A DNA stretch of 64,000 bases from an uncultured Candidatus Saccharibacteria bacterium. Lineage in GTDB: Bacteria; Patescibacteriota; Minisyncoccia; UBA6257. The position numbers and the translations under genes are program-made. The notes below the pieces were generated by a model, which was not told the origin of the DNA, ran no database searches, and saw only the letters and a list, made by a program, of their open reading frames with translations. How positions within the stretch are numbered: the stretch's first letter is position 1; each line of letters opens with the position of its first letter. Positions 1 through 64,000 of the stretch are shown piece by piece. The stretch spans positions 32,001-96,000 of the forward strand of contig CAYZJA010000002.1 in assembly GCA_964479005.1 (NCBI GenBank), written 5' to 3'.

Positions 1-213
1 TTGGCATATTTTTTAATCACGCCCTTCAAATAAACCGGCGGTGGTAAATTCTCATATTCATCATTTTCTAAATCTTTAAGTATGGATAATAAAATTTTTG
101 TTTCTTCAGAAACTTTTTCTAAAGACCATCCTTTTTCCTGGCGCATTTTTTTTAAAAAAGCGCCGCATAATAAGCTTTCTTTATCGTTCATAATTTTCTT
201 TTTTATTAAAAAA

Positions 214-2331
214 TTAATTTTTCTTCTCTGCTTTTACAAATACCTCCCTTGGCTTAGCCCCATTAAGCGGTCCAACTATTCCCTTTTCTTCTAAAATATC
301 TAAAAGCCTGGCAGCTCTTGCATAACCAATTCGCAATCTTCTTTGCAATAAAGAAGCTGATGCTTTTTGAGCTTGTACTACCACATCATAAGCATCTGGA
401 TACAATTCATCTTCTTCTGTTTGATCTAACCCTCCAAAACCAATGCTTCTAGGAGATGGTGATCCCTCTATAAATTCTTGCAAATCCTCGGACAAACCAT
501 TTTCTTCTTCTTCAACTCCTGATTCTTCAATAATAAAAGTTACTAATTTATTAACTTCTTGTTCTGAAACATAGGCGCTTTGAATCCTTCGTGGTTTGGA
601 GGAATCAGGAGCAAGGTAAAGCATATCCCCGCTGCCTAAAAGTTTTTCTGCTCCACCAATATCCAAAATGGTTCGAGAATCTACTTGCGAAGCTACTTGA
701 AAAGCAATTCGCGCTGTAATATTTGCTTTAATTAAACCAGTAATTACTTCCACTGACGGCCTTTGCGTAGAAACAATAAGATGAATGCCTGTTGCCCGAG
801 CCATTTGCGAAATTCTAATTATTAAACCTTCCAAATCACGGCCATAACGCGCCATTAAATCAGCTAATTCATCAATAATTATTATTACATATGGCAATGG
901 CATTTCCTTTTTTGCCAAGGTTTTTAGATTATAATCTTCAATATCACGGCTTTTATATTCAGAAAGCAAATTATACCTTCTTTCCATTTCATTCGTAGCC
1001 CAACGAAGCGCTGGAAGCACTTTTTTATAATCAGTGATAACTGGCGTCAAAAGGTGCGGTATCTCATTGTAGTGAGAAAGTTCAACCCTCTTGGGGTCTA
1101 TCAAAATTAATCTTAACGTTTCTGGAGAATTTTTAAAAAGAAAAGATGAAAGAATACCATGAATGCATACGGATTTCCCCGAACCTGTAGACCCAGCTAT
1201 TAAAAGATGCGGCATTTTGCTCAAATCCGCCAGTAATGCATCGCCTTTTACATTTCTACCTAATGCAAAAGACAATGACGAAGCGACTTTTTGAAAATCG
1301 CTTTCTTTTAATAAACTCCCCAAACGAACTAATGAAATAGATTTATTAGGAACCTCAATCCCAACTAATGATCTTCCAGGAATAGGAGCTTCTATGCGTA
1401 ATGGATGAGCTGCCAAAGCTAAAGCTAAATCATTTTGAAGGGCAGTGACGCTGGAAAGCTTTACGCCTTCAGCCGGCTTAAAAGTATATTGGGTAACTGT
1501 TGGCCCCACATTTACTTCTCCCATTTCCACATCAATTCCAAAGTTTTGAAGAGTTCTTTTAATAATATTGGCATTAGCCCTGATATCACCAACGCGAGGA
1601 CGAATATTTTCAGTTTCCAATAAACCTAACGATGGAAATTTGTAATTACTTTTTGATCTTATAAAAGCGCGCATTTTCTTTTCTGATTTGGCTTCTTTAT
1701 CTTTTTGTTCTTTATCAGTAACCTCTTCAATTATTTTTTCTGGCTCAGAAATTACTTTTTTTTCCACAGATTCTGGAAAAGAAGAAATTTCTACCTCTTC
1801 TTCCTCTTCTTCTTTGCCCTTTCTCAAAAATCTAAGAGGAATATTCAAAACTAATAAAAATCCCGAGATTAAAACAGCTATATATATAATTAAAGTAGGC
1901 CAAAGCCCCAAATAATTTTTTAGCAAAGCGCCTATAGTACCAACTATACCACCCTTGCCATTGGCAAAAATCTCAAGAAGGGAAAGAGTTGAAAATAGTA
2001 TAAAAAAACATCCCTGAAATGTAAAAATAGTAAAATTAATCTTTTCAGATAAAGAGCGGAAAAAAATAAATGATATTAATAAAAAAAGGATTGGTAAAAC
2101 AAAATATCCCCACCCTAAAAGGTAATCAAAAAGCTTAAATACCCCTCTTCCTATAGGACCAGCTAGATTAAAGGAGCTTAATATTAAAATCAAAGCTAAA
2201 CATAAAAAGAGAATCACATAAAGGCTATTCCTAATTTCTGTGCCCAAAGATGCCTCTGGAATTATTCTCCTTAAAATTCCTCTTCCATTTTCCAAAAAAT
2301 TGATTTTTAGTCCTTTCTTCTTTTTACTCAT
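214..2331 (-). CDS. ftsK: DNA translocase FtsK/SpoIIIE
   Basis: 705 aa. N-terminal TM helices and an acidic linker precede a Walker A motif (GSTGSGKS). The C-terminal winged-helix gamma domain (LLQRRLRIGYARAARLLDILEEKGIVGP) is present. Confidence 0.9.
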   Translation of the reverse strand: MSKKKKGLKINFLENGRGILRRIIPEASLGTEIRNSLYVILFLCLALILILSSFNLAGPIGRGVFKLFDYLLGWGYFVLPILFLLISFIFFRSLSEKINFTIFTFQGCFFILFSTLSLLEIFANGKGGIVGTIGALLKNYLGLWPTLIIYIAVLISGFLLVLNIPLRFLRKGKEEEEEEVEISSFPESVEKKVISEPEKIIEEVTDKEQKDKEAKSEKKMRAFIRSKSNYKFPSLGLLETENIRPRVGDIRANANIIKRTLQNFGIDVEMGEVNVGPTVTQYTFKPAEGVKLSSVTALQNDLALALAAHPLRIEAPIPGRSLVGIEVPNKSISLVRLGSLLKESDFQKVASSLSFALGRNVKGDALLADLSKMPHLLIAGSTGSGKSVCIHGILSSFLFKNSPETLRLILIDPKRVELSHYNEIPHLLTPVITDYKKVLPALRWATNEMERRYNLLSEYKSRDIEDYNLKTLAKKEMPLPYVIIIIDELADLMARYGRDLEGLIIRISQMARATGIHLIVSTQRPSVEVITGLIKANITARIAFQVASQVDSRTILDIGGAEKLLGSGDMLYLAPDSSKPRRIQSAYVSEQEVNKLVTFIIEESGVEEEENGLSEDLQEFIEGSPSPRSIGFGGLDQTEEDELYPDAYDVVVQAQKASASLLQRRLRIGYARAARLLDILEEKGIVGPLNGAKPREVFVKAEKKN

Positions 2332-2376
2332 TGCTTACATTTTAACATAAAAAAGGAGCATTGATAAAGCCCTTTT

Positions 2377-2856
2377 TTAGGTGTATCTATCAGCTACTTT
2401 AGAAGCTCCATAAGATTCAGGCTTAGTCTTGACATTAAAACCAGAACCTCTAACCATGCCAATTATTTCTTGAAGCATCTCCTTTGTTTTTCCTCGAGAA
2501 CCAATGTCTACATGAACCTCAAAATCAAAATTAATATTTCTATCTTGAGATAAATTAAATAAGATTTCTTCGGCTAATTTCAAAGAGATCATTACTTCCT
2601 GATAAATTCTTGCCCTCAAACTATTAATCTTTTTTTGGTTAACTCTTCGCCAAAAGAATCTTCCTCCATGTCCAACGCGATAAACAACAATGGCGCTGAC
2701 AAAATCTGTTGTCCCATGATTAGCAGAATCTGTCCCAATCACAACTTTATATTTTTCCGTAGGGTCAGATTTAATATAAAAAAGAAGCTCTTTCACAAGT
2801 TCCTTATAACTAAATGATTTGCCACTTGGCGAATTAAACCTCTTCTTATTATCCAT
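2377..2856 (-). CDS. Hypothetical protein, possibly DUF458/YkuK-like RNase H-fold family
   Basis: 159 aa. Motifs VVIGTDS...SAIVVYRVGHGG...HVDIG...GMVRGSGF...KP.SY.ASKVADRY resemble the DUF458 family. The assignment is from memory only. Confidence 0.4.
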   Translation of the reverse strand: MDNKKRFNSPSGKSFSYKELVKELLFYIKSDPTEKYKVVIGTDSANHGTTDFVSAIVVYRVGHGGRFFWRRVNQKKINSLRARIYQEVMISLKLAEEILFNLSQDRNINFDFEVHVDIGSRGKTKEMLQEIIGMVRGSGFNVKTKPESYGASKVADRYT

Positions 2857-2865
2857 TGCAAAAAT

Positions 2866-3066
2866 TTAATAGTTAATAAAAGGCAAAAGACCCATTACTC
2901 TGGCCTTTTTTACGGCTTTTTTTAATAAACGCTGGTGCTTAGCGCATAAATTAGTTTTTCTTTGAGGATAAATCTTCATCTGGCTGGAAATAAAGCGCTT
3001 CAAAGTTTCCACATCTTTATAATCTATTTCTTTTTTATTTTGGAGACAAAAATAACATTGAGACAT
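2866..3066 (-). CDS. rpsR: 30S ribosomal protein S18
   Basis: 66 aa. Carries CYFC...[14 protein letters not shown]...CAKHQR...ARVMGLLP, the canonical S18 signature. Confidence 0.9.
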
Positions 3067-3088
3067 AATAATAACAAATTTTTAATTT

Positions 3089-4630
3089 TTAACGGCTGGC
3101 TAATTCTTTAAGATAAGAAATATCCCTTTCATACCTATCAGCTATCGCCAGTACATTATCTCCGTAAAAACGATAACGTGTATTTGTGGATCCAGAAAAA
3201 TAAATCATCGCCGCGCGCCACTCTGCATCCCTTGTTTGTTTAGCTGCCCCCCATCTGGATAAATATAAAGCAGCGGCAACAAAAGCATCTCTAATATCCC
3301 AAGGATTAGCAGGATTATTACCTGTGATTTTACTCACCTTATCTTTGTAAATCATCCATGTTGAGGGGATAAATTGAGCCGGACCCATTGCTCCGCCCCA
3401 ACCAACCTGTTTTCCACTTCTAAACATTGGGCAGGAGACAGGAGTTGTGTTAGGATCTAATCCCAATTCCCTGCAAACTTGTAAAAATGGTTGTTGATCC
3501 CTGCTTGGTTTCATTATCTCTCTCCAGCTTTTACTCGGAGGATCCCCAGGACGGTTACAAGTTCCTACATTCTGTCCTAAATTAGATTCCTGAGTCAAAA
3601 TTGCTAAAAGAAAAGCTGGCCTTACTCCAGTACGACTACTTACCCAATTGGCTATTTCCAATGCTTCACCAAAAGTAACTTGAGTTTTTACCCCAATTAA
3701 CTGATAAATACGCGCTCTAATCTCATTCGCTTTTTGCCTTGATTCAGACAACATTTGCTGATACTTATCTTCGTTTCCATCAGTAATATGCCAAAGATCA
3801 ACTTTTTCACTCTCTGTTCTATTTAAATCATTTTTCTGGAGCAACTGCATTGCTAATAAGTTTTGAGTTTCATCCTTGTCACTGCTTAATTCTTGATTTT
3901 GCTTATTTAAAGTTAGCTTTAAGGCTTCAAGCTCTTCAATACTTTCTTGAATCCTTTCCTGAATATTATTAAGAGCATTGGAATAATCAAAAAACTCGCT
4001 TATTGTCCCTGACCCCAACAGTATTTCTAAGAGCGACACCTGCTTTAATTGATAAAAAGATTGTAAAGAATTTGTTAAATTTTCTTTTGTTGCCCCTACT
4101 TTATCAATAGTTTTAATAATAGAAGTTGTCGTTTCATCAATTCTTACATCAAGATATTGCAAATTGAGATTGGTAGATTTGATTTGAAGGCTTAATTTTG
4201 ACGCCCTGCTTCTTAATTCATTAATTTTATTTTGAAGGGTCTGCTTTTCCTGTTTTGTCGTAACTATTAATTTTTCATATTCGGCTATTTCTTTTTCAAC
4301 TGATGCTAACTCTTCCTCTAATTTAGCCCGCTCTTCATCATATAGAGCTTCTGCTTCTTTTGATTGAAAAAAGATTGGCGCTGTTACGCTGGATTGAATA
4401 ATGGAAAAAAGAAAAAAAGAAAAAATTAATAACGAAACAAATCTTTGTCTTGTTATTTTCGAACGAAGTGAAAAAACAAGGTTCTGCGGACAGAGTGCGC
4501 AGGTTCTTATTTTTTTCCCTTTAGAAAAAAAGGGTGGAATAAATATTTTTCTCTTGTTTTCTACAATTTCTTTTTTAAAAGGAAAGGAAATATCTTTAAC
4601 CTTCTTTCTAGAAATAGACTTAATAACCAT
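3089..4630 (-). CDS. Membrane-anchored coiled-coil protein with C-terminal lytic transglycosylase (MltB/Slt-like) domain
   Basis: 513 aa with an N-terminal TM helix and about 250 aa of heptad-like coiled coil. The C-terminus carries GWGGAMGPAQFIPSTW, an MltB-type lytic transglycosylase motif. The N-terminal 50 aa may be over-called because a conserved non-coding element overlaps 4474-4511. Confidence 0.6.
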   Translation of the reverse strand: MVIKSISRKKVKDISFPFKKEIVENKRKIFIPPFFSKGKKIRTCALCPQNLVFSLRSKITRQRFVSLLIFSFFLFSIIQSSVTAPIFFQSKEAEALYDEERAKLEEELASVEKEIAEYEKLIVTTKQEKQTLQNKINELRSRASKLSLQIKSTNLNLQYLDVRIDETTTSIIKTIDKVGATKENLTNSLQSFYQLKQVSLLEILLGSGTISEFFDYSNALNNIQERIQESIEELEALKLTLNKQNQELSSDKDETQNLLAMQLLQKNDLNRTESEKVDLWHITDGNEDKYQQMLSESRQKANEIRARIYQLIGVKTQVTFGEALEIANWVSSRTGVRPAFLLAILTQESNLGQNVGTCNRPGDPPSKSWREIMKPSRDQQPFLQVCRELGLDPNTTPVSCPMFRSGKQVGWGGAMGPAQFIPSTWMIYKDKVSKITGNNPANPWDIRDAFVAAALYLSRWGAAKQTRDAEWRAAMIYFSGSTNTRYRFYGDNVLAIADRYERDISYLKELASR

Positions 4631-4660
4631 TTTGAAGATTTTGTTACTACTTTTTTATCG

Positions 4661-5425
4661 CTACTTTTTTTTAGAATCATCACTTTCAGAAACTTTCTCT
4701 TTCTCTTTTCCTTCTTCTTCCTTTTCCTTGCCCTCCATAACTTTAGCGGAAGATGGTTTCTCTTCTCCGCCTTCTTCCTCTTCTCCTTCTTTCTTCTCGC
4801 CTTCTACCTCTACATCTTCCACAGTTTTAGCTTCTCCAAGTTCTTTTTCAAATTCTTCTTCTGTAATTGGAGCATTTACAGACACAACAGGCGTATTTTC
4901 ATCAATCAAAACCTTTACTTTCGAAGAGAAATTAATGTCTTTGATATAAAGCGTCTGATCAAAATCTGTGAGCGAGGAAATATCAACAATAATTTCGTGA
5001 GGAATATCCATTGGCAAAGCTTCCACTTCTATTTCGCTCGTTGGTTTAACCAGAACTCCACCAAGTTTCACAGCTGGTGATTCGCCAGTAAAATTAACAG
5101 GAATATGGGCTGTTATCAGCTTATCCATTTCCACTTCAAAAAAATCTACATGAAGGAATGAACCATCTAAAAAATGATTGCTAACATTTTGAACTAAAAC
5201 GCTTTTTGTCTGCTTTTTCTTCTCGTTCTCAATTATTAAATTAATTATATCTGTATCTCCAGCTTCTTTATAAACATCCTTAAAATCTTGAGTATTCACC
5301 TGCAGGGAACAAGCTGGAGTTTTTTTTCCATAAAGAACAGCCGGAATAAAACCTTGCTCCCGAAGGAGCTTATTCTGTTTACCAAAAACAGTCCTTTTTT
5401 TTACTTTTAAGGTTAAATTTGTCAT
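4661..5425 (-). CDS. rplY: 50S ribosomal protein L25 / general stress protein Ctc, with acidic K/E-rich C-terminal tail
   Basis: 254 aa. The L25/Ctc beta-barrel region is alignable (KVKKRTVFGK...LREQGFIPAVLYG...). The C-terminal tail is E/K-rich. Confidence 0.85.
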   Translation of the reverse strand: MTNLTLKVKKRTVFGKQNKLLREQGFIPAVLYGKKTPACSLQVNTQDFKDVYKEAGDTDIINLIIENEKKKQTKSVLVQNVSNHFLDGSFLHVDFFEVEMDKLITAHIPVNFTGESPAVKLGGVLVKPTSEIEVEALPMDIPHEIIVDISSLTDFDQTLYIKDINFSSKVKVLIDENTPVVSVNAPITEEEFEKELGEAKTVEDVEVEGEKKEGEEEEGGEEKPSSAKVMEGKEKEEEGKEKEKVSESDDSKKK

Positions 5426-5482
5426 ATTGTCTACCTATTCTAACGAAAAATCCCTAAAAAAGCAAGAATAAATTATCTTTAA

Positions 5483-6127
5483 TTACTTGTCATTTAGGCT
5501 TTCTTTAAAATATGAAATTCTTTCTATGGGGTCTTCTGCTTCAAAAATAGCTGAACCAATTCCTACAAAATCCACACCTGATTTTTTAACTTCTTCTAAA
5601 TTTTCTTCATTTACCCCACCGTCTATCTCGCATAAAACTTTAGGATATTTTGTTTTAAATTCCTGAATTCTATCCAGTACAAACCATTCAAATTTCTGAC
5701 CAGAAGGGCCTGGGGTTACTCCTAACGCGACAACAATATCTATTTTCTTTAAATATTGATCAAGAGCAGTAAATGGAGTTCCTGGATTAATGGCTATGCC
5801 CAATTCTACTCCATTTTTACGGCAAAGCTCGTAGATATAAGAAAAATCTTTTATTGCCTCATAATGAATAATGACTCTCTTAGGAGAAGTTTCCAGCCAG
5901 TAAGGCAAAACCTGCTCAGGGTTAAAAACCATTAAGTGTAATTCAAATTTCCCTTTTATTTTTTTGATTTTTTTTAAAATTTCCGGACTATTCCATGTTT
6001 TCCAGGAAGTAAATTTACCATCAGCTATATCAATCTGAAAAATTCCATCAAAATCTTTTAATAATCTAATTTTTTCTTTAAGTTTTTGTATTGTTTTAGT
6101 ATTAATAACTGGAATGAGTTTAGGCAT
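5483..6127 (-). CDS. rpe: Ribulose-phosphate 3-epimerase
   Basis: 214 aa TIM-barrel sequence with HLMV, GVTPG and DGGV motifs. Confidence 0.8.
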   Translation of the reverse strand: MPKLIPVINTKTIQKLKEKIRLLKDFDGIFQIDIADGKFTSWKTWNSPEILKKIKKIKGKFELHLMVFNPEQVLPYWLETSPKRVIIHYEAIKDFSYIYELCRKNGVELGIAINPGTPFTALDQYLKKIDIVVALGVTPGPSGQKFEWFVLDRIQEFKTKYPKVLCEIDGGVNEENLEEVKKSGVDFVGIGSAIFEAEDPIERISYFKESLNDK

Positions 6128-6164
6128 AATTATAGAACAATTAACAATTAATAAATATTAAATA

Positions 6165-6608
6165 TCAATTTAACAAATTAGCAATCTTCTTTAATCTTCT
6201 TTTGTGGCGTGTTTCATTTTTAAATTTTGACTTCAACCATTCTTTAATAATCTTTTCACTAGTTCCAGCATCAGTAATATCGGCTGCTAAGCATAAAATA
6301 TTAATATCATCTTCTTCTACGGCTCTTTTTGCCATATAGCCAGAAAGACAAAGACCTGCTCTTATTTCTTTAAATTTATTAGCCACAATACTCATTCCAA
6401 TACCTGTTCCGCAAATAAGAATGCCTTTATCTTTTTTTAAATCAGAGGATATTTTCTCTACAACTTTTTTTGCAAAATCAGGATAATCATCTTCTTCGTC
6501 ATATTCCAAATTGCCCAAATCCTGAAATTTGATTTTTTCCTGTTCTAAAAATTTCTTAAGCTCTTTTTTTAAATTATATCCACGGTGATCAGCTCCTAAA
6601 TAAATCAT
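6165..6608 (-). CDS. rpiB: Ribose-5-phosphate isomerase B
   Basis: 147 aa with LGADHRG...ICGTGIGMSI motifs of the RpiB/LacAB family. It overlaps gap by 4 nt, which indicates an operon. Confidence 0.85.
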   Translation of the reverse strand: MIYLGADHRGYNLKKELKKFLEQEKIKFQDLGNLEYDEEDDYPDFAKKVVEKISSDLKKDKGILICGTGIGMSIVANKFKEIRAGLCLSGYMAKRAVEEDDINILCLAADITDAGTSEKIIKEWLKSKFKNETRHKRRLKKIANLLN

Positions 6609-7606
6609 GGTAATTTTTTAATCTGTTGGAGCAATGTCCATGAATAAGCCCATTCATTGTCATACCAAACTAAAATTTTTACTAAATCTTTATCTACCAC
6701 TTTGGTAAAACTTAAATCAACTATCGCAGGAGCAATGGTTTTAATAATATCAGAAGAAACTAATTGTTCATTTGTTGCCTCTACAATACCTTCCCAGTTT
6801 TTTTCTTCTGACGCTTTTTTAAAGATTTTATTAATTTCTTCTGCAGAAGTATCTTTCTCGGAAACAAAAGTAATATCAGCAATAGAACCGCAAACAACCG
6901 GCACTCTCAAGGCTATGCCGTCAAATTTCCCGCCTAAATCTTTCATAACTTTGCCAACGCATTTAGCTGCTCCAGTAGTAGAAGGAACAATGTTTTGACT
7001 AGCTGCTCTTCCTCTCCTCCAGTCTTTTGAATTAGGGCCATCAACTAAGCGTTGAGTAGAAGTATAAGCGTGAATTGTATTAAGAACTGCTTTTTTAATT
7101 CCAATTTTTTCTTGCAAAATTTTCATAATCGGCGCTACAGCATTAGTTGTGCAAGAACCATTAGAAATAATATCGAATTTTGCCAAATCTTCATCATTTA
7201 TTCCTATCAAAACTGTCTTCCCCAGCTTATCTTCCTCTCCTTTTGCAGGAGCAGTAATAATAACTTTTTTTGCGCCAGCTTCTATATGCGCTTTAGCTTT
7301 AACATAGTCACTAAATGCTCCAGTAGCTTCTATAACTAGATCAACTTCTAAATCCCCCCATGGAAGATTTTTTGGGTCTTTTTCCTGAAAAAATGGAATT
7401 TCCTTACCATCAATAACAAGCAACTTTCCTTGCTTTTCAATTTTTTTATCAAATTTTCCGTAGACTGTATCATTTTTCAAAAGATAGGCTAAATTCTCCA
7501 AGTCAGCCAAATCATTAATCGCGACTGTTTGAATTTTAGGTTCTTCAAAAGCCAATCGAAAAAATGCCCTGCCTATCCTTCCAAAACCATTTATACTAAT
7601 ACGCAT
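6605..7606 (-). CDS. gap: Glyceraldehyde-3-phosphate dehydrogenase
   Basis: 333 aa. Starts INGFGRIGR and has the catalytic SCTTN motif. Confidence 0.9.
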   Translation of the reverse strand: MRISINGFGRIGRAFFRLAFEEPKIQTVAINDLADLENLAYLLKNDTVYGKFDKKIEKQGKLLVIDGKEIPFFQEKDPKNLPWGDLEVDLVIEATGAFSDYVKAKAHIEAGAKKVIITAPAKGEEDKLGKTVLIGINDEDLAKFDIISNGSCTTNAVAPIMKILQEKIGIKKAVLNTIHAYTSTQRLVDGPNSKDWRRGRAASQNIVPSTTGAAKCVGKVMKDLGGKFDGIALRVPVVCGSIADITFVSEKDTSAEEINKIFKKASEEKNWEGIVEATNEQLVSSDIIKTIAPAIVDLSFTKVVDKDLVKILVWYDNEWAYSWTLLQQIKKLP

Positions 7607-7633
7607 GTTTTTAAAAATTAAATTACTTAATTA

Positions 7634-8317
7634 CTAATTACTTAGTAATTCTTTAATTGCCTTTCCAAATTCCTCAGCTGCATCTGGGCCATTGGCAGTA
7701 ATAATCTTATTATCAATTACCACTGGGCTATCTTCATATATTGCCCCATTTTCTTCTAAATCTTTTACCAAACTTTTATCCAATGCAGATGACCAAACAG
7801 TCGCTTTTTTATCTTCCAGAATTCCAGCTTTAGCTAAAAAAACTGGCGCAACACAAATTGCGGCCACTATTTTATTATTCTCGTAAAAATCTTTGGCTAA
7901 TTTATGAAACTTCTGATTATCTAATTCATTAGCCATGCCAGATCCCCCACAAAAAACAACTGCTTTATAATTTTCCAAATTAATTTCATCCAACTCAACA
8001 TGAATAACTACTTGGCCTCCTTGAGATCCTACAGCTATTCCTTTTTCAGTGCCAGTTGTATCAATGAAAAAACCAGCTTTTTCTAAAATTTCCTTGGGAA
8101 TAAAATATTCCTCATCTTGAAAATCTTTAAGAGCGACTACCATTAAAATCTTTTTTTCCATAGTAATATTAGTTAATTCATCATGAACATTAGGTTGAGT
8201 TGTTGAAGTTGTAGATGGCACTTTCTGAGGAGCAAAAAGCGTTAAAGGAACGCCCCAGAGAACTAATCCAAGGCCAACTATAATTAAAACTGCCGAATAA
8301 ATAAATCTATTTTTCAT
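7634..8317 (-). CDS. DJ-1/PfpI family protein with N-terminal membrane anchor
   Basis: 227 aa. An N-terminal TM helix is followed by a class I glutamine amidotransferase-like fold (KKILMVV...VVFCGGSG...AAICVAP). Confidence 0.6.
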   Translation of the reverse strand: MKNRFIYSAVLIIVGLGLVLWGVPLTLFAPQKVPSTTSTTQPNVHDELTNITMEKKILMVVALKDFQDEEYFIPKEILEKAGFFIDTTGTEKGIAVGSQGGQVVIHVELDEINLENYKAVVFCGGSGMANELDNQKFHKLAKDFYENNKIVAAICVAPVFLAKAGILEDKKATVWSSALDKSLVKDLEENGAIYEDSPVVIDNKIITANGPDAAEEFGKAIKELLSN

Positions 8318-8382
8318 ACTTCTTAAGCTATTTAATTATACCACAATTAATCTCAGTCATTCAAAGAAAAACAGCGCATGTA

Positions 8383-8646
8383 TTAGGCGCTGTTTTTCTT
8401 CTCTTCTTCAGTCTTATGAAAGCCCAAGATTTCCTCTAAGACCGGCTTATTAAAACCAATAACAATTTTATCATCAATTTCTATAACTGGTACTCCCATT
8501 TGTCCGCTTTTTTCCATTATTTCCTGAGCAACTTTTTCATCAATGCTTACATCAATATCTTGAAAATCTATATTATGTGATTTAAAAAAATCTTTAGCAA
8601 CATTACACCATGGGCATGCTGGGGTAGAATAAACTTTTATATTCAT
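8383..8646 (-). CDS. Glutaredoxin-like protein (NrdH/Grx family)
   Basis: 87 aa with a CPWC active site and a thioredoxin fold. Confidence 0.8.
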   Translation of the reverse strand: MNIKVYSTPACPWCNVAKDFFKSHNIDFQDIDVSIDEKVAQEIMEKSGQMGVPVIEIDDKIVIGFNKPVLEEILGFHKTEEEKKNSA

Positions 8647-8663
8647 AAATATCTATCTCTAAA

Positions 8664-9644
8664 TTAATTACAACTTGCATTCGCTCCAGCATTACTTTCT
8701 GTAGAACTATACGTAGGAGAAAAACTTGGGTTTGCCGATTCTGTGCTTAATGCTTCATCACAAAAATCTGGTTTATCCTGAAAAGCGCAGCAAACCACAG
8801 TTTTTACTGCTTCTGCTGTTCTTCCACCAAAATCAAATTCACTAATTTTATTTCCATCTAAAATCAAAGTCGGGGAACCTGTCACTCCATATATATTCTG
8901 ATTAGCAAAATCTTTTTCTGCATAAGCTAAGCCGCGATTTCCATCTGCTAAACAACCAGTTAATTTACTAACGTCAATTTGCGCTGCTTGTAAACAAAAA
9001 TCAACATCTCCTTCTTTAATATGGCAATCAATATATGCCCAAAAATTGTCTGATTGTTCTTCTCTCAAACAAATCTGACGTAAATTTTCTTGCGCCTCTT
9101 CATCACCATGCATTGCAGTAATTTTACCTCCCTCAATTGCGCCCATATACTCAACTTTAATATAAGGAGCTATTTGAGGCATATTTTTAACAATCTCATT
9201 TAAAATTCTTTGCATTTGCACGCCAAATGGACATTTACTAACAACAAATGCCTCTAAAACAGGTTCCTTTGTTTTATTAATATCCTCGCAAGTCATCTTC
9301 TCTCCTTCTGCAACTGCAGTATCTTCTTCTGGCTCCAATAAGCTAATTCCACTAGGAAAAAGAATTTTTCCATCTTTAGTCAAATACGAATCAAATTCCT
9401 CTTCATCAATTTTCATTTTAAATTTATAAACTCCACTTTCCTCAGACACAGAAACCAAAACAGCCTCAGCACCATCCAGCATATTTTCACTAACAAAATC
9501 AACAGCTTCTTGAACAGTTTCCTCCGCTTTTTGACTGCCAAAACCTCCAAACAATGCACCATCACTATTCATTTTGCCATACCCAATTAAAAATGCGGCA
9601 ATCATTAAGGTAATTAAAATCCAAGATAAATTTATTTTATTCAT
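8664..9644 (-). CDS. Secreted thioredoxin-fold/DsbA-like thiol-disulfide oxidoreductase
   Basis: 326 aa with a signal/TM anchor. It has a CPFG(V) motif in a DsbA-like domain, multiple Cys pairs and an S/T-rich C-terminus. Confidence 0.5.
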   Translation of the reverse strand: MNKINLSWILITLMIAAFLIGYGKMNSDGALFGGFGSQKAEETVQEAVDFVSENMLDGAEAVLVSVSEESGVYKFKMKIDEEEFDSYLTKDGKILFPSGISLLEPEEDTAVAEGEKMTCEDINKTKEPVLEAFVVSKCPFGVQMQRILNEIVKNMPQIAPYIKVEYMGAIEGGKITAMHGDEEAQENLRQICLREEQSDNFWAYIDCHIKEGDVDFCLQAAQIDVSKLTGCLADGNRGLAYAEKDFANQNIYGVTGSPTLILDGNKISEFDFGGRTAEAVKTVVCCAFQDKPDFCDEALSTESANPSFSPTYSSTESNAGANASCN

Positions 9645-9726
9645 ATTAAGTTTTAGTTTTTTATTCTTTATTTTTTCGACTTTAAATTCACCTAAATATA
9701 GGTTCTAAAATTCTAACAAATTTTTT

Positions 9727-10986
9727 TTATTTCCACAAGACAAAATAATAACTCTTCTTTCCTTTTTTTGCAACCAAATATTTATCAAAAAAACAATCAG
9801 GTTTTTTCATCATTCGTTGAATATCATCATAAAGGTTGCCATTAATAAATATTATTTTATTTTGAACATCCTCCCTTGCCTGCCTTTTAGATGAACAAAT
9901 TTTTGTTTCAACCAATAAATCCACTAAACTCATTCTGTTTATATCCCGTAAAATAGTCAAAGGGGCGCCTTCAAAAATCATTTGTAATTCTTCTTCAGAA
10001 AAATCTTTTATATCATCGTAAAATAATTTCTGGGATATTTTTTCTGCTATTGCCGCTACCTCATTACCATGAACTAAAGAAGTAACATTATTAGCCAAAG
10101 CTTTTTGGGCTCCTCTCTTTTCTGGATTTTTTTGAACCTCTTTTTCCAAATTCTCAATTTCTTGCTTAGATAAAAAAGTAAAAAATTTTAGATATTGAAT
10201 TACATCCCTGTCATCAGTATTTATCCAAAATTGATAAAACTGGTACGGAGTTGTTTTTTTAGCATCAAGCCAAATTGTTCCAGTTTCTGTCTTGCCAAAC
10301 TTCGCGCCATCAGCCTTTGTTGCTAAAGGAACAGTTAATCCAAATACTTCTTTTTCCAATTTTTTCTTAATTAAATCTATCCCGGCAGTTATATTACCCC
10401 ATTGATCACTTCCTCCAATTTGTAATTTACAATCATATTTTTCAAACAAATTTAAAAAATCATATGCCTGAAGCACCATATAATTAAATTCTGTAAAAGA
10501 AATCCCGCTTTCCAAACGCGCTTTTACCGATTCTTTTGCCAGCATATAAGAAACAGTAAAATATTTGCCAATGTCCCTAAGAAAATCTATTGCTTTAATT
10601 TGACCCAACCAATCATAATTATTAACAATCAAAGCAGAATTATCTTTGTTTTTAAAATCTAAAAATTGTTCTAATTGGGTTCTAAGCGCATTACTCCATT
10701 TTTCCACTATCTTCTGAGGATTAAGCGCTCTTTCGTCTTTTTTGTAACTAGGATCGCCAATTAAACCTGTTCCTCCCCCTACTAAAGCAATAGGCTGGTG
10801 TCCAGTCTCCTGAAAACGCTTTAATGTTAATATGGGCAAAAGATGTCCAATATGCAGACTATCAGCAGTAGGATCAAAACCACAATAAAGAGATATTTTC
10901 CCTTTGTTCATTTCTTTTCTCAATCCTTCTAACCCACTTGCCTGATTTATTAATCCTCTAAATTTTAAATCATCTAAAATATCCAT
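9727..10986 (-). CDS. tyrS: Tyrosine--tRNA ligase
   Basis: 419 aa. Has the HIGH motif (HIGHLLP) and a KFGKT (KMSKS-like) motif. A C-terminal S4-like domain is present. Confidence 0.9.
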   Translation of the reverse strand: MDILDDLKFRGLINQASGLEGLRKEMNKGKISLYCGFDPTADSLHIGHLLPILTLKRFQETGHQPIALVGGGTGLIGDPSYKKDERALNPQKIVEKWSNALRTQLEQFLDFKNKDNSALIVNNYDWLGQIKAIDFLRDIGKYFTVSYMLAKESVKARLESGISFTEFNYMVLQAYDFLNLFEKYDCKLQIGGSDQWGNITAGIDLIKKKLEKEVFGLTVPLATKADGAKFGKTETGTIWLDAKKTTPYQFYQFWINTDDRDVIQYLKFFTFLSKQEIENLEKEVQKNPEKRGAQKALANNVTSLVHGNEVAAIAEKISQKLFYDDIKDFSEEELQMIFEGAPLTILRDINRMSLVDLLVETKICSSKRQAREDVQNKIIFINGNLYDDIQRMMKKPDCFFDKYLVAKKGKKSYYFVLWK

Positions 10987-11116
10987 AAAAAAAATTGGTA
11001 TAGCTTTATAATACTATACCAAAATATAAAATTCAAATACAAAAACTTCTAAAATATCTACAAAAATTTATATGTTATAATAATAGAAATCCAAAAAGCT
11101 TAATCTCCAAGCAAAT

Positions 11117-11596
11117 ATGAAAAAGATTCTATTAAATACGGCATTAATTACTCTTCTCTTAATATTTTTGGCTCCTTCCTCTATTTTGGCTACTACTGTC
11201 AATGAATTCTTCACTAAAACAGGAGCAATAACTGAAATTCCTCCATCTTCAGGAAGTATTATTGACAAAGAAGGAAATGAGGTGCCAGCAGGGCGCTTTG
11301 TTCTTCAAGAATACGTACCTTGGTATCAAAGAATATTTGAAGAATTGTTGCAAATTCTAAGAATTTCAGAAAAACCAAAACACACATTCTCTATTTGGGC
11401 AGACGATGATTCTACTGATTTTCTAATTCAAGAAGCGGATAATAATTATAAAAAAGCTAGTTTTTCTGACTTAAAAATGAACGATAAAATAATTACTGAA
11501 GTAAGATATTGGACTACATATGGCACTGCTCCGCCACCTAAACATACAAATATACAGCATCACTACTCTGCTGAAAAAATAATAATAATAAAATAA
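11117..11596 (+). CDS. Secreted hypothetical protein
   Basis: 159 aa with an N-terminal signal peptide. No recognisable domain. Confidence 0.4.
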   Translation: MKKILLNTALITLLLIFLAPSSILATTVNEFFTKTGAITEIPPSSGSIIDKEGNEVPAGRFVLQEYVPWYQRIFEELLQILRISEKPKHTFSIWADDDSTDFLIQEADNNYKKASFSDLKMNDKIITEVRYWTTYGTAPPPKHTNIQHHYSAEKIIIIK

Positions 11597-11651
11597 CTTA
11601 TTTTCCCAAAGATATTTTTAATTCCCGATTAAAAACTTGAATAATCTTTAA

Positions 11652-14600
11652 TTATGGAATAGTAGTTGTGGTTACCTCTGGAACAATTGGCGGAATATTT
11701 ATAAAAATTATTTTAGGAATTTCTGATTTTAACCCTTCACTGTCTTGAGCTTTGATACCAAAAAACACATCAAGGGAAACACCAGGTAATCTTTTCTTTT
11801 CTATATAACGTAAATCATCGATAGATACTTGAAGTCGAAGTTTATTTTCTTGAGCATTCAAAGTTGGTTCCCCTAAAACATTTTGAGATTGAGAGTATCT
11901 CCATGATTGTCGTGTTAAATCGTTGTTCTCTGAACCATCTCCTTGTTTGGCAAAAACATAATGAATATCATATTTTAAAATATCTTTTGGATCTTCATCC
12001 GAAGCTGGCGTCCAAGAAAAAATTAAATTATTACAATCTTCATTATCGCATTCCACTTCAAAATTTTTGACATTAGTTGGTTGATGATAATAATTTGAGG
12101 AATAAAAATAAAATTTAGTATCATCATAAGCAATTAATTTCAAATAAGACCGAATATTTTTAGCATATCCATAATAACCAATTGTTATATATTGATCAGG
12201 AGTAAAATTTAAACCTTGACCATGAGTAGTCCCTATAACATCAACAACAAAATGATTATCGCTAGATAATTTGTCTATTCTATAGGATAGTTTTCTCGGA
12301 ACAGCAGAGCCAGCTGCCATTTTTTCATCAGCAGTGAAAATTATACTTCCTACTTTTTGAGTATCACCAACATAATTAGGATAAGATAATAATAATCCAG
12401 GAGTATTGCTATATAATTCCCAGTCATTTTTACCACCTAAATAACCTGTTGGAATGCCAAAATTTGCTGAAGGATCATCAAAATCTGAGTGGAGATAGAA
12501 CACCATCGCCGTAAAAATATTGCTCGTATGATTTGTTGAAGGAATAAAAGGATAAGAATTAATTCTAAAATCAATTACTATTTTGGGAGAATCTTTCTCA
12601 AAAGGATGCCAAGAAAATTCAGTAATATAAGGTATTGTCGGCGCTGCAGGAGTAGTGGTTGTTGGGATGAAACAATCATTAGAAGAAAAACTTTTGGGAC
12701 TGGGACAATTTTGAATTTCAAAATCATCGGCATTATTATCAGAGTCCAAAAAATTACCATCTATATACTTTCTTTGAATGCTTTGACTTGGTTCAGGATT
12801 TATCGCGCAATTAACCTCACAATCATTTGCTTCTCCATAACCAATTTTATCTACTATTTCTCTATTGGGATTCTTTAGAATAATAGTATTATTATTAGTA
12901 AGACTATAATTAGAGACTAAAACATCGGCTATCTCTGTATAAGTACTTGAAGAATGAGTAATCAATAAATATCCAAAGGAACTAATAACTTTTTCTGCTA
13001 ACAAATGAGCTGGTACTAAAGAAGAAAATTCTTGACTATTTTGGGTTTTCTTTTGAATATACCAATCAGTTAAATCTACATCATTATCATTGGGATTATA
13101 AAGTTCTATAAATTCATCTTTTGTAAGAGTTTTTGCCTCAGAGTCCAACCCAGCAATTTTTATCTCATTAATTAGAATTTTAGGAAAAACAATGGGGGGT
13201 AATGTTGTTGTTGTAGTAGTAGTAGTTGTTGTTGTAGTAGTAGTTTGCGAAGATGGAGTTGAACCCCCTCCGCCGCCTGAAGAAATAATCACAGGTTGAC
13301 TATTCTCCCTTTTGGGTGTGCCCAAAATACCATTTTGTTCTACACCACCATAGGTATGCCATGATAAATTATTGCCTCTTTCCATTGTCCGTTTTTGAGA
13401 ATTATTTCCTGCTGACCAATCCAAATCAGCTAAAACTTCATCTTGAAGCTGACAATTACTATCAAATAAACGAAGTCCTTCATCAGCATTATTAAGGACC
13501 CCTGCATAAATATGATCTGCAATCACAAAAGGAATAGAACTATCATCTGTTCTTTCCAAAAGATAAAAACCATGAGCAGCTATTTTACTGCCTTGCTCAA
13601 AAACAATTTTAATTTGTTCTTTTTTATCTATTAGCTGCCAATTAGAAATATCTATTTCATGTGAAGAAATATTTTTTAATTCTATCCACTCGTCATTGGC
13701 ACTATTTTGGGTTCCCATCCAAGCTAGTTCACTAATAATTATTTTATTTCTTAATGTGGCTTGGGTAGTATTAAAAGAACAAAAATTGGGGCTAAGAGTA
13801 GTTGTTGTGGTTAGTTTAGTTGTTGTAGTAGTTGGTTTGGTAGTGGTGACAGTGAGTTTGGTAGTTGTTGTAAATAACTTAGTAGTAGTCGTGGTTTGTT
13901 TAGTAATGGTTGGTGATTTGGTAGTAGAAGGTTGATATTTTATTGTGGTGGTTGTGGTAATTTGGGAAAGAGTAGTCGGAGAAAAAGATAAGCTGGTGTC
14001 TGAAGCATCTGGGGGACTATGTGGAATTTCTGTTTCTTCAATCAAAACATATTCGGGATTTCTTTGAAAAATATCATTAATAAAATCAGAAAGACCACTT
14101 ATCATAGCTGTCAACACATTTTTTTCATTCTTTGATATAAAATCAGGCTTAGATTTTGCCCTTGCAACTTCTTGAAAAAATAAATCAATAACTCCAGCAC
14201 CAGTTAAAACTACCCTTTTAGAAAGCCTTTCCCAGTACTCCTGAAGAACTTGATCATCTTCTAATGAAAAAATCGTGGGGCCGGAAGTTAATCGCCATCC
14301 TATATTATTTTTTAAAATAAGCGCTAAATGAAAAATATTATGGTTTTCGTCTTCTCCTAGTACATAGAAAATTAATTTTCCATTTATTAACTCAGGTACT
14401 TCAGAAAAAACAGGCTGCGGCAATTTATATTTTGAACCCGAAATCGTATCGGGACTATAAAAGTAATTATTAGAATAAAGAGCAATTTCATCAAAATATT
14501 CGTCAAGGTTAACCCTTCTAACAGGTTTCAGATTTTCGATACTCTTTCGTGTTTGTTCGTAAAAATCTTTATTATTTTTAGCTGTATAGGATTCATAAGG

Positions 14601-15164
14601 ACTGCCTGTATTTGGTATAAAAAATATATGGACATTCTGTCTTGTATGCTCTGGCACACTCATATCCTGAATCAAATGTAAAATATGGCCGAGGGCCTTA
14701 AAGGCTTCAACTCGATTTCCTTTTACATACTTATAAATAGCCTGTTGCCAAGTAAAATTAGTCTTGGAAAAAACTGGACTTTTAGCTATTGGACCAATAA
14801 GAACTGAATAAATAGGATCGTAGACAGCTTGAGCAAAAGGGTTCTGCCCCCACTCTTTAGCAGTTAAAACCGGAAAAAGATGTTCTACTCCCCCAAACTG
14901 CCAAGTTTTATTAAAAACTGGATCATAAAAATGATTTACGCTTCTAACACCATCATCCTCATCAATGCTGCCTTGCATTAAAAGTTGTTTTTCTGTTTCA
15001 TTCAAGGCATGATTTAAAAAGTGTTGATTATAAAAGTCAACAGTAATTTCTGTTAAATTTGGATGTGTAGTTTTAGCATCGTAAGCAAGAACAGAAAAAT
15101 TAGGTAAAAAGAATAAACATACAAATAAACATACAAATAAAAAACTGGTGGGGCTTTTTCTCAT
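11652..15164 (-). CDS. Giant secreted/surface protein: PLC/P1-nuclease-superfamily-like N-domain, Thr-rich linkers, two lamin-tail (LTD) domains
   Basis: 1170 aa with a signal peptide. HILHLIQDMSVPEH resembles the zinc-ligand motif HxxGDxxxPxH of S1/P1 nuclease and phospholipase C. Poly-Thr/TTTTK linkers are present. Two LTD-like segments are EWIELKN...ISNWQL and EFIELYNPNDNDVDLTDWYI. Confidence 0.6.
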   Translation of the reverse strand: MRKSPTSFLFVCLFVCLFFLPNFSVLAYDAKTTHPNLTEITVDFYNQHFLNHALNETEKQLLMQGSIDEDDGVRSVNHFYDPVFNKTWQFGGVEHLFPVLTAKEWGQNPFAQAVYDPIYSVLIGPIAKSPVFSKTNFTWQQAIYKYVKGNRVEAFKALGHILHLIQDMSVPEHTRQNVHIFFIPNTGSPYESYTAKNNKDFYEQTRKSIENLKPVRRVNLDEYFDEIALYSNNYFYSPDTISGSKYKLPQPVFSEVPELINGKLIFYVLGEDENHNIFHLALILKNNIGWRLTSGPTIFSLEDDQVLQEYWERLSKRVVLTGAGVIDLFFQEVARAKSKPDFISKNEKNVLTAMISGLSDFINDIFQRNPEYVLIEETEIPHSPPDASDTSLSFSPTTLSQITTTTTIKYQPSTTKSPTITKQTTTTTKLFTTTTKLTVTTTKPTTTTTKLTTTTTLSPNFCSFNTTQATLRNKIIISELAWMGTQNSANDEWIELKNISSHEIDISNWQLIDKKEQIKIVFEQGSKIAAHGFYLLERTDDSSIPFVIADHIYAGVLNNADEGLRLFDSNCQLQDEVLADLDWSAGNNSQKRTMERGNNLSWHTYGGVEQNGILGTPKRENSQPVIISSGGGGGSTPSSQTTTTTTTTTTTTTTLPPIVFPKILINEIKIAGLDSEAKTLTKDEFIELYNPNDNDVDLTDWYIQKKTQNSQEFSSLVPAHLLAEKVISSFGYLLITHSSSTYTEIADVLVSNYSLTNNNTIILKNPNREIVDKIGYGEANDCEVNCAINPEPSQSIQRKYIDGNFLDSDNNADDFEIQNCPSPKSFSSNDCFIPTTTTPAAPTIPYITEFSWHPFEKDSPKIVIDFRINSYPFIPSTNHTSNIFTAMVFYLHSDFDDPSANFGIPTGYLGGKNDWELYSNTPGLLLSYPNYVGDTQKVGSIIFTADEKMAAGSAVPRKLSYRIDKLSSDNHFVVDVIGTTHGQGLNFTPDQYITIGYYGYAKNIRSYLKLIAYDDTKFYFYSSNYYHQPTNVKNFEVECDNEDCNNLIFSWTPASDEDPKDILKYDIHYVFAKQGDGSENNDLTRQSWRYSQSQNVLGEPTLNAQENKLRLQVSIDDLRYIEKKRLPGVSLDVFFGIKAQDSEGLKSEIPKIIFINIPPIVPEVTTTTIP

Positions 15165-15212
15165 ATAAATACAGGGAACTTAAAGGTTTAAATAGTTTAA
15201 AGTTTAAAGCTA

Positions 15213-15758
15213 TTAAAATTCTATTATTTTCCAAATATTAGAAATTGGTTCCTTTTCTGCTGCAACAAGGTTCAATGGTATTTTTAAGACAGCCTGAGCA
15301 ATTAGATAATTCTCAGTATTATAGACACGAATAACATATGTGTTATTTTCTTTCATTTCCCCTTCCTGGTTATCAGGATTGAATAAGTCTTCAATCATTT
15401 CATTCCATTTATTATTATTTTTGATATCAGTAAAAAATTGCTTATATTCTTCCTGCTTATCTAAAATAAAATACTTACTCGCCAAACCAATGTCCTCCAT
15501 TTTTAAAGCCTGTAAAAACATTCCGTATGTTTCTTCTGGCGTTTCTCCACCATAAGTATCAGCTGCGTATTCTTCTACCTGTTCTTGAATTTTTCTAGCC
15601 AAAATCTCTGCATCTTTTTTATATTGTCGAGCTTGCCGTACTTCTGCGCTAAAATACCAAACTAACCAACTTGTAGTTAATCCTAAAATTAAAAAAATAA
15701 CAAAAATGGAAATATACCGTGATTTAAAAAATTTTATATTTTTTTTCCTATGTTTCAT
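15213..15758 (-). CDS. Membrane-anchored hypothetical protein
   Basis: 181 aa with a single N-terminal TM helix. Confidence 0.4.
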   Translation of the reverse strand: MKHRKKNIKFFKSRYISIFVIFLILGLTTSWLVWYFSAEVRQARQYKKDAEILARKIQEQVEEYAADTYGGETPEETYGMFLQALKMEDIGLASKYFILDKQEEYKQFFTDIKNNNKWNEMIEDLFNPDNQEGEMKENNTYVIRVYNTENYLIAQAVLKIPLNLVAAEKEPISNIWKIIEF

Positions 15759-15806
15759 TTTTTGTTTTTAAAATTTAAAGACCCTTTTACAGGGCCCTGA
15801 AAAGAA

Positions 15807-15872
15807 AAAACGGTGGGGCTAAAACTCTTCAGAACCCTGTAAAAAGATCCTTAGAACTATCCCCACCGTTTT
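15807..15872. repeat. Long hairpin (12-bp stem aaaacggtgggg/ccccaccgtttt, 42-nt loop) in intergenic region
   Basis: A perfect 12-bp inverted repeat read directly from the sequence. It is flanked by a GGGCCC palindrome at 15792-15797. Confidence 0.6.
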
Positions 15873-16183
15873 AATTTTATTTTCTACAATATATCCTACA
15901 AACAAAATCTTCTTCTGTCAAGATAAATTGTGGATAACTTGAAATAACTATATTATTTAGTTAACCGTTATTTTCTGACGTTAACATATTTTCATTTTCT
16001 TTTAAATATCGCATGTTAATTTCTATTTTTAATAATATTATTATACTTTTATAATATCACTTGCCTTTTCTATATACAAATCTAAGTAGTAAAATTCTGC
16101 TTGCAGATTGGGAGCCTGATTCCAATTACTACAATATTAAAATCTGTTTATAAAATCGATAAATGAAATTAGATTTTAAATAT

Positions 16184-16211
16184 AAAACCCCACTTTTTTA
16201 AATGGGGTTTT
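16184..16211 (-). terminator. Rho-independent terminator downstream of 16237..16590
   Basis: The stem aaaacccca/tggggtttt is followed by a T-run on the minus strand. Confidence 0.6.
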
Positions 16212-16236
16212 CTTCTAAGTTTATGGTTTAATAAAC

Positions 16237-16590
16237 TTAATCTATGGAGCTCCAAAATCCCTGCTCCATATTTTTAAAAGTCTCAATAAAACATTCAACT
16301 AATAAGGCTTTTGGAAAAAACTTCTTCGCTATCTTTCCTAAAATTTCCGCGTACTCATTTCTCACCCGAAGGGTTCGAGATGAATAGTCGAAAAGGCCTT
16401 TAACAAAAATAATAATTTCTTCTCCTAGGCCTTCTTTTAATCTATCTTCCGGAAAGAAAACTGAAACCTGATTAGGTCGCAGTCTTAAACTTGGGTTATC
16501 CTGACCTGCATTTTGGAGTTCTTTCAAAAATTCTTTAAGTTTATCTTTAGGATATCTATCTGGGGTCCCATTAACAAAAATTACCGGCAT
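16237..16590 (-). CDS. Hypothetical protein
   Basis: 117 aa with no recognised domain. Confidence 0.4.
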   Translation of the reverse strand: MPVIFVNGTPDRYPKDKLKEFLKELQNAGQDNPSLRLRPNQVSVFFPEDRLKEGLGEEIIIFVKGLFDYSSRTLRVRNEYAEILGKIAKKFFPKALLVECFIETFKNMEQGFWSSID

Positions 16591-16774
16591 TTTCTATAAC
16601 CTCCTTTTAAAAATCTTTTATTCTTTTTCTCTTTTATCTCTTTATAAACATTCTAAAGAAAAAAGATAAAATTCGTGTAATCCAATCGTCTTTCCGGGCG
16701 TACCTACAACGACTTCCCAAAACTCTGCTTATTCCTGCTGGCATCTTTTTCACTCCTTTCAAATTTTTTATTTT

Positions 16775-16978
16775 TTATCTTTTATCTTTCTTTACACCCT
16801 TATTGATAGACAACAATACTTCAATTAGCAATTCACATAAAATAATAAGTACTAATATGTCTGTCCATTTTTCCCATGCATCAGGAAAAAAACCAAAAAT
16901 ACTTAATGCTATGAATCCTATAGCTAAAATATGCAAAAAAGTAGCTATTGCTAAGAAAATCATATTTAATCTTTTCAT
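16775..16978 (-). CDS. Small membrane protein
   Basis: 67 aa with two predicted TM helices. Confidence 0.35.
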   Translation of the reverse strand: MKRLNMIFLAIATFLHILAIGFIALSIFGFFPDAWEKWTDILVLIILCELLIEVLLSINKGVKKDKR

Positions 16979-17185
16979 ATTTTTACCTCCTTTAATAAAA
17001 TTTTTTAATAATACACACCAGGAAACTAGCCACTAACAAAGATAATAACCAATTTCCTTGTGTGTATCAGAAGGTACTCTTTTCAAAGAACAAAAGATAT
17101 CCTATTACAGGATATCATAAATATAACATATTTTATGTTAAAGGTCAATATCTATCTCTAATTGTTTCGTAAGCTCGCAACAAAC

Positions 17186-17212
17186 AAAAATCGCCTTTTT
17201 GGCGATTTTCGT
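17186..17212 (-). terminator. Rho-independent terminator (palindromic, possibly bidirectional) downstream of rpsP
   Basis: The hairpin aaaatcgcc-ttttt-ggcgatttt is flanked by T/A runs. Confidence 0.6.
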
Positions 17213-17242
17213 CTTAATCATAAATAAAATAACTTAAAATAA

Positions 17243-17812
17243 TTATTTTTCTGTTTTTTCTTTTGGCGCTTCCTCTTTTTCCGCCTTCTTTTTTATGTCT
17301 TTTTTAGATTTCTCTTTTACTTCCTCTTTCTTCTCTTCGGTTTTAACTCCCTTTTTCTTTTCTTCCTTTTTTCCCTCAACCTTTGTTTCTTCAACAGGTT
17401 TTTCTTCTGCTTTTTCTTCAGGTTTCTTCTTGGGTTTCCCTTCAGTTGGTTTTTCTTCAATTGGCTTTTCTTCAGTTGCTGGCGCTTGCTCTGTTTTCTC
17501 AACAGACCCAGTTTCAGCTTCATCTTTTACTTTTTTCTCTTTCTTTTTCCTAATATTAATAGGCCTTTTCTTACCTTCAATAATTTTTGCTCGTACTAAA
17601 AGATTATAACAAGAATCTGAGGGCTGAGCCCCTTGGCTGATCCAATAAAGAATTCTTTCTTTTTTTAATTCAAATTTATTTATTCGCGGGTCCCACCATC
17701 CTAAAATTTCTTTTGATTTGCCGCTATTAATGGCAACTTTAGAATCAACGGCTATAATCCGAAAAATAAAATCCTTTTTTTTACCTTGTCTTTGAAATCG
17801 TAAAGTTAACAT
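17243..17812 (-). CDS. rpsP: 30S ribosomal protein S16 with ~100-aa K/E/P-rich C-terminal extension
   Basis: The N-terminal 85 aa match S16 (MLTLRFQRQGKKK..FRIIAVDS...GWWDP). The remainder is low-complexity KE-rich sequence. Confidence 0.85.
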   Translation of the reverse strand: MLTLRFQRQGKKKDFIFRIIAVDSKVAINSGKSKEILGWWDPRINKFELKKERILYWISQGAQPSDSCYNLLVRAKIIEGKKRPINIRKKKEKKVKDEAETGSVEKTEQAPATEEKPIEEKPTEGKPKKKPEEKAEEKPVEETKVEGKKEEKKKGVKTEEKKEEVKEKSKKDIKKKAEKEEAPKEKTEK

Positions 17813-17852
17813 AGTTTTAATATCCTAATTGAAAATGTTTAAAAAGTCAATT

Positions 17853-19964
17853 TTATATATCCAAATTTCTTACTTTCTGAGCATAAGCTTGAATGAATTT
17901 TTTTCTTGGTAAAACTTCTTTGCCCATTAAAATATCAAATAATCTGTCTGCTTCTTCCGCATCTTCAATAGTAACTTGCTTTAAAACCCTCTGATCAGGA
18001 TCCATTGTTGTATTCCATAATTGATCAGGATTCATTTCTCCTAATCCTTTATATCGTTGAATAGAAATTCCTTTCATTAATTCCTCGTGGCTACCCTCAG
18101 AAATCCCTTCTTTTTCTACAGCCAAAATAGCTTTGCCTTTACCTTCTTCAACTAATTTTAATTTTCGTACCTTAGATTTGGAAGGCTTCTCTTTTTTTTC
18201 TTTTACCTTACCCTGTAATTTCATTAATATCTTTAATGTCTGCAATTTCTCCTCTTTTTCTGATTCTGTATAAGCGTAATGTATTTCTTTTCCTTTTTGA
18301 ATACGATACAGAGGAGGTTGGGCAATATAAAGATAGCCAGCTTCAATAATTGGTCTAAAGTAACGGAAAAATAATGTTAAAAGCAAACTGCGGATATGAG
18401 CGCCGTCGACATCTGCGTCACTAGCGACAATTATTTTATGATAGCGTAATCTATTTATGTTAAAATCCTCGCTTATTGCTGTTCCTAAAGCCACTATTAA
18501 AGCTTTTATCTCTTCAGAAGTCATCATCTTATCAAAACGGCTTTTTTCTACATTCAAAATCTTACCTTTTAAAGGAAGAATCGCTTGCGTATTTCTATCC
18601 CTTCCCATTTTGCTCGAGCCTCCGGCAGAATCGCCCTCAACTATAAATAATTCTGATTCTTCTGCATTTTTTGAAATACAATCAGCTAATTTTCCAGGCA
18701 AAGTCATTCCTTCTAAAACCCCTTTTCTAAGAATATTCTCCCGAGCTTTTTTGGCAGCCTGCCGGGCTCGAGCGCTTAATAAAGATTTCTCAAGAATCCT
18801 TTTAGCGTCTTCCTTATTAGCTTCTAAAAACTCTTTAAAGTTTTCCCCCACAACTTTTTCTACAACAGTTCGCACTTCTGGGTTACCTAATTTTGCTTTT
18901 GTTTGCCCTTCAAATTGAGGTTCTCTTAATTTTACGCTAATCACTACCACTAATCCTTCACGGGTATCTTCACCAGCAAAACCTTTATCTCCATTTTTAA
19001 ATATTCCCTGCTCCTTAGTATAATCATTTAAGGTTCTTGTTAGTGCCGACCTAAAACCAGTCAAATGCATGCCTCCTTCCGGAGTATGAATATTATTAGC
19101 AAAAGCTTTTTCTGTGCTTTCAGAATCATCTGTATAAAGTAAGGCAACCTCAACTAAAATTCCTTCCTTCTCTTGCTTAACATAAAAAACATTATTAGTT
19201 AGGCAATGGGTATCTCTTGCCAAATATTGAACTAAAGTGATAATTCCGCTTTCAAAATAAAAAGTATAAGAGGGAATAAGAGCACCCTCCCTATTATCTT
19301 CAAATTTGATTGTAGTGCCTGGAGTAAGATATGCTTGTTGCCTTAGATGATCAAGAATTTTTTTTGTATCAAATCTAATTTCTTTAAAAATTTCTGGATC
19401 GGGTTCAAAAACAATTTTCGTCCCCGATTTTTCGCATTCCCCTATCTTTTTTATCTTTGCTTTAGTTTTACCCCGACTGTATTCCTGCATATACAAAAGA
19501 CCGTCCCTGCAAACTTCTGCTTGTAAATATTCTGAAAGGGCATTTACAACTGAAACTCCAACACCATGTAATCCACCAGCAACTTTATAAGAACTCCCTC
19601 CAAATTTTCCCCCAGCATGAAGAGTACACATTACTGTTTCTAATGCTGATTTTTTCGTCTTTTTATGGATATCCACAGGAATTCCTCTACCATCATCTGT
19701 TACAGCCACTTTATTTTCTTTTAATATCTGTATTTTAATATTCTTGGCATAACCACCCATTGCTTCATCAATAGAATTATCAACACATTCCCAAATTAAA
19801 TGGTGTAAACCCTCAGGACCAGTAGATCCAATATACATACCAGGTCTTTTTCGAACCGGGTCCAATCCTTCTAAAACATAAATGTCTTTGGCTGTATAAG
19901 AATTCTCCTCTATATTATTGAGGAAGTCTTTAACTTTTTTTGTTTTTTTTACAGATTTAATCAT
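17853..19964 (-). CDS. gyrB: DNA gyrase subunit B
   Basis: 703 aa. Has the GHKL ATPase domain, the Toprim domain (EGDSAGG) and C-terminal QRYKGLGEM. Confidence 0.9.
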   Translation of the reverse strand: MIKSVKKTKKVKDFLNNIEENSYTAKDIYVLEGLDPVRKRPGMYIGSTGPEGLHHLIWECVDNSIDEAMGGYAKNIKIQILKENKVAVTDDGRGIPVDIHKKTKKSALETVMCTLHAGGKFGGSSYKVAGGLHGVGVSVVNALSEYLQAEVCRDGLLYMQEYSRGKTKAKIKKIGECEKSGTKIVFEPDPEIFKEIRFDTKKILDHLRQQAYLTPGTTIKFEDNREGALIPSYTFYFESGIITLVQYLARDTHCLTNNVFYVKQEKEGILVEVALLYTDDSESTEKAFANNIHTPEGGMHLTGFRSALTRTLNDYTKEQGIFKNGDKGFAGEDTREGLVVVISVKLREPQFEGQTKAKLGNPEVRTVVEKVVGENFKEFLEANKEDAKRILEKSLLSARARQAAKKARENILRKGVLEGMTLPGKLADCISKNAEESELFIVEGDSAGGSSKMGRDRNTQAILPLKGKILNVEKSRFDKMMTSEEIKALIVALGTAISEDFNINRLRYHKIIVASDADVDGAHIRSLLLTLFFRYFRPIIEAGYLYIAQPPLYRIQKGKEIHYAYTESEKEEKLQTLKILMKLQGKVKEKKEKPSKSKVRKLKLVEEGKGKAILAVEKEGISEGSHEELMKGISIQRYKGLGEMNPDQLWNTTMDPDQRVLKQVTIEDAEEADRLFDILMGKEVLPRKKFIQAYAQKVRNLDI

Positions 19965-19969
19965 ATTAA

Positions 19970-22030
19970 TTATCGTATTTTCGCCCCAATACCCCTCAAT
20001 ACTTTATAAATTTTCTTCATTTCTTTATCAACCTCTTCGTTTTTTAAAGTATGATCATTGGCGCGAAAAGTTAAATGAAAAGACAAACTTTTGGTGTCTG
20101 ATGAAAGACTTTTCCCCGCATATATATCAAACAAATCCACATCTTCAAGGTTGATTGGAGAAGTCTTTTGAATAACACTTAATATTTTATCCACTAAGAT
20201 ATTCTGAGCAATAATAAAAGAAATATCCCTAATAATTGCCGGGTATTTTGGAAGTGGTTGGAATTCTCTTTCTTCTTTAATAATTTCCAATAAAGGCAAA
20301 AGTTTGATTTCCCAAAAAACCGATTTCCCTTCGCAATCATACTTTTTTAATATATCTTTTTTAGGGTTGCCTATGACGCCAATTAACTCTTTGCCTTTAT
20401 AAATAGCGGCTCCTTGTTCTAATAAAAACGAATACCCAGTGCCTTCTAATGATTTAAAACTATAATTATCTCTATCAATACCAAAGCGACTAAATAAATC
20501 TTCAATAATTCCCTTTGCTTGATAAAATATAGAAGAATCATCACATTTTTCTTTTTGAGCTAAAACGCCTGAAAAAACAAAATATTCTTTCAAGTTTTTA
20601 CTCTCTTTAAGATATGTTTTGCCTATTTCAAAGAATCTGATTTTATCAGCAAAACTGAAATTATAATTTATGTTTTTTAGAAAATTGATTAAAAGAGTCG
20701 AGCGTAAATATTTAGTCAAAGCACTGGTTGGATTTTGTATCCCTATAAGTTTCTGTTGCCATTTATTAGGCAAAATATCTTTATCTTTTTCTGATATAAA
20801 TGAATAATTATATACCTCTTCTAAACCATAGTCCTTAAGCCAATCTTTTACTTGTTTTCGGAATTCAAAAAACTCATTTTGCAAAGGAAGAGTTAGTATT
20901 TCCTGTGGAATAATAGAATCTATTTTATCAATCCCATACAAACGGGCTACTTCACCCATTACATCTTCTTTTATTTTTATATCATTTCGAAAAGGTGGCG
21001 GGGAAATTAAAAAATATTTTTTCCTTTCTTGAATAGAAAAGCCTAAAAGAGAAAGATATTGAATAACCTCCTTTTTTTTAATTGGCCATCCCAAAAACTT
21101 TTCCCAGTTTTCCCATTTAATAGGAATTAATATTTTTTCTTCTTTAGAAATCCTTTGCCCTGCTTTTCCTTTTAATATATCTCCCCCAGCTAATTCTTGG
21201 ATTAACTGAGCCAAACGATCAATTGCGTAATCAGCTATTTCCAAGGGAATATTATGTTCAAATCTCCAAGAGGCATCTGTTCTCAATCCTAATTTTTTAG
21301 AAGTTAGCCGAATATTTACCCCGTTAAAGTTAGCGCTTTCTAAAACTATATTTGTTGTATTTTTACTAATTCCGGCAATTTTCCCTCCTTTTATCCCAGC
21401 CAAAGCTAATGGATTTTTATTGTCAGCAATAAGTATTGCGCCCTTATCTAAATCATATGTTTCATCTTCCAAAGTGGTAATTTTTTCATTCTTCTTAGCC
21501 TGCCTTATAATTATTTCCTTTTTAATCTTTTTGTTAGCAACAACTGATTTATCACTAATTTTATCAAAATCAAAAACATGAAGAGGCTGACCTGTTTCCA
21601 GCATTACATAATTAGCAACATCTACAATGTTATTAATGGAACGTACGCCACAATCAGTTAATGCGTCTTTTAACCATTTCGAAGATACTTTTATTCTCAC
21701 TCCTTGAAGCAATCTTGCTAAATAATAATTACAATTTTGATCTTTTATTTTAACATTCAAAAAATCTTTAGCAAATATATCTTTTTCCTTCAAATTAATT
21801 TTAGGATAAATAAATTTTTTTCCTAAAATCGCTCCAATTTCTCTAGCCAAACCTAAATGACCCGACGCTTCAGCAACTTGATTAGATAAAAGTTCCACAT
21901 CTAAAACAGGTCTCCTGCCATGATATTTAACTGTCGTTTCAGCAAAATACATCGTTAAAATATCTGCCAGTTTTTCAGGCGTTTCTTTAAACTTCAATAA
22001 ATCTTTTAACCAATTATATGAAAATTTCAT
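19970..22030 (-). CDS. pheT: Phenylalanine--tRNA ligase beta subunit (short form)
   Basis: 686 aa. Has the PheT B3/B4 and B5 domains and lies immediately downstream of pheS. Confidence 0.85.
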   Translation of the reverse strand: MKFSYNWLKDLLKFKETPEKLADILTMYFAETTVKYHGRRPVLDVELLSNQVAEASGHLGLAREIGAILGKKFIYPKINLKEKDIFAKDFLNVKIKDQNCNYYLARLLQGVRIKVSSKWLKDALTDCGVRSINNIVDVANYVMLETGQPLHVFDFDKISDKSVVANKKIKKEIIIRQAKKNEKITTLEDETYDLDKGAILIADNKNPLALAGIKGGKIAGISKNTTNIVLESANFNGVNIRLTSKKLGLRTDASWRFEHNIPLEIADYAIDRLAQLIQELAGGDILKGKAGQRISKEEKILIPIKWENWEKFLGWPIKKKEVIQYLSLLGFSIQERKKYFLISPPPFRNDIKIKEDVMGEVARLYGIDKIDSIIPQEILTLPLQNEFFEFRKQVKDWLKDYGLEEVYNYSFISEKDKDILPNKWQQKLIGIQNPTSALTKYLRSTLLINFLKNINYNFSFADKIRFFEIGKTYLKESKNLKEYFVFSGVLAQKEKCDDSSIFYQAKGIIEDLFSRFGIDRDNYSFKSLEGTGYSFLLEQGAAIYKGKELIGVIGNPKKDILKKYDCEGKSVFWEIKLLPLLEIIKEEREFQPLPKYPAIIRDISFIIAQNILVDKILSVIQKTSPINLEDVDLFDIYAGKSLSSDTKSLSFHLTFRANDHTLKNEEVDKEMKKIYKVLRGIGAKIR

Positions 22031-22033
22031 AAT

Positions 22034-23032
22034 TTAAAATTGTTCCAAAAATCTTATGTCCGAAGAGAAAAATAATCTAATATCGTCAATATGATATTTA
22101 ATCATGGCAATTCTTTCCACTCCAAGCCCAAAAGCAAAACCCTGCCAGAGATTAGCCTCATATCCCATCCTTTTAAATAAATCTGGATGAACCATACCTG
22201 CACCCATTATTTCCAACCATTCGTTTGTATCTTGTTTTTTGCTTTTTGTTTCTTGCTTGAGCTTTATATCCACTTCAACACCAGGAGATACAAAAGGAAA
22301 ATAACTTGGCCTAAAACGAACTAAAACCTGTTGTTTGAAAATATCTTTTACAGTCTCTTCAATAACAGCTTTAAAATTAGATAGACTAATATTTTCTCCG
22401 ACCATCAACCCCTCTATTTGATGAAATTGAATTTCATGAGAAGCATCAGTCGCTTCATGACGAAAACATTTACCAGGAACAATTATACGAAAAGGCGGTT
22501 GATTAGTTTCCATATAACGAACTTGCATTGGGCTAGTATGCGTCCGCAATAACAATTTTGGCTTTATCCAAAGCGTATCCCACATTTCTCTTGCAGGATG
22601 ACCAGCAGGAATATTCAAGGCATCAAAATTATAATATTCAGTTTCTATTTCAGGCCCTTCTATAATGGAAAAACCCATTTTTTGGAAAGAATCAGTTATA
22701 TCACGTAAAATCAATGTCAAAGGGTGAAGATGCCCTTGGTGGATTTTCTCGCCTGGCTGAGTAATATCAATAAAATCCGAAGGAAAAGAAAAATTAGTTT
22801 CTAAAACTCCCTTCTTCTTCTTATACAGAGAGGAAAAAAATTGACGAAAAGCATTGGCTTTTTGCCCTCGTTTTTTCTTTTCTTTTAATGGTAATCCTAC
22901 CAAAGAATTAAAAAATAAAGAAAGGACGCTTTTCCTCCCTAAATATTTAATACGCCATTTTTCTAAATCTGATGTATTTTTAATTAAAGAAATACTATTT
23001 TCAGCTTCCTTTTTTATTTGTTCTAAATCCAT
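22034..23032 (-). CDS. pheS: Phenylalanine--tRNA ligase alpha subunit
   Basis: 332 aa with a class II aaRS core (FRPSYFPFVSPGVEVD, GAGMVHP). Confidence 0.9.
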   Translation of the reverse strand: MDLEQIKKEAENSISLIKNTSDLEKWRIKYLGRKSVLSLFFNSLVGLPLKEKKKRGQKANAFRQFFSSLYKKKKGVLETNFSFPSDFIDITQPGEKIHQGHLHPLTLILRDITDSFQKMGFSIIEGPEIETEYYNFDALNIPAGHPAREMWDTLWIKPKLLLRTHTSPMQVRYMETNQPPFRIIVPGKCFRHEATDASHEIQFHQIEGLMVGENISLSNFKAVIEETVKDIFKQQVLVRFRPSYFPFVSPGVEVDIKLKQETKSKKQDTNEWLEIMGAGMVHPDLFKRMGYEANLWQGFAFGLGVERIAMIKYHIDDIRLFFSSDIRFLEQF

Positions 23033-23185
23033 TGTGCGCTTTTTAATACCTCTATTTTAACGCTTATAGTTAATTTTACTCTAAAATATTGATTTTTTCA
23101 AGCGAAAACTGAGGAAAAAATAGTTCTCCTTGCGAAAAAATGAAAAAAATTATACAATAAAATAGCTAAATTTTTAAATATTATC

Positions 23186-23911
23186 ATGTCAGGACATTCT
23201 AAGTGGTCTAAGGTAAAATACCAAAAAGCTGTTAAAGACCCAAAAAGAGCCAAGGCTTTTTCTAAATTAACAGCCATAATCACTGTAGCGGCAAAAGACG
23301 GTGGAAATATAGATTCCAATTCTAAATTAAAAATGGCTGTTGACAAAGCAAAAGAATTTGGAATGCCTAAAGAAAATATTGAGAGAGCTATAAGTAGGGG
23401 GTCTGGCGAATTAGATGATGGAAAGAAAATTGATGAAATTTTTTGCGAGGCTTATGGTCCAGGGGGCTCAGCTCTTTTAATCCATGCGATTACAGATAAT
23501 AAAAACCGCACCTTAGCTGAACTACGGCATTTACTTCAAGAGCATGGGGCTAAAATGGCAGATACTGGAAGTGTCCGCTGGATGTTTAAAGAATTAGGAA
23601 AAATTATCTTGCCTAAAAAATTTTGGAATGATGATATTTCACTAGAAGCCATTGAAAATGGGGCCGAAGAAATAAAAGAAGAAGATGAAAAAATTATAAT
23701 TTACACTGATCCGCAAAACCTCGCTTCAATTAAAGATTTTCTTGAAAAAAAAATAGGCCAAGATGTTATTAAGGCTGAATTTGATTTTATCAGCCAACAA
23801 CCAATAAAAATTACCGATAAAGGAACAAAAGCAAAGTTGGATAATCTATTCGATGCTTTAGATGAACATGATGATGTAGAAGAAATTTATTGTAACGCTG
23901 ATTTATTGTAA
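23186..23911 (+). CDS. yebC: YebC/PmpR family DNA-binding regulator
   Basis: 241 aa starting MSGHSKWSKVK with conserved YebC motifs throughout. Confidence 0.9.
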   Translation: MSGHSKWSKVKYQKAVKDPKRAKAFSKLTAIITVAAKDGGNIDSNSKLKMAVDKAKEFGMPKENIERAISRGSGELDDGKKIDEIFCEAYGPGGSALLIHAITDNKNRTLAELRHLLQEHGAKMADTGSVRWMFKELGKIILPKKFWNDDISLEAIENGAEEIKEEDEKIIIYTDPQNLASIKDFLEKKIGQDVIKAEFDFISQQPIKITDKGTKAKLDNLFDALDEHDDVEEIYCNADLL

Positions 23912-23918
23912 CAAAACA

Positions 23919-24401
23919 ATGATAATTTTAGGTATTGATCCCGGAACAACTCGAACAGGATGGGCTTTTCTCCGTGTTGGAAGAAAAAATATTAAACCAA
24001 TAGATTATGGGTGTTTGGAGATATCCAAAGAAAGCCAAGGTGAAAGGCTAGAAATAATTGCCAAGGACCTTAATTCATTAATCAAAAAATACAAGCCATC
24101 AATAGTAGCCATAGAAAAAATATTTTTCTTTAAAAACGCTAAAACCGTTATGAGCATTAGCGAAGCCAGAGGCGTTATTCTGTTAGTTGCTCAAAAAAAC
24201 CATTTAAAATGTATTGAATTAACACCGCTTGAAATCAAGCAAAATCTTATAGGTTATGGAAGAGCGAATAAAAAAGATGTCCAAAAAACAATTCAATGTT
24301 TTTTCTCTTTAGAAACAATGCCCAAGCCCGATGATATTGCAGACGCTTTAGCTGTTGCCTTAGCAGGAGTTAATAAATTGGGAATAAAATATTCAAATTA
24401 A
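23919..24401 (+). CDS. ruvC: Crossover junction endodeoxyribonuclease RuvC
   Basis: 160 aa starting MIILGIDPGTTRTGWA, with an RNase H-like fold. It is adjacent to yebC, a conserved linkage. Confidence 0.85.
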   Translation: MIILGIDPGTTRTGWAFLRVGRKNIKPIDYGCLEISKESQGERLEIIAKDLNSLIKKYKPSIVAIEKIFFFKNAKTVMSISEARGVILLVAQKNHLKCIELTPLEIKQNLIGYGRANKKDVQKTIQCFFSLETMPKPDDIADALAVALAGVNKLGIKYSN

Positions 24402-24408
24402 AACAAAA

Positions 24409-26877
24409 ATGATAAAAAAGACCATTTCATTTTTTCTGCTACTATCCCTTCTAGCTTTAACTCTATTGGGCTTTTTTTTGATTTTTCTCGCTGAAGGATT
24501 GCCAGACCCATCTACATTTGATCAACGAGTTGTTCCAGAATCAACAAAAATTTATGATCGCACAGGAGAAATTTTGCTTTATGAAATACATGGCGGAGAA
24601 AAAAGAACTATTGTAAATTTAGACGAAATATCTCCTTATATTGTAAAAGCCACTTTGGCTGCCGAAGACCATAACTTTTATCAACATCGTGGATTTGTAA
24701 TGAAAAGTATTATTCGCGCCATTGTTCATAATTTACTGCGTCCTGATAGTCTTCAGGGGGGCTCTACAATAACCCAACAATTAGCCCGTAATGCTTTCCT
24801 CACCATTGATAAAACTTTAGTAAGAAAACTAAAAGAAGCGATTTTAACTGTTAAGATTGAACAAACTTACAGTAAAAACCAAATCTTAGAAATGTATTTG
24901 AACCAAATTAATTATGGACATAATGTTTACGGAATTGAATCAGCCAGTAATTTCTACTATAGCAAAGAAGCCAAAAATTTAACCTTAGCTGAGGCGGCTT
25001 ATTTGACAAGTCTAATCAAATCACCTAATTATTTGTCCCCTTTTGGCAATCATCTGGAAAATCTAGAAAATAGAAAAAATTGGATTCTTTCACGAGTAAA
25101 AGGCCTTGATTATTGCTCAAGTGAGGAAGTAGAAAAAGCCCAACAAGAAAAAGTAATTTTTACACCACCAAAGGTTGGCTTTAAAGCGCCTCATTTTGTA
25201 ATGTATGTTCGTAATCTTCTCTATGAAAAATTCAGTGAAGAAGAATTGGAAAAAGGCGGATATACTATTATCACAAGTTTGGATATGCGCCTTCAAAACT
25301 TGGCTGAGAAATTAGTGGAAAAATACGGGAACCTTAATGAGGAAAAAGTAGGAGTAAAAAACCTGAGCCTTTTAGCTGAAGACCCTAAAACCGGCCAAAT
25401 ATTAGCAATGGTAGGATCACGCGATTATTGGAACTTAGAAGCTGAAGGAAATGTAAATACTACTTTGAGTATTCGCCAGCCAGGTTCATCTTTTAAACCA
25501 ATAGTTTATGCCACGGTTTTTAAAAAAGGATTTCTTCCTGAAAGTATTATTTTTGATGTCGCTATAGATGGCAAAATAGCTAATTTTTCCACTGACCCAC
25601 AAAATCCTTATTTAGTCCGAAACTATGATGAAAAAACTAGAGGGCCAGTTACTTTCAAACAAGCCCTTGCTCAATCTTTAAATATTCCATCAGTAAAAAT
25701 CTTATATCTAGCTGGCATAAAAGATTCTATTAAAACAGCCCAGGATTTTGGCATTACAACACTTAATGATCCGCCAGAACATTATGGATTAAGCTTAGTT
25801 CTTGGTGGAGGGGGTGTAAAACTAATTGAAATGGTTCACGCATATACAGTTTTCAATCAAGGGGGAATCTATCACCCACAAATAAGTATTTTAAAAATAA
25901 AAGACAAAAATAATCAAACCATTGAAGAATTCTCTTTAAAAAATAAAGTGGTTTTAGATTCACAAATAGCTCATCTTATTAATAGTATTCTATCAGATAA
26001 TAGCGCGAGGGCCCCTACGTTTGGATGGAATAATCAATTATATTTTCCTGATTTTCAAGCGGCAGCAAAAACTGGAACAGATTCTGAATATCGCGATGCA
26101 TGGACAATCGGCTACACTACATCCCTGGTTAGCGGAGTCTGGGCTGGAAACAACGACAGATCTGTAGTAAGTAGAACAGGAGCGCCAGGATCTATGTTAG
26201 CAGCTCCTTGCTGGCATGAATTTATGGAAAAATCAATAGAATTTTATCCTCCAACAAATTTTATTGAACCACTTCCATATACCAATGACCAAGCAATCAA
26301 AAATTCTATCCCAATGCTTAATGGAAGTTATGTGAACACAAAAGAATATAAGAATATTCAAACTGAAGAAATTATAAGCGTCAATGAAATCCATAACATT
26401 CTTTATTATGTTAATAAAGATAATATTCTTGAATCTCCGCCTACTAACCCACTAGGTAATCCCCAGTTTTGGAATTGGGAAATCCCCGTGCTTTTATGGG
26501 CGCAAAAAAACATTATTAATTTCAGTCAAGAATATAATAAATATTTAGGCGCTAATTATATACCTATTGACACCAATGCCATACAAACAACAATAAATTT
26601 TCCCGATGTTCCTAAAATTGAATTTATTTCACCTCAAAACGGCAGCTTTATTGATGCTGATATGGATTTAATTATTAAAATTAATAGCCCTACTGAAATA
26701 ATGAATACCCAAATTTATCTTAATAAAATATTACTCGGGGAATTGAATAAAATTGATGACAATGTTTATTCTCACAAAGTACATCTGAATGATTTAATCG
26801 ATCAAAATGAAATAAAAATTGAAGCCATTGACGGCTTTAATCAAAAAAGCACAGCGTCAATAATTATATTTAAATAA
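24409..26877 (+). CDS. Penicillin-binding protein 1A (bifunctional transglycosylase/transpeptidase)
   Basis: 822 aa with an N-terminal TM helix. GT51 motifs (EDHNFYQHRGF), transpeptidase SxxK/SxN/KTGT motifs (SSFKP, SLN, KTGT) and a C-terminal extra domain are present. Confidence 0.9.
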   Translation: MIKKTISFFLLLSLLALTLLGFFLIFLAEGLPDPSTFDQRVVPESTKIYDRTGEILLYEIHGGEKRTIVNLDEISPYIVKATLAAEDHNFYQHRGFVMKSIIRAIVHNLLRPDSLQGGSTITQQLARNAFLTIDKTLVRKLKEAILTVKIEQTYSKNQILEMYLNQINYGHNVYGIESASNFYYSKEAKNLTLAEAAYLTSLIKSPNYLSPFGNHLENLENRKNWILSRVKGLDYCSSEEVEKAQQEKVIFTPPKVGFKAPHFVMYVRNLLYEKFSEEELEKGGYTIITSLDMRLQNLAEKLVEKYGNLNEEKVGVKNLSLLAEDPKTGQILAMVGSRDYWNLEAEGNVNTTLSIRQPGSSFKPIVYATVFKKGFLPESIIFDVAIDGKIANFSTDPQNPYLVRNYDEKTRGPVTFKQALAQSLNIPSVKILYLAGIKDSIKTAQDFGITTLNDPPEHYGLSLVLGGGGVKLIEMVHAYTVFNQGGIYHPQISILKIKDKNNQTIEEFSLKNKVVLDSQIAHLINSILSDNSARAPTFGWNNQLYFPDFQAAAKTGTDSEYRDAWTIGYTTSLVSGVWAGNNDRSVVSRTGAPGSMLAAPCWHEFMEKSIEFYPPTNFIEPLPYTNDQAIKNSIPMLNGSYVNTKEYKNIQTEEIISVNEIHNILYYVNKDNILESPPTNPLGNPQFWNWEIPVLLWAQKNIINFSQEYNKYLGANYIPIDTNAIQTTINFPDVPKIEFISPQNGSFIDADMDLIIKINSPTEIMNTQIYLNKILLGELNKIDDNVYSHKVHLNDLIDQNEIKIEAIDGFNQKSTASIIIFK

Positions 26878-26938
26878 CCATATTTAAATAAATTATGTAT
26901 AGATAATTATTTTCAAGTAATTACACCTTTATAATTAT

Positions 26939-27235
26939 TCATCCAATTTTATAAAAAATTTTATTAATTTTCACTTTGGGAATTCTCTTTTTAAGATAAG
27001 CTCTTAATTGCGGTTCCTCTAATCGTAATTCTGATGAAATAACTGCCCTACAACACTTAATTGTTAATATCCCCTGTTTTAAAGAACTGACCCTGACTAT
27101 ATCCAAGGACCAGTTTTTTCTTTTTTTAAAATATTGGTTGATTACGTTAATTGCTTCCTGCCCCTGAAAAAAACTTTTAAATCTTTTGGTGTTTGACCAA
27201 CTGTTTAGTGCTTGTTTGATTGATATAAAAGCCAT
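26939..27235 (-). CDS. DUF721/DciA-like protein
   Basis: 98 aa immediately downstream of dnaN. The pattern V.SLKQGILTIKC.S.VISSELRL...L resembles DUF721, which is usually linked to dnaA/dnaN. Confidence 0.5.
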   Translation of the reverse strand: MAFISIKQALNSWSNTKRFKSFFQGQEAINVINQYFKKRKNWSLDIVRVSSLKQGILTIKCCRAVISSELRLEEPQLRAYLKKRIPKVKINKIFYKIG

Positions 27236-27250
27236 AAGACAAAATACTAT

Positions 27251-27310
27251 GTCAAATTTTAATTGGCATTAAAATATAGCGTCAAATTTTAATTGGCATT
27301 AAAATATAGG
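27251..27310. repeat. Perfect 30-bp tandem duplication covering the last 8 codons plus stop of dnaN
   Basis: gtcaaattttaattggcattaaaatatag(c/g) occurs twice in tandem at 27251-27280 and 27281-27310. Copy 2 contains the real dnaN stop, and copy 1 lies just downstream. Confidence 0.9.
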
Positions 27311-28418
27311 AAAAGCTATCATCAGATTTCCCATGAATCAAGCCGGGATTAATTTCTTTATTTAATTTAATAATAATTTCATCTTCTTTAATTGAATGCA
27401 ATCCATCTAATAAGAAATGATAATTAAAACTAATCTTTAATGGATTTCCACTTATATCTTCGGGGGTAAGAACTGTATGGCTTTTCCCCAAAGAAGGGTC
27501 TTGAGCCTCAATAACAATTTCCTTTTTCGATGAATTAAAATCAAACATAACGTCATTTATCCTCCCGCTAAATAAGCCAATAATTTTAACGGCCTCAATT
27601 AATTTCTTTCTATTTAAAATTGTCTGATTTTCAAAATTAGACGGAATTATTGAAGAATATTTTGGGTATTCAGCATTAATAAGCCTGGATATTAAGCGAA
27701 CATTATTTAATGAAAACTGAATTTGATTAGGTTCTGGAAAAATCTTTACTACACTACTAACTTCCTCCATCTCTTCTTGAATAATTCTTAGAACTTCTTG
27801 CGCTGTTCTTAATGGAATTATTATTTCTAAATTATCTTTTATATTAGTTTTAATTTTTTGGGATAAAATATTCTTTTCTGCCAAACGGAAACTATCAGTG
27901 CCAACTAATTTTAAAACGCTTTTTGAAGTATCGTTTTCTAATTTGAATAAAATACCATTCAATTCTGGTTTTGGAGAAGTATAACCAACACTCGGAATTA
28001 CTTGTTCTAATGCTTCTTCAAGGTCCTTTTTTTCTATTTCTATATATCTTTCTGTTTTTGTTTCTGGAATAATTGGAAATTCATCGGGATTTATTCCTTG
28101 AAAGGTCGTATTATAATTCCCACTTTTTACTGATAGAATATTTTTACTTTCTTCAATTGTAATTTTTTCTTCTGATAAATTATTCAAAAACATAGAAAAA
28201 GTTTTTGCTGGAATGATAAATTTTCCTTCTTTTTCCACTTTTCCTGTGATGATTAATTCAATTCCAATTTCCAAATCAGTGGCCAAAAGATGGAGCTTAT
28301 TTTTATTTGTTTTTAAAAGGATATTACTCAAAATAGGGAGTGTAAGATTTTTCCCTGTAATTTTTTCTGCTAAATTAATAGATTTTTTAAAATTATCGAC
28401 TAAAGTGATAAATTTCAT
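27282..28418 (-). CDS. dnaN: DNA polymerase III beta sliding clamp
   Basis: 378 aa with the three-domain beta clamp. It lies downstream of dnaA. Confidence 0.9.
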   Translation of the reverse strand: MKFITLVDNFKKSINLAEKITGKNLTLPILSNILLKTNKNKLHLLATDLEIGIELIITGKVEKEGKFIIPAKTFSMFLNNLSEEKITIEESKNILSVKSGNYNTTFQGINPDEFPIIPETKTERYIEIEKKDLEEALEQVIPSVGYTSPKPELNGILFKLENDTSKSVLKLVGTDSFRLAEKNILSQKIKTNIKDNLEIIIPLRTAQEVLRIIQEEMEEVSSVVKIFPEPNQIQFSLNNVRLISRLINAEYPKYSSIIPSNFENQTILNRKKLIEAVKIIGLFSGRINDVMFDFNSSKKEIVIEAQDPSLGKSHTVLTPEDISGNPLKISFNYHFLLDGLHSIKEDEIIIKLNKEINPGLIHGKSDDSFSYILMPIKI

Positions 28419-28672
28419 ATTTTTATACTAATTATTATTTATATATTATATATATTAATATGTTATTATAATTAAGGACGGATATTTTGTGCATAAATGA
28501 TTTTTTAAAGGTAGTATTGGTTATTAATGATTCTTTAAATGGATAACTAGTGAATAATTAATGAATAATTTGGAGAAAACATGGGGATAGTAATTTAATT
28601 TTCGATTTTTAATTTTCAATTCTCAATTTTATCAAGTGTTTACACCTTATTTTATCAACAATATATCCACCA
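28419..28672. promoter_or_regulatory. Candidate oriC/DUE region between dnaA and dnaN with DnaA-box-like 9-mers
   Basis: An AT-rich tract at 28420-28480 is present. Boxes are TTATCAACA at 28651-28659 (8/9), aTATCCACc at 28662-28670 (7/9) and atGGATAAc near 28540 (7/9 to TGTGGATAA). Confidence 0.55.
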
Positions 28673-30055
28673 TCATTTATTATACAACATTTCTTTCAAA
28701 ATTGTTATTTCCTGACAAAAAACAGGGTTTTTTTCAATTTCAGAAGATATCTTTTTATATGCATGAATAACGGTGGTATGGTCACGATTACCTAATTTTT
28801 CAGCAATACTGGTATAGGAATAATGCAACTCTTCGCGCAAAAGATACATTACTATTTGCCTTGGTTTTACTAATTCTTTCTTCCTAGAACGACCCAAAAC
28901 ATCGTCTTCTTTAAGGTCATAGAAAGAAACTATTTTTTTAATCACTTCTTTTGGTGAAATATATTTATTTGATTTATTTAAAATGAGTGACAATATTCTT
29001 TTGGTTTCTTCTAAAGAGATTGGACTATTTTTAAGGCGCGCATGCGCGATGACTCTGTTTAATGCTCCCTCTAATTCCCTGATATTCTTTGGGATTGCCT
29101 CAGCTATATACTTAAGAACATCATTGTTTATAAGATGGGATACATCCTGACTTTTGTTTTCTAAAATAGCTAATCTTGTTTCAAAATCAGGATAACCAAT
29201 ATCAGCTATCATACCCCCTTCAAATCTAGACCTTAACCGTTCCTCAATAGACGGAATAGATTTTGGCGGGCGATCAGAGGTAAAAACAATTTGTTTATCT
29301 TTTTCATAGAGCGTATTAAACGTATGGAAAAGTTCTTCTTGTGTTTTATCTTTTCCGGCGACAAACTGGACATCGTCAATTAAAAGAAGATCAAGATTTC
29401 GGAAACTTTTTTTAAACTCTGTCATTTTTTGATTACGGATAGCATTAACTAAATCATCTGTAAATTTTTCCGAGGTAGCGTATAAAATTTTCAATTTCTT
29501 TTTTTTTCTCTTTAGTTCATTACCAATAGCTTGTAGAAGATGTGTTTTTCCTAATCCAACGCCGCCATAGATAAAAAGAGGATTATATTTTTTTCCTAGA
29601 TTTTCTATTACTGCCAAAGATGCTGCATTAGCTAATTCATTATTGGTTCCGACAACAAAGTTTTCAAAAAGGTATTTTGGATTAAGATTAGTTTCAGGGT
29701 CAATATTAAATTCTAATTGTTCATCTAAAACTGACGATTTTGAAATAGTTGAAGAACGTTTTGTTTTTTTAGTCTCTATTTTTTTTAAAGAATCTTTATT
29801 AGTAGTAACCAGATATTCAATCTTTTTAATTTTAGGATTTAAGCTAAAAAGAGCGTGTAGAATTTGTTTATGGTATTTATTTTCAAGCCATTCTTTTGTA
29901 AAACTAGATGGGACACCTATAAAGACCGTTCCTTCTTTAATATCTAAAATAAAAGCATCTTTTAACCATGTTAGGTAATTAGCTTTAGAAATATTCAATT
30001 TAATCTCTCCCAAAGCTGCTTCCCAAAGTTCTTTGATATCCATAATTGAAATCAC
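28673..30055 (-). CDS. dnaA: Chromosomal replication initiator DnaA
   Basis: 460 aa with the AAA+ motif (GGVGLGKTHLLQAIGNE), sensor motifs and a C-terminal HTH DNA-binding domain. Confidence 0.95.
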   Translation of the reverse strand: MISIMDIKELWEAALGEIKLNISKANYLTWLKDAFILDIKEGTVFIGVPSSFTKEWLENKYHKQILHALFSLNPKIKKIEYLVTTNKDSLKKIETKKTKRSSTISKSSVLDEQLEFNIDPETNLNPKYLFENFVVGTNNELANAASLAVIENLGKKYNPLFIYGGVGLGKTHLLQAIGNELKRKKKKLKILYATSEKFTDDLVNAIRNQKMTEFKKSFRNLDLLLIDDVQFVAGKDKTQEELFHTFNTLYEKDKQIVFTSDRPPKSIPSIEERLRSRFEGGMIADIGYPDFETRLAILENKSQDVSHLINNDVLKYIAEAIPKNIRELEGALNRVIAHARLKNSPISLEETKRILSLILNKSNKYISPKEVIKKIVSFYDLKEDDVLGRSRKKELVKPRQIVMYLLREELHYSYTSIAEKLGNRDHTTVIHAYKKISSEIEKNPVFCQEITILKEMLYNK

Positions 30056-30261
30056 AATATTTACATTCTATAGTATAACAACCTTTCGTTTTACTCAAGA
30101 ACGTTGAAATTGAAATGTACGCATTTCCATTATAAAAATAAAATTTAGTTTCTGCAAGAAAATCATTCTCTTTTGGGGATAAACTGTTGATAATCAGTGG
30201 GTTTGATATTTAACGTATATTTTGGTATGCTGTTCTAGATTTAAATTTAATATTTATTGCT
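30056..30261. promoter_or_regulatory. Divergent dnaA / rpmH promoter region with tandem DnaA boxes
   Basis: TGGGGATAA at 30174-30182 and TGTTGATAA at 30185-30193 are each 8/9 to TGTGGATAA and sit 2 bp apart. Confidence 0.55.
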
Positions 30262-30396
30262 ATGTCGATTACTTATCAGCCAAAAAAGAAAAAGAGATCA
30301 CGCGCCCATGGATTTTTAAAAAGAATGTCTTCTAAGGGAGGAAAAAAAGTTATTAGTCAACGGAGGCAAAAAGGAAGAAAAAAATTAACTCCTTAA
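30262..30396 (+). CDS. rpmH: 50S ribosomal protein L34 (below the ORF-track size cutoff)
   Basis: Translates as [44 protein letters not shown] (44 aa), the classic L34 sequence. It lies directly upstream of rnpA. Confidence 0.9.
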
Positions 30397-30399
30397 GTA

Positions 30400-30735
30400 A
30401 TGCTTAAAAAGAAAAACAGAATTACATCTTCTGTTGCTTTTAAAGAGATTTTTACTAAAGGTAATGTAAAAGAAAACGAGTGTTTTAAAATTATCTTCAA
30501 AAAGAGTGATTTAGACTATCCGAGGTATGGAATTATTGTTAAGGCTCAAAATAGTAAGTCAGCTGTACAAAGGAATGCTTTAAAAAGAAGAATTAGAGAT
30601 ATACTTAGAAATTCTTTGTTGGTTTTTCCAAAAGGATTTGATGTTGTGATTGTTACGAAGAGAAATTGTTTAAATATGAATTTCTCAAAGCTGAAAGAAT
30701 CTCTTGGTGAATTATTATTAAAACTATTTAAATAA
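30400..30735 (+). CDS. rnpA: Ribonuclease P protein component
   Basis: 111 aa basic protein in the canonical rpmH-rnpA-yidC-jag arrangement. Confidence 0.8.
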   Translation: MLKKKNRITSSVAFKEIFTKGNVKENECFKIIFKKSDLDYPRYGIIVKAQNSKSAVQRNALKRRIRDILRNSLLVFPKGFDVVIVTKRNCLNMNFSKLKESLGELLLKLFK

Positions 30736-30741
30736 ATTATT

Positions 30742-31434
30742 ATGAATGTTTTTGAATTATTGATTTTTCAACCGCTATATAATCTTTTAGCCTTACTCTC
30801 CAATCTAACAATGGGTGATTTAGGGTGGGCTGTTTTAATTTTGGCGGCAATAATTCGTTTTATTATTTGGCCTTGGTATAAAAAAGCCATGGGGGATCAA
30901 AGAAAAATGGCAAAATTACAGCCGAAAATTAAAGAAATTCAAAAGAAGTTTAAGAAGGAACCAATAAAGGCCAATCAGGAAGTAATGAAAATTTTTAAGG
31001 AAGAAAAAATCAATCCTGGCAATTCTTTCTTTTTTATCATTTTCCAATTGGCTATTTTTATTTCCCTTTATATATTTTTTAGGCAAGCCATAGTCAATGA
31101 TTGGGCTCCTTATCTTTATAGCTTTGTTAAATTGCCAGAACAAATAAATTATTTATTCCTTGGCATTATTGATCTTAAAGCTCCAAGCCTTGCTCTCGCG
31201 ATTATTTCAGCTTGCTTGAACTCCTTTTTGACTTTTATCCAACCAAGTTCAGGCCAGAACAAAGCAATGTTACTTGGCTTCCCTTTTATAATTTTATTTT
31301 TCTACCAGAGATTTCCCGCGATTGTTATTTTGTATTGGATAGGATTTACTTTAGTAAATCTTTTGCAGGAATATATGACTAAGAAAGAAACCATTCTCCC
31401 AAATCAAGCATCGGAAGTAAAGGCTATCAGTTAA
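30742..31434 (+). CDS. yidC: Membrane protein insertase YidC (short form)
   Basis: 230 aa polytopic membrane protein. The assignment rests on synteny with rnpA/jag plus YidC/Oxa1-like TM topology. Confidence 0.75.
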   Translation: MNVFELLIFQPLYNLLALLSNLTMGDLGWAVLILAAIIRFIIWPWYKKAMGDQRKMAKLQPKIKEIQKKFKKEPIKANQEVMKIFKEEKINPGNSFFFIIFQLAIFISLYIFFRQAIVNDWAPYLYSFVKLPEQINYLFLGIIDLKAPSLALAIISACLNSFLTFIQPSSGQNKAMLLGFPFIILFFYQRFPAIVILYWIGFTLVNLLQEYMTKKETILPNQASEVKAIS

Positions 31435-31508
31435 TTTTGAGCAAAGCCACGTTTAACGTGGCAAAGTGAGAAACAAGGTTCTGTGAACAAAGTAAACAGG
31501 TTCTTATT

Positions 31509-31982
31509 ATGGAAACATTAAAGGTAAAATCTTTTTTAGAAGAATTGCTTACAATTGTTGGTTTTGTAAATTTTGAGATTAGTACACAAGAAAGTCCCCA
31601 GGACAAACTTGTTCAGTTTTCAATTAAAACTGATTCAGAAATTAATTATAGTGGTCTTTTGATAGGACGTGATGGAGAAAACCTGCAAGCATTAGAATAT
31701 TTATTAAATATCTTTTCAAAAAAATACTCCAATGATTATCCTTGGAGAATTATTTTAGATATTAATAATTATCGGGCAATACAGGAAGAAAAATTAAGAG
31801 AATTTGCTAAAAAAGCGGCTCGTCACGTATCTTTATCAAAAAAAGAAATAGAATTACCGCCCATGAGGGCGCGAGATAGAAGAATTATCCATTTAGAGAT
31901 TGCTTTAAGAAGTGATGTATTCACAGAAAGTGTTGGGGAAAGGAAAGAGAGGCATATTATAATAAAACCGCAAGAAAAATAG
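31509..31982 (+). CDS. jag: Jag/KhpB-like RNA-binding protein (KH + R3H domains)
   Basis: 157 aa with a KH-like GRDGENLQALEYLLN segment and an R3H motif (RARDRRIIHLEIA). Confidence 0.8.
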   Translation: METLKVKSFLEELLTIVGFVNFEISTQESPQDKLVQFSIKTDSEINYSGLLIGRDGENLQALEYLLNIFSKKYSNDYPWRIILDINNYRAIQEEKLREFAKKAARHVSLSKKEIELPPMRARDRRIIHLEIALRSDVFTESVGERKERHIIIKPQEK

Positions 31983-32000
31983 ATTTTCTAATATTTGATT

Positions 32001-32714
32001 TTAAGTAGCACCATACCAGCATCCTTCAGTAATACAATAATCACTGCCTGGATATGAACCATATCCAGTTGCTTCCATTAAAGATACATGGAGATGATTT
32101 CCCTCATCTAATACTGCCAATCCAGCTTTATTAAATTCTGCTATTATTTTTTTATTATCTTCAGAACTATTTGAAACTGAATCTATATCTACACAAGTGC
32201 CATCAAGATGACAATCATCGGCTCTCCTTGGCGTATAACTTGTACTATTGCATTCAGCGTCAATACAGGCATCATTTACCCACCACTTCGGATTTATATC
32301 TTTTAATAGAAGTAATTTATTTGCTAACGTGGAATCTAAATAAGCTTCTGATTGACCAAATGTATTATCATTTATTGGAATCCCCATATCTCTTATATTA
32401 ACTAAATTTTTTGATATAGCCTGATCTTCTGTAGTAACTTCTAGGGTAACTTCTGATGAGGGCAGGGTTATTGTATCAGAAGAACCTTTTAGAATATCAG
32501 GATTGATAGTATAAAGAATAATATAAAAAGCAAACAATAAAAGAAGTCCAATAATGGCGCCTGTGATTCTTTCTTGGGCGTCTTTTTGTTGGGCAGTATT
32601 ACCTCCAGAAGTAAGGTATTGAAAACCAGCATAAACAATCATGGCAAAAGCTAAAATTCCAGCGAGGCGAAAAGCCCACCAAATAAAAGTCTCGATTAAG
32701 CTTATTGGAGTCAT
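32001..32714 (-). CDS. T4SS pilin-like (VirB2-analog, two TM helices) protein fused to a C-terminal Cys-rich domain with HxD / HxH metallopeptidase-like motifs
   Basis: 237 aa. The N-terminus (AGILAFAMIVYAGFQYLTSGGNTAQQKDAQERITGAIIGLLLLFAFYII) fits the Gram-positive/CPR T4SS pilin pattern. The C-terminal ~140 aa contain CHLDGTC and NHLHVS. A LAS-type fold is a guess. Confidence 0.5.
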   Translation of the reverse strand: MTPISLIETFIWWAFRLAGILAFAMIVYAGFQYLTSGGNTAQQKDAQERITGAIIGLLLLFAFYIILYTINPDILKGSSDTITLPSSEVTLEVTTEDQAISKNLVNIRDMGIPINDNTFGQSEAYLDSTLANKLLLLKDINPKWWVNDACIDAECNSTSYTPRRADDCHLDGTCVDIDSVSNSSEDNKKIIAEFNKAGLAVLDEGNHLHVSLMEATGYGSYPGSDYCITEGCWYGAT

Positions 32715-32723
32715 AAGTTTTTA

Positions 32724-33419
32724 TTAAAATTGAGTAACATCGCCAGGATTAACTAGTCCAGGAATTCCTATTTCCCATTGGTAAGATTCAAAAATAGGAT
32801 ATTCAATTGACTGTATGTTTGGTGGAGCTGGTGGTTCTGGCAATGTTTGCAGAAATGTCTGCAGAATTTCATTTAAAATTATTGGGCATATTTGGGTAAT
32901 AAGAATAGCCATTGAGGTGCCAACTGTTGTGCCAAAAACCATTATATTTGCAGTTGCATCTGAAAGTGATTTACAGATATGCTCAATATCTACATGTTTA
33001 AGTAATAAATCTAAAATCCAACTTTTGACAAGTCCTGAAATATCATTATTTCCGTTTATTGCGCTTATAACCAATAATTTTAAGTCTTCTGGAATTACTT
33101 CATTATTCTGTATGATATTTATGAGTTCGTCTTTAACAGTATCTGTAATGTTCCCGTCATTTTGTATTGAGTTTATGAGATATGGTTTTAAATCTTCTGG
33201 AATCTCTTGACTGTTCTGTATTATGTTTATAAGTTCATTTTGAGTAAGTTCTGCTAATTCTGCGCCATCATTAAGGTTTGTTATTGTATCTAAGACCCCT
33301 TGTGGATCCAAAAAAGCCTGAGTTTGTATTGGGACTAAAAATAAACCACCTAATCCCAAATTTAATATCAAAACAATTAATACTATAGCCTTTGTTTTTT
33401 TGAAGATATTTTTAAGCAT
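32724..33419 (-). CDS. Secreted protein with three internal ~25-aa repeats (ELINIIQN..IPEDLK)
   Basis: 231 aa with a signal peptide. Repeats are visible in the translation and the C-terminus is hydrophobic. Confidence 0.4.
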   Translation of the reverse strand: MLKNIFKKTKAIVLIVLILNLGLGGLFLVPIQTQAFLDPQGVLDTITNLNDGAELAELTQNELINIIQNSQEIPEDLKPYLINSIQNDGNITDTVKDELINIIQNNEVIPEDLKLLVISAINGNNDISGLVKSWILDLLLKHVDIEHICKSLSDATANIMVFGTTVGTSMAILITQICPIILNEILQTFLQTLPEPPAPPNIQSIEYPIFESYQWEIGIPGLVNPGDVTQF

Positions 33420-33441
33420 ATTATTTTTTATTTAAAAATGA

Positions 33442-33810
33442 TTAGACTTTTTTTGGCGATGTTGCAGACGTAAGTTTAGTTACAGACGCAAGCTTAGCTG
33501 TTTTTTTTATTGCTTTTTTAACAGGTGCTGGTGATTTTTGGAGTGCATAGACAAGTATAACAGTTAAAGTGGCAATGGGCAAAATACTGGCAAATGGTAT
33601 AAGATCTAATGCTTGACCAATAAAAATCCATGTACCTCTTATTCCGCTGATAAGTGTAATAACAAAGATATAAATGACGAGAGGCAGGACAATAACCCAA
33701 ACAAAGAGGTTAATTCCAGGAATAAATCCCAAAAAGATTTCTATAACATCTTTAATAATGGATGTTATAAGCAAGAATAAAAATATTGTTAAGCTCATTT
33801 TATTTTTCAT
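33442..33810 (-). CDS. Small polytopic membrane protein (T4SS-cluster associated)
   Basis: 122 aa with 3-4 TM helices and a K-rich C-terminus. Confidence 0.4.
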   Translation of the reverse strand: MKNKMSLTIFLFLLITSIIKDVIEIFLGFIPGINLFVWVIVLPLVIYIFVITLISGIRGTWIFIGQALDLIPFASILPIATLTVILVYALQKSPAPVKKAIKKTAKLASVTKLTSATSPKKV

Positions 33811-33820
33811 AGAATAATAT

Positions 33821-35611
33821 TTATTCTTTTTTGAACTCCTCTTTAGCTTTCCTAATATCTATAAGTTGAGCTGGGTTTGAGGTAATAATTTGGTCTTCAG
33901 CATAAGAAGCGATAATCTGAATGGCAGCATGTTTGTCTTCTGCAAAAAAGAGACCTGTGCCAACAGAAGCTTGCAAAAGGATGGTTTTTTCTTGTTCTGT
34001 AAGATTTAAGGCTTTGCCTATGATATCAATATTCGCAGGCGACTGTCTTAGTAAAAGGGCTAAAGCAGAGTTGGTAATTAATGGTTTTCCATAAGGTGAT
34101 TTTAAAGCGTCTTCTATGTCCTGTGTAATAAAGGTTACTCCCATATAATACTTTCGCGCTCTTTTAACTAAACCAAAAAGAAAAGACGCGCTTTCTTCGT
34201 GGCGTAACAACCACCATCCTTCATCAATTATTACAACCCTTTTTCTTAAATCCTTTTTTATCATTGTCCATATGTAATTTAATACTACATACATGGCAAT
34301 AGGCCTAAGTTCTTCTTCTAATTCTCTTACGCCAAAGATAACTAAACGATTGTTAATATTAATATTCGATGGTTGATTAAGGAAGCCAGCATAGCTTCCT
34401 TTGGTGAATTTATAAAGTTTTGCAGCTAAATCTTCGCCTCCCTCGGTATTTTTAAGAACATTCTCTAGATCTTCCATTAATGGCAGATTTTTTTTCTCAA
34501 CCATATTTTCAGGAAAAATATCCCGACTTGCGTATGTTTGTACAATGGCTCTATCTAGCATAAGTTCTTCCTGAGGAGAAAGACCTTTAAGCATTAACTT
34601 AATTAGGCCAATAAGATTTAAAATATGGTTGCGAAAAACTTCTTCGCCAGTTTCCTCTTTTTTTACTGTAGGAAGTTCAAATGGATTAATATTATCATCA
34701 GAAGCAACAGATATTTTAAAGTAGCTTCCGCCAATTGAATCAGCCAAGTATTCATACTCATTTTCCGGATCAATAATCAATACATTAGTTCCTAGTAATA
34801 ATGAACGAAGGATTTCTAATTTTATAGCATAACTTTTTCCTGCGCCAGCTTGGGCAAAAACTATCATATTTGCGTTTGGTAGAACAAAGCGGTCAAAAAT
34901 AATCAAGCTATTATTATGCAGATTAACGCCATAAAGGATTCCTTTGTTTTCTGAAAGGTCTAAAGAAGAAAAAGGGAAAAGGGTTGAAGCCGGCTGTGAA
35001 TTTAAGGGAGTAGTTAATAATAATCTATCTATTCCCAATGGTAAGGAAGATTCCATTCCTTCGAATTCTCTAAAGACAGTTGGTTTTGCGTAAATTAACT
35101 GCTGCTCTAATACATTTTTGATTTTACTTTCTATTTTTATAAGTTCCTCCTTGTCATTGGCAAAAAAAGTGATATAAACACCTACTTCAAAAAGTTTTTC
35201 ACTACCTTGTTGGATAGTATCTCTTAGTTTTTCAATATTATTTAAAGCAGCTTCTAATAAGGGGTTACGAACTAATCCTCTATCTGCTTCAATGCTTAAT
35301 TGAGCTTGAATTTCTGCAGATTTTTTTCTTAAATTTCTTAAAACCTTATTAATATTAAGAGGGTGGAAAAAGATTGAAATATTAAAAGATTCATCCAAAT
35401 TAATAATTGAGGAAAACCAATTAGAGGCTAAATAATTTGGATAAGTTAGGATAAAAAGAGTTGAACAATATTTATTTCCTAATTTGAGAAAGTTAGTATT
35501 AATTTCTAATCCAGCAGGGGAAATTAAGTCCTGAAGAGTAGAAACAGCCTGGGATTGCGCTACCACTTGCGGGTTTTTAGGTTTTCTTTTAAATAAGTTT
35601 GGAAAACGCAT
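33821..35611 (-). CDS. VirB4/TrbE/CagE-family conjugal-transfer-type ATPase (C-terminal ATPase portion)
   Basis: 596 aa with Walker A (AQAGAGKS) and Walker B (VVIIDEGWW). It is followed in the cluster by PrgI-like and VirB6-like proteins. Confidence 0.75.
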   Translation of the reverse strand: MRFPNLFKRKPKNPQVVAQSQAVSTLQDLISPAGLEINTNFLKLGNKYCSTLFILTYPNYLASNWFSSIINLDESFNISIFFHPLNINKVLRNLRKKSAEIQAQLSIEADRGLVRNPLLEAALNNIEKLRDTIQQGSEKLFEVGVYITFFANDKEELIKIESKIKNVLEQQLIYAKPTVFREFEGMESSLPLGIDRLLLTTPLNSQPASTLFPFSSLDLSENKGILYGVNLHNNSLIIFDRFVLPNANMIVFAQAGAGKSYAIKLEILRSLLLGTNVLIIDPENEYEYLADSIGGSYFKISVASDDNINPFELPTVKKEETGEEVFRNHILNLIGLIKLMLKGLSPQEELMLDRAIVQTYASRDIFPENMVEKKNLPLMEDLENVLKNTEGGEDLAAKLYKFTKGSYAGFLNQPSNININNRLVIFGVRELEEELRPIAMYVVLNYIWTMIKKDLRKRVVIIDEGWWLLRHEESASFLFGLVKRARKYYMGVTFITQDIEDALKSPYGKPLITNSALALLLRQSPANIDIIGKALNLTEQEKTILLQASVGTGLFFAEDKHAAIQIIASYAEDQIITSNPAQLIDIRKAKEEFKKE

Positions 35612-35614
35612 ATT

Positions 35615-36295
35615 TTATTTATTAAATTCTTCTGGAATATTTATGGATTCTCTTTCAAAAGCTTCTGGGTTGTATGAATTGAAAAATAATTCAATCAGTT
35701 CTTTAGTAGTTAATGGTCGTGATTGTAATCCCATTCTAGTTAAATTCGTAATGATATTATTTTGTCTGATTATTAATTGTTGATAATGCTGACGAAAGCT
35801 TTCATCAGAAAGAGGGATTGTGGCGGAAAATGCCTGGTGCCTTAAATTAAGCAATGTTTTATAAGCTTCTAATATTTGGCTTAACGCGGTCTTTGGTTTA
35901 ATCATAATGGGGTCATAGGGCACTATTACATAGAATTTCTTTTTCATAATATTGTTTCCAGTAACAAGTCCTTTAATGAATGTATAATAATCCTCTCCTT
36001 GCAGTTTAAGCAGATTATTTGTTTCTTGACCAATCTTTTCCTGAAGAAAATTTAAATATGATTCAATATTAACGCGCCTAGAATGAGCTACAACTTGCAA
36101 TGGAAAATCTAAGTTATTTATAAGATTACGCCAGCTCATTAACACGGAAGATTGTTCTTCTTCTGATTTTAAATCAAAATTTATACCTGATACTTCTAAA
36201 ACCGAACGGAGCGAACCGTTTTTAAGAATAACTACCCCTTTTCTAATTTGTTGAAGGGAAATGAGTGACTGGCTACTGAAAGTTTCTTTAGGCAT
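35615..36295 (-). CDS. Hypothetical protein, likely the detached N-terminal domain of VirB4
   Basis: 226 aa ending 3 nt before the ATPase ORF start and in the same frame (TAA-AAT-ATG). The combined length of 822 aa is about that of a full VirB4. Confidence 0.45.
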   Translation of the reverse strand: MPKETFSSQSLISLQQIRKGVVILKNGSLRSVLEVSGINFDLKSEEEQSSVLMSWRNLINNLDFPLQVVAHSRRVNIESYLNFLQEKIGQETNNLLKLQGEDYYTFIKGLVTGNNIMKKKFYVIVPYDPIMIKPKTALSQILEAYKTLLNLRHQAFSATIPLSDESFRQHYQQLIIRQNNIITNLTRMGLQSRPLTTKELIELFFNSYNPEAFERESINIPEEFNK

Positions 36296-36712
36296 CTATT
36301 TATCTAATATATCGGTTAATTGTTTAAGTGTTTTTTTGTCCAATTGTTTTTTAATCTGTGTTTTTACTGTGGGTTTAGGCTTTTGAGAAACAGAATAAGA
36401 TACTTTCGAAAAAGTTTTTTCTTTTTTCCATAGATAGTATTTTGGAAGCCAAAAATGTCTGATTGCGGCAATGGCGAGTGTATAAATAGGAACACTATGG
36501 ATTTTCCCAAATGCGAGAGAAAAACCGACTGGAGCGAGAATCATTGCTAAAATTAACCAAAGCCATGGTTTTAAAACAGAAAAAAGTAAAAGGAGGAGTC
36601 CTCCAAAAGATAATAAAATCCATAATTGGGTAAAGGTAATCCAACCCATTAATTTTGTTTCCTCTTTTATAAATTGAGGCACTTGATAAGTCATATTTTT
36701 AAGCTTTACCAA
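36296..36712 (-). CDS. PrgI-family / VirB3-like small membrane protein
   Basis: 138 aa with two TM helices, positioned immediately upstream of the VirB4 homolog as in Gram-positive T4SS loci. Confidence 0.55.
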   Translation of the reverse strand: MVKLKNMTYQVPQFIKEETKLMGWITFTQLWILLSFGGLLLLLFSVLKPWLWLILAMILAPVGFSLAFGKIHSVPIYTLAIAAIRHFWLPKYYLWKKEKTFSKVSYSVSQKPKPTVKTQIKKQLDKKTLKQLTDILDK

Positions 36713-37589
36713 AAGGACTTTTTTTCTGATATTTTTTATAAGGAATAGGCTTTTGGATAGTAGGCGTTTCTTCTTTTTTTTCTTTTTCCTTTTTTAATTT
36801 AACGTCAAGGATATATGGTTTTTCTTTTTTAGTTTTCACAAAAACTTCTTCATCCTCAAATTCTTTTCCTTCACCGCTTAAAATTTTAGAGGGCGTTAAT
36901 TCTCCTATTCTTTTCTTTTCTAATATTTCCTTTTCTTCTCTTTTTGCTTCTTTGGGCGATGGGGGTTTTAAAGAGACTTTTTTCATTTCTTCAACAATCT
37001 TCGGTTGGACGGGTTTTCTCTGCATTGCCGCCAATAGCTTTGCTCTGATTTTTTCTTGTTGTTCTGAAGAAATTTTTGGAGCAACAACTTTTTTTAATTC
37101 CTCTATTTTACTAACTGGTTTTTCCACTTTTACTTCAGATGGTTCAGGCAAAGAATATTCAGGAATAATTGGTTCAGAAGGCATTTGTTCTGTAATGGTT
37201 TGTTCAATTTTTTCTTTCGTAATAGGCTTTATCTTTGAGGGCTTTTGCGGAATTCTTTGCTCTAAAGGTTGAGGTTTGTATTGGTTCAATTCTTTCTCAA
37301 ATATTTTAAAGATTTTTCCTTCAATTACTTTGTTAACAATTTGAGCTGCTACTGGAGAAATATTAATTCTTCTTTCTAATTCATTTTTGAATTGATCTTT
37401 AGATAATTGAAAAGATAAAATTTCTGTTATGATGTCCATAACACTAGAAAATTTTTCAGATGAAACTTTGCCCAAATTTAAAGCATCATCTATAATTGCC
37501 CCCATCTTGTCAGAGGCCAAAAAGTCCTGAATACGAAATGGAAGTTTATTGAATGATTTTAAGAATTTGTTTTTGTTCGTTTCTTCCAT
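36699..37589 (-). CDS. K/E/P-rich low-complexity hypothetical protein (T4SS-cluster associated)
   Basis: 296 aa with a structured N-terminal 100 aa followed by a KEP-rich tail. Confidence 0.4.
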   Translation of the reverse strand: MEETNKNKFLKSFNKLPFRIQDFLASDKMGAIIDDALNLGKVSSEKFSSVMDIITEILSFQLSKDQFKNELERRINISPVAAQIVNKVIEGKIFKIFEKELNQYKPQPLEQRIPQKPSKIKPITKEKIEQTITEQMPSEPIIPEYSLPEPSEVKVEKPVSKIEELKKVVAPKISSEQQEKIRAKLLAAMQRKPVQPKIVEEMKKVSLKPPSPKEAKREEKEILEKKRIGELTPSKILSGEGKEFEDEEVFVKTKKEKPYILDVKLKKEKEKKEETPTIQKPIPYKKYQKKSPFGKA

Positions 37590-37603
37590 ATTCCTCAGTA
37601 AGA

Positions 37604-39820
37604 TTAAAAAGGCAAAAATTCTGCCAAGAAACGATTTTTGTCGTATTTTCTTCTTTTGAGCTCTTGTTTAACAGTTTCTTCATTTCCGTGGATTTTGTCT
37701 TGGACAGATTTTACAAGTTTTTGTGCCCATTTTGTTTGTTTTTCAGTATCATTTGTTGACCTAAGCATAGCAGCAAAATTTCCAGCTGGAAGATTTTTAT
37801 CTAAAAGAGTATAGAAAAATCGATTGGTATGCTGTGGTCCTTTTTCTTCTAATCTTTCAAGAATGTTTTCCCAATTACCTAATTTTATATCATCAGGCGA
37901 AGATTTTAGCAGTTGTTCTGCTATAAGATTAGTGATAACACGATTTTTAGCTTCATCACGAGAGACTCCATGGAATCTTCGCTTCATCTGTTCTATTGCT
38001 TTGTCCATATCTTCAGGTTTTGTAAAGTATTTAGCATGAAGTTCTGGATGAATTTTTTTAATTCCTGAAACATTTAAATTAGGTTGATTTTTAGCTATTT
38101 CGATGAACTTGCTATCTTTTTTATAATCCAGTGATTCTTTTCCTATTAATGTGTTAACACCCAAAGCCATTCTTCCCCCATCTGTCTTATGTGCTTCCAT
38201 ATCAACTCTAATTTGATCTGGGCTTCTTCCTTTATAATCTTCTTCAATTTGTTTTAGTTCAGCTTCGCGAACTTTCCTAGGCTGCCTACCCATCCAAACC
38301 CCTATGTCATGTGTAGGCGCAAATTTGCTGTCTTCTAATTTTTTCTGAGCTTTTCTCCATGGTTCTGAGCTTACGGCTCCTTTTAATGCTTTATGACCAA
38401 GGAAGGCGCCAGCTACTGCTCCAGCCTTAGTAGTTTGTTTCATAACTAATTGAGATGCTGCTCCTCCGCTTTGGAGGGAGAAAATTAATCCTCCTACCAA
38501 AAACATAGAGAATAAAATCATTTGCACTATTGTTGAAGTTACAGAGTCTGCGCCGATTGATATTTGACTCATTCCACTCATTGCTATTATAGCAATATAC
38601 AGTATAAAACTAAAAATAACAGGAAAAAAACACCATTTTATAAATTGTTGCCACCACATTTTCCAATATTTTTCTGTATCTGGGAAAATCCAACAAGCAA
38701 AAACGATAGGGGATAAACCTAGAAGCATAATTAAAATGAATGCTCTGAAAATTATTGTCAAGAAAATAGCAAGCAAAGCAATAACAGCAAAACCTCCAAC
38801 CAATATCATTATAAAGCTGATTATGAAAAAGTTACCAAAACGTAGGCTATAACTCTCTACTTCCGTTGCTGCTGTTGTAGTTGCTGTACCAGTATCTCCA
38901 AGACCTAGAATTTTTGGCGTTTCATATTTATCCTCGCCAAATAAAACAGGAGGATCAAATGTTTTTGTATCCGCTGATTGTTGTTCTTGTTCAATATAAC
39001 TAAAACTTTCCATTATACGAGGGGCAAGGCTTTCATTTTTTTCTTGAGCAATGTTTAGAAAATATACTGAGAGATAATTAGAAGTATCTACTATGATTCC
39101 TGATATAACTAAACTGAAGTTTACTAACAAAGCAACAAGTATTAATTTCCAAAGGATTTGTTTCCAAGCATATTTTTTATAACCAAGAATAGTTGCGATA
39201 GCAATACCTATTAACCCTAAAACTAAAAGTGCGTTAACTAAATTGCGCATCATTTCCCATATTTGTATAACACCATCATTTGTAGCAAATCCGCCATAAG
39301 TTTTCGGATTTAACGCTTTTAATATCCAGCCTATTTCTAAATCTATTAATCCAGCAAACATTTTACCCAAACCTTCAAGTATGGCTTTTGTAGTAACACA
39401 CCACATGTCTGCAATCACTACTTTTATTTCGCATCCAAGCGCATCTAACCCCCAACCATACCTCGCTGCGCATTCCTGCATTCCCTCTTCAAAGTTCTTC
39501 TTACAAAGACCTTCTGGCCTTTCTTCTTGAAGTCTGGTTTTTATTGTCTGTGCTCCATGTCTTATCTCTGTTGTCCCAGGTTCAGGATTTGGAATACAAC
39601 ATTGCTCACTACCAAATCCAGGACAACTCAAAGAAGATTCAATGTAATCTTCTAAATCACTACATTTTGTTGTCTTTTTAACAACACATGTACCTCCTGC
39701 TTCTTCGCAGTCAGACCCAGCTCTTACTTGTGAAATATCAGTTTTTAAAACAGGGCTGATTAGTAATGTAAGAATAACTATGCTAAAAACCCCAATTTTT
39801 AATATATTTTTTGTTTTCAT
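37604..39820 (-). CDS. VirB6/TrbL-like polytopic membrane protein with N-terminal Cys-rich extracellular domain and C-terminal soluble domain
   Basis: 738 aa. A signal peptide is followed by a Cys-rich region with about 8 Cys, at least 6 TM helices in the middle and a soluble C-terminal 250 aa. Confidence 0.5.
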   Translation of the reverse strand: MKTKNILKIGVFSIVILTLLISPVLKTDISQVRAGSDCEEAGGTCVVKKTTKCSDLEDYIESSLSCPGFGSEQCCIPNPEPGTTEIRHGAQTIKTRLQEERPEGLCKKNFEEGMQECAARYGWGLDALGCEIKVVIADMWCVTTKAILEGLGKMFAGLIDLEIGWILKALNPKTYGGFATNDGVIQIWEMMRNLVNALLVLGLIGIAIATILGYKKYAWKQILWKLILVALLVNFSLVISGIIVDTSNYLSVYFLNIAQEKNESLAPRIMESFSYIEQEQQSADTKTFDPPVLFGEDKYETPKILGLGDTGTATTTAATEVESYSLRFGNFFIISFIMILVGGFAVIALLAIFLTIIFRAFILIMLLGLSPIVFACWIFPDTEKYWKMWWQQFIKWCFFPVIFSFILYIAIIAMSGMSQISIGADSVTSTIVQMILFSMFLVGGLIFSLQSGGAASQLVMKQTTKAGAVAGAFLGHKALKGAVSSEPWRKAQKKLEDSKFAPTHDIGVWMGRQPRKVREAELKQIEEDYKGRSPDQIRVDMEAHKTDGGRMALGVNTLIGKESLDYKKDSKFIEIAKNQPNLNVSGIKKIHPELHAKYFTKPEDMDKAIEQMKRRFHGVSRDEAKNRVITNLIAEQLLKSSPDDIKLGNWENILERLEEKGPQHTNRFFYTLLDKNLPAGNFAAMLRSTNDTEKQTKWAQKLVKSVQDKIHGNEETVKQELKRRKYDKNRFLAEFLPF

Positions 39821-39853
39821 AATATTAAATTAATGTTTAATATATTTTCTTTA

Positions 39854-40669
39854 TTATACAATATTTTTGATTAACAAGGAAGAAAGAGAAATCCATTCTT
39901 TTATGGAAAGATTTTGCGCCCTTGTATTTAGCGGCATGTTTAATTGTATGAATATTTTTTGGAGAACGTCTCTTTTTATACTGAGATTTTTGGAGAGATT
40001 ATTTATAAGCAATTTTCTTGGTTGCTTAAAACCAGCTTTTATAACTTTGAAAAAAGATTGCGGAGTTTGCCCGCCTAAATTTTGTTTCAAAATTTTAGCG
40101 GGTAAAGGAGTTATTTTAATAACAGCAGAGTCTACTTTAGGTTCTGGATAAAAAGCGGTTCTTGGAACATAGCAAATGATTTCTGGTTTTGCATAAAATT
40201 GTACAGAAGCGGATAGAAGATTCATTTTTGGTGGTTGAGCTATTATTCTTTCAGCCACCTCTTTTTGAATCATTAAAACTATTAATTTAGGTTTAATTGG
40301 ATTTTCTAAAAGTAAACGCAAAAGTCGCGAAGTTAAATAATAAGGAATATTGCCGATGGCCTTGTATTCAGTATTCAGTATTCTGTATTCAGTGTTTTGG
40401 AGGAAGTCTCGAATATCTCCTTGGATAATTTTTAAATTTAATTTGTCTTTAAAGTAATCTTTCAGGAATTTTACTAATTCTGGGTCTTTTTCAACAGCGA
40501 TTATTTCAGCACCAGTTTTCAAAAAAGCTTGAGTTAAAATGCCCTTTCCTGGTCCAATTTCTAAAATTTGATCTTTGGAGTTGATATCTGCTGCTTGGAT
40601 AATCTTTTGTATAGTCTCCTCGTCCTTAAGGAAAACTTGCCCTAATTTTTTTTGTTTTCTTGTTATCAT
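39854..40669 (-). CDS. rsmA: 16S rRNA (adenine1518/1519-N6)-dimethyltransferase
   Basis: 271 aa with LGQVFL...ILEIGPGKGILT and SAM-MTase motifs. It contains a small in-frame tandem duplication (NTEYRILNTEYKA). Confidence 0.9.
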   Translation of the reverse strand: MITRKQKKLGQVFLKDEETIQKIIQAADINSKDQILEIGPGKGILTQAFLKTGAEIIAVEKDPELVKFLKDYFKDKLNLKIIQGDIRDFLQNTEYRILNTEYKAIGNIPYYLTSRLLRLLLENPIKPKLIVLMIQKEVAERIIAQPPKMNLLSASVQFYAKPEIICYVPRTAFYPEPKVDSAVIKITPLPAKILKQNLGGQTPQSFFKVIKAGFKQPRKLLINNLSKNLSIKRDVLQKIFIQLNMPLNTRAQNLSIKEWISLSSLLIKNIV

Positions 40670-40736
40670 ATAGATTTTGACAAAAGTATTTATAATGGTA
40701 AAATAGAAAGGTAATTAAAATAATTATATAAAAATA

Positions 40737-41420
40737 ATGAATAAAAAAACATATACAAATTTGGTCATCATTGGTCTGGCCATAATAGCAATTGTCGCAG
40801 TCTTGCTTGTAAGAAGTAGGGGAAATCAAAATATTTATACTGGATTCTTAAAACCTGGAGAAGGCGCTTGGTCTGAAATTATGAATAGTGCAGAAAACTC
40901 ACAAAGGATAGTTTATTTAGGAGAAAAGATTGTTCATAATACACGAGCATATGGAATAGAAATTGAGTCAATTGTTTCTGAAAATGAAAGTGCTGTTACG
41001 CAGGTATGGCGGGACAGAGAATCAAATGAAATAGTGGAGATTGTTAGTAAACTAAAAGGGAAAAGCGAAGTTATTTGCGTAAACGATTCTTTAATGGAAA
41101 TACTTATACCTTCATTTAGTTCTTTGCTTCCAGCAATAAAAACACCAGAAAAATATAGTTTAAATAATGAATATACTTATGGTACTTTTACTACTAATAC
41201 CGGAAAAACAATTCAAATAGCGAAGCTCATGGACGAAAACGATATTGAGATATGGATTAGCAGTGAAGTTCCGTTTGGTATTGTAAAAATTGTAAATAAC
41301 ACAACAGGAGAAATCACAGCTTATTTACAGGATTTTGGTTTGACTGGAGGCAAGGCAAAGATTTCAGAAACAGAAATGCTTAATTGCAAAAAGATAAATT
41401 TTCCTAATTTAACAGAATAG
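40737..41420 (+). CDS. Secreted/membrane-anchored hypothetical protein
   Basis: 227 aa with an N-terminal TM/signal. Confidence 0.4.
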   Translation: MNKKTYTNLVIIGLAIIAIVAVLLVRSRGNQNIYTGFLKPGEGAWSEIMNSAENSQRIVYLGEKIVHNTRAYGIEIESIVSENESAVTQVWRDRESNEIVEIVSKLKGKSEVICVNDSLMEILIPSFSSLLPAIKTPEKYSLNNEYTYGTFTTNTGKTIQIAKLMDENDIEIWISSEVPFGIVKIVNNTTGEITAYLQDFGLTGGKAKISETEMLNCKKINFPNLTE

Positions 41421-41442
41421 ACTAAAAGATATATTTTGTTTA

Positions 41443-41471
41443 CCCCGTTAGAAGTATTGTTTCTGACGGGG
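41443..41471 (+). terminator. Hairpin (ccccgttagaa / tttctgacgggg) downstream of 40737..41420
   Basis: About 11-bp stem with one mismatch. It is not followed by a strong T-run, so terminator function is uncertain. Confidence 0.35.
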
Positions 41472-41499
41472 TTGACATTCAAACTAATCTTGATAGAAT
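41472..41499 (+). promoter_or_regulatory. Sigma70-like promoter (TTGACA-16-TAGAAT)
   Basis: TTGACA at 41472-41477 and TAGAAT at 41494-41499, upstream of the LysM-M23 gene. Confidence 0.4.
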
Positions 41500-41606
41500 T
41501 ATTGATAAGGCCTTTAAGAAGGCTTTTTTAATAACATTTATTCTAAATTACCATTTTTACCTGGAAAGCACAACTTAATAAAGGTATAAAAAGCGCCAAT
41601 TATTTA

Positions 41607-42686
41607 ATGTCCTTATCTTTATTAAAGATAGCAATTGGTTTGTTTTTGATTTCTTTGTTTTTCGGCAATTCTTATCTTTCTTCCCAAATTATGTTTCTTC
41701 AAAAAGAGGGGGAAGAGTTTTTAATAAAAGAAGACGGTTGCCCCATAATTTTAGAAGGCAGTTCATTTGCTAAGACGGCTTATGCCTACAGTGAATGCTT
41801 AAGTGCGGACGGAAGTCAAATTATTGAGGGCGATTTTGAAACGTATGACCCAGCCCAACAGAATTTTTTGATTATTATAAACAGCGATAGTTTTTTGGGA
41901 ATTAATTCCCCTGTTAAATTTTTATTGCCTTCATCTCAGCGCCATACAGTTTTTTCCTATGTAGTGCAGGAAGGAGATACGCCGGGTAGAATTGCGGCAA
42001 ATTTTGGAGTAAGTTTAAATACTATTTTATGGGCTAATGATTTAAAATCCAGCTCTATAATTAAACCCAATCAGGAACTCATTATTCTTCCAATTTCAGG
42101 AGTAATGCATACAGTCAAAAAAGGAGACACATTACTTTCTATAGCCAAAAAATACAGGGCATCATCTGATGAAATATTTGTTTTTAATGATTTAAAAGAT
42201 GAAGGTTCTATAAAAATCGGCCAAGAACTTATCATTCCAAGTGGTCGGCTTTCTTCAGCCACTTCTCTATCATTATCTGCTGGGCTTAAACCTATGATAA
42301 TTGATATTAGTCATTGGCCAGAGATTGATGGCTTTTTTGCTTATCCTACTTCCTTCGGCTTGAATAGAGGGATTTTCCACTATTATAATGCCGTTGATAT
42401 TGTGAGTTCTTGTGGAAGTCCTATTTATGCTGCTGCTGATGGAATGGTAGTTGAAGCTAAAGGAACAGGAAGATATAATTACGGTTATGGTAATTTAGTT
42501 AAGATTCAACATTATAACGGCACTACGACTGTTTATGGCCATCTAAGCGGATTATCTGTAAAAGAAGGAGATAAGGTTTATCAAGGAGATCTAATAGGAA
42601 AGATGGGTGACACAGGCAATGCTGAATGTTGTCATCTTCATTTTGAAGTCAGAGGAGCCCAGAATCCTTTTGTAAAAAGACGATAG
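41607..42686 (+). CDS. Secreted LysM-LysM-M23 family metallopeptidase
   Basis: 359 aa with two LysM repeats and a C-terminal M23 domain (HYNGTTTVYGHLSG...GDTGNAECCHLHFEV). Confidence 0.85.
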   Translation: MSLSLLKIAIGLFLISLFFGNSYLSSQIMFLQKEGEEFLIKEDGCPIILEGSSFAKTAYAYSECLSADGSQIIEGDFETYDPAQQNFLIIINSDSFLGINSPVKFLLPSSQRHTVFSYVVQEGDTPGRIAANFGVSLNTILWANDLKSSSIIKPNQELIILPISGVMHTVKKGDTLLSIAKKYRASSDEIFVFNDLKDEGSIKIGQELIIPSGRLSSATSLSLSAGLKPMIIDISHWPEIDGFFAYPTSFGLNRGIFHYYNAVDIVSSCGSPIYAAADGMVVEAKGTGRYNYGYGNLVKIQHYNGTTTVYGHLSGLSVKEGDKVYQGDLIGKMGDTGNAECCHLHFEVRGAQNPFVKRR

Positions 42687-42692
42687 GGACAA

Positions 42693-44237
42693 TTAATATT
42701 CATTCCAAGAAAATTCCGTTTTATATTGCAATGCTTCGGCAACGTGATTAAACTTAATTGTTTCTGTATTTTCTAAATCAGCTATTGTCCGGCTGATTTT
42801 TAAAATTCTGTGATAGGATCGAGCTGATAAAGAATATTTGTTGATAGCCTTTTTTAGTAAGATTTCCGCTTGTTGCTCTACTTGGCAAAATTCATTTATT
42901 TCTTTTATTTTCATTTCCCCGTTAGTAGACATACTAGGATTAATATTAATGAATCTTTGTTCTTGTATTTTACGGGCAGTAATAATCTTTTGTTTTATTT
43001 CTTCCGAGGTTTCTAGGGGGATATTGCTCTTTATTTCTTTAAATGATAAACGCGGTACATCAATAATAATATCGATTCTATCCAAAAGTGGGCCAGAAAT
43101 CTTTTTTCTATATCTAATTATATCTCCAGGGCGGCAGACGCATTCTTTATGCGAATCACCAAAATAGCCACATGGGCAGGGATTCATTGCCGCTATTAAA
43201 ATAAATTTAGCTGGAAAAGTGATTCTGTTTTGGACGCGGGATACGCAAATTTTCCCCTCTTCTAGTGGCTGCCTAAGGCTTTCCAAAACATCTCTTTTGA
43301 ATTCTGGCAATTCATCCAGAAAAAGGATTCCGCAATGAGCTAAAGTAATTTCCCCGGGCATCGGATGCGTTCCCCCTCCAATTAGCGCAGCTGACGACGC
43401 AGTATGATGCGGAGAACGAAAAGGACATTGCGTAATTAATGGTTGAGAAGGCGGGAGCAATCCGCTAATACTGTGAATTTTAGTCACTTCAAGGCATTTT
43501 TCCATGCTCATTGGTGGGAGAATAGAGAGAAAGGCTTTGGCTAGCAGAGTTTTTCCCGAACCAGGCGGACCTATCATTAAAATATTATGATTTCCGCTGG
43601 CAGCGACAACAAGCGCCCTTTTTGCTCTGGCTTGCCCCTTTATTTGAGAAAAATCCATCTCTTTATTAAAAGCACTGGGAAAATTCTTAGGGGCTTTATA
43701 AGGAGAAAGATTAATTTTGTTTTCTAAAAAAGAAATAAGTTCTTTAAGGTTTTTTATTCCAATAACTTTTAGATTTTTTGCAGCCATAGCCGCTTCGGCA
43801 GCATTTTTAGAAGGAACGAAAATATATTCATAACCGTTTTTTTCTGCCCACATAGCAATAGCTAAAACTCCGCGTACTGGTTTTACCAATCCTTCTAATG
43901 TTAATTCTCCAACGAAAATCTTTTTTTCAGGAGAAAAAGGAATAATTTGTTCAGAAGCCAAAAGATAGCCTAATGCAATAGCTACATCATAATAAGAGCC
44001 GTATTTTTTCATATTAGCTGGCGCTAAATTAATAGTAATTTTCCTATTTGCTCTTAAAGGAGATTTAGCTCCAATATTTTTTATTGCGGCTGATACTCTT
44101 TGCTTGGCTTCTTTAATAGAAATATCTGGTAAGCCGATTATATTAAAAGAATGAAGTCCATTAGATACATCAACTTCTACTTCAATTAAAGTAGTTTCTA
44201 AACCAAAAAGAGCGGCAGAGTAAATTTTAGACAACAT
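42693..44237 (-). CDS. comM: Mg-chelatase-like AAA+ protein ComM/YifB
   Basis: 514 aa with the N-terminal Lon-like domain (MLSKIYSAALFGLE..) and an AAA+ core (GPPGSGKT). Confidence 0.9.
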   Translation of the reverse strand: MLSKIYSAALFGLETTLIEVEVDVSNGLHSFNIIGLPDISIKEAKQRVSAAIKNIGAKSPLRANRKITINLAPANMKKYGSYYDVAIALGYLLASEQIIPFSPEKKIFVGELTLEGLVKPVRGVLAIAMWAEKNGYEYIFVPSKNAAEAAMAAKNLKVIGIKNLKELISFLENKINLSPYKAPKNFPSAFNKEMDFSQIKGQARAKRALVVAASGNHNILMIGPPGSGKTLLAKAFLSILPPMSMEKCLEVTKIHSISGLLPPSQPLITQCPFRSPHHTASSAALIGGGTHPMPGEITLAHCGILFLDELPEFKRDVLESLRQPLEEGKICVSRVQNRITFPAKFILIAAMNPCPCGYFGDSHKECVCRPGDIIRYRKKISGPLLDRIDIIIDVPRLSFKEIKSNIPLETSEEIKQKIITARKIQEQRFININPSMSTNGEMKIKEINEFCQVEQQAEILLKKAINKYSLSARSYHRILKISRTIADLENTETIKFNHVAEALQYKTEFSWNEY

Positions 44238-44275
44238 AATTTATGCACCCGCCGCTTTTTTGAATATTTTATAGT

Positions 44276-44659
44276 TTATTTTTTCTGGGACTTGTTTTTA
44301 TTATTGCAAATTATACAAGTTTTAGCCGCAGCATTGGCCTTTAAACGATCCAATCGGATATCTTTTTTACAGATTTCACAGCGACCATAATTATTTTCTT
44401 TAATTTTTTCCAAAGCTTCATTAACTTCTTTAAGGCGAATTTCTAAAGCATATTCTACAGCCAATAAGTTTTCATACATTTCTGTTTCTTTAACGCCTTC
44501 ATCAGGCGCAGAAGAACGGCCTCCGAGATCTGGAAATCTGGTATCGTAATCATCAGGCAGCTTCTTATCTTTATCGGCAAATTTTAACAAATCCTTTTCT
44601 AAAAGGGCTCGTTCTTGCTCTAATTTCTTTTTTAATTCGGAGAGAGTTTTTTTGTCCAT
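44276..44659 (-). CDS. DksA/TraR-family C4 zinc-finger protein
   Basis: 127 aa with an N-terminal coiled coil and a C-terminal CxxC...CxxC motif (CEICKK...CIICNN). Confidence 0.7.
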   Translation of the reverse strand: MDKKTLSELKKKLEQERALLEKDLLKFADKDKKLPDDYDTRFPDLGGRSSAPDEGVKETEMYENLLAVEYALEIRLKEVNEALEKIKENNYGRCEICKKDIRLDRLKANAAAKTCIICNNKNKSQKK

Positions 44660-44718
44660 AATTTTAATACAGGCATTCTATCATAAAATCAGAATTTTTA
44701 AAAGTCAACCCCATGCTG

Positions 44719-44747
44719 ATTGACCTTACATAAAAATATTGATATTA
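44719..44747 (+). promoter_or_regulatory. Promoter for tRNA-Gly (TTGACC-17-TATTAT)
   Basis: The -35 element is at 44719-44724 and the -10 at 44742-44747. The tRNA starts 10 nt downstream. Confidence 0.5.
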
Positions 44748-44757
44748 TAAAAACAAA

Positions 44758-44830
44758 TGCGGGGTTAGTATAGTGGTAATATACGACATTGCCAATGTCG
44801 AGACGCGAGTTCAATTCTCGTACCCCGCTC
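44758..44830 (+). tRNA. tRNA-Gly (anticodon GCC)
   Basis: The cloverleaf was folded by hand. The acceptor is GCGGGGT/ACCCCGC, the anticodon stem-loop is CGACA-TTGCCAA-TGTCG and the T-arm is GCGAG-TTCAATT-CTCGT. Confidence 0.85.
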
Positions 44831-44884
44831 AAATTAAATAGCAATTAACAAAATAACAATGATTAAAAACAACCCATTAATTAA

Positions 44885-45160
44885 TTAATGAGTTGTTTTT
44901 TTAATATCCGTTACTATCTTTTTTGTTTCTTCCATCATAATCTCTTGTAGATTTCCCAGGTAGTCATGCAAGAAATTATTTTTTTCTTCTTCATTATCAG
45001 AATTGAATATTTTTGCCATCATTGCTTTTTTTTCGTTATCTAAATTTTTATAAGCTCGCATTAATGAACGTTCTAATATAGTGTCATATATAGTGTCATA
45101 TAATTGTGAAACCGTGCTTTTCATTTCTGGAGGAAGATTGTTTAAAAATTTTTGTTGCAT
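44885..45160 (-). CDS. Hypothetical protein
   Basis: 91 aa with no recognised domain. Confidence 0.35.
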   Translation of the reverse strand: MQQKFLNNLPPEMKSTVSQLYDTIYDTILERSLMRAYKNLDNEKKAMMAKIFNSDNEEEKNNFLHDYLGNLQEIMMEETKKIVTDIKKTTH

Positions 45161-45195
45161 TTTACATATTATTTAAAATTTTAATAAATTAATTA

Positions 45196-46551
45196 TCATT
45201 TTTTCTCTTTCTTTTTACCTCCTCCGGCTTGTCCTATCAAATAATCTTCTCCCTTCATCAGAAGTCCAATAAAAAGAATTAAGATTAATGTAACAAACCA
45301 ACCAGCTGCTCCAAAAGCTGTTCCCCATGCAGATTCTTTTTTCTCAATATGTTCTTTTGCTTTTGTGATAGAATCTGGGACTTCTTCTTTTTGTTTTGTT
45401 ATCTTTTCTATTGTTTTTCTAAGCGCTTGAAATTCTTTTGTGTTTATGAGTTTTTGAACTTTTTCCTTTGTCTTTGGATCCTCAAAAAAGTTAACCAGTT
45501 CGGGCAGAACCTTGGATACTGCTTCTTTGTCAAACCCAAATTTTTTTAATTGTTCTATAATTATTTCATCTGGCGGTAATTTGTCGTGTTTCATATCTTT
45601 CTTTAGATCCTGTAAAGATTGTTTCTTCTTTTCAATTGATTCTTTCTCTATATCTGCTATTTCTGCTATAGTTTTTGACTTAATATCTGGGTTTTCTATA
45701 TTTTTAACAATAACATCAACATTGCCTTTAAAAGGTATATCTTCTGAGGCTAAAATCTGGGCTATTTCTTTGAAGGTTTTATCCTTTGAATAAAAAATAT
45801 TCTCTTTTTCTAATTGTCCATTAACAAAATTTTTTATTATTTTCAGTTTTTCTTTATCCTCAAGACCCCACTCTTTATAGTCTAAGGCCATAGTTAAGCC
45901 AACTTTGTTAACTGTTTGTGCCTTTTTTAAATCATAAAGAAATATCGATGGCTCTAATCTATTAAGTTCTGAGAAAATATTTTGGATGCCTTTATAATTA
46001 TCTAAATAGGCTGTGTCTGTCCAGTCGTCGATTAATTTAAAGTATCTTTCCGTTTTTTCTTTTTTTAATTTTTTAGTATCACATGGCATTTGCTTGATTT
46101 TTTCCAGTTCATCATAATATTCCTCTGTAATCTCTCTTTCTAAATCCTCTTTTTCCTTTTCTTTTTCTCCTTTTTTCTTTTTTGGACCCTCTTTCTTCCC
46201 AGGTTTTTTTCCTTCTGGTTTTACCTCCTTTTCTTCTTTTCCCCCCGGAGTTTCTTTAGTCTGTTTGTCTAGTGTGGTATATTTTATTTCTAACTCCTTC
46301 TTTTTTTGTATGTCGTCGGGACTAAGATATTCTTTATCATCTAATTTCTTTAATTCTTCTTCTAATGATGTTAATTCTTTATCAGTCTCTTCCTTTTTTG
46401 CATGGTCACCTTCTTTATCCTGTTCTGTTGATTCAGCGCTTTTCTCCTCAGCAGGTTTTCTCCAGATACCATTTTCAAGAACCCATCCAGGATAGGGAGG
46501 TTGTTCTTTAGATGGTTCTAATGGAGTATTTGGTATTTGTTCAAATCTCAT
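45196..46551 (-). CDS. K/E-rich hypothetical protein with C-terminal TM anchor
   Basis: 451 aa of highly charged low-complexity sequence. The C-terminus has a TM helix followed by GGGKKKEKK. Confidence 0.4.
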   Translation of the reverse strand: MRFEQIPNTPLEPSKEQPPYPGWVLENGIWRKPAEEKSAESTEQDKEGDHAKKEETDKELTSLEEELKKLDDKEYLSPDDIQKKKELEIKYTTLDKQTKETPGGKEEKEVKPEGKKPGKKEGPKKKKGEKEKEKEDLEREITEEYYDELEKIKQMPCDTKKLKKEKTERYFKLIDDWTDTAYLDNYKGIQNIFSELNRLEPSIFLYDLKKAQTVNKVGLTMALDYKEWGLEDKEKLKIIKNFVNGQLEKENIFYSKDKTFKEIAQILASEDIPFKGNVDVIVKNIENPDIKSKTIAEIADIEKESIEKKKQSLQDLKKDMKHDKLPPDEIIIEQLKKFGFDKEAVSKVLPELVNFFEDPKTKEKVQKLINTKEFQALRKTIEKITKQKEEVPDSITKAKEHIEKKESAWGTAFGAAGWFVTLILILFIGLLMKGEDYLIGQAGGGKKKEKK

Positions 46552-46565
46552 AATATTTTTTGCTA

Positions 46566-47180
46566 CTATTTTTTGTTTTTTATAATCTCATCAATAATTC
46601 CATATTCTTTTGCTTCTTCAGGAGTAAGCCAAAAATCCCTGTCAGTTTCTTTTGATATTTTCGCGATAGGTTGTCCAGTATGTTTTGCCAAAATCTGATT
46701 TAATTGTTTTTTAACACGAAGAATTTGTTTTGCCGCGATTTCTATTTCTGTAGCCTGACCTCCTGCTTCTCCCATTACCTGATGAAGAAGAAGCTCTGCA
46801 TTAGGAAGGGCAAAGCGTTTGCCTTTTTTACCAGCAGCTAAAATGACAGCGGCGCCAGAGGCGGCCATGCCCAAGCAAAGCGAGGAAACATCACATTTAA
46901 CATATTGTATTGTGTCGTAAATTGCCAGGGTAGAAGTAACTGATCCTCCTGGGGAATTAATGTAAAGGAGGATGTCCTTTTTTGGGTCTTGATGTTCCAA
47001 AAATAACAATTGAGCAATAATAGTATTAGCTAGAGGGTCATCAATTGGACCTCCCAAGAAGATGATTCTTTCTTTCAAAAGTCGGGAATAAATGTCATAA
47101 ACCCTTTCTCCAATAGCGGATTTTTCAATAACAGTAGGAACAAGAACCATATCATTTTGATTTTGAGAAAAATTCTTCAT
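46566..47180 (-). CDS. clpP: ATP-dependent Clp protease proteolytic subunit
   Basis: 204 aa with the Ser-His-Asp triad context ([14 protein letters not shown]). Confidence 0.9.
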
Positions 47181-47282
47181 ATTTATTTGTTTACAGTAAT
47201 ATATTTAATATAGTGGTTTTTAAATCTTTTGTCAAACCCCATGCCTTTGAAAAATAAAATAAAATTAGTATAATGAATTCAT

Positions 47283-47969
47283 ATGGAAGAAAAAGAATTA
47301 TCTATTATTATTCCCGTCTATGAAAAAGGGAAGTGGATTAGTAATACAATTAAATCTCTACTTGAACATTTTCCTCGGGCAGAGATTATTATAATTAATG
47401 ACGGTAGCAAAGATGATACGCAAAAGATAAGAGATATATTTGGCGAGAGAATTGTTTACTTAGAAAACGAAATGAATTACGGGAAAGGATATAGTTTACG
47501 GAAAGGATTTAATAAAGCGCAAGGAAAATATTTGATTTTTACTGATGCTGATCTGCCTTTTAACGTTGAATATATAGACAAAGTATTTGAAGAATTAAAA
47601 AAGAAAAAATCTATAGTAATTGGTTACCGCAAACGATTCTATAATGATAGATTTTACAAAAAGCTTATTAGGCCTTTCTTGTATTTAACATTAAAAATCT
47701 TGTTTGGTTTTAAATATCGTGATACTCAGTGTGGTTTGAAGGGATTTGCCAAAGAACAAGGTAAAAAAATATTTGCCCTTAGTATTACAAATGGTTTTGT
47801 GATTGATATAGAAATACTTTATTTAGCCAAAAGATTAGGTTATTCAGTGGATAAAGCTGAAGTAAAACAAGGGATTTTTTCTGATTCATCCACTTTTTAT
47901 CTTTCTGGTATGTTGCGAATGGTTTTTGATTTATTAATAATAAAATTTCATCACTATGAAATACCTTAA
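47283..47969 (+). CDS. Family 2 glycosyltransferase (polyprenol-phosphate sugar synthase-like)
   Basis: 228 aa with a GT-A fold. It has IIIPVYEK, the DGSKDDT motif and a DAD motif. Confidence 0.75.
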   Translation: MEEKELSIIIPVYEKGKWISNTIKSLLEHFPRAEIIIINDGSKDDTQKIRDIFGERIVYLENEMNYGKGYSLRKGFNKAQGKYLIFTDADLPFNVEYIDKVFEELKKKKSIVIGYRKRFYNDRFYKKLIRPFLYLTLKILFGFKYRDTQCGLKGFAKEQGKKIFALSITNGFVIDIEILYLAKRLGYSVDKAEVKQGIFSDSSTFYLSGMLRMVFDLLIIKFHHYEIP

Positions 47970-50043
47970 ATTTCAAAGGATTTCTGTTATCCTGGTTTTT
48001 ATCTTTATTTTTGGTTATTTAATTTCTCAAATTCCGTGGAATTTAATCTTTACTGATACAATGGTTGGTGGAGGAGACACAGGTTCTCATAATTATGTTG
48101 TTTATTATGCTCAAGAGATTTTTCCAAAAATAAAATGGTGGTCTCCTGATTGGTATGCTGGTTTTCCTTTTCTATATTTTTATCCCCCGCTCCTTTATTA
48201 CACAACAATACTATTAAGTTATGCCATTCCTTTAAATATTGCCTTTAAATTAATTACACTTTTAGGAACATTTCTTTTGCCTTTAACTGTTTTTCTTTGT
48301 TTGTTATTTCTTGACTTCAAATTTCCTATCCCTTCTTTAGGGGCTCTTCTGAGCTTAAGCTATTTGTTTCTGGAAAAGTTTTCTATTTATGGCGGTAATA
48401 TCCCGAGTACTTTATCAGGGGTGTTTTCATATTCTTTTGCTTTTGCTCTTTTCTTTTTATTTATTGGCTTATTAGTAAAAGGAATAAAAGAAAATCGTTA
48501 TTTAATTATTAATATTTTTGTTCTTTCTTTAATGATTTTATCCCATCCCTTCTCTGCTATGGTTGCTGTTTTATTTGCAGCGATTATTTTTTTACAAAGT
48601 GTAATAAAAAAAGAAGCAAAGAAAGTTTTTTTGTATTTAATTAAGGTTTTTGGTTTAGCTTTTGGTTTAACTGCTTTTTGGTCACTTCCTTTTTTAGGTC
48701 TTCTTTCCTATACATCAAAAATGAGTTGGACCAAAATAATTAAATTTGAAGAAATTTTTCCAGCCTCTTTAATGATTTTTCAGATCATTGCGATATTAGG
48801 AATAATTTATGCTTTTCTTAAAAAAGACAAAAAACTTTTTCCTCTTGTTTTTATTATTTGCGTTTCTTTGATACCATTTCTTTTTCTTAATAATTCCAGT
48901 ATATTGAACGCCAGATTTTTGCCATTTATTTTAATGGCTAGCTTGATGATTGCCGCGTATACCTTAGGAAGCTGGATACAATATATAAAAAAACCATTTG
49001 TTTTTATTGTTTTGCTAGTTTTTTCCGGCTATATGTTATTTTTCTATCTTCCTTCAACAATTTCTTATATTCCTTTTTGGATGAAATGGAATTATGAAGG
49101 ATTGCAAAGTAAGGATGCTTGGCCAGAATTAGAAAGTCTTTCTGGCTATTTAAAAGATCTTCCTTATGGAAGAGTAATGTGGGAATACCGTTCTGAATAT
49201 GATAAATTTGGCACTCCTCGCGTTTTAGAAAACCTGCCGATTTTTACTAACAAACCAACTTTTGAAGGTTTGTTAATTGAGTCTTCTGTTTCTGGCTATT
49301 TTCATTTTATTAATCAAGCTGAAACAACCAAAACGCCTACTTCAGCTATTGCTGGATTAGAATATCCGTCTTTTAATTTTGAAAATGGAGCAAAGCATTT
49401 GCAGTATTTTGGGGCTCAATATTTTGTCGCGTATACATCTGAAATTAAAGAGTTGGCTGACGAACATTTTATCAGAATGTCTGATGTTGGTGGATTTAGA
49501 GTTTATAAGATTCCAGATTCTGATTTGGTGGAGGTTATTCCTGATATTAACTTAAAATTGAAAACAAAAAAGTGGTTAGACGAGTCAATTGATTGGTATA
49601 AAAAAATGGACTTATCTCAGCCCATAGTTTTTTATCAAAATAAAAAAGAATTAGAGGATATAAGGGGCTATATTCAGCAAAAGGAACTAACAGAGAATGC
49701 AATCGTTGAAATAAAAGAAATAAAAAATGATTCTTTAATTTTTTCAACTGATTATTTAGGAATGCCTCATTTAATAAAATATAGTTATTTTCCCGGTTGG
49801 CAAGCAAAAGGAGCAAAAGGCCCTTATTTAATTAGCCCATCTTTTATGATGGTGATTCCTTTTCAAAATGAAGTAACTTTAAAGTATTCTTATAATATTT
49901 GGGATAAAATTGGCTTTGTGATGTCTCTAGGTAGTTTTATGATGATTCTATTGTTGTTGCGAAATTTGTCTTTTTGGCAAAGCCAAAAGGGCGATGCGAA
50001 GCAATCCAAAAAGATTACTGAGTCGCTTCGCTCTTCACAATAA
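47956..50043 (+). CDS. Large polytopic membrane protein, putative GT-C-type glycosyltransferase
   Basis: 695 aa with at least 12 TM helices in the N-terminal two thirds and a soluble C-terminal domain. It overlaps the GT2 gene by 14 nt. The function is inferred from this pairing. Confidence 0.4.
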   Translation: MKYLKFQRISVILVFIFIFGYLISQIPWNLIFTDTMVGGGDTGSHNYVVYYAQEIFPKIKWWSPDWYAGFPFLYFYPPLLYYTTILLSYAIPLNIAFKLITLLGTFLLPLTVFLCLLFLDFKFPIPSLGALLSLSYLFLEKFSIYGGNIPSTLSGVFSYSFAFALFFLFIGLLVKGIKENRYLIINIFVLSLMILSHPFSAMVAVLFAAIIFLQSVIKKEAKKVFLYLIKVFGLAFGLTAFWSLPFLGLLSYTSKMSWTKIIKFEEIFPASLMIFQIIAILGIIYAFLKKDKKLFPLVFIICVSLIPFLFLNNSSILNARFLPFILMASLMIAAYTLGSWIQYIKKPFVFIVLLVFSGYMLFFYLPSTISYIPFWMKWNYEGLQSKDAWPELESLSGYLKDLPYGRVMWEYRSEYDKFGTPRVLENLPIFTNKPTFEGLLIESSVSGYFHFINQAETTKTPTSAIAGLEYPSFNFENGAKHLQYFGAQYFVAYTSEIKELADEHFIRMSDVGGFRVYKIPDSDLVEVIPDINLKLKTKKWLDESIDWYKKMDLSQPIVFYQNKKELEDIRGYIQQKELTENAIVEIKEIKNDSLIFSTDYLGMPHLIKYSYFPGWQAKGAKGPYLISPSFMMVIPFQNEVTLKYSYNIWDKIGFVMSLGSFMMILLLLRNLSFWQSQKGDAKQSKKITESLRSSQ

Positions 50044-50054
50044 CAAGAGAAAAA

Positions 50055-51335
50055 TTATTGTTTTTCCAGTATTTGAAATACTTTTTCATTACGCACTATT
50101 CCTAATGCGAATTCTTTTAAGTCTTCAGGATTAATTTTTTCTTTAACTTTTGGGTCAGGAATTTGTTGTAAGATTTCATTAACTTTTTCTTTTATTTCGT
50201 CTTCAGATACTTCAATTTTTTCTAAAAGACCGATTTCTCTTAAAACCAAAGACGAGAAAACTCTTTTTTTTGCCAGTTCTTGGAAATCTTTTCTTAACTC
50301 TTCTTCCGTTTTTTTAATTTGTTCAAGATATTTTTCAAAAGTTAATTGGATTTTTTCAAGCTGAGATTTTAATTCTTCCATCATTTTCTCAATTTCAGTA
50401 TGAATGAGAATTTCAGGAATATCTACTTTAGCATCTGTTATTATTTTATCCAAAACCGCTAAACGCCATTTTTCTTTTTCTTTTGTTTCTTTTTCAATCT
50501 TAAGTCCTTTTAGAATGTTCTTTTTTAATTCTTCTAAATCTTTAAATTTTCCCAATTCTTGAGCAAACTTATCATTTAAAGGAGGTAGTTTTTTTTTCTT
50601 TATTTCTTTGAGAGAAATTTCAACAGAAAGTTTTTTGTCTTGTAAATCTTTTTGAACCCAAGATTTTGGTACTGTTATATTAAAAATTTTATTTTCTCCT
50701 GTTTTCATTCCAATTAAATTTTCTTCAAACCCCGGAATAAAATGTCCTTTTCCTAATATAAAAGAATAGTTTTTATCTTCACCATTTTTAATTAAGCTCT
50801 CCTTTTCTTTAATTTGATAGTCAATGGTGACAATATCTTCTTTTTCAGCTGGACGTTCTACTTTTTCTAAAACAGAGCGGGAGTTTTGCAGCCATAGTAA
50901 CGCGTCATTGATTTCTTTTTTCTCTATTGCAACATTCAATTTTTTCGCCTGCATATCTTTGGCGATTTTTTTATAATCAGGCAAATTTAAATTAGGAATA
51001 ATAGATATTTCTGCTTTAAACTCTACATCCTGATTAGGAATTATTTTAGTGATGTTAATAGATGGATACCCAATTGCTTGAATTTCTTTTTCTTTGATAA
51101 TTTGCGGATAGAATTTTTCAATAGCTAAGCTGGCTGCTTTTTCATAAATTTTTAAGGGGGAAAAATGGTTTTCTGCGATTGACAGAGGGGCTTTACCGAC
51201 GCGATATCCGTTAACTTTAAGATCTTTATTAAGGTCTTTTAAGGCAATATCTTTAAAAGGTAAAAGATCTTTTTTATCAAGATTGACAATTATTTCAATT
51301 TTTGATTTTGGAAGGGAGTTAATTTTTATTTTCAT
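50055..51335 (-). CDS. tig: Trigger factor
   Basis: 426 aa with an N-terminal ribosome-binding domain, a PPIase-like middle domain and a C-terminal arm. Confidence 0.85.
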   Translation of the reverse strand: MKIKINSLPKSKIEIIVNLDKKDLLPFKDIALKDLNKDLKVNGYRVGKAPLSIAENHFSPLKIYEKAASLAIEKFYPQIIKEKEIQAIGYPSINITKIIPNQDVEFKAEISIIPNLNLPDYKKIAKDMQAKKLNVAIEKKEINDALLWLQNSRSVLEKVERPAEKEDIVTIDYQIKEKESLIKNGEDKNYSFILGKGHFIPGFEENLIGMKTGENKIFNITVPKSWVQKDLQDKKLSVEISLKEIKKKKLPPLNDKFAQELGKFKDLEELKKNILKGLKIEKETKEKEKWRLAVLDKIITDAKVDIPEILIHTEIEKMMEELKSQLEKIQLTFEKYLEQIKKTEEELRKDFQELAKKRVFSSLVLREIGLLEKIEVSEDEIKEKVNEILQQIPDPKVKEKINPEDLKEFALGIVRNEKVFQILEKQ

Positions 51336-51352
51336 AATTGCAAATTTATTGT

Positions 51353-52618
51353 TTAATCTTCTTTAATAATTTGTTTTGTTTTTTCTGTTTTTCTTTTGTC
51401 TTTTGTTTTATCAAGCTTCTTTTCTTCTTTGGTGTCAGCTACTCCTCCTTCTATTGTTTCTTCTGGCGCAAGAGCAGAGCGAATATCGATTTTCCAGCCA
51501 GTAAGTTTTGCCGCTAAACGAACATTCTGACCATTTTTACCAATAGCTAAAGAAATTTGATCAGGAGGAACGAATACTCTTACTTCTCTTTTCTCGGAAA
51601 TAATTTCGGCTTCTTTAATTTTTGCTGGACCTAAAGCAGACGCAACATATCTAGTTGGTTCTTCAGAATAAGGAATAATATCTATTTTTTCACCGTTTAA
51701 TTCGTCAATAATAGTTGTTACCCGTGTTCCTTTTTGCCCAACGCAAGCGCCTACTGGATCTACGTTTTCATCTTTGGAATCTACAGCGATTTTTGTTCGA
51801 TTTCCCGGTTCACGGGCGATAGATTTTATTTCTACTACTCCCTCACTTATTTCAGGAACTTCCATTTCAAAAAGATAAGAGACAAATTTTGGATGACAAC
51901 GGGAGAGCAGAATTATCGGTCCTCGCCCTTTTTCTTCTAATCGAAGAATATAGAATTTTTTTCTTTCCCCTGCTTGGTAATGTTCGCCTGGTATTCCCTC
52001 ATTGGCATAGAGGACGCCAAATGTTTTTCCTAGATCAACATAGATATTTTTTCTCTCTATTCTTTGGATGATTCCGCTTACTACCATTCCTTCTTTTTCT
52101 TTAAATTCTGAAAGGATTGTTTCTTTTTCTAATTCCTTGAGTTTTTGTAGGATAACTTGTTTGGCAGTTTGGGCAGCTATTCGGCTAAAATCGCTTTTTA
52201 CATCTAAAGGAGTAACTATTTCTTCATCGATTTTAACATTTGATTTTGTCTTTTTCGCTTCTTCTAAAAAGATATGCCTTTCAGGATTAAATTTGATTTT
52301 TCGATTCTCATCTTCATCAACTTCGTTTTCATTTTTCTTCCCCCCACTTTTTTTTGTTGAATCAATTTTTTCTTCTTTTTCTTCCTCCTCTTCAGCAATA
52401 ACAGAAGATTTATCAACAACAATTTTTACTTGCGAGAATTTTACTTGCCCATCATCAGGATTAATTTCTGCCCGAATAACTTGTGTTTTTTTGCCATATT
52501 CTTTTTTATAAGCAGCAGCAAAAGCGACCTCTAAAGCTTCGAAAACTTTTTGTTCCGAAAGTCCTTTCTCTTCGGCAATCTGACGAATTAATGGTTTTAA
52601 GGTTTTTAGATCTAACAT
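51353..52618 (-). CDS. nusA: Transcription termination/antitermination factor NusA
   Basis: 421 aa with an N-terminal domain, S1 and two KH domains. There is an acidic insertion and a K-rich C-terminus. Confidence 0.9.
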   Translation of the reverse strand: MLDLKTLKPLIRQIAEEKGLSEQKVFEALEVAFAAAYKKEYGKKTQVIRAEINPDDGQVKFSQVKIVVDKSSVIAEEEEEKEEKIDSTKKSGGKKNENEVDEDENRKIKFNPERHIFLEEAKKTKSNVKIDEEIVTPLDVKSDFSRIAAQTAKQVILQKLKELEKETILSEFKEKEGMVVSGIIQRIERKNIYVDLGKTFGVLYANEGIPGEHYQAGERKKFYILRLEEKGRGPIILLSRCHPKFVSYLFEMEVPEISEGVVEIKSIAREPGNRTKIAVDSKDENVDPVGACVGQKGTRVTTIIDELNGEKIDIIPYSEEPTRYVASALGPAKIKEAEIISEKREVRVFVPPDQISLAIGKNGQNVRLAAKLTGWKIDIRSALAPEETIEGGVADTKEEKKLDKTKDKRKTEKTKQIIKED

Positions 52619-52700
52619 TTTATTTTAAATTAATTTTATTAAGAAAGACCGCCTTTGGGCGATCTCATCGTTACTTTTAGTAGCTTATCTTGTTTTTTCT

Positions 52701-52830
52701 GAAAAGTCAACCCCGTTAGAGATTTAAGTTAGTTAATTTATTTTCAATGACCATAGCCGAGAGGCGGCTTCGCCTTATGGTTTTTATATTATTGAAAAGC
52801 TGGGTTGAATCTCTAACGGGGTCAACCCTC
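52701..52830. other. ~130-nt nested hairpin element (candidate structured RNA)
   Basis: The outer 15-bp perfect inverted repeat is accccgttagagatt / aatctctaacggggt. An 8-bp stem ttttcaat/attgaaaa sits inside, and an inner ccata..aggcg-gctt-cgcct..tatgg hairpin sits inside that. Confidence 0.6.
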
Positions 52831-52876
52831 CACGCTAAGATTTGTAATTATGGGATAAAAATATTAAAATAAAAGG

Positions 52877-53254
52877 ATGAGGATAGGAAGAATTGGTTCT
52901 TTTGGAGAAGATAAAGCAACAACTTATCTTCAAAATAGCCATTATCAAGTTATACAAAGAAATTTCCAAAGGAAGTGGGGTGAGATTGATATTATTGCAA
53001 AAGATAAAAAAACAAAAGAATTAGTTTTTGTAGAAGTTAAAACAAGACAATTAAATTATGCTTATAGTTTAAACCCAGAAGAGGCATTAACTTCAAAGAA
53101 GGTTCGTCGTTTAAAGCGGGCCTTTTTAAGTTATTTAATTCAATATAATTTAGAAGATAAACCCTGGCGCTTTGATTTTATTGCTATAGAAATAGATAAT
53201 TTTAATTCAGAACCAATAATTCGGCATTATAAAGATATATTTTTACAATTTTAA
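52877..53254 (+). CDS. yraN: YraN/UPF0102 family endonuclease
   Basis: 125 aa. YLQNSHYQVIQRNFQRKWGEIDIIAKD...VFVEVKTR matches the UPF0102 PD-(D/E)xK pattern. Confidence 0.75.
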   Translation: MRIGRIGSFGEDKATTYLQNSHYQVIQRNFQRKWGEIDIIAKDKKTKELVFVEVKTRQLNYAYSLNPEEALTSKKVRRLKRAFLSYLIQYNLEDKPWRFDFIAIEIDNFNSEPIIRHYKDIFLQF

Positions 53255-53264
53255 ATTAAATTGA

Positions 53265-53465
53265 CTTTGTGACACGGTAAACATTGTGTGAAACAAAGTG
53301 TGAAACAATATTAACAAAGCCATTTCCTAATTTTAGACTAAAAATCTGGCTTATTTATGGGCAAACCAAGTAATTTAGGCAGCTTTTATCTCTATTAAGC
53401 CAAAACCCTAATTAAAAATAGTTACTTTGTGACACGGTAAACATTGTGTGAAACAAAGCGTGAAA
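53265..53465. repeat. Two ~45-bp direct repeats (ttactttgtgacacggtaaacattgtgtgaaacaaag[t/c]gtgaaaca) separated by ~113 bp
   Basis: Copies lie at 53265-53308 and 53422-53465 with 44/45 identity. Each contains GTGTGAAACA sub-repeats. They sit between the yraN stop and the tRNA island. Confidence 0.9.
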
Positions 53466-53496
53466 CACCGTAAAACGGCGTGAAGGAAATTATTTG

Positions 53497-53681
53497 TGGA
53501 CTCAGCGAGAATCGAACTCGCGTCTTCGCAACTTGCCCCCACACCATTATATTAGTGGACCCGAGGGGAATCGAACCCCTATCTCGGCAATGCGAATGCC
53601 GTGTAATACCATTGTACTACGGGCCCGTATTTTATGGTGTGGGGGTAAAAATGCGGTATATTACCACTATACTATGAGCCC
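53497..53681 (-). tRNA. Split/interrupted tRNA-like gene (Gly-like body, G3:U70) whose anticodon arm carries a ~150-nt insertion containing a complete tRNA-Ala
   Basis: The 5' half at 53681-53651 is GGGCTCA-TA-GTAT-AGTGGTAA-TATAC-CGCAT. The 3' half at 53530-53497 is TTGCG-AAGAC-GCGAG-TTCGATT-CTCGC-TGAGTCC-A. The acceptor halves pair perfectly (GGGCTCA/TGAGTCC). The insertion is clamped by the 12-bp inverted repeat CCCCCACACCAT/ATGGTGTGGGGG. Confidence 0.5.
53556..53626 (-). tRNA. tRNA-Ala (anticodon CGC), nested inside the split tRNA-like gene
   Basis: Hand-folded. The acceptor GGGCCCG/CGGGTCC has the G3:U70 alanine identity pair. The anticodon stem-loop is CGGCA-TTCGCAT-TGCCG and the T-arm is AGGGG-TTCGATT-CCCCT. 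Confidence 0.8.
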
Positions 53682-53885
53682 ATTAATTAAATTCACATTA
53701 TTTAAAATTATCTAAAATAGCATAGCAAAGATTTTAGATTTAAACAAATTTAAAGAAATAAAAAAGGAAGAAGAGAGGGGAGGTTCTTGTTCTGTCTTTA
53801 CCCTGAGATTTTACAGAGGAAGTACAATTACCCTTTTAGGAGATAAGTATCTCAACCTTGGCTTCTTCCTTATTTATATTCCCCT

Positions 53886-54083
53886 TTATTTAGATAGAAG
53901 ATCATTAAGCATTTCTTTGATAATCTCTTCACCAAATTCTTTCAATTCTGATAGGGGGATATTAGTGGCTTTGGCCATGTTACCTAACTCTCGTTTCATA
54001 TCTGGTCCGAGTCGCATACCTTCACGATTGAGCCGATACTTCAAGAGAATTAAAGCAATTTCACCTTTTCTTTTTTCATCCAT
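53886..54083 (-). CDS. Small hypothetical protein
   Basis: 65 aa with no recognised domain. Confidence 0.35.
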   Translation of the reverse strand: MDEKRKGEIALILLKYRLNREGMRLGPDMKRELGNMAKATNIPLSELKEFGEEIIKEMLNDLLSK

Positions 54084-54231
54084 GTTTTTAATTTAGTTAA
54101 ATTAATCGATCTTTATAGAATAGAGTTCTTTGAACTCTATTTGTTCTAAGTATACGTCTATTCTATTATTCTGTCAAGGTGGAAAATAATGATGGCTAAG
54201 GTTATAATCTTAGCCATTAACTAATTAATAG

Positions 54232-54302
54232 TCGGGGAACCGGGACTTGAACCCGGACTAAATCCTCCCAAAGGACTCGTGCTACCATTACACTATCCCC
54301 CG
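54232..54302 (-). tRNA. tRNA-Pro (anticodon TGG)
   Basis: C1:G72 acceptor (CGGGGGA/TTCCCCG). The anticodon stem-loop is AGTCC-TTTGGGA-GGATT and the T-arm is CCGGG-TTCAAGT-CCCGG. Confidence 0.8.
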
Positions 54303-54317
54303 ATATGTTTTTAACAG

Positions 54318-54391
54318 TGCCCTCGGCAGGACTCGAACCTGCACTCTTGTCCTTAGAAGAGACCTGCTTTATCCAATTAAGCTACGAGGGC
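54318..54391 (-). tRNA. tRNA-Arg (anticodon TCT)
   Basis: Acceptor GCCCTCG/CGAGGGC. The D-arm is GCTT..AAGC, the anticodon loop is CTTCTAA and the T-arm is GCAGG-TTCGAGT-CCTGC. Confidence 0.7.
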
Positions 54392-54534
54392 AATTCTTTT
54401 TGAGCTTATCTTCATTTGAGTTGCAGGGATGTCTGGTTTCTATTTTATCATACTTTTACTTGAAATAAAAGTTTTTTTGATTTATAATAAAGTAAAAGTG
54501 GGGCTTATATTTTAAAGATGAGAATAATGTATAT

Positions 54535-55701
54535 ATGCCCAAAGTAAAATGTAGAGTTTGCAAAAAGATATTCTATATCAAATCCAATTGGCTTAAAAGA
54601 GGATGGGGAAAATATTGTTCGAGGAAATGTCAGTACAAATCCCAATTGAAAGGAAAATTTGTGGTTTGCGCCTATTGCGGTAGAAGGGTATATCGATCAC
54701 TTGCTGAATTGCGCAGAAAATCTAAGGCAGGAGTTTATTTTTGTAATTTATCCTGTCATTGCGCTTGGAAAAATAAACAAAGGAAAAGTAAGGGAAGATT
54801 TAAATTACAAAATTTATGGGGACCGTGGTGTAATAGTAGCACTAGGACCTGTGGCGTCCTCGGTACGGATGCAAATTCCGTCGGTCCCCCATTTTTCTTT
54901 CTAAAATTCTTAAAGCCCAAGAAGAAAAAAAATAATCTTTTATTTCTTAAGCGGCCACCAAAGAAAATTCTTTATCATTTTTATTGGAAAAAGAATTATA
55001 CCCAAACAGAGATAGCTAAAATTTTTAATGCCACCCACACTAGCGTGAAAAGATGGTTTAATTATTATAAAATCATGGTGAAGTACCGAACTCTATCTTG
55101 TGGCCATAATCCCAATATTTTAAGAAATTTAAAATTAGGTCGTACAGATAAAGCTATTAGAAAATCGGCAGAAGCAAGAAGAATTTATTCAAAAGAAAAA
55201 CTTATTGAAAAAATAAAAGAATTTGTACAAAAAGAAGAAAGAATTCCTACAAAGAACGAATTTATTAATAATTCCTCTTATCCAGATTATGTCACTTACA
55301 GGCATTATTTTGGCACTTGGAATAATGCCATCAAGACAGCGGGCTACAAGCCAAATGAACAATGGTTTGCCTCAGGACATTTATTTGCTAAAGATGGGCA
55401 CAAATGTAATTCAATTTCAGAAATAATCATTGACGATTGGTTTTTTGAAAATGATATTTCTCATACGAGAGAGTGTTTATACCCAGAAGGACGATATCGC
55501 TGTGATTTTATGGTTGGCAATACTTTTATTGAATTTTTTGGTTTATTTAATGCTTCCATTGTTAACCCAAGTTATATTGAAATCGTTAAAAGAAAAAAAG
55601 AAATATGTAAGAAATTTAATATTGTCCTCATTGAACTCTATGAGAAGGATCTTTATAAATTAGATCAATCCTTGGGAGCAAAGATTGGATTAAAAGTATA
55701 A
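54535..55701 (+). CDS. Composite ORF: N-terminal double Zn-ribbon, HTH, HNH-repeat (homing-endonuclease-associated) and DUF559/Vsr-like PD-(D/E)xK nuclease region
   Basis: 388 aa. The CxxC..CxxxC repeat occurs twice. The other elements are an HTH (TQTEIAKIFNATHTSVKRW), an HNH-repeat-like motif (YVTYRHYFGTWNNAIKTAGY) and a C-terminal S.SE....DDW...N..H..E...P.G.YR.DF.V......IEF.G. The ORF reads through an embedded tRNA-His-like gene at 54818-54891 and a poly-A tract, so the true CDS boundaries are uncertain and it may be a fragmented gene. Confidence 0.4.
   Translation: MPKVKCRVCKKIFYIKSNWLKRGWGKYCSRKCQYKSQLKGKFVVCAYCGRRVYRSLAELRRKSKAGVYFCNLSCHCAWKNKQRKSKGRFKLQNLWGPWCNSSTRTCGVLGTDANSVGPPFFFLKFLKPKKKKNNLLFLKRPPKKILYHFYWKKNYTQTEIAKIFNATHTSVKRWFNYYKIMVKYRTLSCGHNPNILRNLKLGRTDKAIRKSAEARRIYSKEKLIEKIKEFVQKEERIPTKNEFINNSSYPDYVTYRHYFGTWNNAIKTAGYKPNEQWFASGHLFAKDGHKCNSISEIIIDDWFFENDISHTRECLYPEGRYRCDFMVGNTFIEFFGLFNASIVNPSYIEIVKRKKEICKKFNIVLIELYEKDLYKLDQSLGAKIGLKV
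54818..54891 (+). tRNA. tRNA-His-like gene (anticodon GTG) with encoded G-1:C73
   Basis: Hand-folded. G-1 is followed by the acceptor GGGACCG/CGGTCCC and discriminator C. The D-arm is GTGT..GCAC, the anticodon stem-loop is AGGAC-CTGTGGC-GTCCT and the T-arm is ACGGA-TGCAAAT-TCCGT. It is oriented opposite to the neighbouring tRNAs and lies inside the predicted ORF. Confidence 0.6.
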
Positions 55702-55791
55702 AAGGCGATAGAGGATTGACCCGCACACCATAACGAATACTAAGTGCCTTTGGCGCTAAGATACGAAGTATGTGCTCGTTTGGTATCAGGG

Positions 55792-55819
55792 TTGACAAAT
55801 TATTTTTCTTTGTTATAAT
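55792..55819 (+). promoter_or_regulatory. Consensus sigma70 promoter (TTGACA-16-TATAAT)
   Basis: TTGACA at 55792-55797 and TATAAT at 55814-55819. Confidence 0.6.
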
Positions 55820-55822
55820 GGG

Positions 55823-55888
55823 AATGCTATCGTTTAGAGATATTAAATAGCTTGCTATCTAATTTCAAAAAGCGATAGCATTTTTTTT
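55823..55888 (+). ncRNA. Candidate small RNA / attenuator: 10-bp stem (aatgctatcg/cgatagcatt) enclosing an inner hairpin, followed by T8
   Basis: It starts about 4 nt downstream of the -10 element. The inner palindrome is atagcttgctat. The element ends in an 8-T tract at 55881-55888. Confidence 0.4.
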
Positions 55889-55957
55889 ACCGCAAAAATA
55901 TGAAGAGTAATCCTTCACATTTTTTAAATTCATAATATTTGGTATAATATAAATATT

Positions 55958-56266
55958 ATGAAAATAGATTGGAACAAAAAAATCGGAATGCAGGAAGAAA
56001 ATTACGGTTTAACGGTATTTGTTGGAGGGTTAATGCAAATAGTTTTTGGATTTAGTTTTGGTTTAATTCCTTTAGCCATTTTTATTATTACAGTAATCGC
56101 TTTTGTTTTAAGTTTGAAACATGACAGATACGAACCTTTTAGAAGAAGAATGAGTTTTATCGGTTTAGGCATTGTGATTACAATGGTTTTACTTTATTTT
56201 GTTTTTGGCTGGGTAGGAATTATTGGGACATTAGTAATGCCAAAATATGTTTCAATGTTAAGGTAA
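55958..56266 (+). CDS. Small membrane protein
   Basis: 102 aa with two long hydrophobic segments. Confidence 0.45.
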   Translation: MKIDWNKKIGMQEENYGLTVFVGGLMQIVFGFSFGLIPLAIFIITVIAFVLSLKHDRYEPFRRRMSFIGLGIVITMVLLYFVFGWVGIIGTLVMPKYVSMLR

Positions 56267-56279
56267 AGCAGAAATTTAA

Positions 56280-56310
56280 AACAGCCCCGATTTATCGGAG
56301 CTGTTTTTAT
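56280..56310. terminator. Bidirectional rho-independent terminator between convergent genes
   Basis: The stem acagccccgat/atcggagctgt has one mismatch and is flanked by T/A runs on both strands. Confidence 0.6.
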
Positions 56311-56321
56311 TAGTTACTTTT

Positions 56322-58448
56322 TTAATCTTTGCGCATAATCTGATGACGTGTATATGCCAACCAAATATCACGAATTTTACTTTCTACTCTAACTAAAGCA
56401 AGCTGTCCTTTAGGATTAAATTTCAGATAATACCAGATTATTAAAGCTGATATTAAGCTGATAATAAGAGATATTAACAAAGTGTTCAAAGGGCCTGTGC
56501 GGATTGTGGCAGCGCCTGCTACTAATCCATAGGTAATTGAAGCGCTATCTGTTATTTTAGTTTCATTGTCTGCTGTTACTTCAGCAGTATTGGTGTAAGT
56601 CAAATAAGTTCCTGAAGAAAGGCTGATAGCTTGGAATACAATTGCTTTACTAGCTCCTCTATAAATTGTTCCTAACGATAATCCGGTGGTAGCAATCGTA
56701 TCTGATTGTACTATGCCATTAATTTTAGTAGTACCAGGCATATAACTAAGTACAGAAGGCATAATATCTTTTAAGCTTACGTTATAAAGATCTTTATTAT
56801 TGCCAGCAGTTATAGTTAAGTGGAATTCAATTACATCGCCTTCAGTAACACGAATAACTTTTGAATATACTCTATCCCCAGAAGAAAGATTTCTTCCTAA
56901 TTTTGTCAAATTAAGGTTAGTGCTTATAGAAGTTACGTAGATCGTAACAGAGCGTGTGATTTGTCCGCCACTACCATAACAAGTTAAGCGATACGTTGTA
57001 TCAGAATTGGGAGAAGTAGATTCATATCCACTAGTTGATTTACTTCCGCTCCATCCATTAGAAGCAGTACAGTAGTTAGCATTAGTGGAGGTCCAGCGAA
57101 GATATGTAGATTCTCCTTGAGTAATCGTATATTTATCTGCCCAGAGATTAAGTGTAGGGGTATTAGTGTATTGTCCACTGACATTTACACTACAAGAAGT
57201 ACTTGCGCTTCTATTTTGTGAATCATGAACAGTTAAATAAGCTGTGTAATTACCATATGAACTAAAACTTTTTTGACTATATGAAGTACTACCATAAGTT
57301 GCCCCAGACCAATAATATGAATAATTTCCTGAACCACCAGAAATATTACTAGAAAAAGTAACTGTTTGGTCCGTTTGGGCTGGATTAGGGGAGGCAGAAC
57401 AAGAAACAGATAGAGATTGATTTGTTTGTTGACAAGCATTAGCACAATCATTATATGAAATATAAGAGCCAGAAGTTGTTTGATAACATTGATGGGTAGA
57501 ATAATTACAAGAATATCTTGTTTGGGCAATGCAGTTATTTTGGCAATTATTTAAAGAAGTGTAAGGACCAGAAGTTGATTGATAACATTGCCATGTAGAA
57601 GTATTGCATGCATATCTAGTTATGGGTGTTTGGCAAGCATTTGCACAATCATTTAAATTAGCATAAGCCCCATTAGTAGCTACATAACATTGATAAGTAT
57701 TTGTATTACAGGAATATCTTGTTGGTGCAATACAGTTATTTTGACATGTGCTTAAAGAGGTATATTGTCCATTAGAATCTACCACACATTGATAATTAGA
57801 ATTGCAAGTGTATCGAGTTACAGGCGGCTGACAATTAGTTGTGCAATCATTTAAATTAGCATAAGCCCCATTAGTAGCTACATAGCATTGATAAGTATTT
57901 GTATTGCATGAATATCTTGTTGGAGATGGAGGTGCCTGAACATAAACCGTAGCGCTATCAGTGACCGTATCGTAATGGCAGTTACTATTACAAGTGATTG
58001 TAAAAGCAGTAGTTTTAGTAAGATTATTAATAGATTTATTTCCATTAAGAGTTACGCTACCACTCCATTGATAATTATACGGAGAAGCAGATGCAGTACA
58101 GTAATTAGTATTAGAAGAAGTCCAGTGCAAAGTAGCAGAACTATTGTATGGAACAGAAGTCGGGGCAGCAGAAATATTTACTGATGGGGAATGGCAAATA
58201 GTAGTGGTTGTGGTAGGAGGACAGGTTGTTGTAGTGGTGCAAGGAGGTTGTGTAGTTGTAGTTGTGGTAGGGGTAGGATAATGGCAATCAGGATAATGGC
58301 AAGGTGGATAAGTAGTTGTAGTTGGACCCGTAACAATTATAGAAGCATCTACAAAAGATGGACTTATTAATGTAAATAGCAAAATAGCCCCTAAGACAAA
58401 GCTTGGGATTATATATTTTCTAAGAGTTCTATAAAAAAGCTTGTTCAT
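56322..58448 (-). CDS. Secreted surface protein: Thr/Pro linker, ~7 tandem ~31-aa Cys-rich repeats, DUF11-like domain, C-terminal TM anchor with basic tail
   Basis: 708 aa with a signal peptide. Repeats follow TRYSCNTNTYQCYVATNGAYANLNDC..NCQ.P. The DUF11-like region covers LNLTKLG...VIEFHLTITAGNN...AEVTADNE. The C-terminus reads ...IRTGP, then a hydrophobic helix, then K/R-rich sequence. Confidence 0.6.
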   Translation of the reverse strand: MNKLFYRTLRKYIIPSFVLGAILLFTLISPSFVDASIIVTGPTTTTYPPCHYPDCHYPTPTTTTTTQPPCTTTTTCPPTTTTTICHSPSVNISAAPTSVPYNSSATLHWTSSNTNYCTASASPYNYQWSGSVTLNGNKSINNLTKTTAFTITCNSNCHYDTVTDSATVYVQAPPSPTRYSCNTNTYQCYVATNGAYANLNDCTTNCQPPVTRYTCNSNYQCVVDSNGQYTSLSTCQNNCIAPTRYSCNTNTYQCYVATNGAYANLNDCANACQTPITRYACNTSTWQCYQSTSGPYTSLNNCQNNCIAQTRYSCNYSTHQCYQTTSGSYISYNDCANACQQTNQSLSVSCSASPNPAQTDQTVTFSSNISGGSGNYSYYWSGATYGSTSYSQKSFSSYGNYTAYLTVHDSQNRSASTSCSVNVSGQYTNTPTLNLWADKYTITQGESTYLRWTSTNANYCTASNGWSGSKSTSGYESTSPNSDTTYRLTCYGSGGQITRSVTIYVTSISTNLNLTKLGRNLSSGDRVYSKVIRVTEGDVIEFHLTITAGNNKDLYNVSLKDIMPSVLSYMPGTTKINGIVQSDTIATTGLSLGTIYRGASKAIVFQAISLSSGTYLTYTNTAEVTADNETKITDSASITYGLVAGAATIRTGPLNTLLISLIISLISALIIWYYLKFNPKGQLALVRVESKIRDIWLAYTRHQIMRKD

Positions 58449-58538
58449 ATTTTTATGTTTTTATTTCTATATTAAAGATTTCCATAATATTATCACATAA
58501 AGATATAACTGTCAAGGAGTAATGGATTTAGCATGGAC

Positions 58539-58566
58539 TTGACAAATCACAAAAATGTAGTATAAT
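58539..58566 (+). promoter_or_regulatory. Consensus sigma70 promoter (TTGACA-16-TATAAT)
   Basis: TTGACA at 58539-58544 and TATAAT at 58561-58566, upstream of the small ORF and lipoprotein operon. Confidence 0.6.
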
Positions 58567-58633
58567 TTAATTAACATCTTAGTATTTTAGCATCATTGAT
58601 AATTTAATAAATGAAAAAAAGGAGATAGATAGA

Positions 58634-58762
58634 ATGAGAATCAAAAAGGCATATCTTTTATTAGTAATTATAGGTTTTGTAATATTGCTAATTGGTTTTT
58701 GTGTTTATGACAAGGGGCCTACAAAAATATATAGAGTTTACGAATTTTCTTTAGAAAGATAA
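58634..58762 (+). CDS. Unannotated small membrane protein (42 aa)
   Basis: A strong SD (aaggagat) lies 7 nt upstream of the ATG. It translates as MRIKKAYLLLVIIGFVILLIGFCVYDKGPTKIYRVYEFSLER. The downstream gene has its own SD. Confidence 0.4.
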   Translation: MRIKKAYLLLVIIGFVILLIGFCVYDKGPTKIYRVYEFSLER

Positions 58763-58802
58763 GAGAGATAAAGAAAGAAATAAAAAAAAGGAGGAAAAAG
58801 AA

Positions 58803-59252
58803 ATGAAAGGAATGAAAAGAAAAGTACTATTTTTTGTTTTAGTAATTTTGCTGGGAGGTTTGTTGACAGGGTGTAATATTGTAATTACTGCACCTGATTG
58901 TTGCCCGTCTCAAATCGAGTGCAGCCTTACTGTAGTGGCAGACTCTTCAGAGGTATATGGAGAAATTGTTGTCAATGGTCAACGAACTGGAAAGTATATA
59001 TTACCTGGTCAATCAATAATAATTTACGGAGTTCTTTGCAATCAGATTGCGACGATTTCTATAGTTGATAATTGTGGGTATTGGTCGCACGAGGAGAATA
59101 TTTACATAATTCCAGGGTCAAACAACTATGTTGTCTTTAGTTACTGGGGTCCATACGGTGTATACAAGGAACAGCAGAAGGAACAGAATGACTATCAGGG
59201 ACAGAACGATTGTCATTGTCATTGTATGAGTATGATGAGTACGAAGGATTAA
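58803..59252 (+). CDS. Lipoprotein (LTGC lipobox) with C-terminal CHCHC motif
   Basis: 149 aa with a signal peptide ending LLTGC. Confidence 0.5.
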   Translation: MKGMKRKVLFFVLVILLGGLLTGCNIVITAPDCCPSQIECSLTVVADSSEVYGEIVVNGQRTGKYILPGQSIIIYGVLCNQIATISIVDNCGYWSHEENIYIIPGSNNYVVFSYWGPYGVYKEQQKEQNDYQGQNDCHCHCMSMMSTKD

Positions 59253-59282
59253 ATAAGGGCTAAGAAGTTAGTAGTACAAAGT

Positions 59283-59324
59283 ATCAAGCTTGTTCAGTAA
59301 GTGGGCAAGCTTGATTTTTTTTAA
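59283..59324 (+). terminator. Rho-independent terminator
   Basis: The 10-bp stem atcaagcttg/caagcttgat has a 14-nt loop and is followed by T8. Confidence 0.7.
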
Positions 59325-59354
59325 ATTCAATTTTCGTTTTGACATATAATATTG

Positions 59355-59386
59355 TTATTTGTCAGGAGGTGATAAATGTGGTATAA
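59355..59386 (+). promoter_or_regulatory. Promoter with extended -10 (TTGTCA-17-TGgTATAAT)
   Basis: Read directly from the sequence upstream of the CAP-domain gene. Confidence 0.4.
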
Positions 59387-59456
59387 TATAAATATAATTA
59401 GAAATTTATTAAAATTAATAGAAATTGATAGAAATTTATTGTAATATATATTAAAT

Positions 59457-60443
59457 ATGAAAATGTTATCTAAAATTAAAAATTGGTTTTTGCCGACTAA
59501 AGAGAATAATTTTCAGCCAAGCGTTTTAAGCGACAGGGCGATTTCTGTTTTTATACTTTTATTTTTATTGGTAAAAGTTATTTTTAGTTTTAATTTAATA
59601 TTAGTAAAACAGTCTTCTCTTTTTGCCGATATTAGCGCTCAAAGAATAATATTTTTAACTAATGAAGTTCGTCAGCAATATGATTTGCCTCTTGTGCAAG
59701 AAGATTCATTATTAAACAAGGCTGCCCAGGAAAAGGCTCAGGATATGTTTAAAAATAAATATTTTAGTCATTATAGCCCAGCTGGAACTTCTCCTTGGCA
59801 TTGGATAGATAAATCTGGATATGATTATTATTATGCTGGGGAAAATTTGGCAATGAATTTTTTAGACACCGAAGAAGTAATAGAAGGATGGCTTAATTCC
59901 CCTTCTCATAGGGAAAATCTTTTGAATAAAGACTATAAAGACATGGGAATTGCTGTTGTTTCAGGAGATTTTAATAGTGAAGGAATTAACAGGATTTTGG
60001 TAGTGCAGATGTTTGCTTCTAAAGCCAAACCATCAATTCCTGTAGCTATGGCTCAAGTTCCTCCAGAGGTTATTCCTTCTGAGGAAATTTTGGAAGAAAA
60101 CAAAGTTTTACCTGAAACAACGGAAACAACAATTCAGACGATTATTGGGGTTGCAGAGGAACAGGCGAAAGATATAACCAGTAAACAGGTTTTAGCGCAA
60201 AAAAATGTATTAGCTCAAATTAATAATAATACAAGAAATCAGGTAGAAACAACGAATAAAGTTATTGCTGGGTTTATAATTCTTTTGGGGGTAATGGCTA
60301 TTGCGGGAATTATTTTGCAGCAGAAAACAATTAGTTTTGGTCTTTCCGAACTCGTTTTAAGAAGCGCAATTATTATTATTTTAGGCGTGTCGTTTACCGC
60401 TTTTCATTTAGAGAATTTAATAGGACACTTGATGATATCTTAA
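59457..60443 (+). CDS. Membrane-anchored CAP/SCP/PR-1 (YkwD-like) domain protein
   Basis: 328 aa with an N-terminal TM helix. The CAP motifs are HYSPAG...GENLA and WLNSPSHRENLL. There are two TM helices at the C-terminus. Confidence 0.7.
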   Translation: MKMLSKIKNWFLPTKENNFQPSVLSDRAISVFILLFLLVKVIFSFNLILVKQSSLFADISAQRIIFLTNEVRQQYDLPLVQEDSLLNKAAQEKAQDMFKNKYFSHYSPAGTSPWHWIDKSGYDYYYAGENLAMNFLDTEEVIEGWLNSPSHRENLLNKDYKDMGIAVVSGDFNSEGINRILVVQMFASKAKPSIPVAMAQVPPEVIPSEEILEENKVLPETTETTIQTIIGVAEEQAKDITSKQVLAQKNVLAQINNNTRNQVETTNKVIAGFIILLGVMAIAGIILQQKTISFGLSELVLRSAIIIILGVSFTAFHLENLIGHLMIS

Positions 60444-60488
60444 TTGTTATTTGTTGATTGTTACTTGTTATTTGCTATTATGTAGGAT

Positions 60489-61175
60489 ATGTTTAAAGAT
60501 TTAAAGCTTTTTTTTCAGATTTTTTTTATAATTTTTATAATTTCTTTTTTTATTTTTAATGGGGCTGCTTTTTTTGATTTAGTAAATTATAAAATTAATA
60601 AATCAACAGAAGTCATAAAGCAAGAATTAATTCGTACTCCTTCTTTTTTAACTAATTTGCCTACACTTGAGGGAATACAATCTTTAATACCAAGCATTAT
60701 TTCACCTGTAATTAGGCCTATTCCTCCTGAAGCAAAAAATGCCAATATTTTAGAAATACCTCAGTTTAATATTAAAGCGCCAATTTTGGAGGTGGAAACA
60801 GCTGATTCAGAGACAATTTATAAAAAATTAAGACAAGGCGTTGTATTATACCCAGGTTCTGATATTCCTGGTAAGGGTTATTCTATTATCGTAGGGCATA
60901 GCTCACAATATCCTTGGGATCCAGGCAGATATAAATCAGTGTTTTCTTTATTAAACCAATTAGAGCAAGGTGATAAAGTTTATGTATTTTGGGATCAAAG
61001 ACCATTAGTTTTTGAAGTAAAAGAGAAAAAGATATTTTTGCCTTGGCCCAAAGGAACAGAAAGCACTGAAATTATTTTTCCGCCAAGCGATGAGAGAACT
61101 TTAATCTTACAAAGCTGCTGGCCTGTAGGCGTTGCCTCTAAAAGAGTGGCAGTGAAAACGGTTCTTGTAAGATAA
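60489..61175 (+). CDS. Sortase family transpeptidase
   Basis: 228 aa with an N-terminal TM helix. The catalytic His is in IIVGHS, the Cys in LILQSCWP (TLxTC-like) and the Arg in KRVAVKTV. Confidence 0.75.
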   Translation: MFKDLKLFFQIFFIIFIISFFIFNGAAFFDLVNYKINKSTEVIKQELIRTPSFLTNLPTLEGIQSLIPSIISPVIRPIPPEAKNANILEIPQFNIKAPILEVETADSETIYKKLRQGVVLYPGSDIPGKGYSIIVGHSSQYPWDPGRYKSVFSLLNQLEQGDKVYVFWDQRPLVFEVKEKKIFLPWPKGTESTEIIFPPSDERTLILQSCWPVGVASKRVAVKTVLVR

Positions 61176-61219
61176 TCTTTTTTTTGTTATGCTAATTTGG
61201 TTCGTTCCAAAATTATAAT

Positions 61220-61294
61220 GCCGTCATCGTCTAGCTTGGTTTAGGACACGGGGCCTTCAATCCCGTAACATGGGTTCAAATCCCATTGACGGCA
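61220..61294 (+). tRNA. tRNA-Glu (anticodon TTC)
   Basis: Acceptor GCCGTCA/TGACGGC. The anticodon stem-loop is CGGGG-CCTTCAA-TCCCG and the T-arm is ATGGG-TTCAAAT-CCCAT. C33 is unusual. Confidence 0.65.
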
Positions 61295-61313
61295 CTCTTC
61301 ATTTTTCTTATTT

Positions 61314-62435
61314 ATGACAATTTTAGGAATTGAGAGTTCTTGTGATGAAACGGCTGTTGGTGTTTTAGAAATAAAAAAAATCAAAGCCGGTTTTTTTATT
61401 AATCCACTTTCTAATGTAGTAGCTAGCCAGATAAAAATACATAGAAAATATGGAGGAGTGGTGCCTATGTTAGCGAGCAGAGAGCACACAAAGAACATTT
61501 CAGTAGTAACTAAAAAAGCGCTAAAAGAAGCATTCGGTTCTGAAAAAGATATTGTTCAAAAAATAGATCTCATAGTTGTTACAAAAGGCCCAGGGTTAAT
61601 TTTATCTCTTTTGATTGGAGTTAATTTTGCCAAAACATTAGCTTGGAAGTGGAATAAACCAATAATTGGGATTAATCATTTGGAAGGCCATCTCCATAGT
61701 TTCTTGTTGCCGCAAAAAACTAAAAATTTAAAACAAATACACAATACAAAATACAGAGCACAGAAGACAAAATCTGTCTTTCCATCAATTTGTCTTTTAG
61801 TTTCTGGGGGAAATACACAATTAATTCATGTAAAAGGCATTGGAAAATATAAAATTATTGGAGAAACTCGCGATGATGCCGCTGGAGAATGTTTTGATAA
61901 AGGAGCAAGAATTTTAGGCCTTAGTTATCCAGGAGGGCCGAGCATTGCTGCTGAAACAGCAAAATTAAAAATTAAAAATTTAAAGTTAAAAATTAGCTTT
62001 AGTCTTCCTCGGCCTATGATTGATTCTGAGAATTATGATTTTTCTTTTTCCGGACTTAAAACCGCTTTACTTTATTTAACTCAAGATATTGGGCCAAAAA
62101 AGGTGAAAAAATATCGTCAAGCTATTGCTTATGAGTTTCAGGAAGCTATTGTTGATGTTTTAATTAGGAAAACAATAAAAGCTGCTAAAGAATTTAAAAC
62201 GAAATCCATTATTTTAGCTGGCGGTGTCTCTGCCAATAAACGATTAAAAGAAAAATTTCAAGAAAGGTTAAAAAAGGAAAAATTGAATATTAAATTGCTT
62301 GTTCCAAAATTGGAATACGCAACTGATAATGCTATAATGATAGCGCTTGCGGGATTTTTCCAATATATTAAGCATGGTAAAAAATCTTTGAGCTGGAAAA
62401 GGATTAAAGCAGATGCAAATTTAAGATTGAGATGA
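61314..62435 (+). CDS. tsaD: tRNA N6-adenosine threonylcarbamoyltransferase TsaD
   Basis: 373 aa starting MTILGIESSCDETAVGV, of the Kae1/TsaD family. It carries a lineage-specific insertion. Confidence 0.9.
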   Translation: MTILGIESSCDETAVGVLEIKKIKAGFFINPLSNVVASQIKIHRKYGGVVPMLASREHTKNISVVTKKALKEAFGSEKDIVQKIDLIVVTKGPGLILSLLIGVNFAKTLAWKWNKPIIGINHLEGHLHSFLLPQKTKNLKQIHNTKYRAQKTKSVFPSICLLVSGGNTQLIHVKGIGKYKIIGETRDDAAGECFDKGARILGLSYPGGPSIAAETAKLKIKNLKLKISFSLPRPMIDSENYDFSFSGLKTALLYLTQDIGPKKVKKYRQAIAYEFQEAIVDVLIRKTIKAAKEFKTKSIILAGGVSANKRLKEKFQERLKKEKLNIKLLVPKLEYATDNAIMIALAGFFQYIKHGKKSLSWKRIKADANLRLR

Positions 62436-62490
62436 ATATAATATAACAAGAACGTTGAAATTGATATGTAACTATTTCAATTATAAAATA

Positions 62491-64000
62491 GTGAATAAAA
62501 TTTACGAACCACAAAAAACCGAGCAGAAAATTTACCGACTTTGGAAAAAGTCGGGCTATTTTAATCCTGATAAATTACCTAACAAAAAAAGCAAGCCGTT
62601 TTGTATTATAATGCCTCCGCCTAATGCAAATGCCCCTTTGCATATTGGGCATGGAGTTTTTGTCACTTTGCAGGATATAATAATTCGTTATCAGAGAATG
62701 AAAGGAAGAAAGGCTTTATGGTTGCCAGGCACAGATCATGCCGGGTTTGAAACTCAAGTTGTTTTTGAAAAGAAATTAAAAAAAGAAGGAAAATCTGGTT
62801 TAGATATGCCGCGCGATGAATTTTATAAAGCGGTTTGGGAATATACACAAAAAAATAGAGAAGTTGTTAAAAAACAATTAGAACAGTTAGGCGCTTCATG
62901 TGATTGGTCTCGTGAAAAATTTACTCTTGATAGAGATATTCAAAAAATCGTTTATCAAACATTAGAGCGGTTATGGAAGGATAAATTGCTTTATCGCGGC
63001 AAAAGAATAGTTAATTATTGCCCCAAACATAAAACAGCCTTTTCTGATTTGGAAGTCAAGTATAAAGAAGAGAAAGGAAGATTATATTTTGTGGAATATA
63101 GATGTAGAGACAAAAATGAATCAATCACTGTTGCCACTACAAGGCCAGAAACTATTCCTGGCGATGTTGCCATTGCTGTTAATTCTAATGATAGAAGATA
63201 CAAAGAGTTAATTGGGGAAAGCGTGATAGAGCCTATTACCAAAAGGGAAATTCCTATTATTAGTGATGAGGCTGTGGATATTGATTTTGGCACTGGTGCA
63301 TTAAAAATTACGCCAGCCCATGATTCTTTAGATTTTGAAATTGGGCAAAGGCATAATTTAGAAACAAAAGAGACATTAGATTTTGATGGGTATTTCAATG
63401 AATTAGCCGGTCCTTTAGCAGGATTAAATATCGCAGATGCGAGGGAAAAATCGGTTGATATTTTAAGAAAAAACAGGGCATTAGTTAAAGAAGATGATTA
63501 TGTTCATGAGATTGGCCATTGTTATAAATGCGAGACAGTTATAGAGCCAATGTTGATGAATCAATGGTTTATAGCTGTAACAAAGTCATTGCCTAAGACA
63601 AAAGAATCTTTACGTGATTTAGCTGTTGACGCAGTAAAGAATAAAAAAATAAAGATTATACCAAAACATTTTGAAAAAGTCTTTTTCCATTGGATGAAGA
63701 ACATAAAAGATTGGAATATTTCGCGCCAAATTCGTTGGGGAATTCCAATCCCTGCTTATTATTGTGATGACTGCGGAAAATCTTTTATTAAAGCGAAAGG
63801 AAATGTATCAAATTGTATTTATTGCAAAAGCGGAAATATTAAAAGCGATTCAGACGTATTAGATACTTGGTTTTCTTCAGGGCAGTGGCCGTTTGCCACT
63901 CTTTTAACATCTAAAAATAAAAAGGATTTTAAAACTTTTTACCCAACTGATGTAATGGAAACAGGCTGGGATATTTTATTTTTTTGGGTGGCAAGGATGA
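62491..64000 (+). CDS. valS: Valine--tRNA ligase (5' part; runs off window end; GTG start)
   Basis: It translates as VNKIYEPQKTEQKIYRLWKKSGYF...PPPNANAPLHIGHG (HIGH motif). A Zn-binding CxxC...CxxC editing-domain region is present. It is absent from the ORF track because there is no stop within the window. Confidence 0.85.
   Translation, partial: MNKIYEPQKTEQKIYRLWKKSGYFNPDKLPNKKSKPFCIIMPPPNANAPLHIGHGVFVTLQDIIIRYQRMKGRKALWLPGTDHAGFETQVVFEKKLKKEGKSGLDMPRDEFYKAVWEYTQKNREVVKKQLEQLGASCDWSREKFTLDRDIQKIVYQTLERLWKDKLLYRGKRIVNYCPKHKTAFSDLEVKYKEEKGRLYFVEYRCRDKNESITVATTRPETIPGDVAIAVNSNDRRYKELIGESVIEPITKREIPIISDEAVDIDFGTGALKITPAHDSLDFEIGQRHNLETKETLDFDGYFNELAGPLAGLNIADAREKSVDILRKNRALVKEDDYVHEIGHCYKCETVIEPMLMNQWFIAVTKSLPKTKESLRDLAVDAVKNKKIKIIPKHFEKVFFHWMKNIKDWNISRQIRWGIPIPAYYCDDCGKSFIKAKGNVSNCIYCKSGNIKSDSDVLDTWFSSGQWPFATLLTSKNKKDFKTFYPTDVMETGWDILFFWVARM

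Follow-up and report, generated by a model that had tools for sequence, protein, structure and literature searches.

Two related elements in the window

The window analyzed here is the whole 64,000-nt stretch of DNA from an uncultured Candidatus Saccharibacteria bacterium. Two short related elements were located in it, one within a lytic transglycosylase gene (copy 1) and one between yidC and jag (copy 2). The features are:

3089..4630, minus strand: SLT_2-type lytic transglycosylase gene, 513 aa, start codon at 4630; host gene of copy 1
4453..4456, plus strand: TTAT directly 5′ of copy 1; host sequence, also present in empty sites
4457..4510, plus strand: copy 1, complete 54-nt element TTTCGAAC...CAGGTTCTTAT, from empty-site comparison and profile
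4457..4476, plus strand: copy 1 hairpin 1, TTT-CGAAC-GAA-GTGAA-AAAAA, with the tandem G·A/A·G core of the family
4478..4508, plus strand: copy 1 hairpin 2; arm AAGGTTCTG 4478-4486, centre CGGACAGAGTGCG 4487-4499, arm CAGGTTCTT 4500-4508
30742..31434, plus strand: yidC, upstream neighbour of copy 2
31432..31435, plus strand: TAAT directly 5′ of copy 2; includes the yidC stop TAA (31432-31434)
31436..31507, plus strand: copy 2, 72 nt inserted after the yidC stop and ahead of the jag start, from empty-site comparison
31447..31466, plus strand: nested 20-nt block in the hairpin 1 loop of copy 2, absent from L136/L137
31475..31505, plus strand: copy 2 hairpin 2; arm AAGGTTCTG 31475-31483, centre TGAACAAAGTAAA 31484-31496, arm CAGGTTCTT 31497-31505
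31509..31982, plus strand: jag (KH/R3H protein), downstream neighbour of copy 2

The first-pass annotation had described a 38-nt pair with identical 13-nt left and 12-nt right arms, and both members were recovered on the plus strand, at 4474-4511 (aaacaaggttctgCGGACAGAGTGCGcaggttcttatt) and 31471-31508 (aaacaaggttctgTGAACAAAGTAAAcaggttcttatt). When the arm pattern was searched with a 13-nt gap and up to 3 mismatches, these were the 2 matches in the window, and none was found in 100 dinucleotide-preserving shuffles. A length of 38 nt is too short, however, since the 38-mers are the 3′ half of 52–72-nt insertions: comparison with empty sites delimited inserted blocks of 54 nt (4457-4510) and 72 nt (31436-31507), and a profile built from 57 family members matched the window at 4454-4512 and 31461-31508. 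The copies lie on opposite replication strands, and in opposite orientation relative to their respective host genes.

The 13-nt centres do differ, as had been noted, but they are not unrelated, with 7 of 13 bases in common; both are decayed versions of the family consensus YGARC-RAA-GYGAR, which is a small hairpin by itself. Five of the six centre differences fall at an A of copy 2 (going from copy 2 to its partner, four A become G, one A becomes C and one T becomes C), as would suit the template and variable repeats of a diversity-generating retroelement. Decay from the consensus explains both centres, the 38–57-nt repeat is found at gene boundaries or within an N-terminal tail, not in a variable domain at the C-terminus, homologs occur in >100 unrelated loci and no reverse transcriptase gene was seen directly beside either copy, so that a retroelement pair is scarcely credible.

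Copy 1 is an in-frame insertion in the transglycosylase gene

Copy 1 is antisense within the N-terminal part of the transglycosylase gene, ∼150 nt downstream of the rplY stop, as first described, and makes up codons 41–58 (IRTCALCPQNLVFSLRSK) of this minus-strand gene, whose product combines a membrane anchor with a cytoplasmic tail and a coiled coil. In two orthologs whose protein is 88% identical (L130 and L131) exactly 54 nt are absent, and the empty site reads ...GTTATTTT(T/C)... without the block. A third ortholog (L133) carries a partly deleted copy of the element. The boundaries of copy 1 are ambiguous by a 7-nt repeat, TTATTTT.

The segment had been suspected to be non-coding, with the transglycosylase start over-called. 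Neither suspicion holds: the segment is an in-frame 18-codon insertion that the 88%-identical orthologs lack, and the start codon is genuine because the N-terminus MxIKSISRKKVKDI is kept in distant homologs, down to ∼58% identity. A lack of further copies, together with conservation of the N-terminal sequence across the segment, had been named as evidence against a non-coding element. Two copies are indeed all that the window holds, but the orthologs are without the segment altogether, so there is no N-terminal conservation across it. Copy 1 would have entered the cytoplasmic N-terminal tail of the enzyme, and it survives because the 18 added codons are in frame and stop-free.

The 38-mer of copy 1 folds at −13.3 kcal/mol (z-score −3.4; 0 of 200 shuffles as good), and copy 1 folds well on either strand. 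Its hairpin 1 has lost one closing pair (C·A) compared with the relative L125.

Copy 2 separates yidC and jag

In >20 relatives (Jag 88–97% identical) the yidC-jag junction reads TAAnnATGG, and in most relatives the jag ATG comes 2 nt past the yidC stop. Copy 2 begins directly after this stop codon and abuts the jag start, as reported: the last inserted base is 31507, followed by T 31508 and the ATG from 31509. L136/L137 (96%) carry a 52-nt element at the same junction, and L161 (75%) a diverged element in reverse orientation. Copy 2 is the 52-nt element plus the nested 20-nt block, which contains the palindrome CCACGTTTAACGTGG and has GCAAAG as bounding direct repeat (31441-31446 and 31461-31466). 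We infer that copy 2 entered the 2-nt junction and afterwards acquired the nested palindrome, the genes now being 74 nt apart.

The copy 2 centre TGAACAAAGTAAA is one G-to-A change away from the UGAAC-AGA-GUGAA form of L093, and its fold is insignificant (z-score −1.3 for the 38-mer and −0.6 for a 66-nt stretch). Because close relatives are without the copies, neither is needed by its host genes.

Conserved fold of the unit

Across the family the unit follows T(T/A)AT and consists of hairpin 1, (A)ACAAGGTTCTG, a variable hairpin 2 and CAGGTTCTTAT, ∼50–60 nt in all. Hairpin 1 is built from an outer stem, the conserved tandem G·A/A·G pairs and two closing pairs, mostly capped by a GNA or AAA triloop. 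Four of its pairs show compensatory changes (36 cells vs. 9.0 ± 2.4 in shuffles, with 0 of 500 reaching 36), and 55–57 of 57 sequences retain the non-Watson-Crick G·A/A·G pairs.

The arms had been proposed to form a conserved stem with a free loop. The stem is borne out: AAGGUUCUG pairs with CAGGUUCUU through a helix with two G·U pairs and one U·U mismatch, the two AGGTTCT arms of a unit pairing mutually through G·T wobbles, and compensatory changes are found in the family (C-G to T-A; G-C to C-G or T-A). The loop is not free, since 60 of 94 distinct family centres form a further stem-loop, compared with 1.7% of shuffled centres. The hairpin 2 stems covary freely.

The alternative offered at first was a double-stranded operator, with two direct AGGTTCT half-sites two helical turns apart bound by a regulator, and AGGTTCT N15 AGGTTCT does have exactly two occurrences in the window, and no near-match with the same spacing exists there. 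In the family, however, the spacing depends on hairpin length and ranges from 20 to 24 nt, which makes a rigid double-stranded direct-repeat site unlikely. The intervening sequence is constrained as a hairpin rather than as a spacer, the arms covary in the manner of a stem, duplex DNA would leave the conserved G·T and G·A geometry without meaning and the site is absent in close relatives. We consider an operator highly improbable.

The plus strand of the element folds better than the minus strand in 104 of 124 copies with RNA parameters and in 89 of 118 with DNA parameters, and the G·T and G·A pairs, which exist on the plus strand only, make it the structured one. The unit ends, TTTCGAGC... 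and ...GGTTCTTAT, are not inverted repeats; imperfect hairpins lie near both ends on one strand, without terminal inverted repeats. The GCGAAGC core is that of the ultra-stable DNA mini-hairpin d(GCGAAGC) (PMC13037366): the apex of hairpin 1, and many hairpin 2 copies in Patescibacteria (CPR), read GC-GAA-GC or GC-GNA-GC, although that paper concerns a structural motif and not a genetic element. An apex of this type suggests that a single-stranded DNA form may matter.

Several known structures were set aside. Integron attC sites have inverted core sites, RYYYAAC ... GTTRRRY, that pair as R″/R′; here both arms read AGGTTCT in the same direction and can pair only by G·T wobbles, and there is no GTTRRRY core. 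The PreQ1-I riboswitch (which shares AGGUUCU), group II intron domain V, the bulge-helix-bulge of archaeal tRNA introns, type III toxin-antitoxin repeats and CRISPR repeats did not fit in pairing pattern or context.

A dispersed family with a T(T/A)AT target

The exact arms were found at >117 loci in metagenome-assembled genomes (MAGs) of Clostridia and CPR bacteria, compared with ∼1.4 loci expected by chance in a uniform-composition estimate, and at least 3–6 exact-arm copies are present per MAG, a number that looks low. Some copies form tandem arrays, and others lie in the D-loops of tRNA-Arg(CCU) genes or in-frame within further genes. That 21 nt are conserved exactly in both Clostridia and CPR would not be expected of selfish repeats and may point to a function of the element.

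No neighbouring protein is shared: when 1,327 ORFs from 117 loci were clustered, the best cluster covered 9 of 117 loci and reflected local synteny. Nothing matched the two-unit consensus in BLAST searches of plasmid and phage collections, and a single pattern match in IMG/VR (L129), with no hairpin and coding-looking sequence, was judged a chance match. Searches of the literature by topic and by arm sequence returned primer coincidences only. A protein search with the commonest sense-frame translation of the element gave a single 37-aa match among just 6 candidates compared.

The distribution bears on the main idea of the first-pass annotation, a cis-regulatory structured RNA (leader or riboswitch-like) controlling jag and the transglycosylase gene. 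The significant copy 1 hairpin, the covarying stems and the position of copy 2 against the jag start codon are what it would lead one to expect. Yet the two copies are oppositely oriented to their host genes and absent in close relatives, the family sits beside unrelated genes with no common neighbour, the CPR copies are mostly antisense to transcription and the fold of copy 2 is insignificant. There was no Rfam match even at a permissive threshold: at the gathering threshold the window and 15 family loci yielded tRNAs only, and permissive searches gave noise only around copy 1 (E ≤10) and only a tRNA around the L061 array (E ≤1). Such regulation has a slim chance of being correct.

Filled and empty sites were compared at three loci (the transglycosylase gene, the yidC-jag junction and a tRNA-Arg D-loop), and at each of them TTAT or TAAT precedes the block; at all tandem junctions ...TTAT is followed directly by the next unit. 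The element would land directly 3′ of T(T/A)AT and itself end in TTAT, so that new copies can land beside old ones and form head-to-tail arrays. Copies would collect at gene boundaries because the target resembles TAA-containing gene ends. The junction repeats are variable (3, 4, 5–6, 7 and 7–9 nt), and therefore agree neither with a target duplication of fixed length nor with clean insertion free of duplication: L040/L117 (tRNA-Ala) and L043 have 5–9-nt direct repeats at their junctions, and L040/L117 looks like a true 7–9-nt duplication.

A gene-boundary hairpin, recruited or original, acting as terminator, insulator or mRNA-end stabilizer like E. coli REP, would explain the strong conservation, which is unusually strict across phyla. 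The last three bases of the element (TTA) supply the TAA stop of a neighbouring convergent gene in 12 arrays, CPR copies usually have a T-run after and A-rich sequence before them, and both strands of copy 1 fold well. The T(T/A)AT target, however, accounts for the position at stop codons. Copies also lie inside ORFs and tRNA genes, where termination would harm, and close relatives are without the element at both window loci. An intrinsic terminator (a G+C-rich uninterrupted stem, then a U-run) was rejected, since neither window copy was called by terminator scans and the Clostridial copies end in TTATATCC, without a T-run. A boundary function is on balance unlikely.

Insertions within genes raise a further possibility, an element that moves or is removed at the RNA level: a mini-intron or retro-mobile unit would be cut out of tRNA and mRNA, and the host genes would stay functional. 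Complete tRNA-Arg(CCU) genes carry 50-nt or multiple-unit D-loop inserts with both tRNA halves intact, and the element is found inside essential-looking genes: that of PBP1A (L035; ∼60 nt in-frame, ∼20 extra residues compared with PDB chain 3udf_A), tsf (L043; 60 nt after codon 3) and the transglycosylase gene. But the three coding insertions (54, 60 and ∼60 nt) are all multiples of 3 and stop-free, which argues for translation rather than splicing, and it is the antisense strand of the tRNA and of the transglycosylase gene that carries the conserved G·U and G·A pairs. Uninterrupted tRNA-Arg(CCU) copies adjoin the interrupted ones, which may therefore be dispensable, and no ribozyme or intron family matched. 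Excision from RNA is thus very unlikely.

Mobilization and significance

These data suggest that (i) both matches in the window are very probably insertions of a dispersed mobile-element family; and (ii) the best explanation of the whole, to which we give a probability of roughly 0.6, is a set of ∼50–60-nt non-autonomous mobile elements, possibly moved as single-stranded DNA. Their effect on the host is inferred to be neutral or mildly disruptive. An HUH/Y1-type enzyme that recognizes hairpins might mobilize the element in trans as ssDNA, in the way known for IS200/IS605 derivatives and REP elements; a single-stranded, HUH-type route is a tentative proposal, somewhat less probable than not.

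No Y1/IS200-like gene was found in the window or in 115 of 117 loci; the search was done by tblastn with IS200, IS608 and RAYT query sequences, and its negatives are weak. The other two loci, L036 and L012, have Y1_Tnp genes (Pfam E ∼7e-9), neither of which adjoins the element. The RAYT-like gene of L036 is flanked by its own unrelated hairpins (TCACACTTCGGAAGTGTGA). Neither a long gene-carrying version with the same ends nor an autonomous IS sharing these ends and encoding a Y1 TnpA (possibly also TnpB) was found in the ∼1.15 Mb searched, which is weak as evidence of absence. Relative to neighbouring genes, the structured strand of CPR copies is predominantly the antisense one (12 vs. 2). IS608 follows a lagging-strand-template rule, and the CPR orientation is opposite to it if the structured strand is the active one.

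A bolder version is rather unlikely: a new family, spread across phyla, of mobile elements smaller than any known so far (∼50 nt), whose single-stranded hairpins with conserved sheared G·A pairs and symmetric GGTTC/GGTTC wobble stem would be the substrate of a novel enzyme. Such elements would colonize tRNA D-loops and ORFs without killing, the insert being tolerated and translated or, more radically, removed post-transcriptionally by a mechanism not known from bacteria.

Insertion of the non-autonomous element accounts for 18 puzzling extra residues in a conserved cell-wall enzyme and for the 74 nt that part an otherwise fused yidC-jag pair. For annotation, the motif should not be labelled a regulator, nor should the transglycosylase start be moved. 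Mobile DNA is thought to be scarce in the reduced CPR genomes; here, a very small and very probably mobile element is common to gut/rumen Clostridia and CPR bacteria, has a precise target and a strand-specific fold built on GCGAAGC, and sits within tRNA genes and proteins. The mobilizing enzyme, once found, could reveal a compact hairpin-guided DNA insertion system, and presence/absence polymorphisms of the element are ready strain markers for uncultured lineages.

Comparison with known systems

Rickettsia palindromic elements are reportedly small in-frame hairpin repeats of ∼100–150 bp, confined to Rickettsia. Like them, the present element is small, non-autonomous and hairpin-forming, lies in-frame in protein genes and also in RNA genes, adds a tolerated short peptide and has no linked transposase. 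In contrast, it is 50–60 nt long, has unrelated sequence, forms tandem arrays and has its hosts among Clostridia and many CPR lineages. Behaviour is all that is shared, and the element does not belong to that family.

Miniature elements derived from IS200/IS605 (PATEs) move by the single-strand ‘peel and paste’ of the IS608 type, with TTAC as the IS608 tetranucleotide. Here, too, terminal inverted repeats are missing, two imperfect hairpins lie on one strand, the strands are asymmetric and insertion is directly 3′ of a tetranucleotide, T(T/A)AT. However, no parent IS (tnpA/tnpB) with these ends was found, some junctions have 5–9-nt repeats, the CPR orientation departs from the IS608 rule under the proviso given above, and at 50 nt the element would be far smaller than the PATEs described so far.

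REP/REPIN elements, linked to RAYT (Y1 HUH), are also short non-autonomous extragenic palindromes recognized as folded single strands and gathered at gene ends. They number hundreds per genome, form inverted doublets and flank a RAYT gene, whereas the present element forms direct tandems, at the apparently low copy number given above. MIRU are said to be 40–100-bp units of Mycobacterium, often in tandem with a period near 50 bp. Within operons they fill precisely the gap from one gene's stop codon to the start codon of the following gene, like copy 2, but they are Mycobacterium-specific, are not defined by conserved G·A hairpins and are not reported inside tRNA genes.

The Two Matches and Their Setting

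The two 38-nt matches lie on the + strand at 4474-4511 (copy 1) and 31471-31508 (copy 2), and share an identical 13-nt left arm and 12-nt right arm, in agreement with the first-pass annotation. Their centres have 7 of 13 bases in common. The arm pattern with a 13-nt gap occurred only at these two positions in the window (32% G+C), even when up to 3 mismatches were allowed, and none of 100 dinucleotide-preserving shuffles of the window contained a match. A profile search of the window also returned just two copies, 4454-4512 and 31461-31508. The features concerned are:

3089-4630, - strand: SLT_2-type lytic transglycosylase ORF (513 aa)
4457-4510, + strand: copy 1 block, directly 3′ of TTAT (4453-4456)
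28673-30055, - strand: dnaA
next after dnaA, + strand: rpmH-rnpA-yidC-jag
31436-31507: copy 2 block (72 nt), 3′ of TAAT

Cumulative GC skew is lowest near 28-30 kb of the window, so the replication origin is probably located there, in which case copy 1 would belong to the left replichore and copy 2 to the right one (~1.4 kb in). Directly downstream of jag, on the opposite strand, a cluster (32001-33810, - strand, and beyond, 3493-11312 of locus L001) codes for a T4SS-pilin-like protein, small membrane proteins and VirB4/TraC/TrbL-like proteins; it is a type IV secretion or conjugation-like module adjoining the replication origin. A 159-aa protein of the RNaseH_like family (PF04308) is encoded between rpsR and ftsK (2377-2856, - strand) and is kept in all relatives examined.

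Distribution and Anatomy of the Element

The pattern ACAAGGTTCTG, an 11-15-nt gap and CAGGTTCTTA was searched for in one genome per species (596 Gb). At least 117 loci matched these exact arms, when ~1.4 matches were expected by chance (our own estimate, for 21 fixed bases in 596 Gb). Among the matches listed, ~82 loci come from metagenome-assembled genomes (MAGs) of Clostridia (Acutalibacteraceae, Ruminococcaceae, Oscillospiraceae and others), and the other ~35 from MAGs labeled Saccharibacteria, Shapiro-, Levyi-, Blackburn-, Nealson-, Portnoy- and Paceibacteria, Desantisbacteria, Leptospira, ‘Gammaproteobacteria’ and Pacearchaeota. The names of these ~35 are depositors' labels, several of them doubtful-looking; the ‘Pacearchaeota’ contig (L017) codes for a bacterial-type pilin N-terminus. 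Three of the listed loci (L014, L120 and L125) lie on one 484-kb contig from a close relative of the window organism. No neighbouring gene was common to the element loci among the at least 117 loci.

When the copies were lined up, the full unit read T(T/A)AT / hairpin 1 – (A)ACAAGGTTCTG – hairpin 2 – CAGGTTCTTAT. Hairpin 1 is typically TTA-CGAGC-GAA-GCGAG-TAA in Clostridia and TTT-CGAGC-RAA-GCGAG-AAA in Patescibacteria (CPR), and some lineages have an ordinary hairpin in its place. In 55-57 of 57 sequences its centre holds two non-Watson-Crick pairs, G·A and A·G, and compensatory double changes at four pairs occupy 36 cells, compared with 9.0 ± 2.4 in shuffles (0 of 500 shuffles reach 36). GC-GAA-GC is a known ultra-stable DNA mini-hairpin (PMC13037366).

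The centres of hairpin 2 open with 41 different tetranucleotides, and 60 of 94 distinct centres form a stem of at least 4 bp vs. 1.7% of shuffled centres; in CPR copies the CGAGC-GAA-GCGAG motif often recurs there. The arms, AAGGTTCTG and CAGGTTCTT, pair with each other by way of two G·T wobbles that flank a T·T mismatch, and diverged copies recovered with a profile HMM show compensatory changes in this stem (C-G to T-A; G-C to C-G or T-A). The G·T and G·A pairs allow a good fold on one strand only; under RNA parameters the + strand was more stable than its complement in 104 of 124 copies, and under DNA parameters in 89 of 118.

Each window copy shows slight decay. In copy 1, one closing pair of hairpin 1 is gone and G·G stands in place of the expected A·G; in copy 2, A·A replaces the expected A·G. 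The window organism has a third copy ~570 nt past the left window edge, in the HTH-recA spacer (5320-5351 of locus L006). It is of a ‘hairpin 2 only’ type (CAAGGTTCTG-CGAGCAGAGCGAG-CAGGTTCTTTG), is oriented oppositely to copies 1 and 2, and has a better kept core than either.

Filled and Empty Sites at the Two Window Loci

It had been suggested that the transglycosylase start might be over-called. This was not borne out: the N-terminus MxIKSISRKKVKDI is kept in homologs down to ~58% identity, hence 4630 is the true start (ATG). Orthologs (495 aa, 88% identity) are shorter by exactly 18 residues, and DNA alignment revealed a clean 54-nt block, present in the window and in the orthologous locus L125 and absent from L130 and L131, with edges ambiguous by the repeat AAAATAA (TTATTTT on the + strand). 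The block codes for I41-K58 (IRTCALCPQNLVFSLRSK), just ahead of the membrane anchor. L125 is 91% identical to the window overall, and a count by eye over the first 75 codons gave 7 non-synonymous and 2 synonymous changes with 0 frameshifts; the reading frame appears to be preserved, and the amino-acid sequence does not. The copy 1 ortholog in locus L133 is partly deleted. There (~2190-2230; P0010, P0020), in one lineage, the transglycosylase gene retains the hairpin 1 half only: ~60 nt, made up of hairpin 2 plus roughly 11 host codons upstream, have been lost in-frame. The remnant is a decay product of copy 1's ortholog.

For copy 2, a protein-guided metagenome scan yielded 78 loci coding for Jag relatives. 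More than 20 of these (Jag 88-97% identical) have 2 nt between the yidC stop and the jag ATG (TAAttATGG or TAAtcATGG), and two others, L136 and L137 (Jag 96%), have a 52-nt canonical element at this junction. The copy 2 block equals the L136/L137-type element plus a nested 20-nt block, and the TAAT preceding it includes the yidC stop codon. The nested block, located in the hairpin 1 loop and absent from the otherwise matching L136/L137 element, contains the perfect palindrome CCACGTTTAACGTGG, found nowhere else in the window. A 6-nt direct repeat (GCAAAG) borders it, the whole spanning 31441-31466. Either a nested insertion or an expansion templated by the hairpin could have produced the block.

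A more distant locus, L161 (Jag 75% identical), has at its yidC-jag junction (1400-1500) a diverged relative of the element with arms GGGGTTCTTAT and CCCGTTCT. It is in reverse orientation, so the site has been hit more than once. This diverged copy implies an independent insertion at one hotspot and a family wider than the exact-arm search shows.

Behaviour at Other Loci

In Clostridia, the D-loop of some tRNA-Arg(CCU) genes holds 1-4 units of ~50 nt each, antisense to the tRNA; these genes are complete in other respects. Intact genes (ARAGORN calls) adjoin the interrupted ones. A filled form is 50 nt longer than an empty one, and TTAT marks the junction. Local tRNA-Arg(CCU) arrays with intact copies beside interrupted ones are found at five loci from Clostridia MAGs (L030, L119, L100, L061 and L094), and some copies in these arrays are truncated after ‘atccatttaac’. 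Two Levyibacteria MAGs have the element directly against the 5′ end of tRNA-Ala(UGC), together with a direct repeat, TGGGCCC. In-frame insertions were observed in a PBP1A gene (L035; ~20 extra residues between conserved segments when compared with PDB chain 3udf_A) and after codon 3 of tsf (L043; 60 nt).

Units of one array may be identical or different, and at all tandem junctions the next unit begins directly after ...TTAT/. The terminal TTA of the element provides the TAA stop of a neighbouring convergent gene in 12 arrays. In CPR, both neighbours are antisense to the structured strand in 12 arrays and sense in 2; the orientation bias is weaker at Clostridial loci.

Each of the two window loci has filled and empty alleles. 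Together with the repeated hits at one junction, the tandem arrays, the unrelated contexts and the lack of a shared neighbouring gene, this indicates that both window copies are very probably (roughly 0.85) insertions of a dispersed, non-autonomous mobile element. These same observations argue against a regulatory motif.

A Possible Route of Mobilisation

The one-strand non-Watson-Crick geometry and the T(T/A)AT flank, together with ends that are not inverted repeats, suggest that the element would be recognised as a folded single strand. Tentatively, and at somewhat less than even odds, we infer a single-stranded, HUH-type mobilisation, with IS200/IS605 and REP (HUH/Y1 enzymes) as the closest model. 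Counting against this model, (i) no gene-carrying version of the element was found in the locus DNA searched; (ii) the junction repeats are variable, from 3 to 9 nt; and (iii) the orientation bias does not match the IS608 orientation rule. It also counts against the model that no transposase linked to the element was found among the 117 loci listed; two Y1_Tnp genes were present, neither adjacent to the element and one with its own, different hairpins. The latter gene, RAYT-like and from a Blackburnbacteria MAG (L036), lies between near-identical hairpins (7117-7137 and 7808-7828) reading TCACACTTC(G/C)GAAGTGTGA, and seems to form a small REP-RAYT-type system of its own within a CPR genome.

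Annotation and Comparison with Known Systems

We recommend that the transglycosylase start stay at 4630, and that 4457-4510 and 31436-31507 be annotated as repeat or mobile-element insertions, with a regulatory RNA at neither site. No Rfam family matches the element, and the plasmid and phage collections gave no match either; a single IMG/VR match to the arm pattern was a chance match. No paper with both arm sequences or such an element was found in the literature searched, and it may have been described elsewhere.

The closest systems in behaviour are the Rickettsia palindromic elements, which also enter RNA genes and, in-frame, ORFs, and the mycobacterial MIRUs, ~50-bp tandem units that exactly fill the space from a stop codon to a start codon. 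The element is a member of neither; we rate it as belonging with the small palindromic mobile repeats, in which its size, its strict cross-phylum conservation and its presence inside tRNA genes are unusual.

What the first reader, a model, noticed from the sequence alone, without database searches (positions are those of the whole stretch)
11652..15164. 1170-aa secreted protein combining a PLC/P1-nuclease-like zinc domain with two lamin-tail domains
The N-terminal domain has HILHLIQDMSVPEH, which matches the H-x-x-(G)D-x-x-x-P-x-H zinc-ligand motif of S1/P1 nucleases and zinc phospholipase C. Long poly-Thr linkers follow, and then two LTD-like segments (…EWIELKN…, …EFIELYNPND…DLTDW…). LTDs are commonly attached to extracellular nucleases and phosphatases. 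An organism with reduced nucleotide biosynthesis could use this as a surface nuclease for nucleotide scavenging or host DNA/RNA degradation.
Basis: partly seen in the sequence, partly recalled or inferred. Interest (0 to 1): 0.6.

Follow-up and report, generated by a model that had tools for sequence, protein, structure and literature searches.

The report
Secreted zinc phosphodiesterase with membrane partner
An ultra-small, host-dependent (Patescibacteria) bacterium encodes a large exported protein whose tip is a three-zinc enzyme of the phospholipase C / P1-nuclease type, always paired with a small membrane-anchored partner gene; this widespread, unannotated module probably scavenges nucleic acids or lipids.

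Summary
ORF 11652-15164 (-) is real and 1170 aa long. It has a cleavable signal peptide, a PLC/P1-fold N-domain, Thr-rich linkers and two bona fide LTDs.

The N-domain fails Pfam's Zn_dep_PLPC cut-off on its own (14.6 vs 26.8 bits). Family and structure evidence are decisive:
- Eight of nine zinc-ligand positions are conserved in 269-272 of 272 relatives.
- The ninth (PLC H142) is never His. An invariant H179 probably replaces it.

The domain is closer to PLC than to S1/P1 nucleases, so "nuclease" is plausible but unproven. DNA-related fusions in relatives favour it (ComEA-type HHH, SNase). Homology favours a phospholipase.

- The family is large: 7168 representative clusters and at least 561 GTDB species. 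All 80 best loci are labelled Patescibacteria (two by their bins as Legionellaceae/Gammaproteobacteria).
- Databases label members only as "lamin tail domain-containing" or hypothetical.
- The C-terminus is FN3-like.
- A small membrane-anchored NTF2-like gene (15213-15758) sits directly upstream in 87 of 87 evaluable loci, so this is a conserved two-gene module.

I rate it a new variant of a known kind, with moderately high interest.

The parts
11652..15164 (-). Whole CDS, 1170 aa: exported multidomain protein
   Evidence: ORF list. Collinear full-length orthologues at 72/72/65/46/45% identity in L009, L010, L011, L015 and L016.
15084..15164 (-). Signal peptide, aa 1-27, predicted cleavage VLA|Y28
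   Evidence: Basic n-region, hydrophobic core and a -3/-1 V-x-A site. In 160 relatives position -1 is A/S/G and -3 is V/I/A/S, followed by Y/W/F. No signal-peptide predictor was available.
14130..15083 (-). Catalytic domain, aa 28-345: PLC/P1-nuclease fold. Putative trinuclear zinc site: Y28 (N-terminus), H34, D70, H78, H163, D167, H173, H179(?), E191. Includes a beta-sheet insertion at aa ~253-300.
13791..14129 (-). Low-confidence helix (aa 346-385) plus Thr-rich linker 1 (aa 386-458), with 7-aa TTTTKLx-type repeats
   Evidence: pLDDT below 50 after aa 362. 48% Thr. 21-nt tandem repeat at 13797-13905.
13434..13751 (-). Lamin-tail domain 1 (aa 472-577)
   Evidence: PF00932 at 53.4 bits against a cut-off of 34.3.
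13185..13304 (-). Gly/Ser/Thr-rich linker 2 (aa 621-660, with a run of 14 Thr)
   Evidence: Composition. Trinucleotide and 21-nt repeats at 13203-13245.
12834..13181 (-). Lamin-tail domain 2 (aa 662-777)
   Evidence: PF00932 at 58.8 bits.
12084..12641 (-). Beta-rich region of unknown fold (aa 842-1027), conserved only in close relatives
   Evidence: Only 4 homologues in 5.8 billion proteins. No Pfam hit. AF2 pLDDT below 50. Conserved in L001 and in L009-L016 orthologues.
11679..12083 (-). FN3-like beta-sandwich (aa ~1028-1162), followed by a short Thr-rich C-terminus with no membrane anchor
   Evidence: AF2 pLDDT 80-91 for this part. Foldseek best hits are tandem FN3 domains: DCC, neogenin, insulin receptor, gp130 (E down to 4.5e-6). 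No Pfam fn3 hit.
15213..15758 (-). Partner gene, 181 aa: N-terminal TM helix plus an extracytoplasmic NTF2-like (DUF4878-like) domain. It ends 48 nt upstream of the enzyme's ATG.
   Evidence: A homologous gene lies directly upstream on the same strand in 87/87 evaluable loci. Weak DUF4878 hits in 5/7 members and de novo NTF2 hits in the PDB. No terminator-like site lies between the two genes, while one lies just upstream of the pair at 15798-15778.

Best explanation
The locus is a conserved two-gene surface module of Patescibacteria.

Gene 2 (11652-15164) is exported by the Sec pathway. Signal peptidase cuts after Ala27, so Tyr28 becomes residue 1. The free amine and carbonyl of Tyr28, together with H34, D70, H78, H163, D167, H173, E191 and (inferred) H179, build a trinuclear zinc centre like that of B. 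cereus PC-PLC and P1 nuclease. This makes the N-domain a phosphodiester hydrolase.

Thr-rich stalks, two Ig-like lamin-tail domains, a beta-rich region and an FN3-like domain form an extended, unanchored arm. The arm binds polymeric substrate or surfaces.

Gene 1 (15213-15758) is a type-II membrane protein with an outward-facing NTF2-like domain. I infer that it docks or restrains the enzyme at the cell's own surface.

The most likely job is extracellular hydrolysis of polyanionic phosphodiester substrates, with nucleic acids favoured, to feed an auxotrophic episymbiont.

Shown: the fold, ligand conservation, the LTDs, the gene pairing, and the family's size and restriction to this group.
Inferred: zinc binding, signal-peptide cleavage, the role of H179, the partner's role, and the substrate.

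For: Ligands: the global hhalign maps D70=D55, H78=H69, H163=H118, D167=D122, H173=H128 and E191=E146. Across 272 domains the counts are Y28 aromatic 272, H34 271, D70 272, H78 272, H163 272, D167 272, H173 269, H179 272 and E191 272.

Cleavage: a signal-peptidase site directly precedes the aromatic residue in 158/160 relatives. This mirrors Trp1 of PLC and P1.

Accessory domains: LTD occurs in 67/85 scanned relatives.

DNA-related fusions: ComEA-type HHH_3 is fused in at least 3 relatives (E to 2e-22) and SNase in 2 (E 9.5e-17), and no lipid-binding partner was seen.

Literature: LTD and HhH are recurrent accessory domains of secreted DNases (PMC4486849, PMC6085458, PMC8289736).

Active-site residues: R74 and R175 flank metal ligands and are invariant (271 and 272 of 272). 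P1 nuclease has R48 three residues after D45, whereas BcPLC has no Arg there (sequences verified).

Gene pairing: 87/87 evaluable loci, often with overlapping stop and start.

Biology: Patescibacteria lack nucleotide and lipid synthesis (PMC11665869).
Against: No activity, metal content or localisation has been measured.

The DNA-related fusions are rare, about 5% of the members scanned. They could simply combine different hydrolases on one surface scaffold.

The most common partners besides LTD (beta-helix/NosD, Ig, PKD, beta-propeller) are not DNA-specific.

All domains, including the LTDs, are acidic (pI 4.6-5.9), so there is no electrostatic hint of DNA binding.

The His equivalent to PLC H142 is missing.

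The window's own protein does not reach the Pfam gathering score for PF00882.
Confidence: 0.45

Rival explanations
1. It is a genuine zinc phospholipase C. The exported enzyme cleaves head groups from host (or neighbour) membrane phospholipids, either to breach the host envelope or to harvest diacylglycerol for a bacterium that cannot make lipids. The membrane-anchored NTF2-like partner would be an immunity protein protecting the producer's own membrane, or a lipid acceptor.
For: The closest relatives by every measure are BcPLC, Listeria PlcB and clostridial alpha-toxin. The HFYDP motif and the last helix (AGVIDLFF vs AGYIQLWF) are PLC-like. PF00882 is the only catalytic Pfam family hit across the family (21/29 members). 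An outward-facing membrane-anchored partner fits an envelope-directed activity. [quoted passage not shown]
Against: The BcPLC head-group pocket residues E4, Y56 and F66 correspond to K31, D71 and S75 here and are not conserved (alignments; the E4 mapping is by position only). No membrane-binding module of the PLAT/C2 type was seen in 85 relatives, whereas HHH_3 and SNase fusions occur. Two invariant arginines next to ligands are unlike BcPLC. Sequence identity to PLCs is only 13-20%.
Confidence: 0.3
2. It is a phosphodiesterase acting on phosphodiester-linked envelope polymers, such as teichoic acids or phosphoglycans of the host or of its own wall. The beta-helix, Ig and LTD modules would act as glycan-binding arms.
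For: Beta_helix/NosD domains occur in 23/85 relatives. Ig-like, PKD and beta-propeller partners are typical of glycan-binding surface proteins. The invariant arginines suit a polyanionic substrate. An SLT lytic transglycosylase and other envelope genes lie in the window.
Against: No member of the PLC/P1 superfamily is known to me to act on teichoic acids. The window's own protein has no beta-helix. There is no direct evidence.
Confidence: 0.1
3. It is a non-catalytic adhesin or stalk protein in which the PLC-like domain serves only as a binding head.
For: The architecture is long and modular, with Thr-rich linkers and Ig-like domains. The canonical H142 ligand is lost.
Against: Eight ligand positions plus H179, E69, R74 and R175 are conserved in 269-272 of 272 sequences, at overall identities down to about 25%. 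That pattern indicates a maintained active site.
Confidence: 0.05

Closest known systems
Bacillus cereus PC-PLC (1ah7), Listeria PlcB (8cqm) and Clostridium alpha-toxin N-domain (1olp/1ca1): zinc phospholipases C, Pfam PF00882
   Different: Sequence identity is 13-20%. Residue 1 is Tyr rather than Trp. The H142 equivalent is absent and invariant H179 appears eight positions earlier. There is a roughly 50-aa beta-sheet insertion. R74 and R175 are invariant. The head-group pocket is not conserved. The domain is fused to LTDs and a long stalk. It has an obligate NTF2-like partner gene. It scores below the PF00882 gathering score.
S1/P1 nucleases (P1 1ak0, S1 5fb9, SmNuc1 8qjl, AtBFN2 3w52), including the surface 3'-nucleotidase/nucleases of purine-auxotrophic trypanosomatids (the latter from my own knowledge)
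   Different: There is no PF02265 hit for this protein. hhalign probability is only 5%, limited to the central motif. The motif is HFYDP rather than HFID. Structural similarity is clearly lower than to PLC.
LTD-bearing secreted nucleases such as Shewanella ExeM (LTD + OB + EEP), and DNaseI-family enzymes with LTD or duplicate HhH
   Same: A secreted hydrolase combined with LTD (and, in some relatives of this family, ComEA-type HhH) as accessory modules (PMC6085458, PMC4486849, PMC8289736).
   Different: The catalytic domain is unrelated (EEP/DNaseI vs the PLC/P1 fold). In ExeM the LTD is N-terminal and the protein has a C-terminal hydrophobic anchor. No NTF2-like partner is described for these enzymes.

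Membership tests
PLC/P1-nuclease superfamily (Pfam clan PhosC-NucP1) | All-alpha fold superimposable on PLC and S1/P1 structures | tested here: met
PLC/P1-nuclease superfamily (Pfam clan PhosC-NucP1) | Central H-x3-D-x3-P-x-H ligand motif | tested here: met
   H163, D167, P171 and H173. Across 272 domains the counts are 272, 272, 271 and 269.
PLC/P1-nuclease superfamily (Pfam clan PhosC-NucP1) | Early His, Asp and HF(Y/W/I)D His ligands (BcPLC H14, D55, H69) | tested here: met
   H34 271/272, D70 272/272, H78 272/272. hhalign pairs D70=D55 and H78=H69. H34=H14 is assigned by position only.
PLC/P1-nuclease superfamily (Pfam clan PhosC-NucP1) | Aromatic residue 1 of the mature chain, whose amine and carbonyl bind zinc | tested here: inconclusive
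   Y/W/F lies 5-6 residues before the His in 158/160 relatives, preceded by an A/S/G (-1) and V/I/A/S (-3) site. Cleavage itself is predicted, not shown. The residue is Tyr rather than Trp.
PLC/P1-nuclease superfamily (Pfam clan PhosC-NucP1) | Third-zinc His plus acid pair (BcPLC H142/E146; P1 H149/D153) | tested here: inconclusive
   E191=E146 is invariant. The H142-equivalent column (G187) is never His in 272 sequences.
PLC/P1-nuclease superfamily (Pfam clan PhosC-NucP1) | Binds three zinc ions | not testable with these tools
   Needs metal analysis or a crystal structure.
Pfam PF00882 Zn_dep_PLPC | Score at or above the gathering threshold (26.8 bits) | tested here: not met
   14.6 bits for the full protein and 16.8 bits for the N-domain. 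Of the relatives, 21/29 hit at E<=0.1, but only one of those listed (P0011, 32.7 bits) exceeds the cut-off.
Pfam PF00882 Zn_dep_PLPC | Phospholipid head-group pocket (BcPLC E4, Y56, F66; from my knowledge of the BcPLC structures) | tested here: not met
   The corresponding residues are K31, D71 and S75. The columns are variable or differ across the family. The alignment of the first 30 residues is by position only.
Pfam PF00882 Zn_dep_PLPC | Phospholipase C activity | not testable with these tools
   Needs an enzyme assay.
Pfam PF02265 S1-P1_nuclease | Profile match to the family | tested here: not met
   No hit for this protein. One relative of 29 hits at E 0.064. hhalign to P1 nuclease gives 5% probability over 21 columns.
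Pfam PF02265 S1-P1_nuclease | Nuclease or 3'-nucleotidase activity | not testable with these tools
   Only indirect support: HHH_3 and SNase fusions in relatives.
Pfam PF00932 Lamin Tail Domain | Profile match above the gathering threshold (34.3 bits), two copies | tested here: met
   aa 472-577 at 53.4 bits and aa 662-777 at 58.8 bits.
Fibronectin type III-like domain (C-terminus) | Seven-strand beta-sandwich matching FN3 structures | tested here: inconclusive
   Foldseek top hits are FN3 tandems (E 4.5e-6). The model is confident only for aa ~1028-1162, and Pfam fn3 does not hit.
NTF2-like / DUF4878 (partner gene 15213-15758) | Profile match to the family | tested here: inconclusive
   5 of 7 orthologues hit PF12870 weakly (best E 7.3e-4). 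The window's copy does not hit. PDB profile hits to de novo NTF2 proteins have E 0.19-0.36.

The most novel reading that the evidence does not exclude
The enzyme and its NTF2-like partner form a lipid-harvesting device common across Patescibacteria. The PLC-type head cleaves host phospholipids. The membrane-anchored NTF2-like cone, a fold that typically holds hydrophobic ligands, then receives the diacylglycerol and feeds it into the symbiont's own membrane. That would be the missing lipid-acquisition route of these bacteria.
Probability: 0.12. Interest if true: 0.85.

Novelty: new variant of a known kind. Interest (0 to 1): 0.6.

Why it matters
Patescibacteria make up a large share of bacterial diversity. 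They cannot make nucleotides or lipids, and how they obtain them is an open question. [quoted passage not shown]

This work identifies a very widespread, strictly paired, exported enzyme module. Current annotation labels it only "lamin tail domain-containing protein" or "hypothetical". Its catalytic head can now be assigned to the trinuclear-zinc phosphodiesterase superfamily.

That gives a concrete candidate for nutrient scavenging or host attack that can be expressed and tested. It also provides a new sequence family with an unusual ligand set (N-terminal Tyr, relocated His) for enzymologists working on the PLC/P1 fold.

Tried and rejected
- **Single-sequence search against the PDB:** it gave only spurious hits through the signal peptide.
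- **NCBIfam:** no hit.
- **Model coordinates:** I looked for them to measure ligand distances, but they are not exposed to the script environment. The role of H179 therefore stays inferred.
- **Global hhalign to P1 nuclease:** it produced a meaningless alignment.
- **Charge and pI of the domains:** I computed these as a DNA-binding hint, but they are uninformative. Every domain is acidic, as is P1 nuclease itself.
- **C-terminal 329 aa:** there are only four close homologues and no Pfam hit. The AF2 model is poor (pLDDT 55) except for the last ~135 aa.
- **Gene neighbourhood beyond the partner:** it is housekeeping (S16, GyrB, TyrRS, GAPDH, PheRS) and differs between genomes, so it gives no functional clue.
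- **Promoter and terminator scan:** counts are at background level. It showed only that no terminator-like site lies between the two genes.
- **Literature searches:** "Candidate Phyla Radiation" + "phospholipase C", PF00882, "lamin tail domain" + ComEA, and CPR + "lamin tail" found no description of this family.
- **Assembly artefact or pseudogene (rejected):** collinear orthologues of the whole 1170 aa exist.
- **Split version in L001/L002:** this looks like a disrupted copy. The second ORF starts with TTG and has no signal peptide.
Full report
**1. Observation**

The ORF at 11652..15164 on the minus strand exists as described: ATG start, 1170 codons.
- HILHLIQDMSVPEH at aa 160-173.
- DEWIELKN at aa 491-498.
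- EFIELYNPND...DLTDW at aa 684-701.
- Two Thr-rich linkers: aa 386-458 (48% Thr) and aa 621-660 (38% Thr, including a run of 14 Thr).

The window has about 32% G+C. Its gene content is ordinary chromosomal content of a small-genome bacterium: GyrB, S16, TyrRS, PheRS, GAPDH, FtsK, PBP1 and a VirB4-like ATPase.

**2. Domain tests on the single protein**

Pfam finds LTD twice (E 3.5e-28). Each copy alone exceeds the gathering score: 53.4 and 58.8 bits against 34.3. Zn_dep_PLPC is hit only below threshold, at 14.6 bits for the whole protein and 16.8 bits for the N-domain against 26.8. NCBIfam finds nothing. A single-sequence PDB search finds nothing meaningful.

**3. Family evidence for the N-domain**

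A search with aa 1-379 returned 35 relatives. Almost all named ones are Patescibacteria MAG proteins.
- Scanned one by one, 21 of 29 hit PF00882 (best 8.7e-8). Only one touches S1-P1_nuclease, at E 0.064.
- A profile of the family hits only zinc phospholipases C in the PDB (BcPLC, Listeria PlcB; E about 0.02).
- hhalign gives 92% probability to BcPLC and 5% to P1 nuclease. Both reference sequences were verified as exact copies of 1ah7 and 1ak0.

An AlphaFold model built on the family alignment is good (pTM 0.82).
- Next come S1 nuclease (13.4), SmNuc1 (12.9) and AtBFN2 (12.6).
- Nothing else scores above 5.3. Foldseek gives the same order.

The domain therefore has the PLC/P1-nuclease fold and sits on the PLC side of that superfamily. 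Relative to PLC it carries a four-stranded beta insertion (aa ~253-300).

**4. The metal site**

Alignments pair the ligands as follows:

| This protein | BcPLC |
|---|---|
| D70 | D55 |
| H78 (NHFYDP) | H69 (SHFYDP) |
| H163 | H118 |
| D167 | D122 |
| H173 | H128 |
| E191 (SPYE) | E146 (SKYE) |

H34 corresponds by position to H14 of PLC and H6 of P1.

I aligned 272 N-domains to the family HMM. The counts are:
- Y28: 264 Y, 6 W, 2 F.
- H34: 271.
- D70, H78, H163, D167, E191: 272 each.
- H173: 269.

The column equivalent to PLC H142 (G187 here) is never His. An extra His, H179, is invariant (272/272), and so are E69 and R175. R74 is present in 271.

I infer that H179 has taken over as the third ligand of the third zinc.

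**5. Export and the N-terminal ligand**

The N-terminus has a basic n-region, a strongly hydrophobic core and a V-L-A site before Tyr28. In 160 relatives with intact N-termini:
- An aromatic residue lies 6 (131 cases) or 5 (27 cases) residues before the invariant His.
- It is preceded by A/S/G at -1 and V/I/A/S at -3.

This is the arrangement of PLC and P1 nuclease, where Trp1 of the mature chain binds zinc through its amine and carbonyl. That point is established knowledge of those structures. Cleavage here is predicted, not shown.

The protein has no C-terminal hydrophobic anchor. Its ten cysteines include closely spaced pairs in the exported part, which fits an extracytoplasmic location.

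**6. The rest of the protein**

After LTD2 comes a roughly 330-aa region with only four close homologues in the large protein collection and no Pfam match. Its last ~135 aa model confidently as a beta-sandwich, and their best structural matches are FN3 tandems. The preceding ~185 aa remain unassigned.

Full-length collinear orthologues exist at 72, 72, 65, 46 and 45% identity, so the whole architecture is real and conserved in a clade.

In one relative (L001/L002) the gene is interrupted by a stop after the catalytic domain. The second ORF there has no signal peptide, so this is probably a disrupted copy.

**7. Size, distribution and partners of the family**

An exhaustive profile search finds 7168 representative clusters at E<=1e-3 and 1036 at E<=1e-30. 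Most of the best 150 are 1100-1700 aa long, with the domain at the N-terminus.

The 80 best loci all come from MAGs. Nearly all are labelled Patescibacteria or one of its groups: Paceibacterota, Parcubacteria, Minisyncoccia, Yanofsky-, Wolfe-, Sung- and Nomurabacteria and others, some labelled Saccharibacteria by their pipeline. Two bins carry Legionellaceae or Gammaproteobacteria labels.

Domain partners in 85 scanned members:

| Partner | Members |
|---|---|
| LTD | 67 |
| Beta_helix | 23 |
| NosD | 17 |
| Ig-like, PKD, beta-propeller, fn3 | several each |
| ComEA-type HHH_3 | at least 3 (E to 2e-22; includes one member scanned separately) |
| SNase | 2 (E 9.5e-17, plus the truncated P0034 with the DGDT...GIDTPE signature) |

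The HHH_3 and SNase cases are documented. No lipid-binding module was seen.

Public records call these proteins "lamin tail domain-containing protein" or "hypothetical protein". I found no paper describing the family.

**8. A conserved partner gene**

The 181-aa ORF at 15213..15758 lies 48 nt upstream on the same strand. It has one N-terminal TM helix with a basic cytoplasmic tip and a ~135-aa outward domain.

A homologous gene lies directly upstream in all eight loci first examined. With an HMM of it, I also found it in 79 of the 80 genome loci. The one exception has only 27 nt of upstream sequence. That gives 87 of 87 evaluable loci, often with overlapping or nearly abutting reading frames.

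The partner gives weak DUF4878 hits (5 of 7 members) and weak hits to designed NTF2 proteins, so it is probably NTF2-like. No terminator-like hairpin lies between the two genes, while one precedes the pair.

Only the catalytic domain is present in every member of the family. From that I infer that the partner acts on, or binds to, that domain as an anchor or as an inhibitor. This is inference only.

**9. Mechanism and substrate**

These points are firm:
- A Sec-exported protein.
- A PLC/P1-fold head with a fully maintained ligand set.
- Ig-like accessory domains on flexible Thr-rich stalks.
- An obligate membrane partner.

The chemistry, zinc-activated water attacking a phosphodiester, follows from the superfamily. 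The substrate is open.
- **Homology** points to phospholipids.
- **Recurrent DNA-related fusions** point to nucleic acids, as does the literature showing LTD and HhH as accessory modules of secreted DNases (PMC4486849, PMC6085458, PMC8289736).
- **Two invariant arginines beside ligands** also point to nucleic acids or another polyanion. P1 nuclease has R48 near D45, and BcPLC has none.
- **The BcPLC head-group pocket** is not conserved.

I favour nucleic acid (about 0.45) over phospholipid (about 0.3), with envelope polymers and a non-catalytic role as minor rivals. Both main options suit an organism lacking nucleotide and lipid synthesis (PMC11665869).

**10. Comparison, novelty and score**

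The domain belongs to the PLC/P1 superfamily. It should not be filed as a PF00882 member, because it scores below the gathering threshold, or as an S1/P1 nuclease, because there is no profile match. It is best described as a new, large family on the PLC side with these distinguishing features:
- N-terminal Tyr instead of Trp.
- A relocated third-zinc His.
- A beta insertion.
- Near-obligate LTD fusion.
- An obligate NTF2-like membrane partner.

I rate it a new variant of a known kind, with interest 0.6. The fold assignment itself is not surprising. What makes it a concrete handle on how these bacteria feed on their surroundings or hosts is its ubiquity among the Patescibacteria genomes sampled, its strict gene pairing and its lack of annotation.

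Noticed in passing
window 15213-15758 (-): A 181-aa membrane-anchored NTF2-like (DUF4878-like) protein lies immediately upstream of the enzyme gene. A homologue is found directly upstream in 87/87 evaluable loci of the family, often with overlapping frames.
   Followed up: yes
L001 6001-9521 and L002 4900-8948: In a syntenic relative (S16 ... TyrRS context) the gene is split by a stop codon after the catalytic domain. The second ORF (808 or 984 aa, TTG start) has no signal peptide. This is a likely pseudogene or an assembly error in the repeat-rich linker.
   Followed up: partly
window 13797-13905 and 13203-13245: The linker-coding DNA is tandemly repeated: a 21-nt period x5.2 giving TTTTKLx heptads, and ACN/Thr codon runs. 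Orthologues differ in length mainly in these regions, which suggests repeat-driven variation in stalk length.
   Followed up: partly
window 15112-15141: A perfect 12-nt tandem repeat (2.5 copies) lies inside the signal-peptide coding region and produces the LFVCLFVCLF hydrophobic core.
   Followed up: no
P0101, P0140, P0160, P0034 (relatives, not in the window): Some family members insert a ComEA-type HHH_3 DNA-binding domain after the LTD, or a staphylococcal-nuclease domain after the PLC-like head.
   Followed up: yes
window 8664-9644 (-): An exported 326-aa protein gives a weak GILT (thiol reductase) hit. A gene with a faint GILT hit and a glutaredoxin-like gene lie in the corresponding downstream region of L001. 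It may be an extracytoplasmic disulfide oxidoreductase.
   Followed up: no
window 11117-11596 (+): A 159-aa ORF with a clear signal peptide and no Pfam match lies convergent to the enzyme gene.
   Followed up: no
window 33821-35611 (-) and 37604-39820 (-): A VirB4/TraG-like type IV secretion ATPase lies close to a 738-aa protein with no Pfam match.
   Followed up: no
window 3089-4630 (-): A 513-aa protein with an SLT_2 lytic transglycosylase domain, the enzyme class proposed to breach host envelopes in Patescibacteria.
   Followed up: no
window 54535-55701 (+) and 54819-54890 (+): The mechanically listed 388-aa ORF contains a tRNA-His gene on the same strand. The true CDS, if any, must start downstream of the tRNA.
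   Followed up: no

Follow-up and report, generated by a model that had tools for sequence, protein, structure and literature searches.

Chromosomal type IV secretion systems (T4SS) of Patescibacteria were described between 2023 and 2025, and have been reviewed (PMC12857230). According to Quinonero-Coronel et al. (2025; PMC12102498), they comprise VirB4, TrsD, PrgI/VirB3, VirB6 and a VirB2-like PF18895 pilin, have no relaxase or coupling protein (T4CP) nearby, and lie in Paceibacteria beside dnaA, dnaN, rnpA, rpmH and ksgA; the same authors infer an ancient horizontal origin from monoderms. Wang et al. (2023; PMC10633639) showed that the T4SS of Southlakia epibionticum (SEML1_0006-0019) is essential, as are the pilins belonging to it. 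Plasmid systems of the MPF-FATA class (pCF10, prgF-prgL/pcfC; pGO1/pSK41, trsC-trsE) have a CD1110-type VirB4, the gene order VirB6-VirB3-VirB4-(hydrolase) and a monoderm architecture without VirB7, VirB9 and VirB10; pGO1 has a separate TrsD upstream of the ATPase. ComB of Helicobacter and Ced of Sulfolobales pair a VirB4-family ATPase with membrane partners, without relaxase, and are T4SS co-opted for a non-conjugative role.

The window, meaning the whole 64-kb stretch of DNA analysed here, carries with high confidence an origin-proximal chromosomal T4SS of Patescibacteria (class Paceibacteria/Parcubacteria), related to MPF-FATA (pCF10, pGO1) and likely a host-interaction conduit, not a conjugation system. 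It shares the core genes and chromosomal site of the described Patescibacteria T4SS, and the ATPase type, separate TrsD, architecture and gene order of MPF-FATA, being collinear with prgH-prgI-prgJ-prgK of pCF10. Unlike MPF-FATA plasmids, the cluster is part of the chromosome, passes on by vertical descent and is not mobile; it also lacks a relaxase, T4CP (PcfC/TrsK), PrgK-type hydrolase, VirB8-like PrgL and adhesin (PrgB), and has a VirB2-like pilin, which is missing from Gram-positive systems. It differs from the described Patescibacteria T4SS by a single pilin gene instead of the 2-11-gene arrays common in Saccharimonadia and Microgenomatia, by the loss of the pilin signal peptide in this lineage, and by three further unnamed genes, conserved or clade-specific. 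The system is thus real but ordinary and already known, except for the fusion of its pilin to a Hedgehog/DD-peptidase-like domain. The preliminary description of a minimal non-conjugative T4SS of the CPR kind agrees with the literature (PMC12102498, PMC10633639, PMC12857230).

Organization and Conservation of the Cluster

Eight tightly packed, co-directional open reading frames (ORF) occupy the minus strand between 32001 and 39820, as the preliminary description had them, with intergenic gaps of -14 to +22 nt (Table 1). Upstream, 33 nt separate the VirB6-like gene from the co-directional ksgA, an interval in which no strong promoter match was found on the minus strand; ksgA and the cluster may be co-transcribed. 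Downstream, 18 nt separate the pilin stop codon from the convergent jag, which closes the rnpA-yidC-jag operon, itself after dnaA.

Table 1. Genes of the T4SS cluster and its neighbours.
Feature	Coordinates	Strand	Length or remark
VirB6/TrbL-like	37604..39820	-	738 aa
K/E/P-rich soluble protein	36699..37589	-	296 aa
PrgI/VirB3-like, two transmembrane (TM) segments	36296..36712	-	138 aa from TTG start
TrsD-like, VirB4 N-domain equivalent	35615..36295	-	226 aa
VirB4 ATPase	33821..35611	-	596 aa
Small polytopic membrane protein	33442..33810	-	122 aa
Repeat protein, secreted or membrane-associated	32724..33419	-	231 aa
VirB2-like pilin with putative Hedgehog-N/DD-peptidase-like (LAS) domain	32001..32714	-	237 aa
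ksgA/rsmA, 16S rRNA dimethyltransferase	39854..40669	-	PF00398 RrnaAD in orthologues
jag (KH/R3H protein)	31509..31982	+	Convergent downstream flank
LysM + Peptidase_M23 cell-wall hydrolase	41607..42686	+	Pfam M23 E = 1.2e-28, LysM E = 4e-25
ComM-like helicase gene	42693-44237		Conserved neighbour

Dozens of Paceibacteria species share the order ksgA-[cluster]-jag-yidC-rnpA-dnaA-dnaN, even where VirB4 identity has fallen to 49%, and the full order ksgA-VirB6-X-PrgI-TrsD-VirB4-smallTM-...-pilin-jag-yidC-rnpA-dnaA-dnaN was kept in related loci L001-L005 and across L006-L085 (species-representative genomes). A relative is encoded in at least 589 species genomes, and the close homologues were all from CPR genomes. 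The cluster is a vertically inherited, origin-proximal locus, conserved in its ancestral place between ksgA and jag. The LysM/M23 hydrolase gene occupied the same place in L001, L003 and L008, and is a possible VirB1-type accessory; VirB1-profile matches with M23/LysM domains, and virB4-associated VirB1 homologues in Paceibacteria, are reported in PMC12102498.

A Pfam scan of the window beyond the cluster, covering ORFs of 110 aa or more and excluding the obvious dnaA, dnaN, rnpA, yidC, jag and ksgA, detected neither VirD4/T4CP nor relaxase, VirB11 or type IV pilus genes, and so bore out the absence of the first three noted previously. The ORF at 214-2331, which has both the alpha and the gamma domain, is a true FtsK.

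ATPase and Membrane Components

VirB4 matched the NCBIfam equivalog conju_CD1110 (E = 3.6e-106; 356 bits; cut-off 325), Pfam P-loop_TraG (E = 1.7e-24) and CagE_TrbE_VirB (E = 2e-6), and, with residues 29-557, positions 227-771 of pCF10 PrgJ (E = 4.5e-43). Its Walker A (GAGKS, residue 256) and Walker B (DEGW, residue 463) motifs were invariant (alignment A3). Membership in the HerA/DUF87 family was rejected, the match being a short P-loop of 31.6 bits versus 356 bits for CD1110; the assignment to a T4SS family, weighed against FtsK/HerA, therefore stands.

The TrsD-like protein matched NCBIfam TrsD/TraD (E = 1.2e-9) and also the N-termini of VirB4 models (CD1110 positions 3-119; TIGR00929 positions 19-174), and its orthologues matched PF26593 TraC-like. 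TrsD was present in 83/85 loci. Its junction with VirB4 reads TAA AAT ATG, in frame, and among the homologues listed (53-95% identity) the split was kept in 119/120, the exception being one fused 788-aa protein. A VirB4 in two pieces had been reported; N- and C-terminal parts are indeed both present, as a conserved TrsD + VirB4 pair and not as a disrupted gene.

The PrgI-like protein, for which an alternative ATG start at 36694 is possible, scored below the gathering score of Pfam PrgI (E = 3.5e-5; 24.7 bits; gathering score 27). Genes at the same position in L004 and L005 matched PF12666 PrgI, and tblastn matches occurred in 68/85 loci, invariably just upstream of TrsD. The VirB6-like protein has a signal peptide, at least five TM segments and 12 Cys. 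Residues ~44-96 form a small, Cys-rich ectodomain of beta structure, ~125-470 a bundle of TM helices, and ~475-735 a C-terminal domain that is cytoplasmic and all-helical. It matched NCBIfam MMCAP2_0566, a conjugal transfer family (E = 1e-9), and Pfam TrbL just below the gathering score (E = 1.6e-5; 25.2 bits; gathering score 25.9); PF19590 TrbL_3 or PF04610 TrbL was present in many homologues. The top five Foldseek matches of its AF2 model (pLDDT 77) were TrwI/VirB6 chains of R388 (probability 0.95-1.0; TMt ~0.5; E only 0.2-0.3). By sequence homology, VirB4, TrsD, PrgI/VirB3, the extended VirB6/TrbL and the VirB2-like pilin are identified, in line with the preliminary assignments; the PrgI and TrbL scores just under gathering for this sequence, the weak VirB6 Foldseek E values and the lack of any recognised VirB8-like or VirB1-like protein within the cluster count against.

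Pilin-Like Protein

The protein described earlier as a pilin with an extra C-terminal domain has that layout: residues 1-75 (nt 32490-32714) form the hairpin, 78-101 a linker that is disordered, and 102-237 (nt 32004-32411) the LAS-like domain. The pilin module exceeded the gathering score of PF18895 T4SS_pilin (32.1 bits; gathering score 26.6), and 17/61 homologues also matched TrbC/VirB2. The AF2 model had a pLDDT of 87 (>90 in the C-terminal domain) and a Hedgehog/DD-peptidase-like fold. Hedgehog chains made up 23/27 matches of the protein's profile to PDB sequences, including all below E = 1 (best E = 0.0027). The C-terminal domain reached no Pfam threshold, and HH_signal matched 3/61 homologues (best E = 0.0023).

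Residues H169, G172, D176 and E204 were invariant; the HxH motif (207/209) is present in this protein and absent from 34/61 homologues. The domain shares the pattern H-x6-D ... E-x2-H-x-H with the Hedgehog-N/zinc DD-peptidase (LAS) superfamily, including VanX/VanY-type M15, and at 14-19% identity to Shh the pattern is in register with H141/D148/E177/H183 of that protein. Sequence and model thus indicate a fold of the Hedgehog-N/DD-peptidase (LAS) type in which the zinc-site residues are intact, and because of this fold and these motifs the domain suggests a putative cell-wall peptidase, membrane-anchored or pilus-displayed. It stands apart from the superfamily in its richness in Cys and its attachment to a T4SS pilin hairpin, and its activity is a prediction. 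The family is tiny (13 matches among 1.84 billion cluster representatives), and the fusion was not found in the portions of the Patescibacteria T4SS literature that were searched.

The hairpin may be extracted from the membrane into a surface tube or stalk, or stay as an anchor. The second course has a substantial chance, somewhat short of even: the 237-aa protein would be non-polymerising, its hairpin anchoring a surface zinc peptidase beside the translocon as a functional analogue of VirB1/PrgK. A VirB2-type filament would be crowded if each subunit bore the 135-aa domain, the protein lacks the signal peptide seen in relatives, and its gene position is comparable to that of prgK in pCF10. 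The C-terminal domains on hairpin proteins of related clusters are very variable (99-1231 aa; a YkuD L,D-transpeptidase in L005), and the cluster yielded a single PF18895 gene and no separate VirB1. However, termini face outward in the solved structures of VirB2/TraA-type pili, so that a linker-tethered domain is sterically conceivable. Pilins are also essential in S. epibionticum, tubes were seen by cryo-EM in another member, and window ORFs shorter than the 110 aa covered by the scan may hold another, plain pilin.

Proposed Function and Origin

From known T4SS architecture, VirB4/TrsD would dock on PrgI and VirB6 to form a cytoplasmic-membrane translocon. The zinc domain would cut peptidoglycan peptides, which could let the apparatus cross its own wall or attack that of the host. 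With neither a coupling protein nor a relaxase alongside, and with vertical inheritance next to dnaA, the cluster is most likely not a conjugation device; a conduit for interaction with the host, exporting proteins or taking in host macromolecules, is more likely. A comparable role has been proposed for the essential T4SS of S. epibionticum. DNA uptake and host attachment, the functions first suggested, are hypotheses.

An import machine specifically for nucleic acids, taking host DNA or RNA by analogy with ComB or Ced, is unlikely, at perhaps one chance among several. Import is proposed in PMC12102498, Patescibacteria lack nucleotide synthesis, and a 2026 preprint reports host RNA uptake by a cultivated member with tubular structures, possibly T4SS pili. 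Wang et al. (PMC10633639), on the other hand, prefer protein export or some alternative role. VirB4 matched CedB weakly and partially (E = 1.7e-11), but over ~70 residues of shared ATPase core only; ComB and Ced have no specific sequence relationship to the cluster beyond this core, and differ from it in envelope type and partner proteins. The nearby ComM-like helicase gene is conserved, but adjacent in a minority of loci only (12/85).

That the cluster is instead a working conjugative T4SS, its coupling protein and relaxase encoded elsewhere in the genome, is quite improbable. The genome was examined over 64 kb only, and PMC12102498 counts 5,713 VirD4-type homologues across 2,918 genomes of Patescibacteria, most of them well away from virB4. 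The same study, however, counts few relaxases in the phylum (109 in 103 genomes), and the distant t4cp of S. epibionticum is non-essential whereas its T4SS genes are essential. Relaxase and T4CP are absent from the window, and vertical inheritance beside dnaA is atypical of a mobile element.

Least credible, and already largely refuted, is the remnant of an integrative conjugative element or plasmid inserted between jag and ksgA and later deprived of relaxase, coupling protein and integrase, for although the components have homologues among the conjugation genes of Gram-positive bacteria and an origin from monoderms has been inferred (PMC12102498), the cluster keeps its place and gene order across Paceibacteria lineages, the genes are all intact and conserved, the G+C content (0.31-0.34) is similar to that of the flanks, no bounding repeats were found, the 18- and 33-nt flanking gaps are too small for att sites, and no integrase was found in the 64-kb window. 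The earlier wording that the cluster was inserted at this site is withdrawn; any acquisition is ancient, at the base of the group, and not a local insertion.

Remaining Genes

Three of the eight cluster genes are without assigned role, namely those for the K/E/P-rich, small TM and repeat proteins; each had the general features first attributed to it. The K/E/P-rich protein (K 19%, E 14%, P 8%; no TM segments) matched no Pfam or NCBIfam family. Its slot between VirB6 and PrgI held a gene of 285-427 aa in L001-L005, and its sequence is fast-diverging (tblastn matches in 8/85 loci). The small polytopic protein, with 3-4 TM segments and a Lys-rich tail, had no Pfam or NCBIfam match, and no similarity to pCF10 PrgD-PrgM by hhalign. 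Its family lay directly downstream of VirB4 in 34/47 related loci (iterative HMM search), and is a conserved, unnamed component of the cluster. The repeat protein carries two 36-aa repeats (ELINIIQN..IPEDLK; DNA repeat at 33057-33133 and 33165-33241), besides a signal peptide, a hydrophobic segment and, at the C-terminus, the conserved motif WE[IV]G[IL]PG. It is confined to close relatives (six family members), and in L008 it is fused with the pilin in one 479-aa ORF.

Position and Conservation of the Cluster

The cluster ran from 39820 to 32001 as eight minus-strand ORFs with inter-ORF gaps of -14 to +22 nt, and was separated from its flanking genes by gaps of 18 and 33 nt. The window was AT-rich (G+C about 32%), with the minimum of the cumulative GC skew at about 28-30 kb, adjoining dnaN. 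The origin-proximal context dnaA/dnaN/rnpA/ksgA, as in Paceibacteria, was found in the window and in related loci. The same order, ksgA-VirB6-like-X-PrgI-TrsD-VirB4-small TM-...-pilin-jag-yidC-rnpA-(rpmH)-dnaA-dnaN, where X is the slot of the K/E/P-rich protein, was present in contigs with VirB4 at 89%, 78%, 58% and 53% identity. With one genome scanned for each species, at least 589 relatives were found, and order and flanks recurred across the best 80 loci of these. Most of those 80 carried Patescibacteria or candidate-phylum titles, others plain "bacterium" and four "uncultured Bdellovibrionales bacterium"; the titles naming a lineage were mostly Paceibacterota/Parcubacteria (Harrison-, Jorgensen-, Wolfe-, Niyogi-, Azam-, Nealson-, Zambryski-, Yanofsky- and Moraniibacteria). 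Among the 120 best protein matches, the source was a CPR/Parcubacteria MAG wherever it was named; the others gave no taxon.

The preliminary description had the cluster inserted between jag and ksgA, a wording against which the conserved ksgA-jag position speaks. A recent insertion or ICE was ruled out by this synteny, by composition (G+C equal inside and outside the cluster) and by the lack of bounding repeats, none of which were found around the cluster. The cluster is ancestral, has been inherited vertically and lies close to the origin.

Features of the window, with positions in nucleotides of the window
Feature	Position	Strand	Context
FtsK	214-2331		separate from the cluster ATPase
SLT_2 lytic transglycosylase domain protein, 513 aa	3089-4630		about 28 kb from cluster
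LTD (lamin-tail) domain protein, 1170 aa	11652-15164		presumably large surface protein
dnaN	27282-28418		origin-side neighbour
dnaA	28673-30055		origin-side neighbour
rnpA, yidC, jag	30400-31982		between dnaA and cluster
Pilin	32001-32714	minus	cluster
Small TM protein	33442-33810	minus	cluster
VirB4	33821-35611	minus	cluster
ksgA/rsmA	39854-40669	minus, as cluster	33 nt upstream of cluster
TM protein, no assigned function	40737-41420		conserved block
LysM-M23 peptidase	41607-42686		conserved block
ComM/Mg-chelatase-like ATPase	42693-44237		conserved block
DksA/TraR zinc-finger protein	44276-44659		conserved block
Homing-endonuclease-associated HNH_repeat domain protein, 388 aa	54535-55701
DUF11/PKD protein	56322-58448		surface-protein neighbourhood
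CAP-domain protein	59457-60443		surface-protein neighbourhood
Sortase	60489-61175		surface-protein neighbourhood

VirB4 ATPase and TrsD-Like Protein

The cluster ATPase (596 aa) matched the VirB4 CD1110 equivalog of NCBIfam (NF045971; 356.2 bits against a cut-off of 325; E = 3.6e-106), of the monoderm/MPF-FATA type, and further matched Pfam P-loop_TraG and CagE_TrbE_VirB. Both Walker motifs, A (GAGKS, residue 256) and B (DEGW, residue 463), were intact, and invariant among homologues. Similarity of the ATPase to HerA/DUF87 was confined to a short P-loop stretch (residues 251-328; 31.6 bits), so that FtsK_SpoIIIE/HerA was not its best family; the genuine FtsK of the window was encoded by a separate gene.

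The 226-aa protein encoded upstream of VirB4 was taken as TrsD-like on a match to NF041427 (E = 1.2e-9; 38 bits, where the curated cut-off is 200). Several VirB4 models also matched it with their N-terminal regions, and its orthologues carried PF26593 (TraC-like). Because this ORF matches VirB4 N-termini and the 596-aa protein aligned with residues 227-771 of PrgJ of the Gram-positive conjugation reference pCF10 (E = 4.5e-43), the two together reconstitute a full-length VirB4.

The two ORFs were in frame and separated only by a stop and one codon (TAA AAT ATG; 35612-35617). The split was kept in 119 of the 120 homologues listed (53-95% identity), the exception being one fused 788-aa protein, and TrsD adjoined VirB4 in 83 of the 85 loci compared. 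A pseudogene or recoded gene was rejected on this recurrence, and since the split is conserved the junction looks like tight translational coupling and not a nonsense mutation. The "VirB4 ATPase in two pieces" of the preliminary description was thus right as to two ORFs, and wrong in its wording, the arrangement being a conserved TrsD plus VirB4 pair; the same arrangement is known from pGO1.

Membrane and Accessory Components

The 738-aa VirB6/TrbL-like protein, with five or more hydrophobic segments, carried a signal peptide and 12 Cys. It scored 25.2 bits with PF04610 TrbL, just short of the gathering score (25.9), and matched NF045848 (MMCAP2_0566; E = 1e-9), and its homologues carried PF19590 or PF04610. 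With its AlphaFold model (pLDDT 77), the five best Foldseek matches were R388 TrwI/VirB6 chains (probability 0.95-1.0; E = 0.2-0.3). These lines of evidence are individually weak, yet they converge on a VirB6/TrbL-like protein. The PrgI-like protein, with two TM segments, was likewise accepted on a match just short of threshold (PF12666; E = 3.5e-5; 24.7 bits against 27), and the genes at its position in two relatives (L004, L005) carried PF12666 matches.

Neither ground on which the preliminary description would have given up its T4SS reading, an ATPase of the FtsK/HerA type or membrane proteins without VirB3/VirB6 similarity, was found, and the reading therefore stands; homology was established for five components of the cluster.

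The K/E/P-rich protein (296 aa) contained 19% Lys, 14% Glu and 8% Pro and no TM segment. The small polytopic membrane protein had no Pfam or NCBIfam match and no similarity to the Prg proteins of pCF10. In an iterative HMM search, its unnamed family came immediately after VirB4 in 34 of the 47 related Paceibacteria loci analysed (within L001-L083), which is evidence that it belongs to the widely conserved core of the cluster. The unnamed proteins were also considered as pCF10 components, by hhalign of the small TM and repeat proteins against PrgD-PrgM and the following 202-aa ORF and by phmmer of all eight proteins against PrgF-PrgL and PcfC; VirB4 alone was matched, to PrgJ (phmmer).

Repeat Protein and Pilin

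The 231-aa repeat protein (32724-33419, minus strand) had a signal peptide; its internal repeat of 36 aa showed in the DNA at 33057-33133 and 33165-33241. It was confined to close relatives and ended in a conserved WE[IV]G[IL]PG motif. It lay in the same frame as the pilin, whose ATG was preceded by a double stop and two codons (TAA TAA AAA CTT; 32714-32726). A single gene split by read-through was discarded in favour of two genes on account of the double stop and of relatives in which the repeat protein stops at the same point. Repeat protein and pilin were separate genes in L001, L003 and L006, where the pilin had its own signal peptide, and formed one 479-aa ORF in another relative (L008:12127-13566). 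The signal peptide that the pilin has in other relatives has been lost in the window.

The pilin passed the PF18895 T4SS_pilin threshold (32.1 bits against 26.6), as a VirB2-like pilin near virB4. In its structure model (237 aa; 61 sequences; pLDDT 87), residues 3-75 folded as a two-helix hairpin, 78-101 were a disordered linker and 102-237 formed a globular domain modelled with confidence, in agreement with the pilin-like protein with an extra C-terminal domain that had been described. The descriptors given there for the other proteins (among them Cys-rich polytopic, KEP-rich, secreted repeat protein) were also all correct.

The nine best Foldseek matches of the C-terminal domain were all Hedgehog N-domains, of the LAS (Hedgehog/DD-peptidase) fold. 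The pilin-family profile gave 27 matches among PDB sequences, of which 23 were Hedgehog chains, including every match below E = 1 (best E = 0.0027), and in the alignment HxxGxxVD and E..HxH coincided with the zinc site of Shh. The domain carried the zinc-ligand and catalytic residues H169, D176, E204, H207 and H209 (H-x6-D ... E ... H-x-H); H169, G172, D176 and E204 were invariant in all 61 family sequences, and HxH was present in the window pilin and in 27 of the 61 and absent from 34. Three nearly invariant Cys fitted an extracytoplasmic location. The window pilin matched neither PF01085 HH_signal nor the M15 families at curated threshold, and HH_signal was matched by only three of the 61 homologues (best E = 0.0023).

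By sequence and model, the domain bears the signature of a LAS zinc hydrolase, from which a predicted role as a peptidoglycan peptidase is the best inference. Its family was tiny, with 13 matches in a set of 1.84 billion representatives; all of the 13 that also matched a recognised T4SS-related Pfam family were pilin-fused. The literature searched contained no report of a link between Patescibacteria pilins and Hedgehog-like domains.

Hairpin Proteins in Related Clusters

The PF18895 hairpin proteins of the clusters had 99-1231 aa and very different C-terminal extensions (L005:13037-13903, L058:2346-6041, L031:7863-9479 and others); one extension was a YkuD L,D-transpeptidase (L005, a Portnoybacteria genome), and most others had no Pfam match. 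A Pfam scan of 146 ORFs downstream of VirB4 from 47 loci found PF18895 in 29, PD40 propellers in four, SLT in one and YkuD in one. Cell-wall enzymes were thus occasional there and were dropped as a general feature. In many more distant Paceibacteria clusters (L004-L083) the last ORF before jag was a recurrent gene of about 365-440 aa, and none of that size stood there in the window; the PD40 beta-propeller repeats were not tied to this gene.

Tentatively, and with rather more doubt than belief, the VirB2-like hairpin in Paceibacteria could be a modular carrier whose domains, enzymatic or binding, vary and are displayed on the T4SS filament or at its base, the window protein being a wall-cutting pilin that breaches host peptidoglycan. 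The cargo would be a Hedgehog/DD-peptidase-like predicted zinc peptidase in this clade, YkuD in the Portnoybacteria relative, and uncharacterised domains elsewhere, in proteins of up to 1231 aa. If true, this would be a previously undescribed coupling of a T4SS pilus to cell-wall attack, and would give a bacterial Hedgehog-like domain a defined cellular context.

Relation to Known Systems and Possible Function

The T4SS is biologically important and nearly universal in the Patescibacteria, a phylum to which perhaps a quarter of bacterial diversity belongs. In the sole member tested genetically, Southlakia epibionticum, Wang et al. (2023; PMC10633639) showed the T4SS and its pilins to be essential for epibiotic growth, and noted coupling and relaxase proteins as missing. 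Quinonero-Coronel et al. (2025; PMC12102498) describe a Patescibacteria-specific VirB4 clade related to MPF-FATA, with TrsD, PrgI/VirB3, VirB6 and VirB2-like (PF18895) proteins near virB4, relaxases almost absent, T4CPs mostly distant from virB4, and a Paceibacteria neighbourhood of dnaA, dnaN, rnpA, rpmH and ksgA. These systems are summarised in a 2025 review (PMC12857230). The gene set, the absence of relaxase and the origin-proximal position were all present in the window cluster, and because all three have been published the cluster is a further instance of a known system and adds nothing at the system level.

Pfam scans of the 64-kb window found no relaxase, coupling protein, VirB11 or type IV pilus gene, which bears out the first three absences as earlier described (the coupling protein as VirD4), and phmmer found no match to PcfC, the pCF10 coupling protein, among the cluster proteins. 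The relaxase and coupling protein of conjugative MPF-FATA systems (pCF10, pGO1), that is, the DNA-processing genes of conjugation, were thus absent nearby. Neither phmmer nor hhalign matched a PrgK/TrsG-type VirB1 hydrolase or a PrgL VirB8-like protein in the cluster; we infer that functional substitutes may be provided by the Hedgehog/DD-peptidase-like domain and by the LysM-M23 protein encoded nearby. Overall, the observation of the preliminary description was confirmed and its interpretation supported, bar the wordings "inserted" and "in two pieces".

VirB4/TrsD would dock on PrgI and VirB6 as a membrane translocon, the hairpin protein would form, or anchor at, a surface structure, and the Hedgehog/DD-peptidase-like domain of the pilin would remodel peptidoglycan. 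Such a machine would serve host interaction, by import or export of macromolecules, and not conjugation. A role in nucleic-acid import is plausible, if unproven: ComM is a neighbour, and according to a 2026 preprint one cultivated member takes up host RNA and shows tubular structures, possibly T4SS pili.

The one modest novelty of the cluster is the pilin-Hedgehog/DD-peptidase fusion, a clade-specific and concrete candidate for how the machine handles peptidoglycan. The conserved small TM protein downstream of VirB4 and the variable C-terminal domains on pilin hairpins are modest additions besides.

Other Genes of the Window

The block upstream of ksgA (40737-44659) was conserved in the close relatives L001, L003 and L008. 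The SLT_2 protein is possibly another wall-remodelling partner. A surface-protein neighbourhood extended over 56322-61175. In some Moraniibacteria loci (L073, L075, L077), a comM match lay about 0.8-0.9 kb downstream of virB4.
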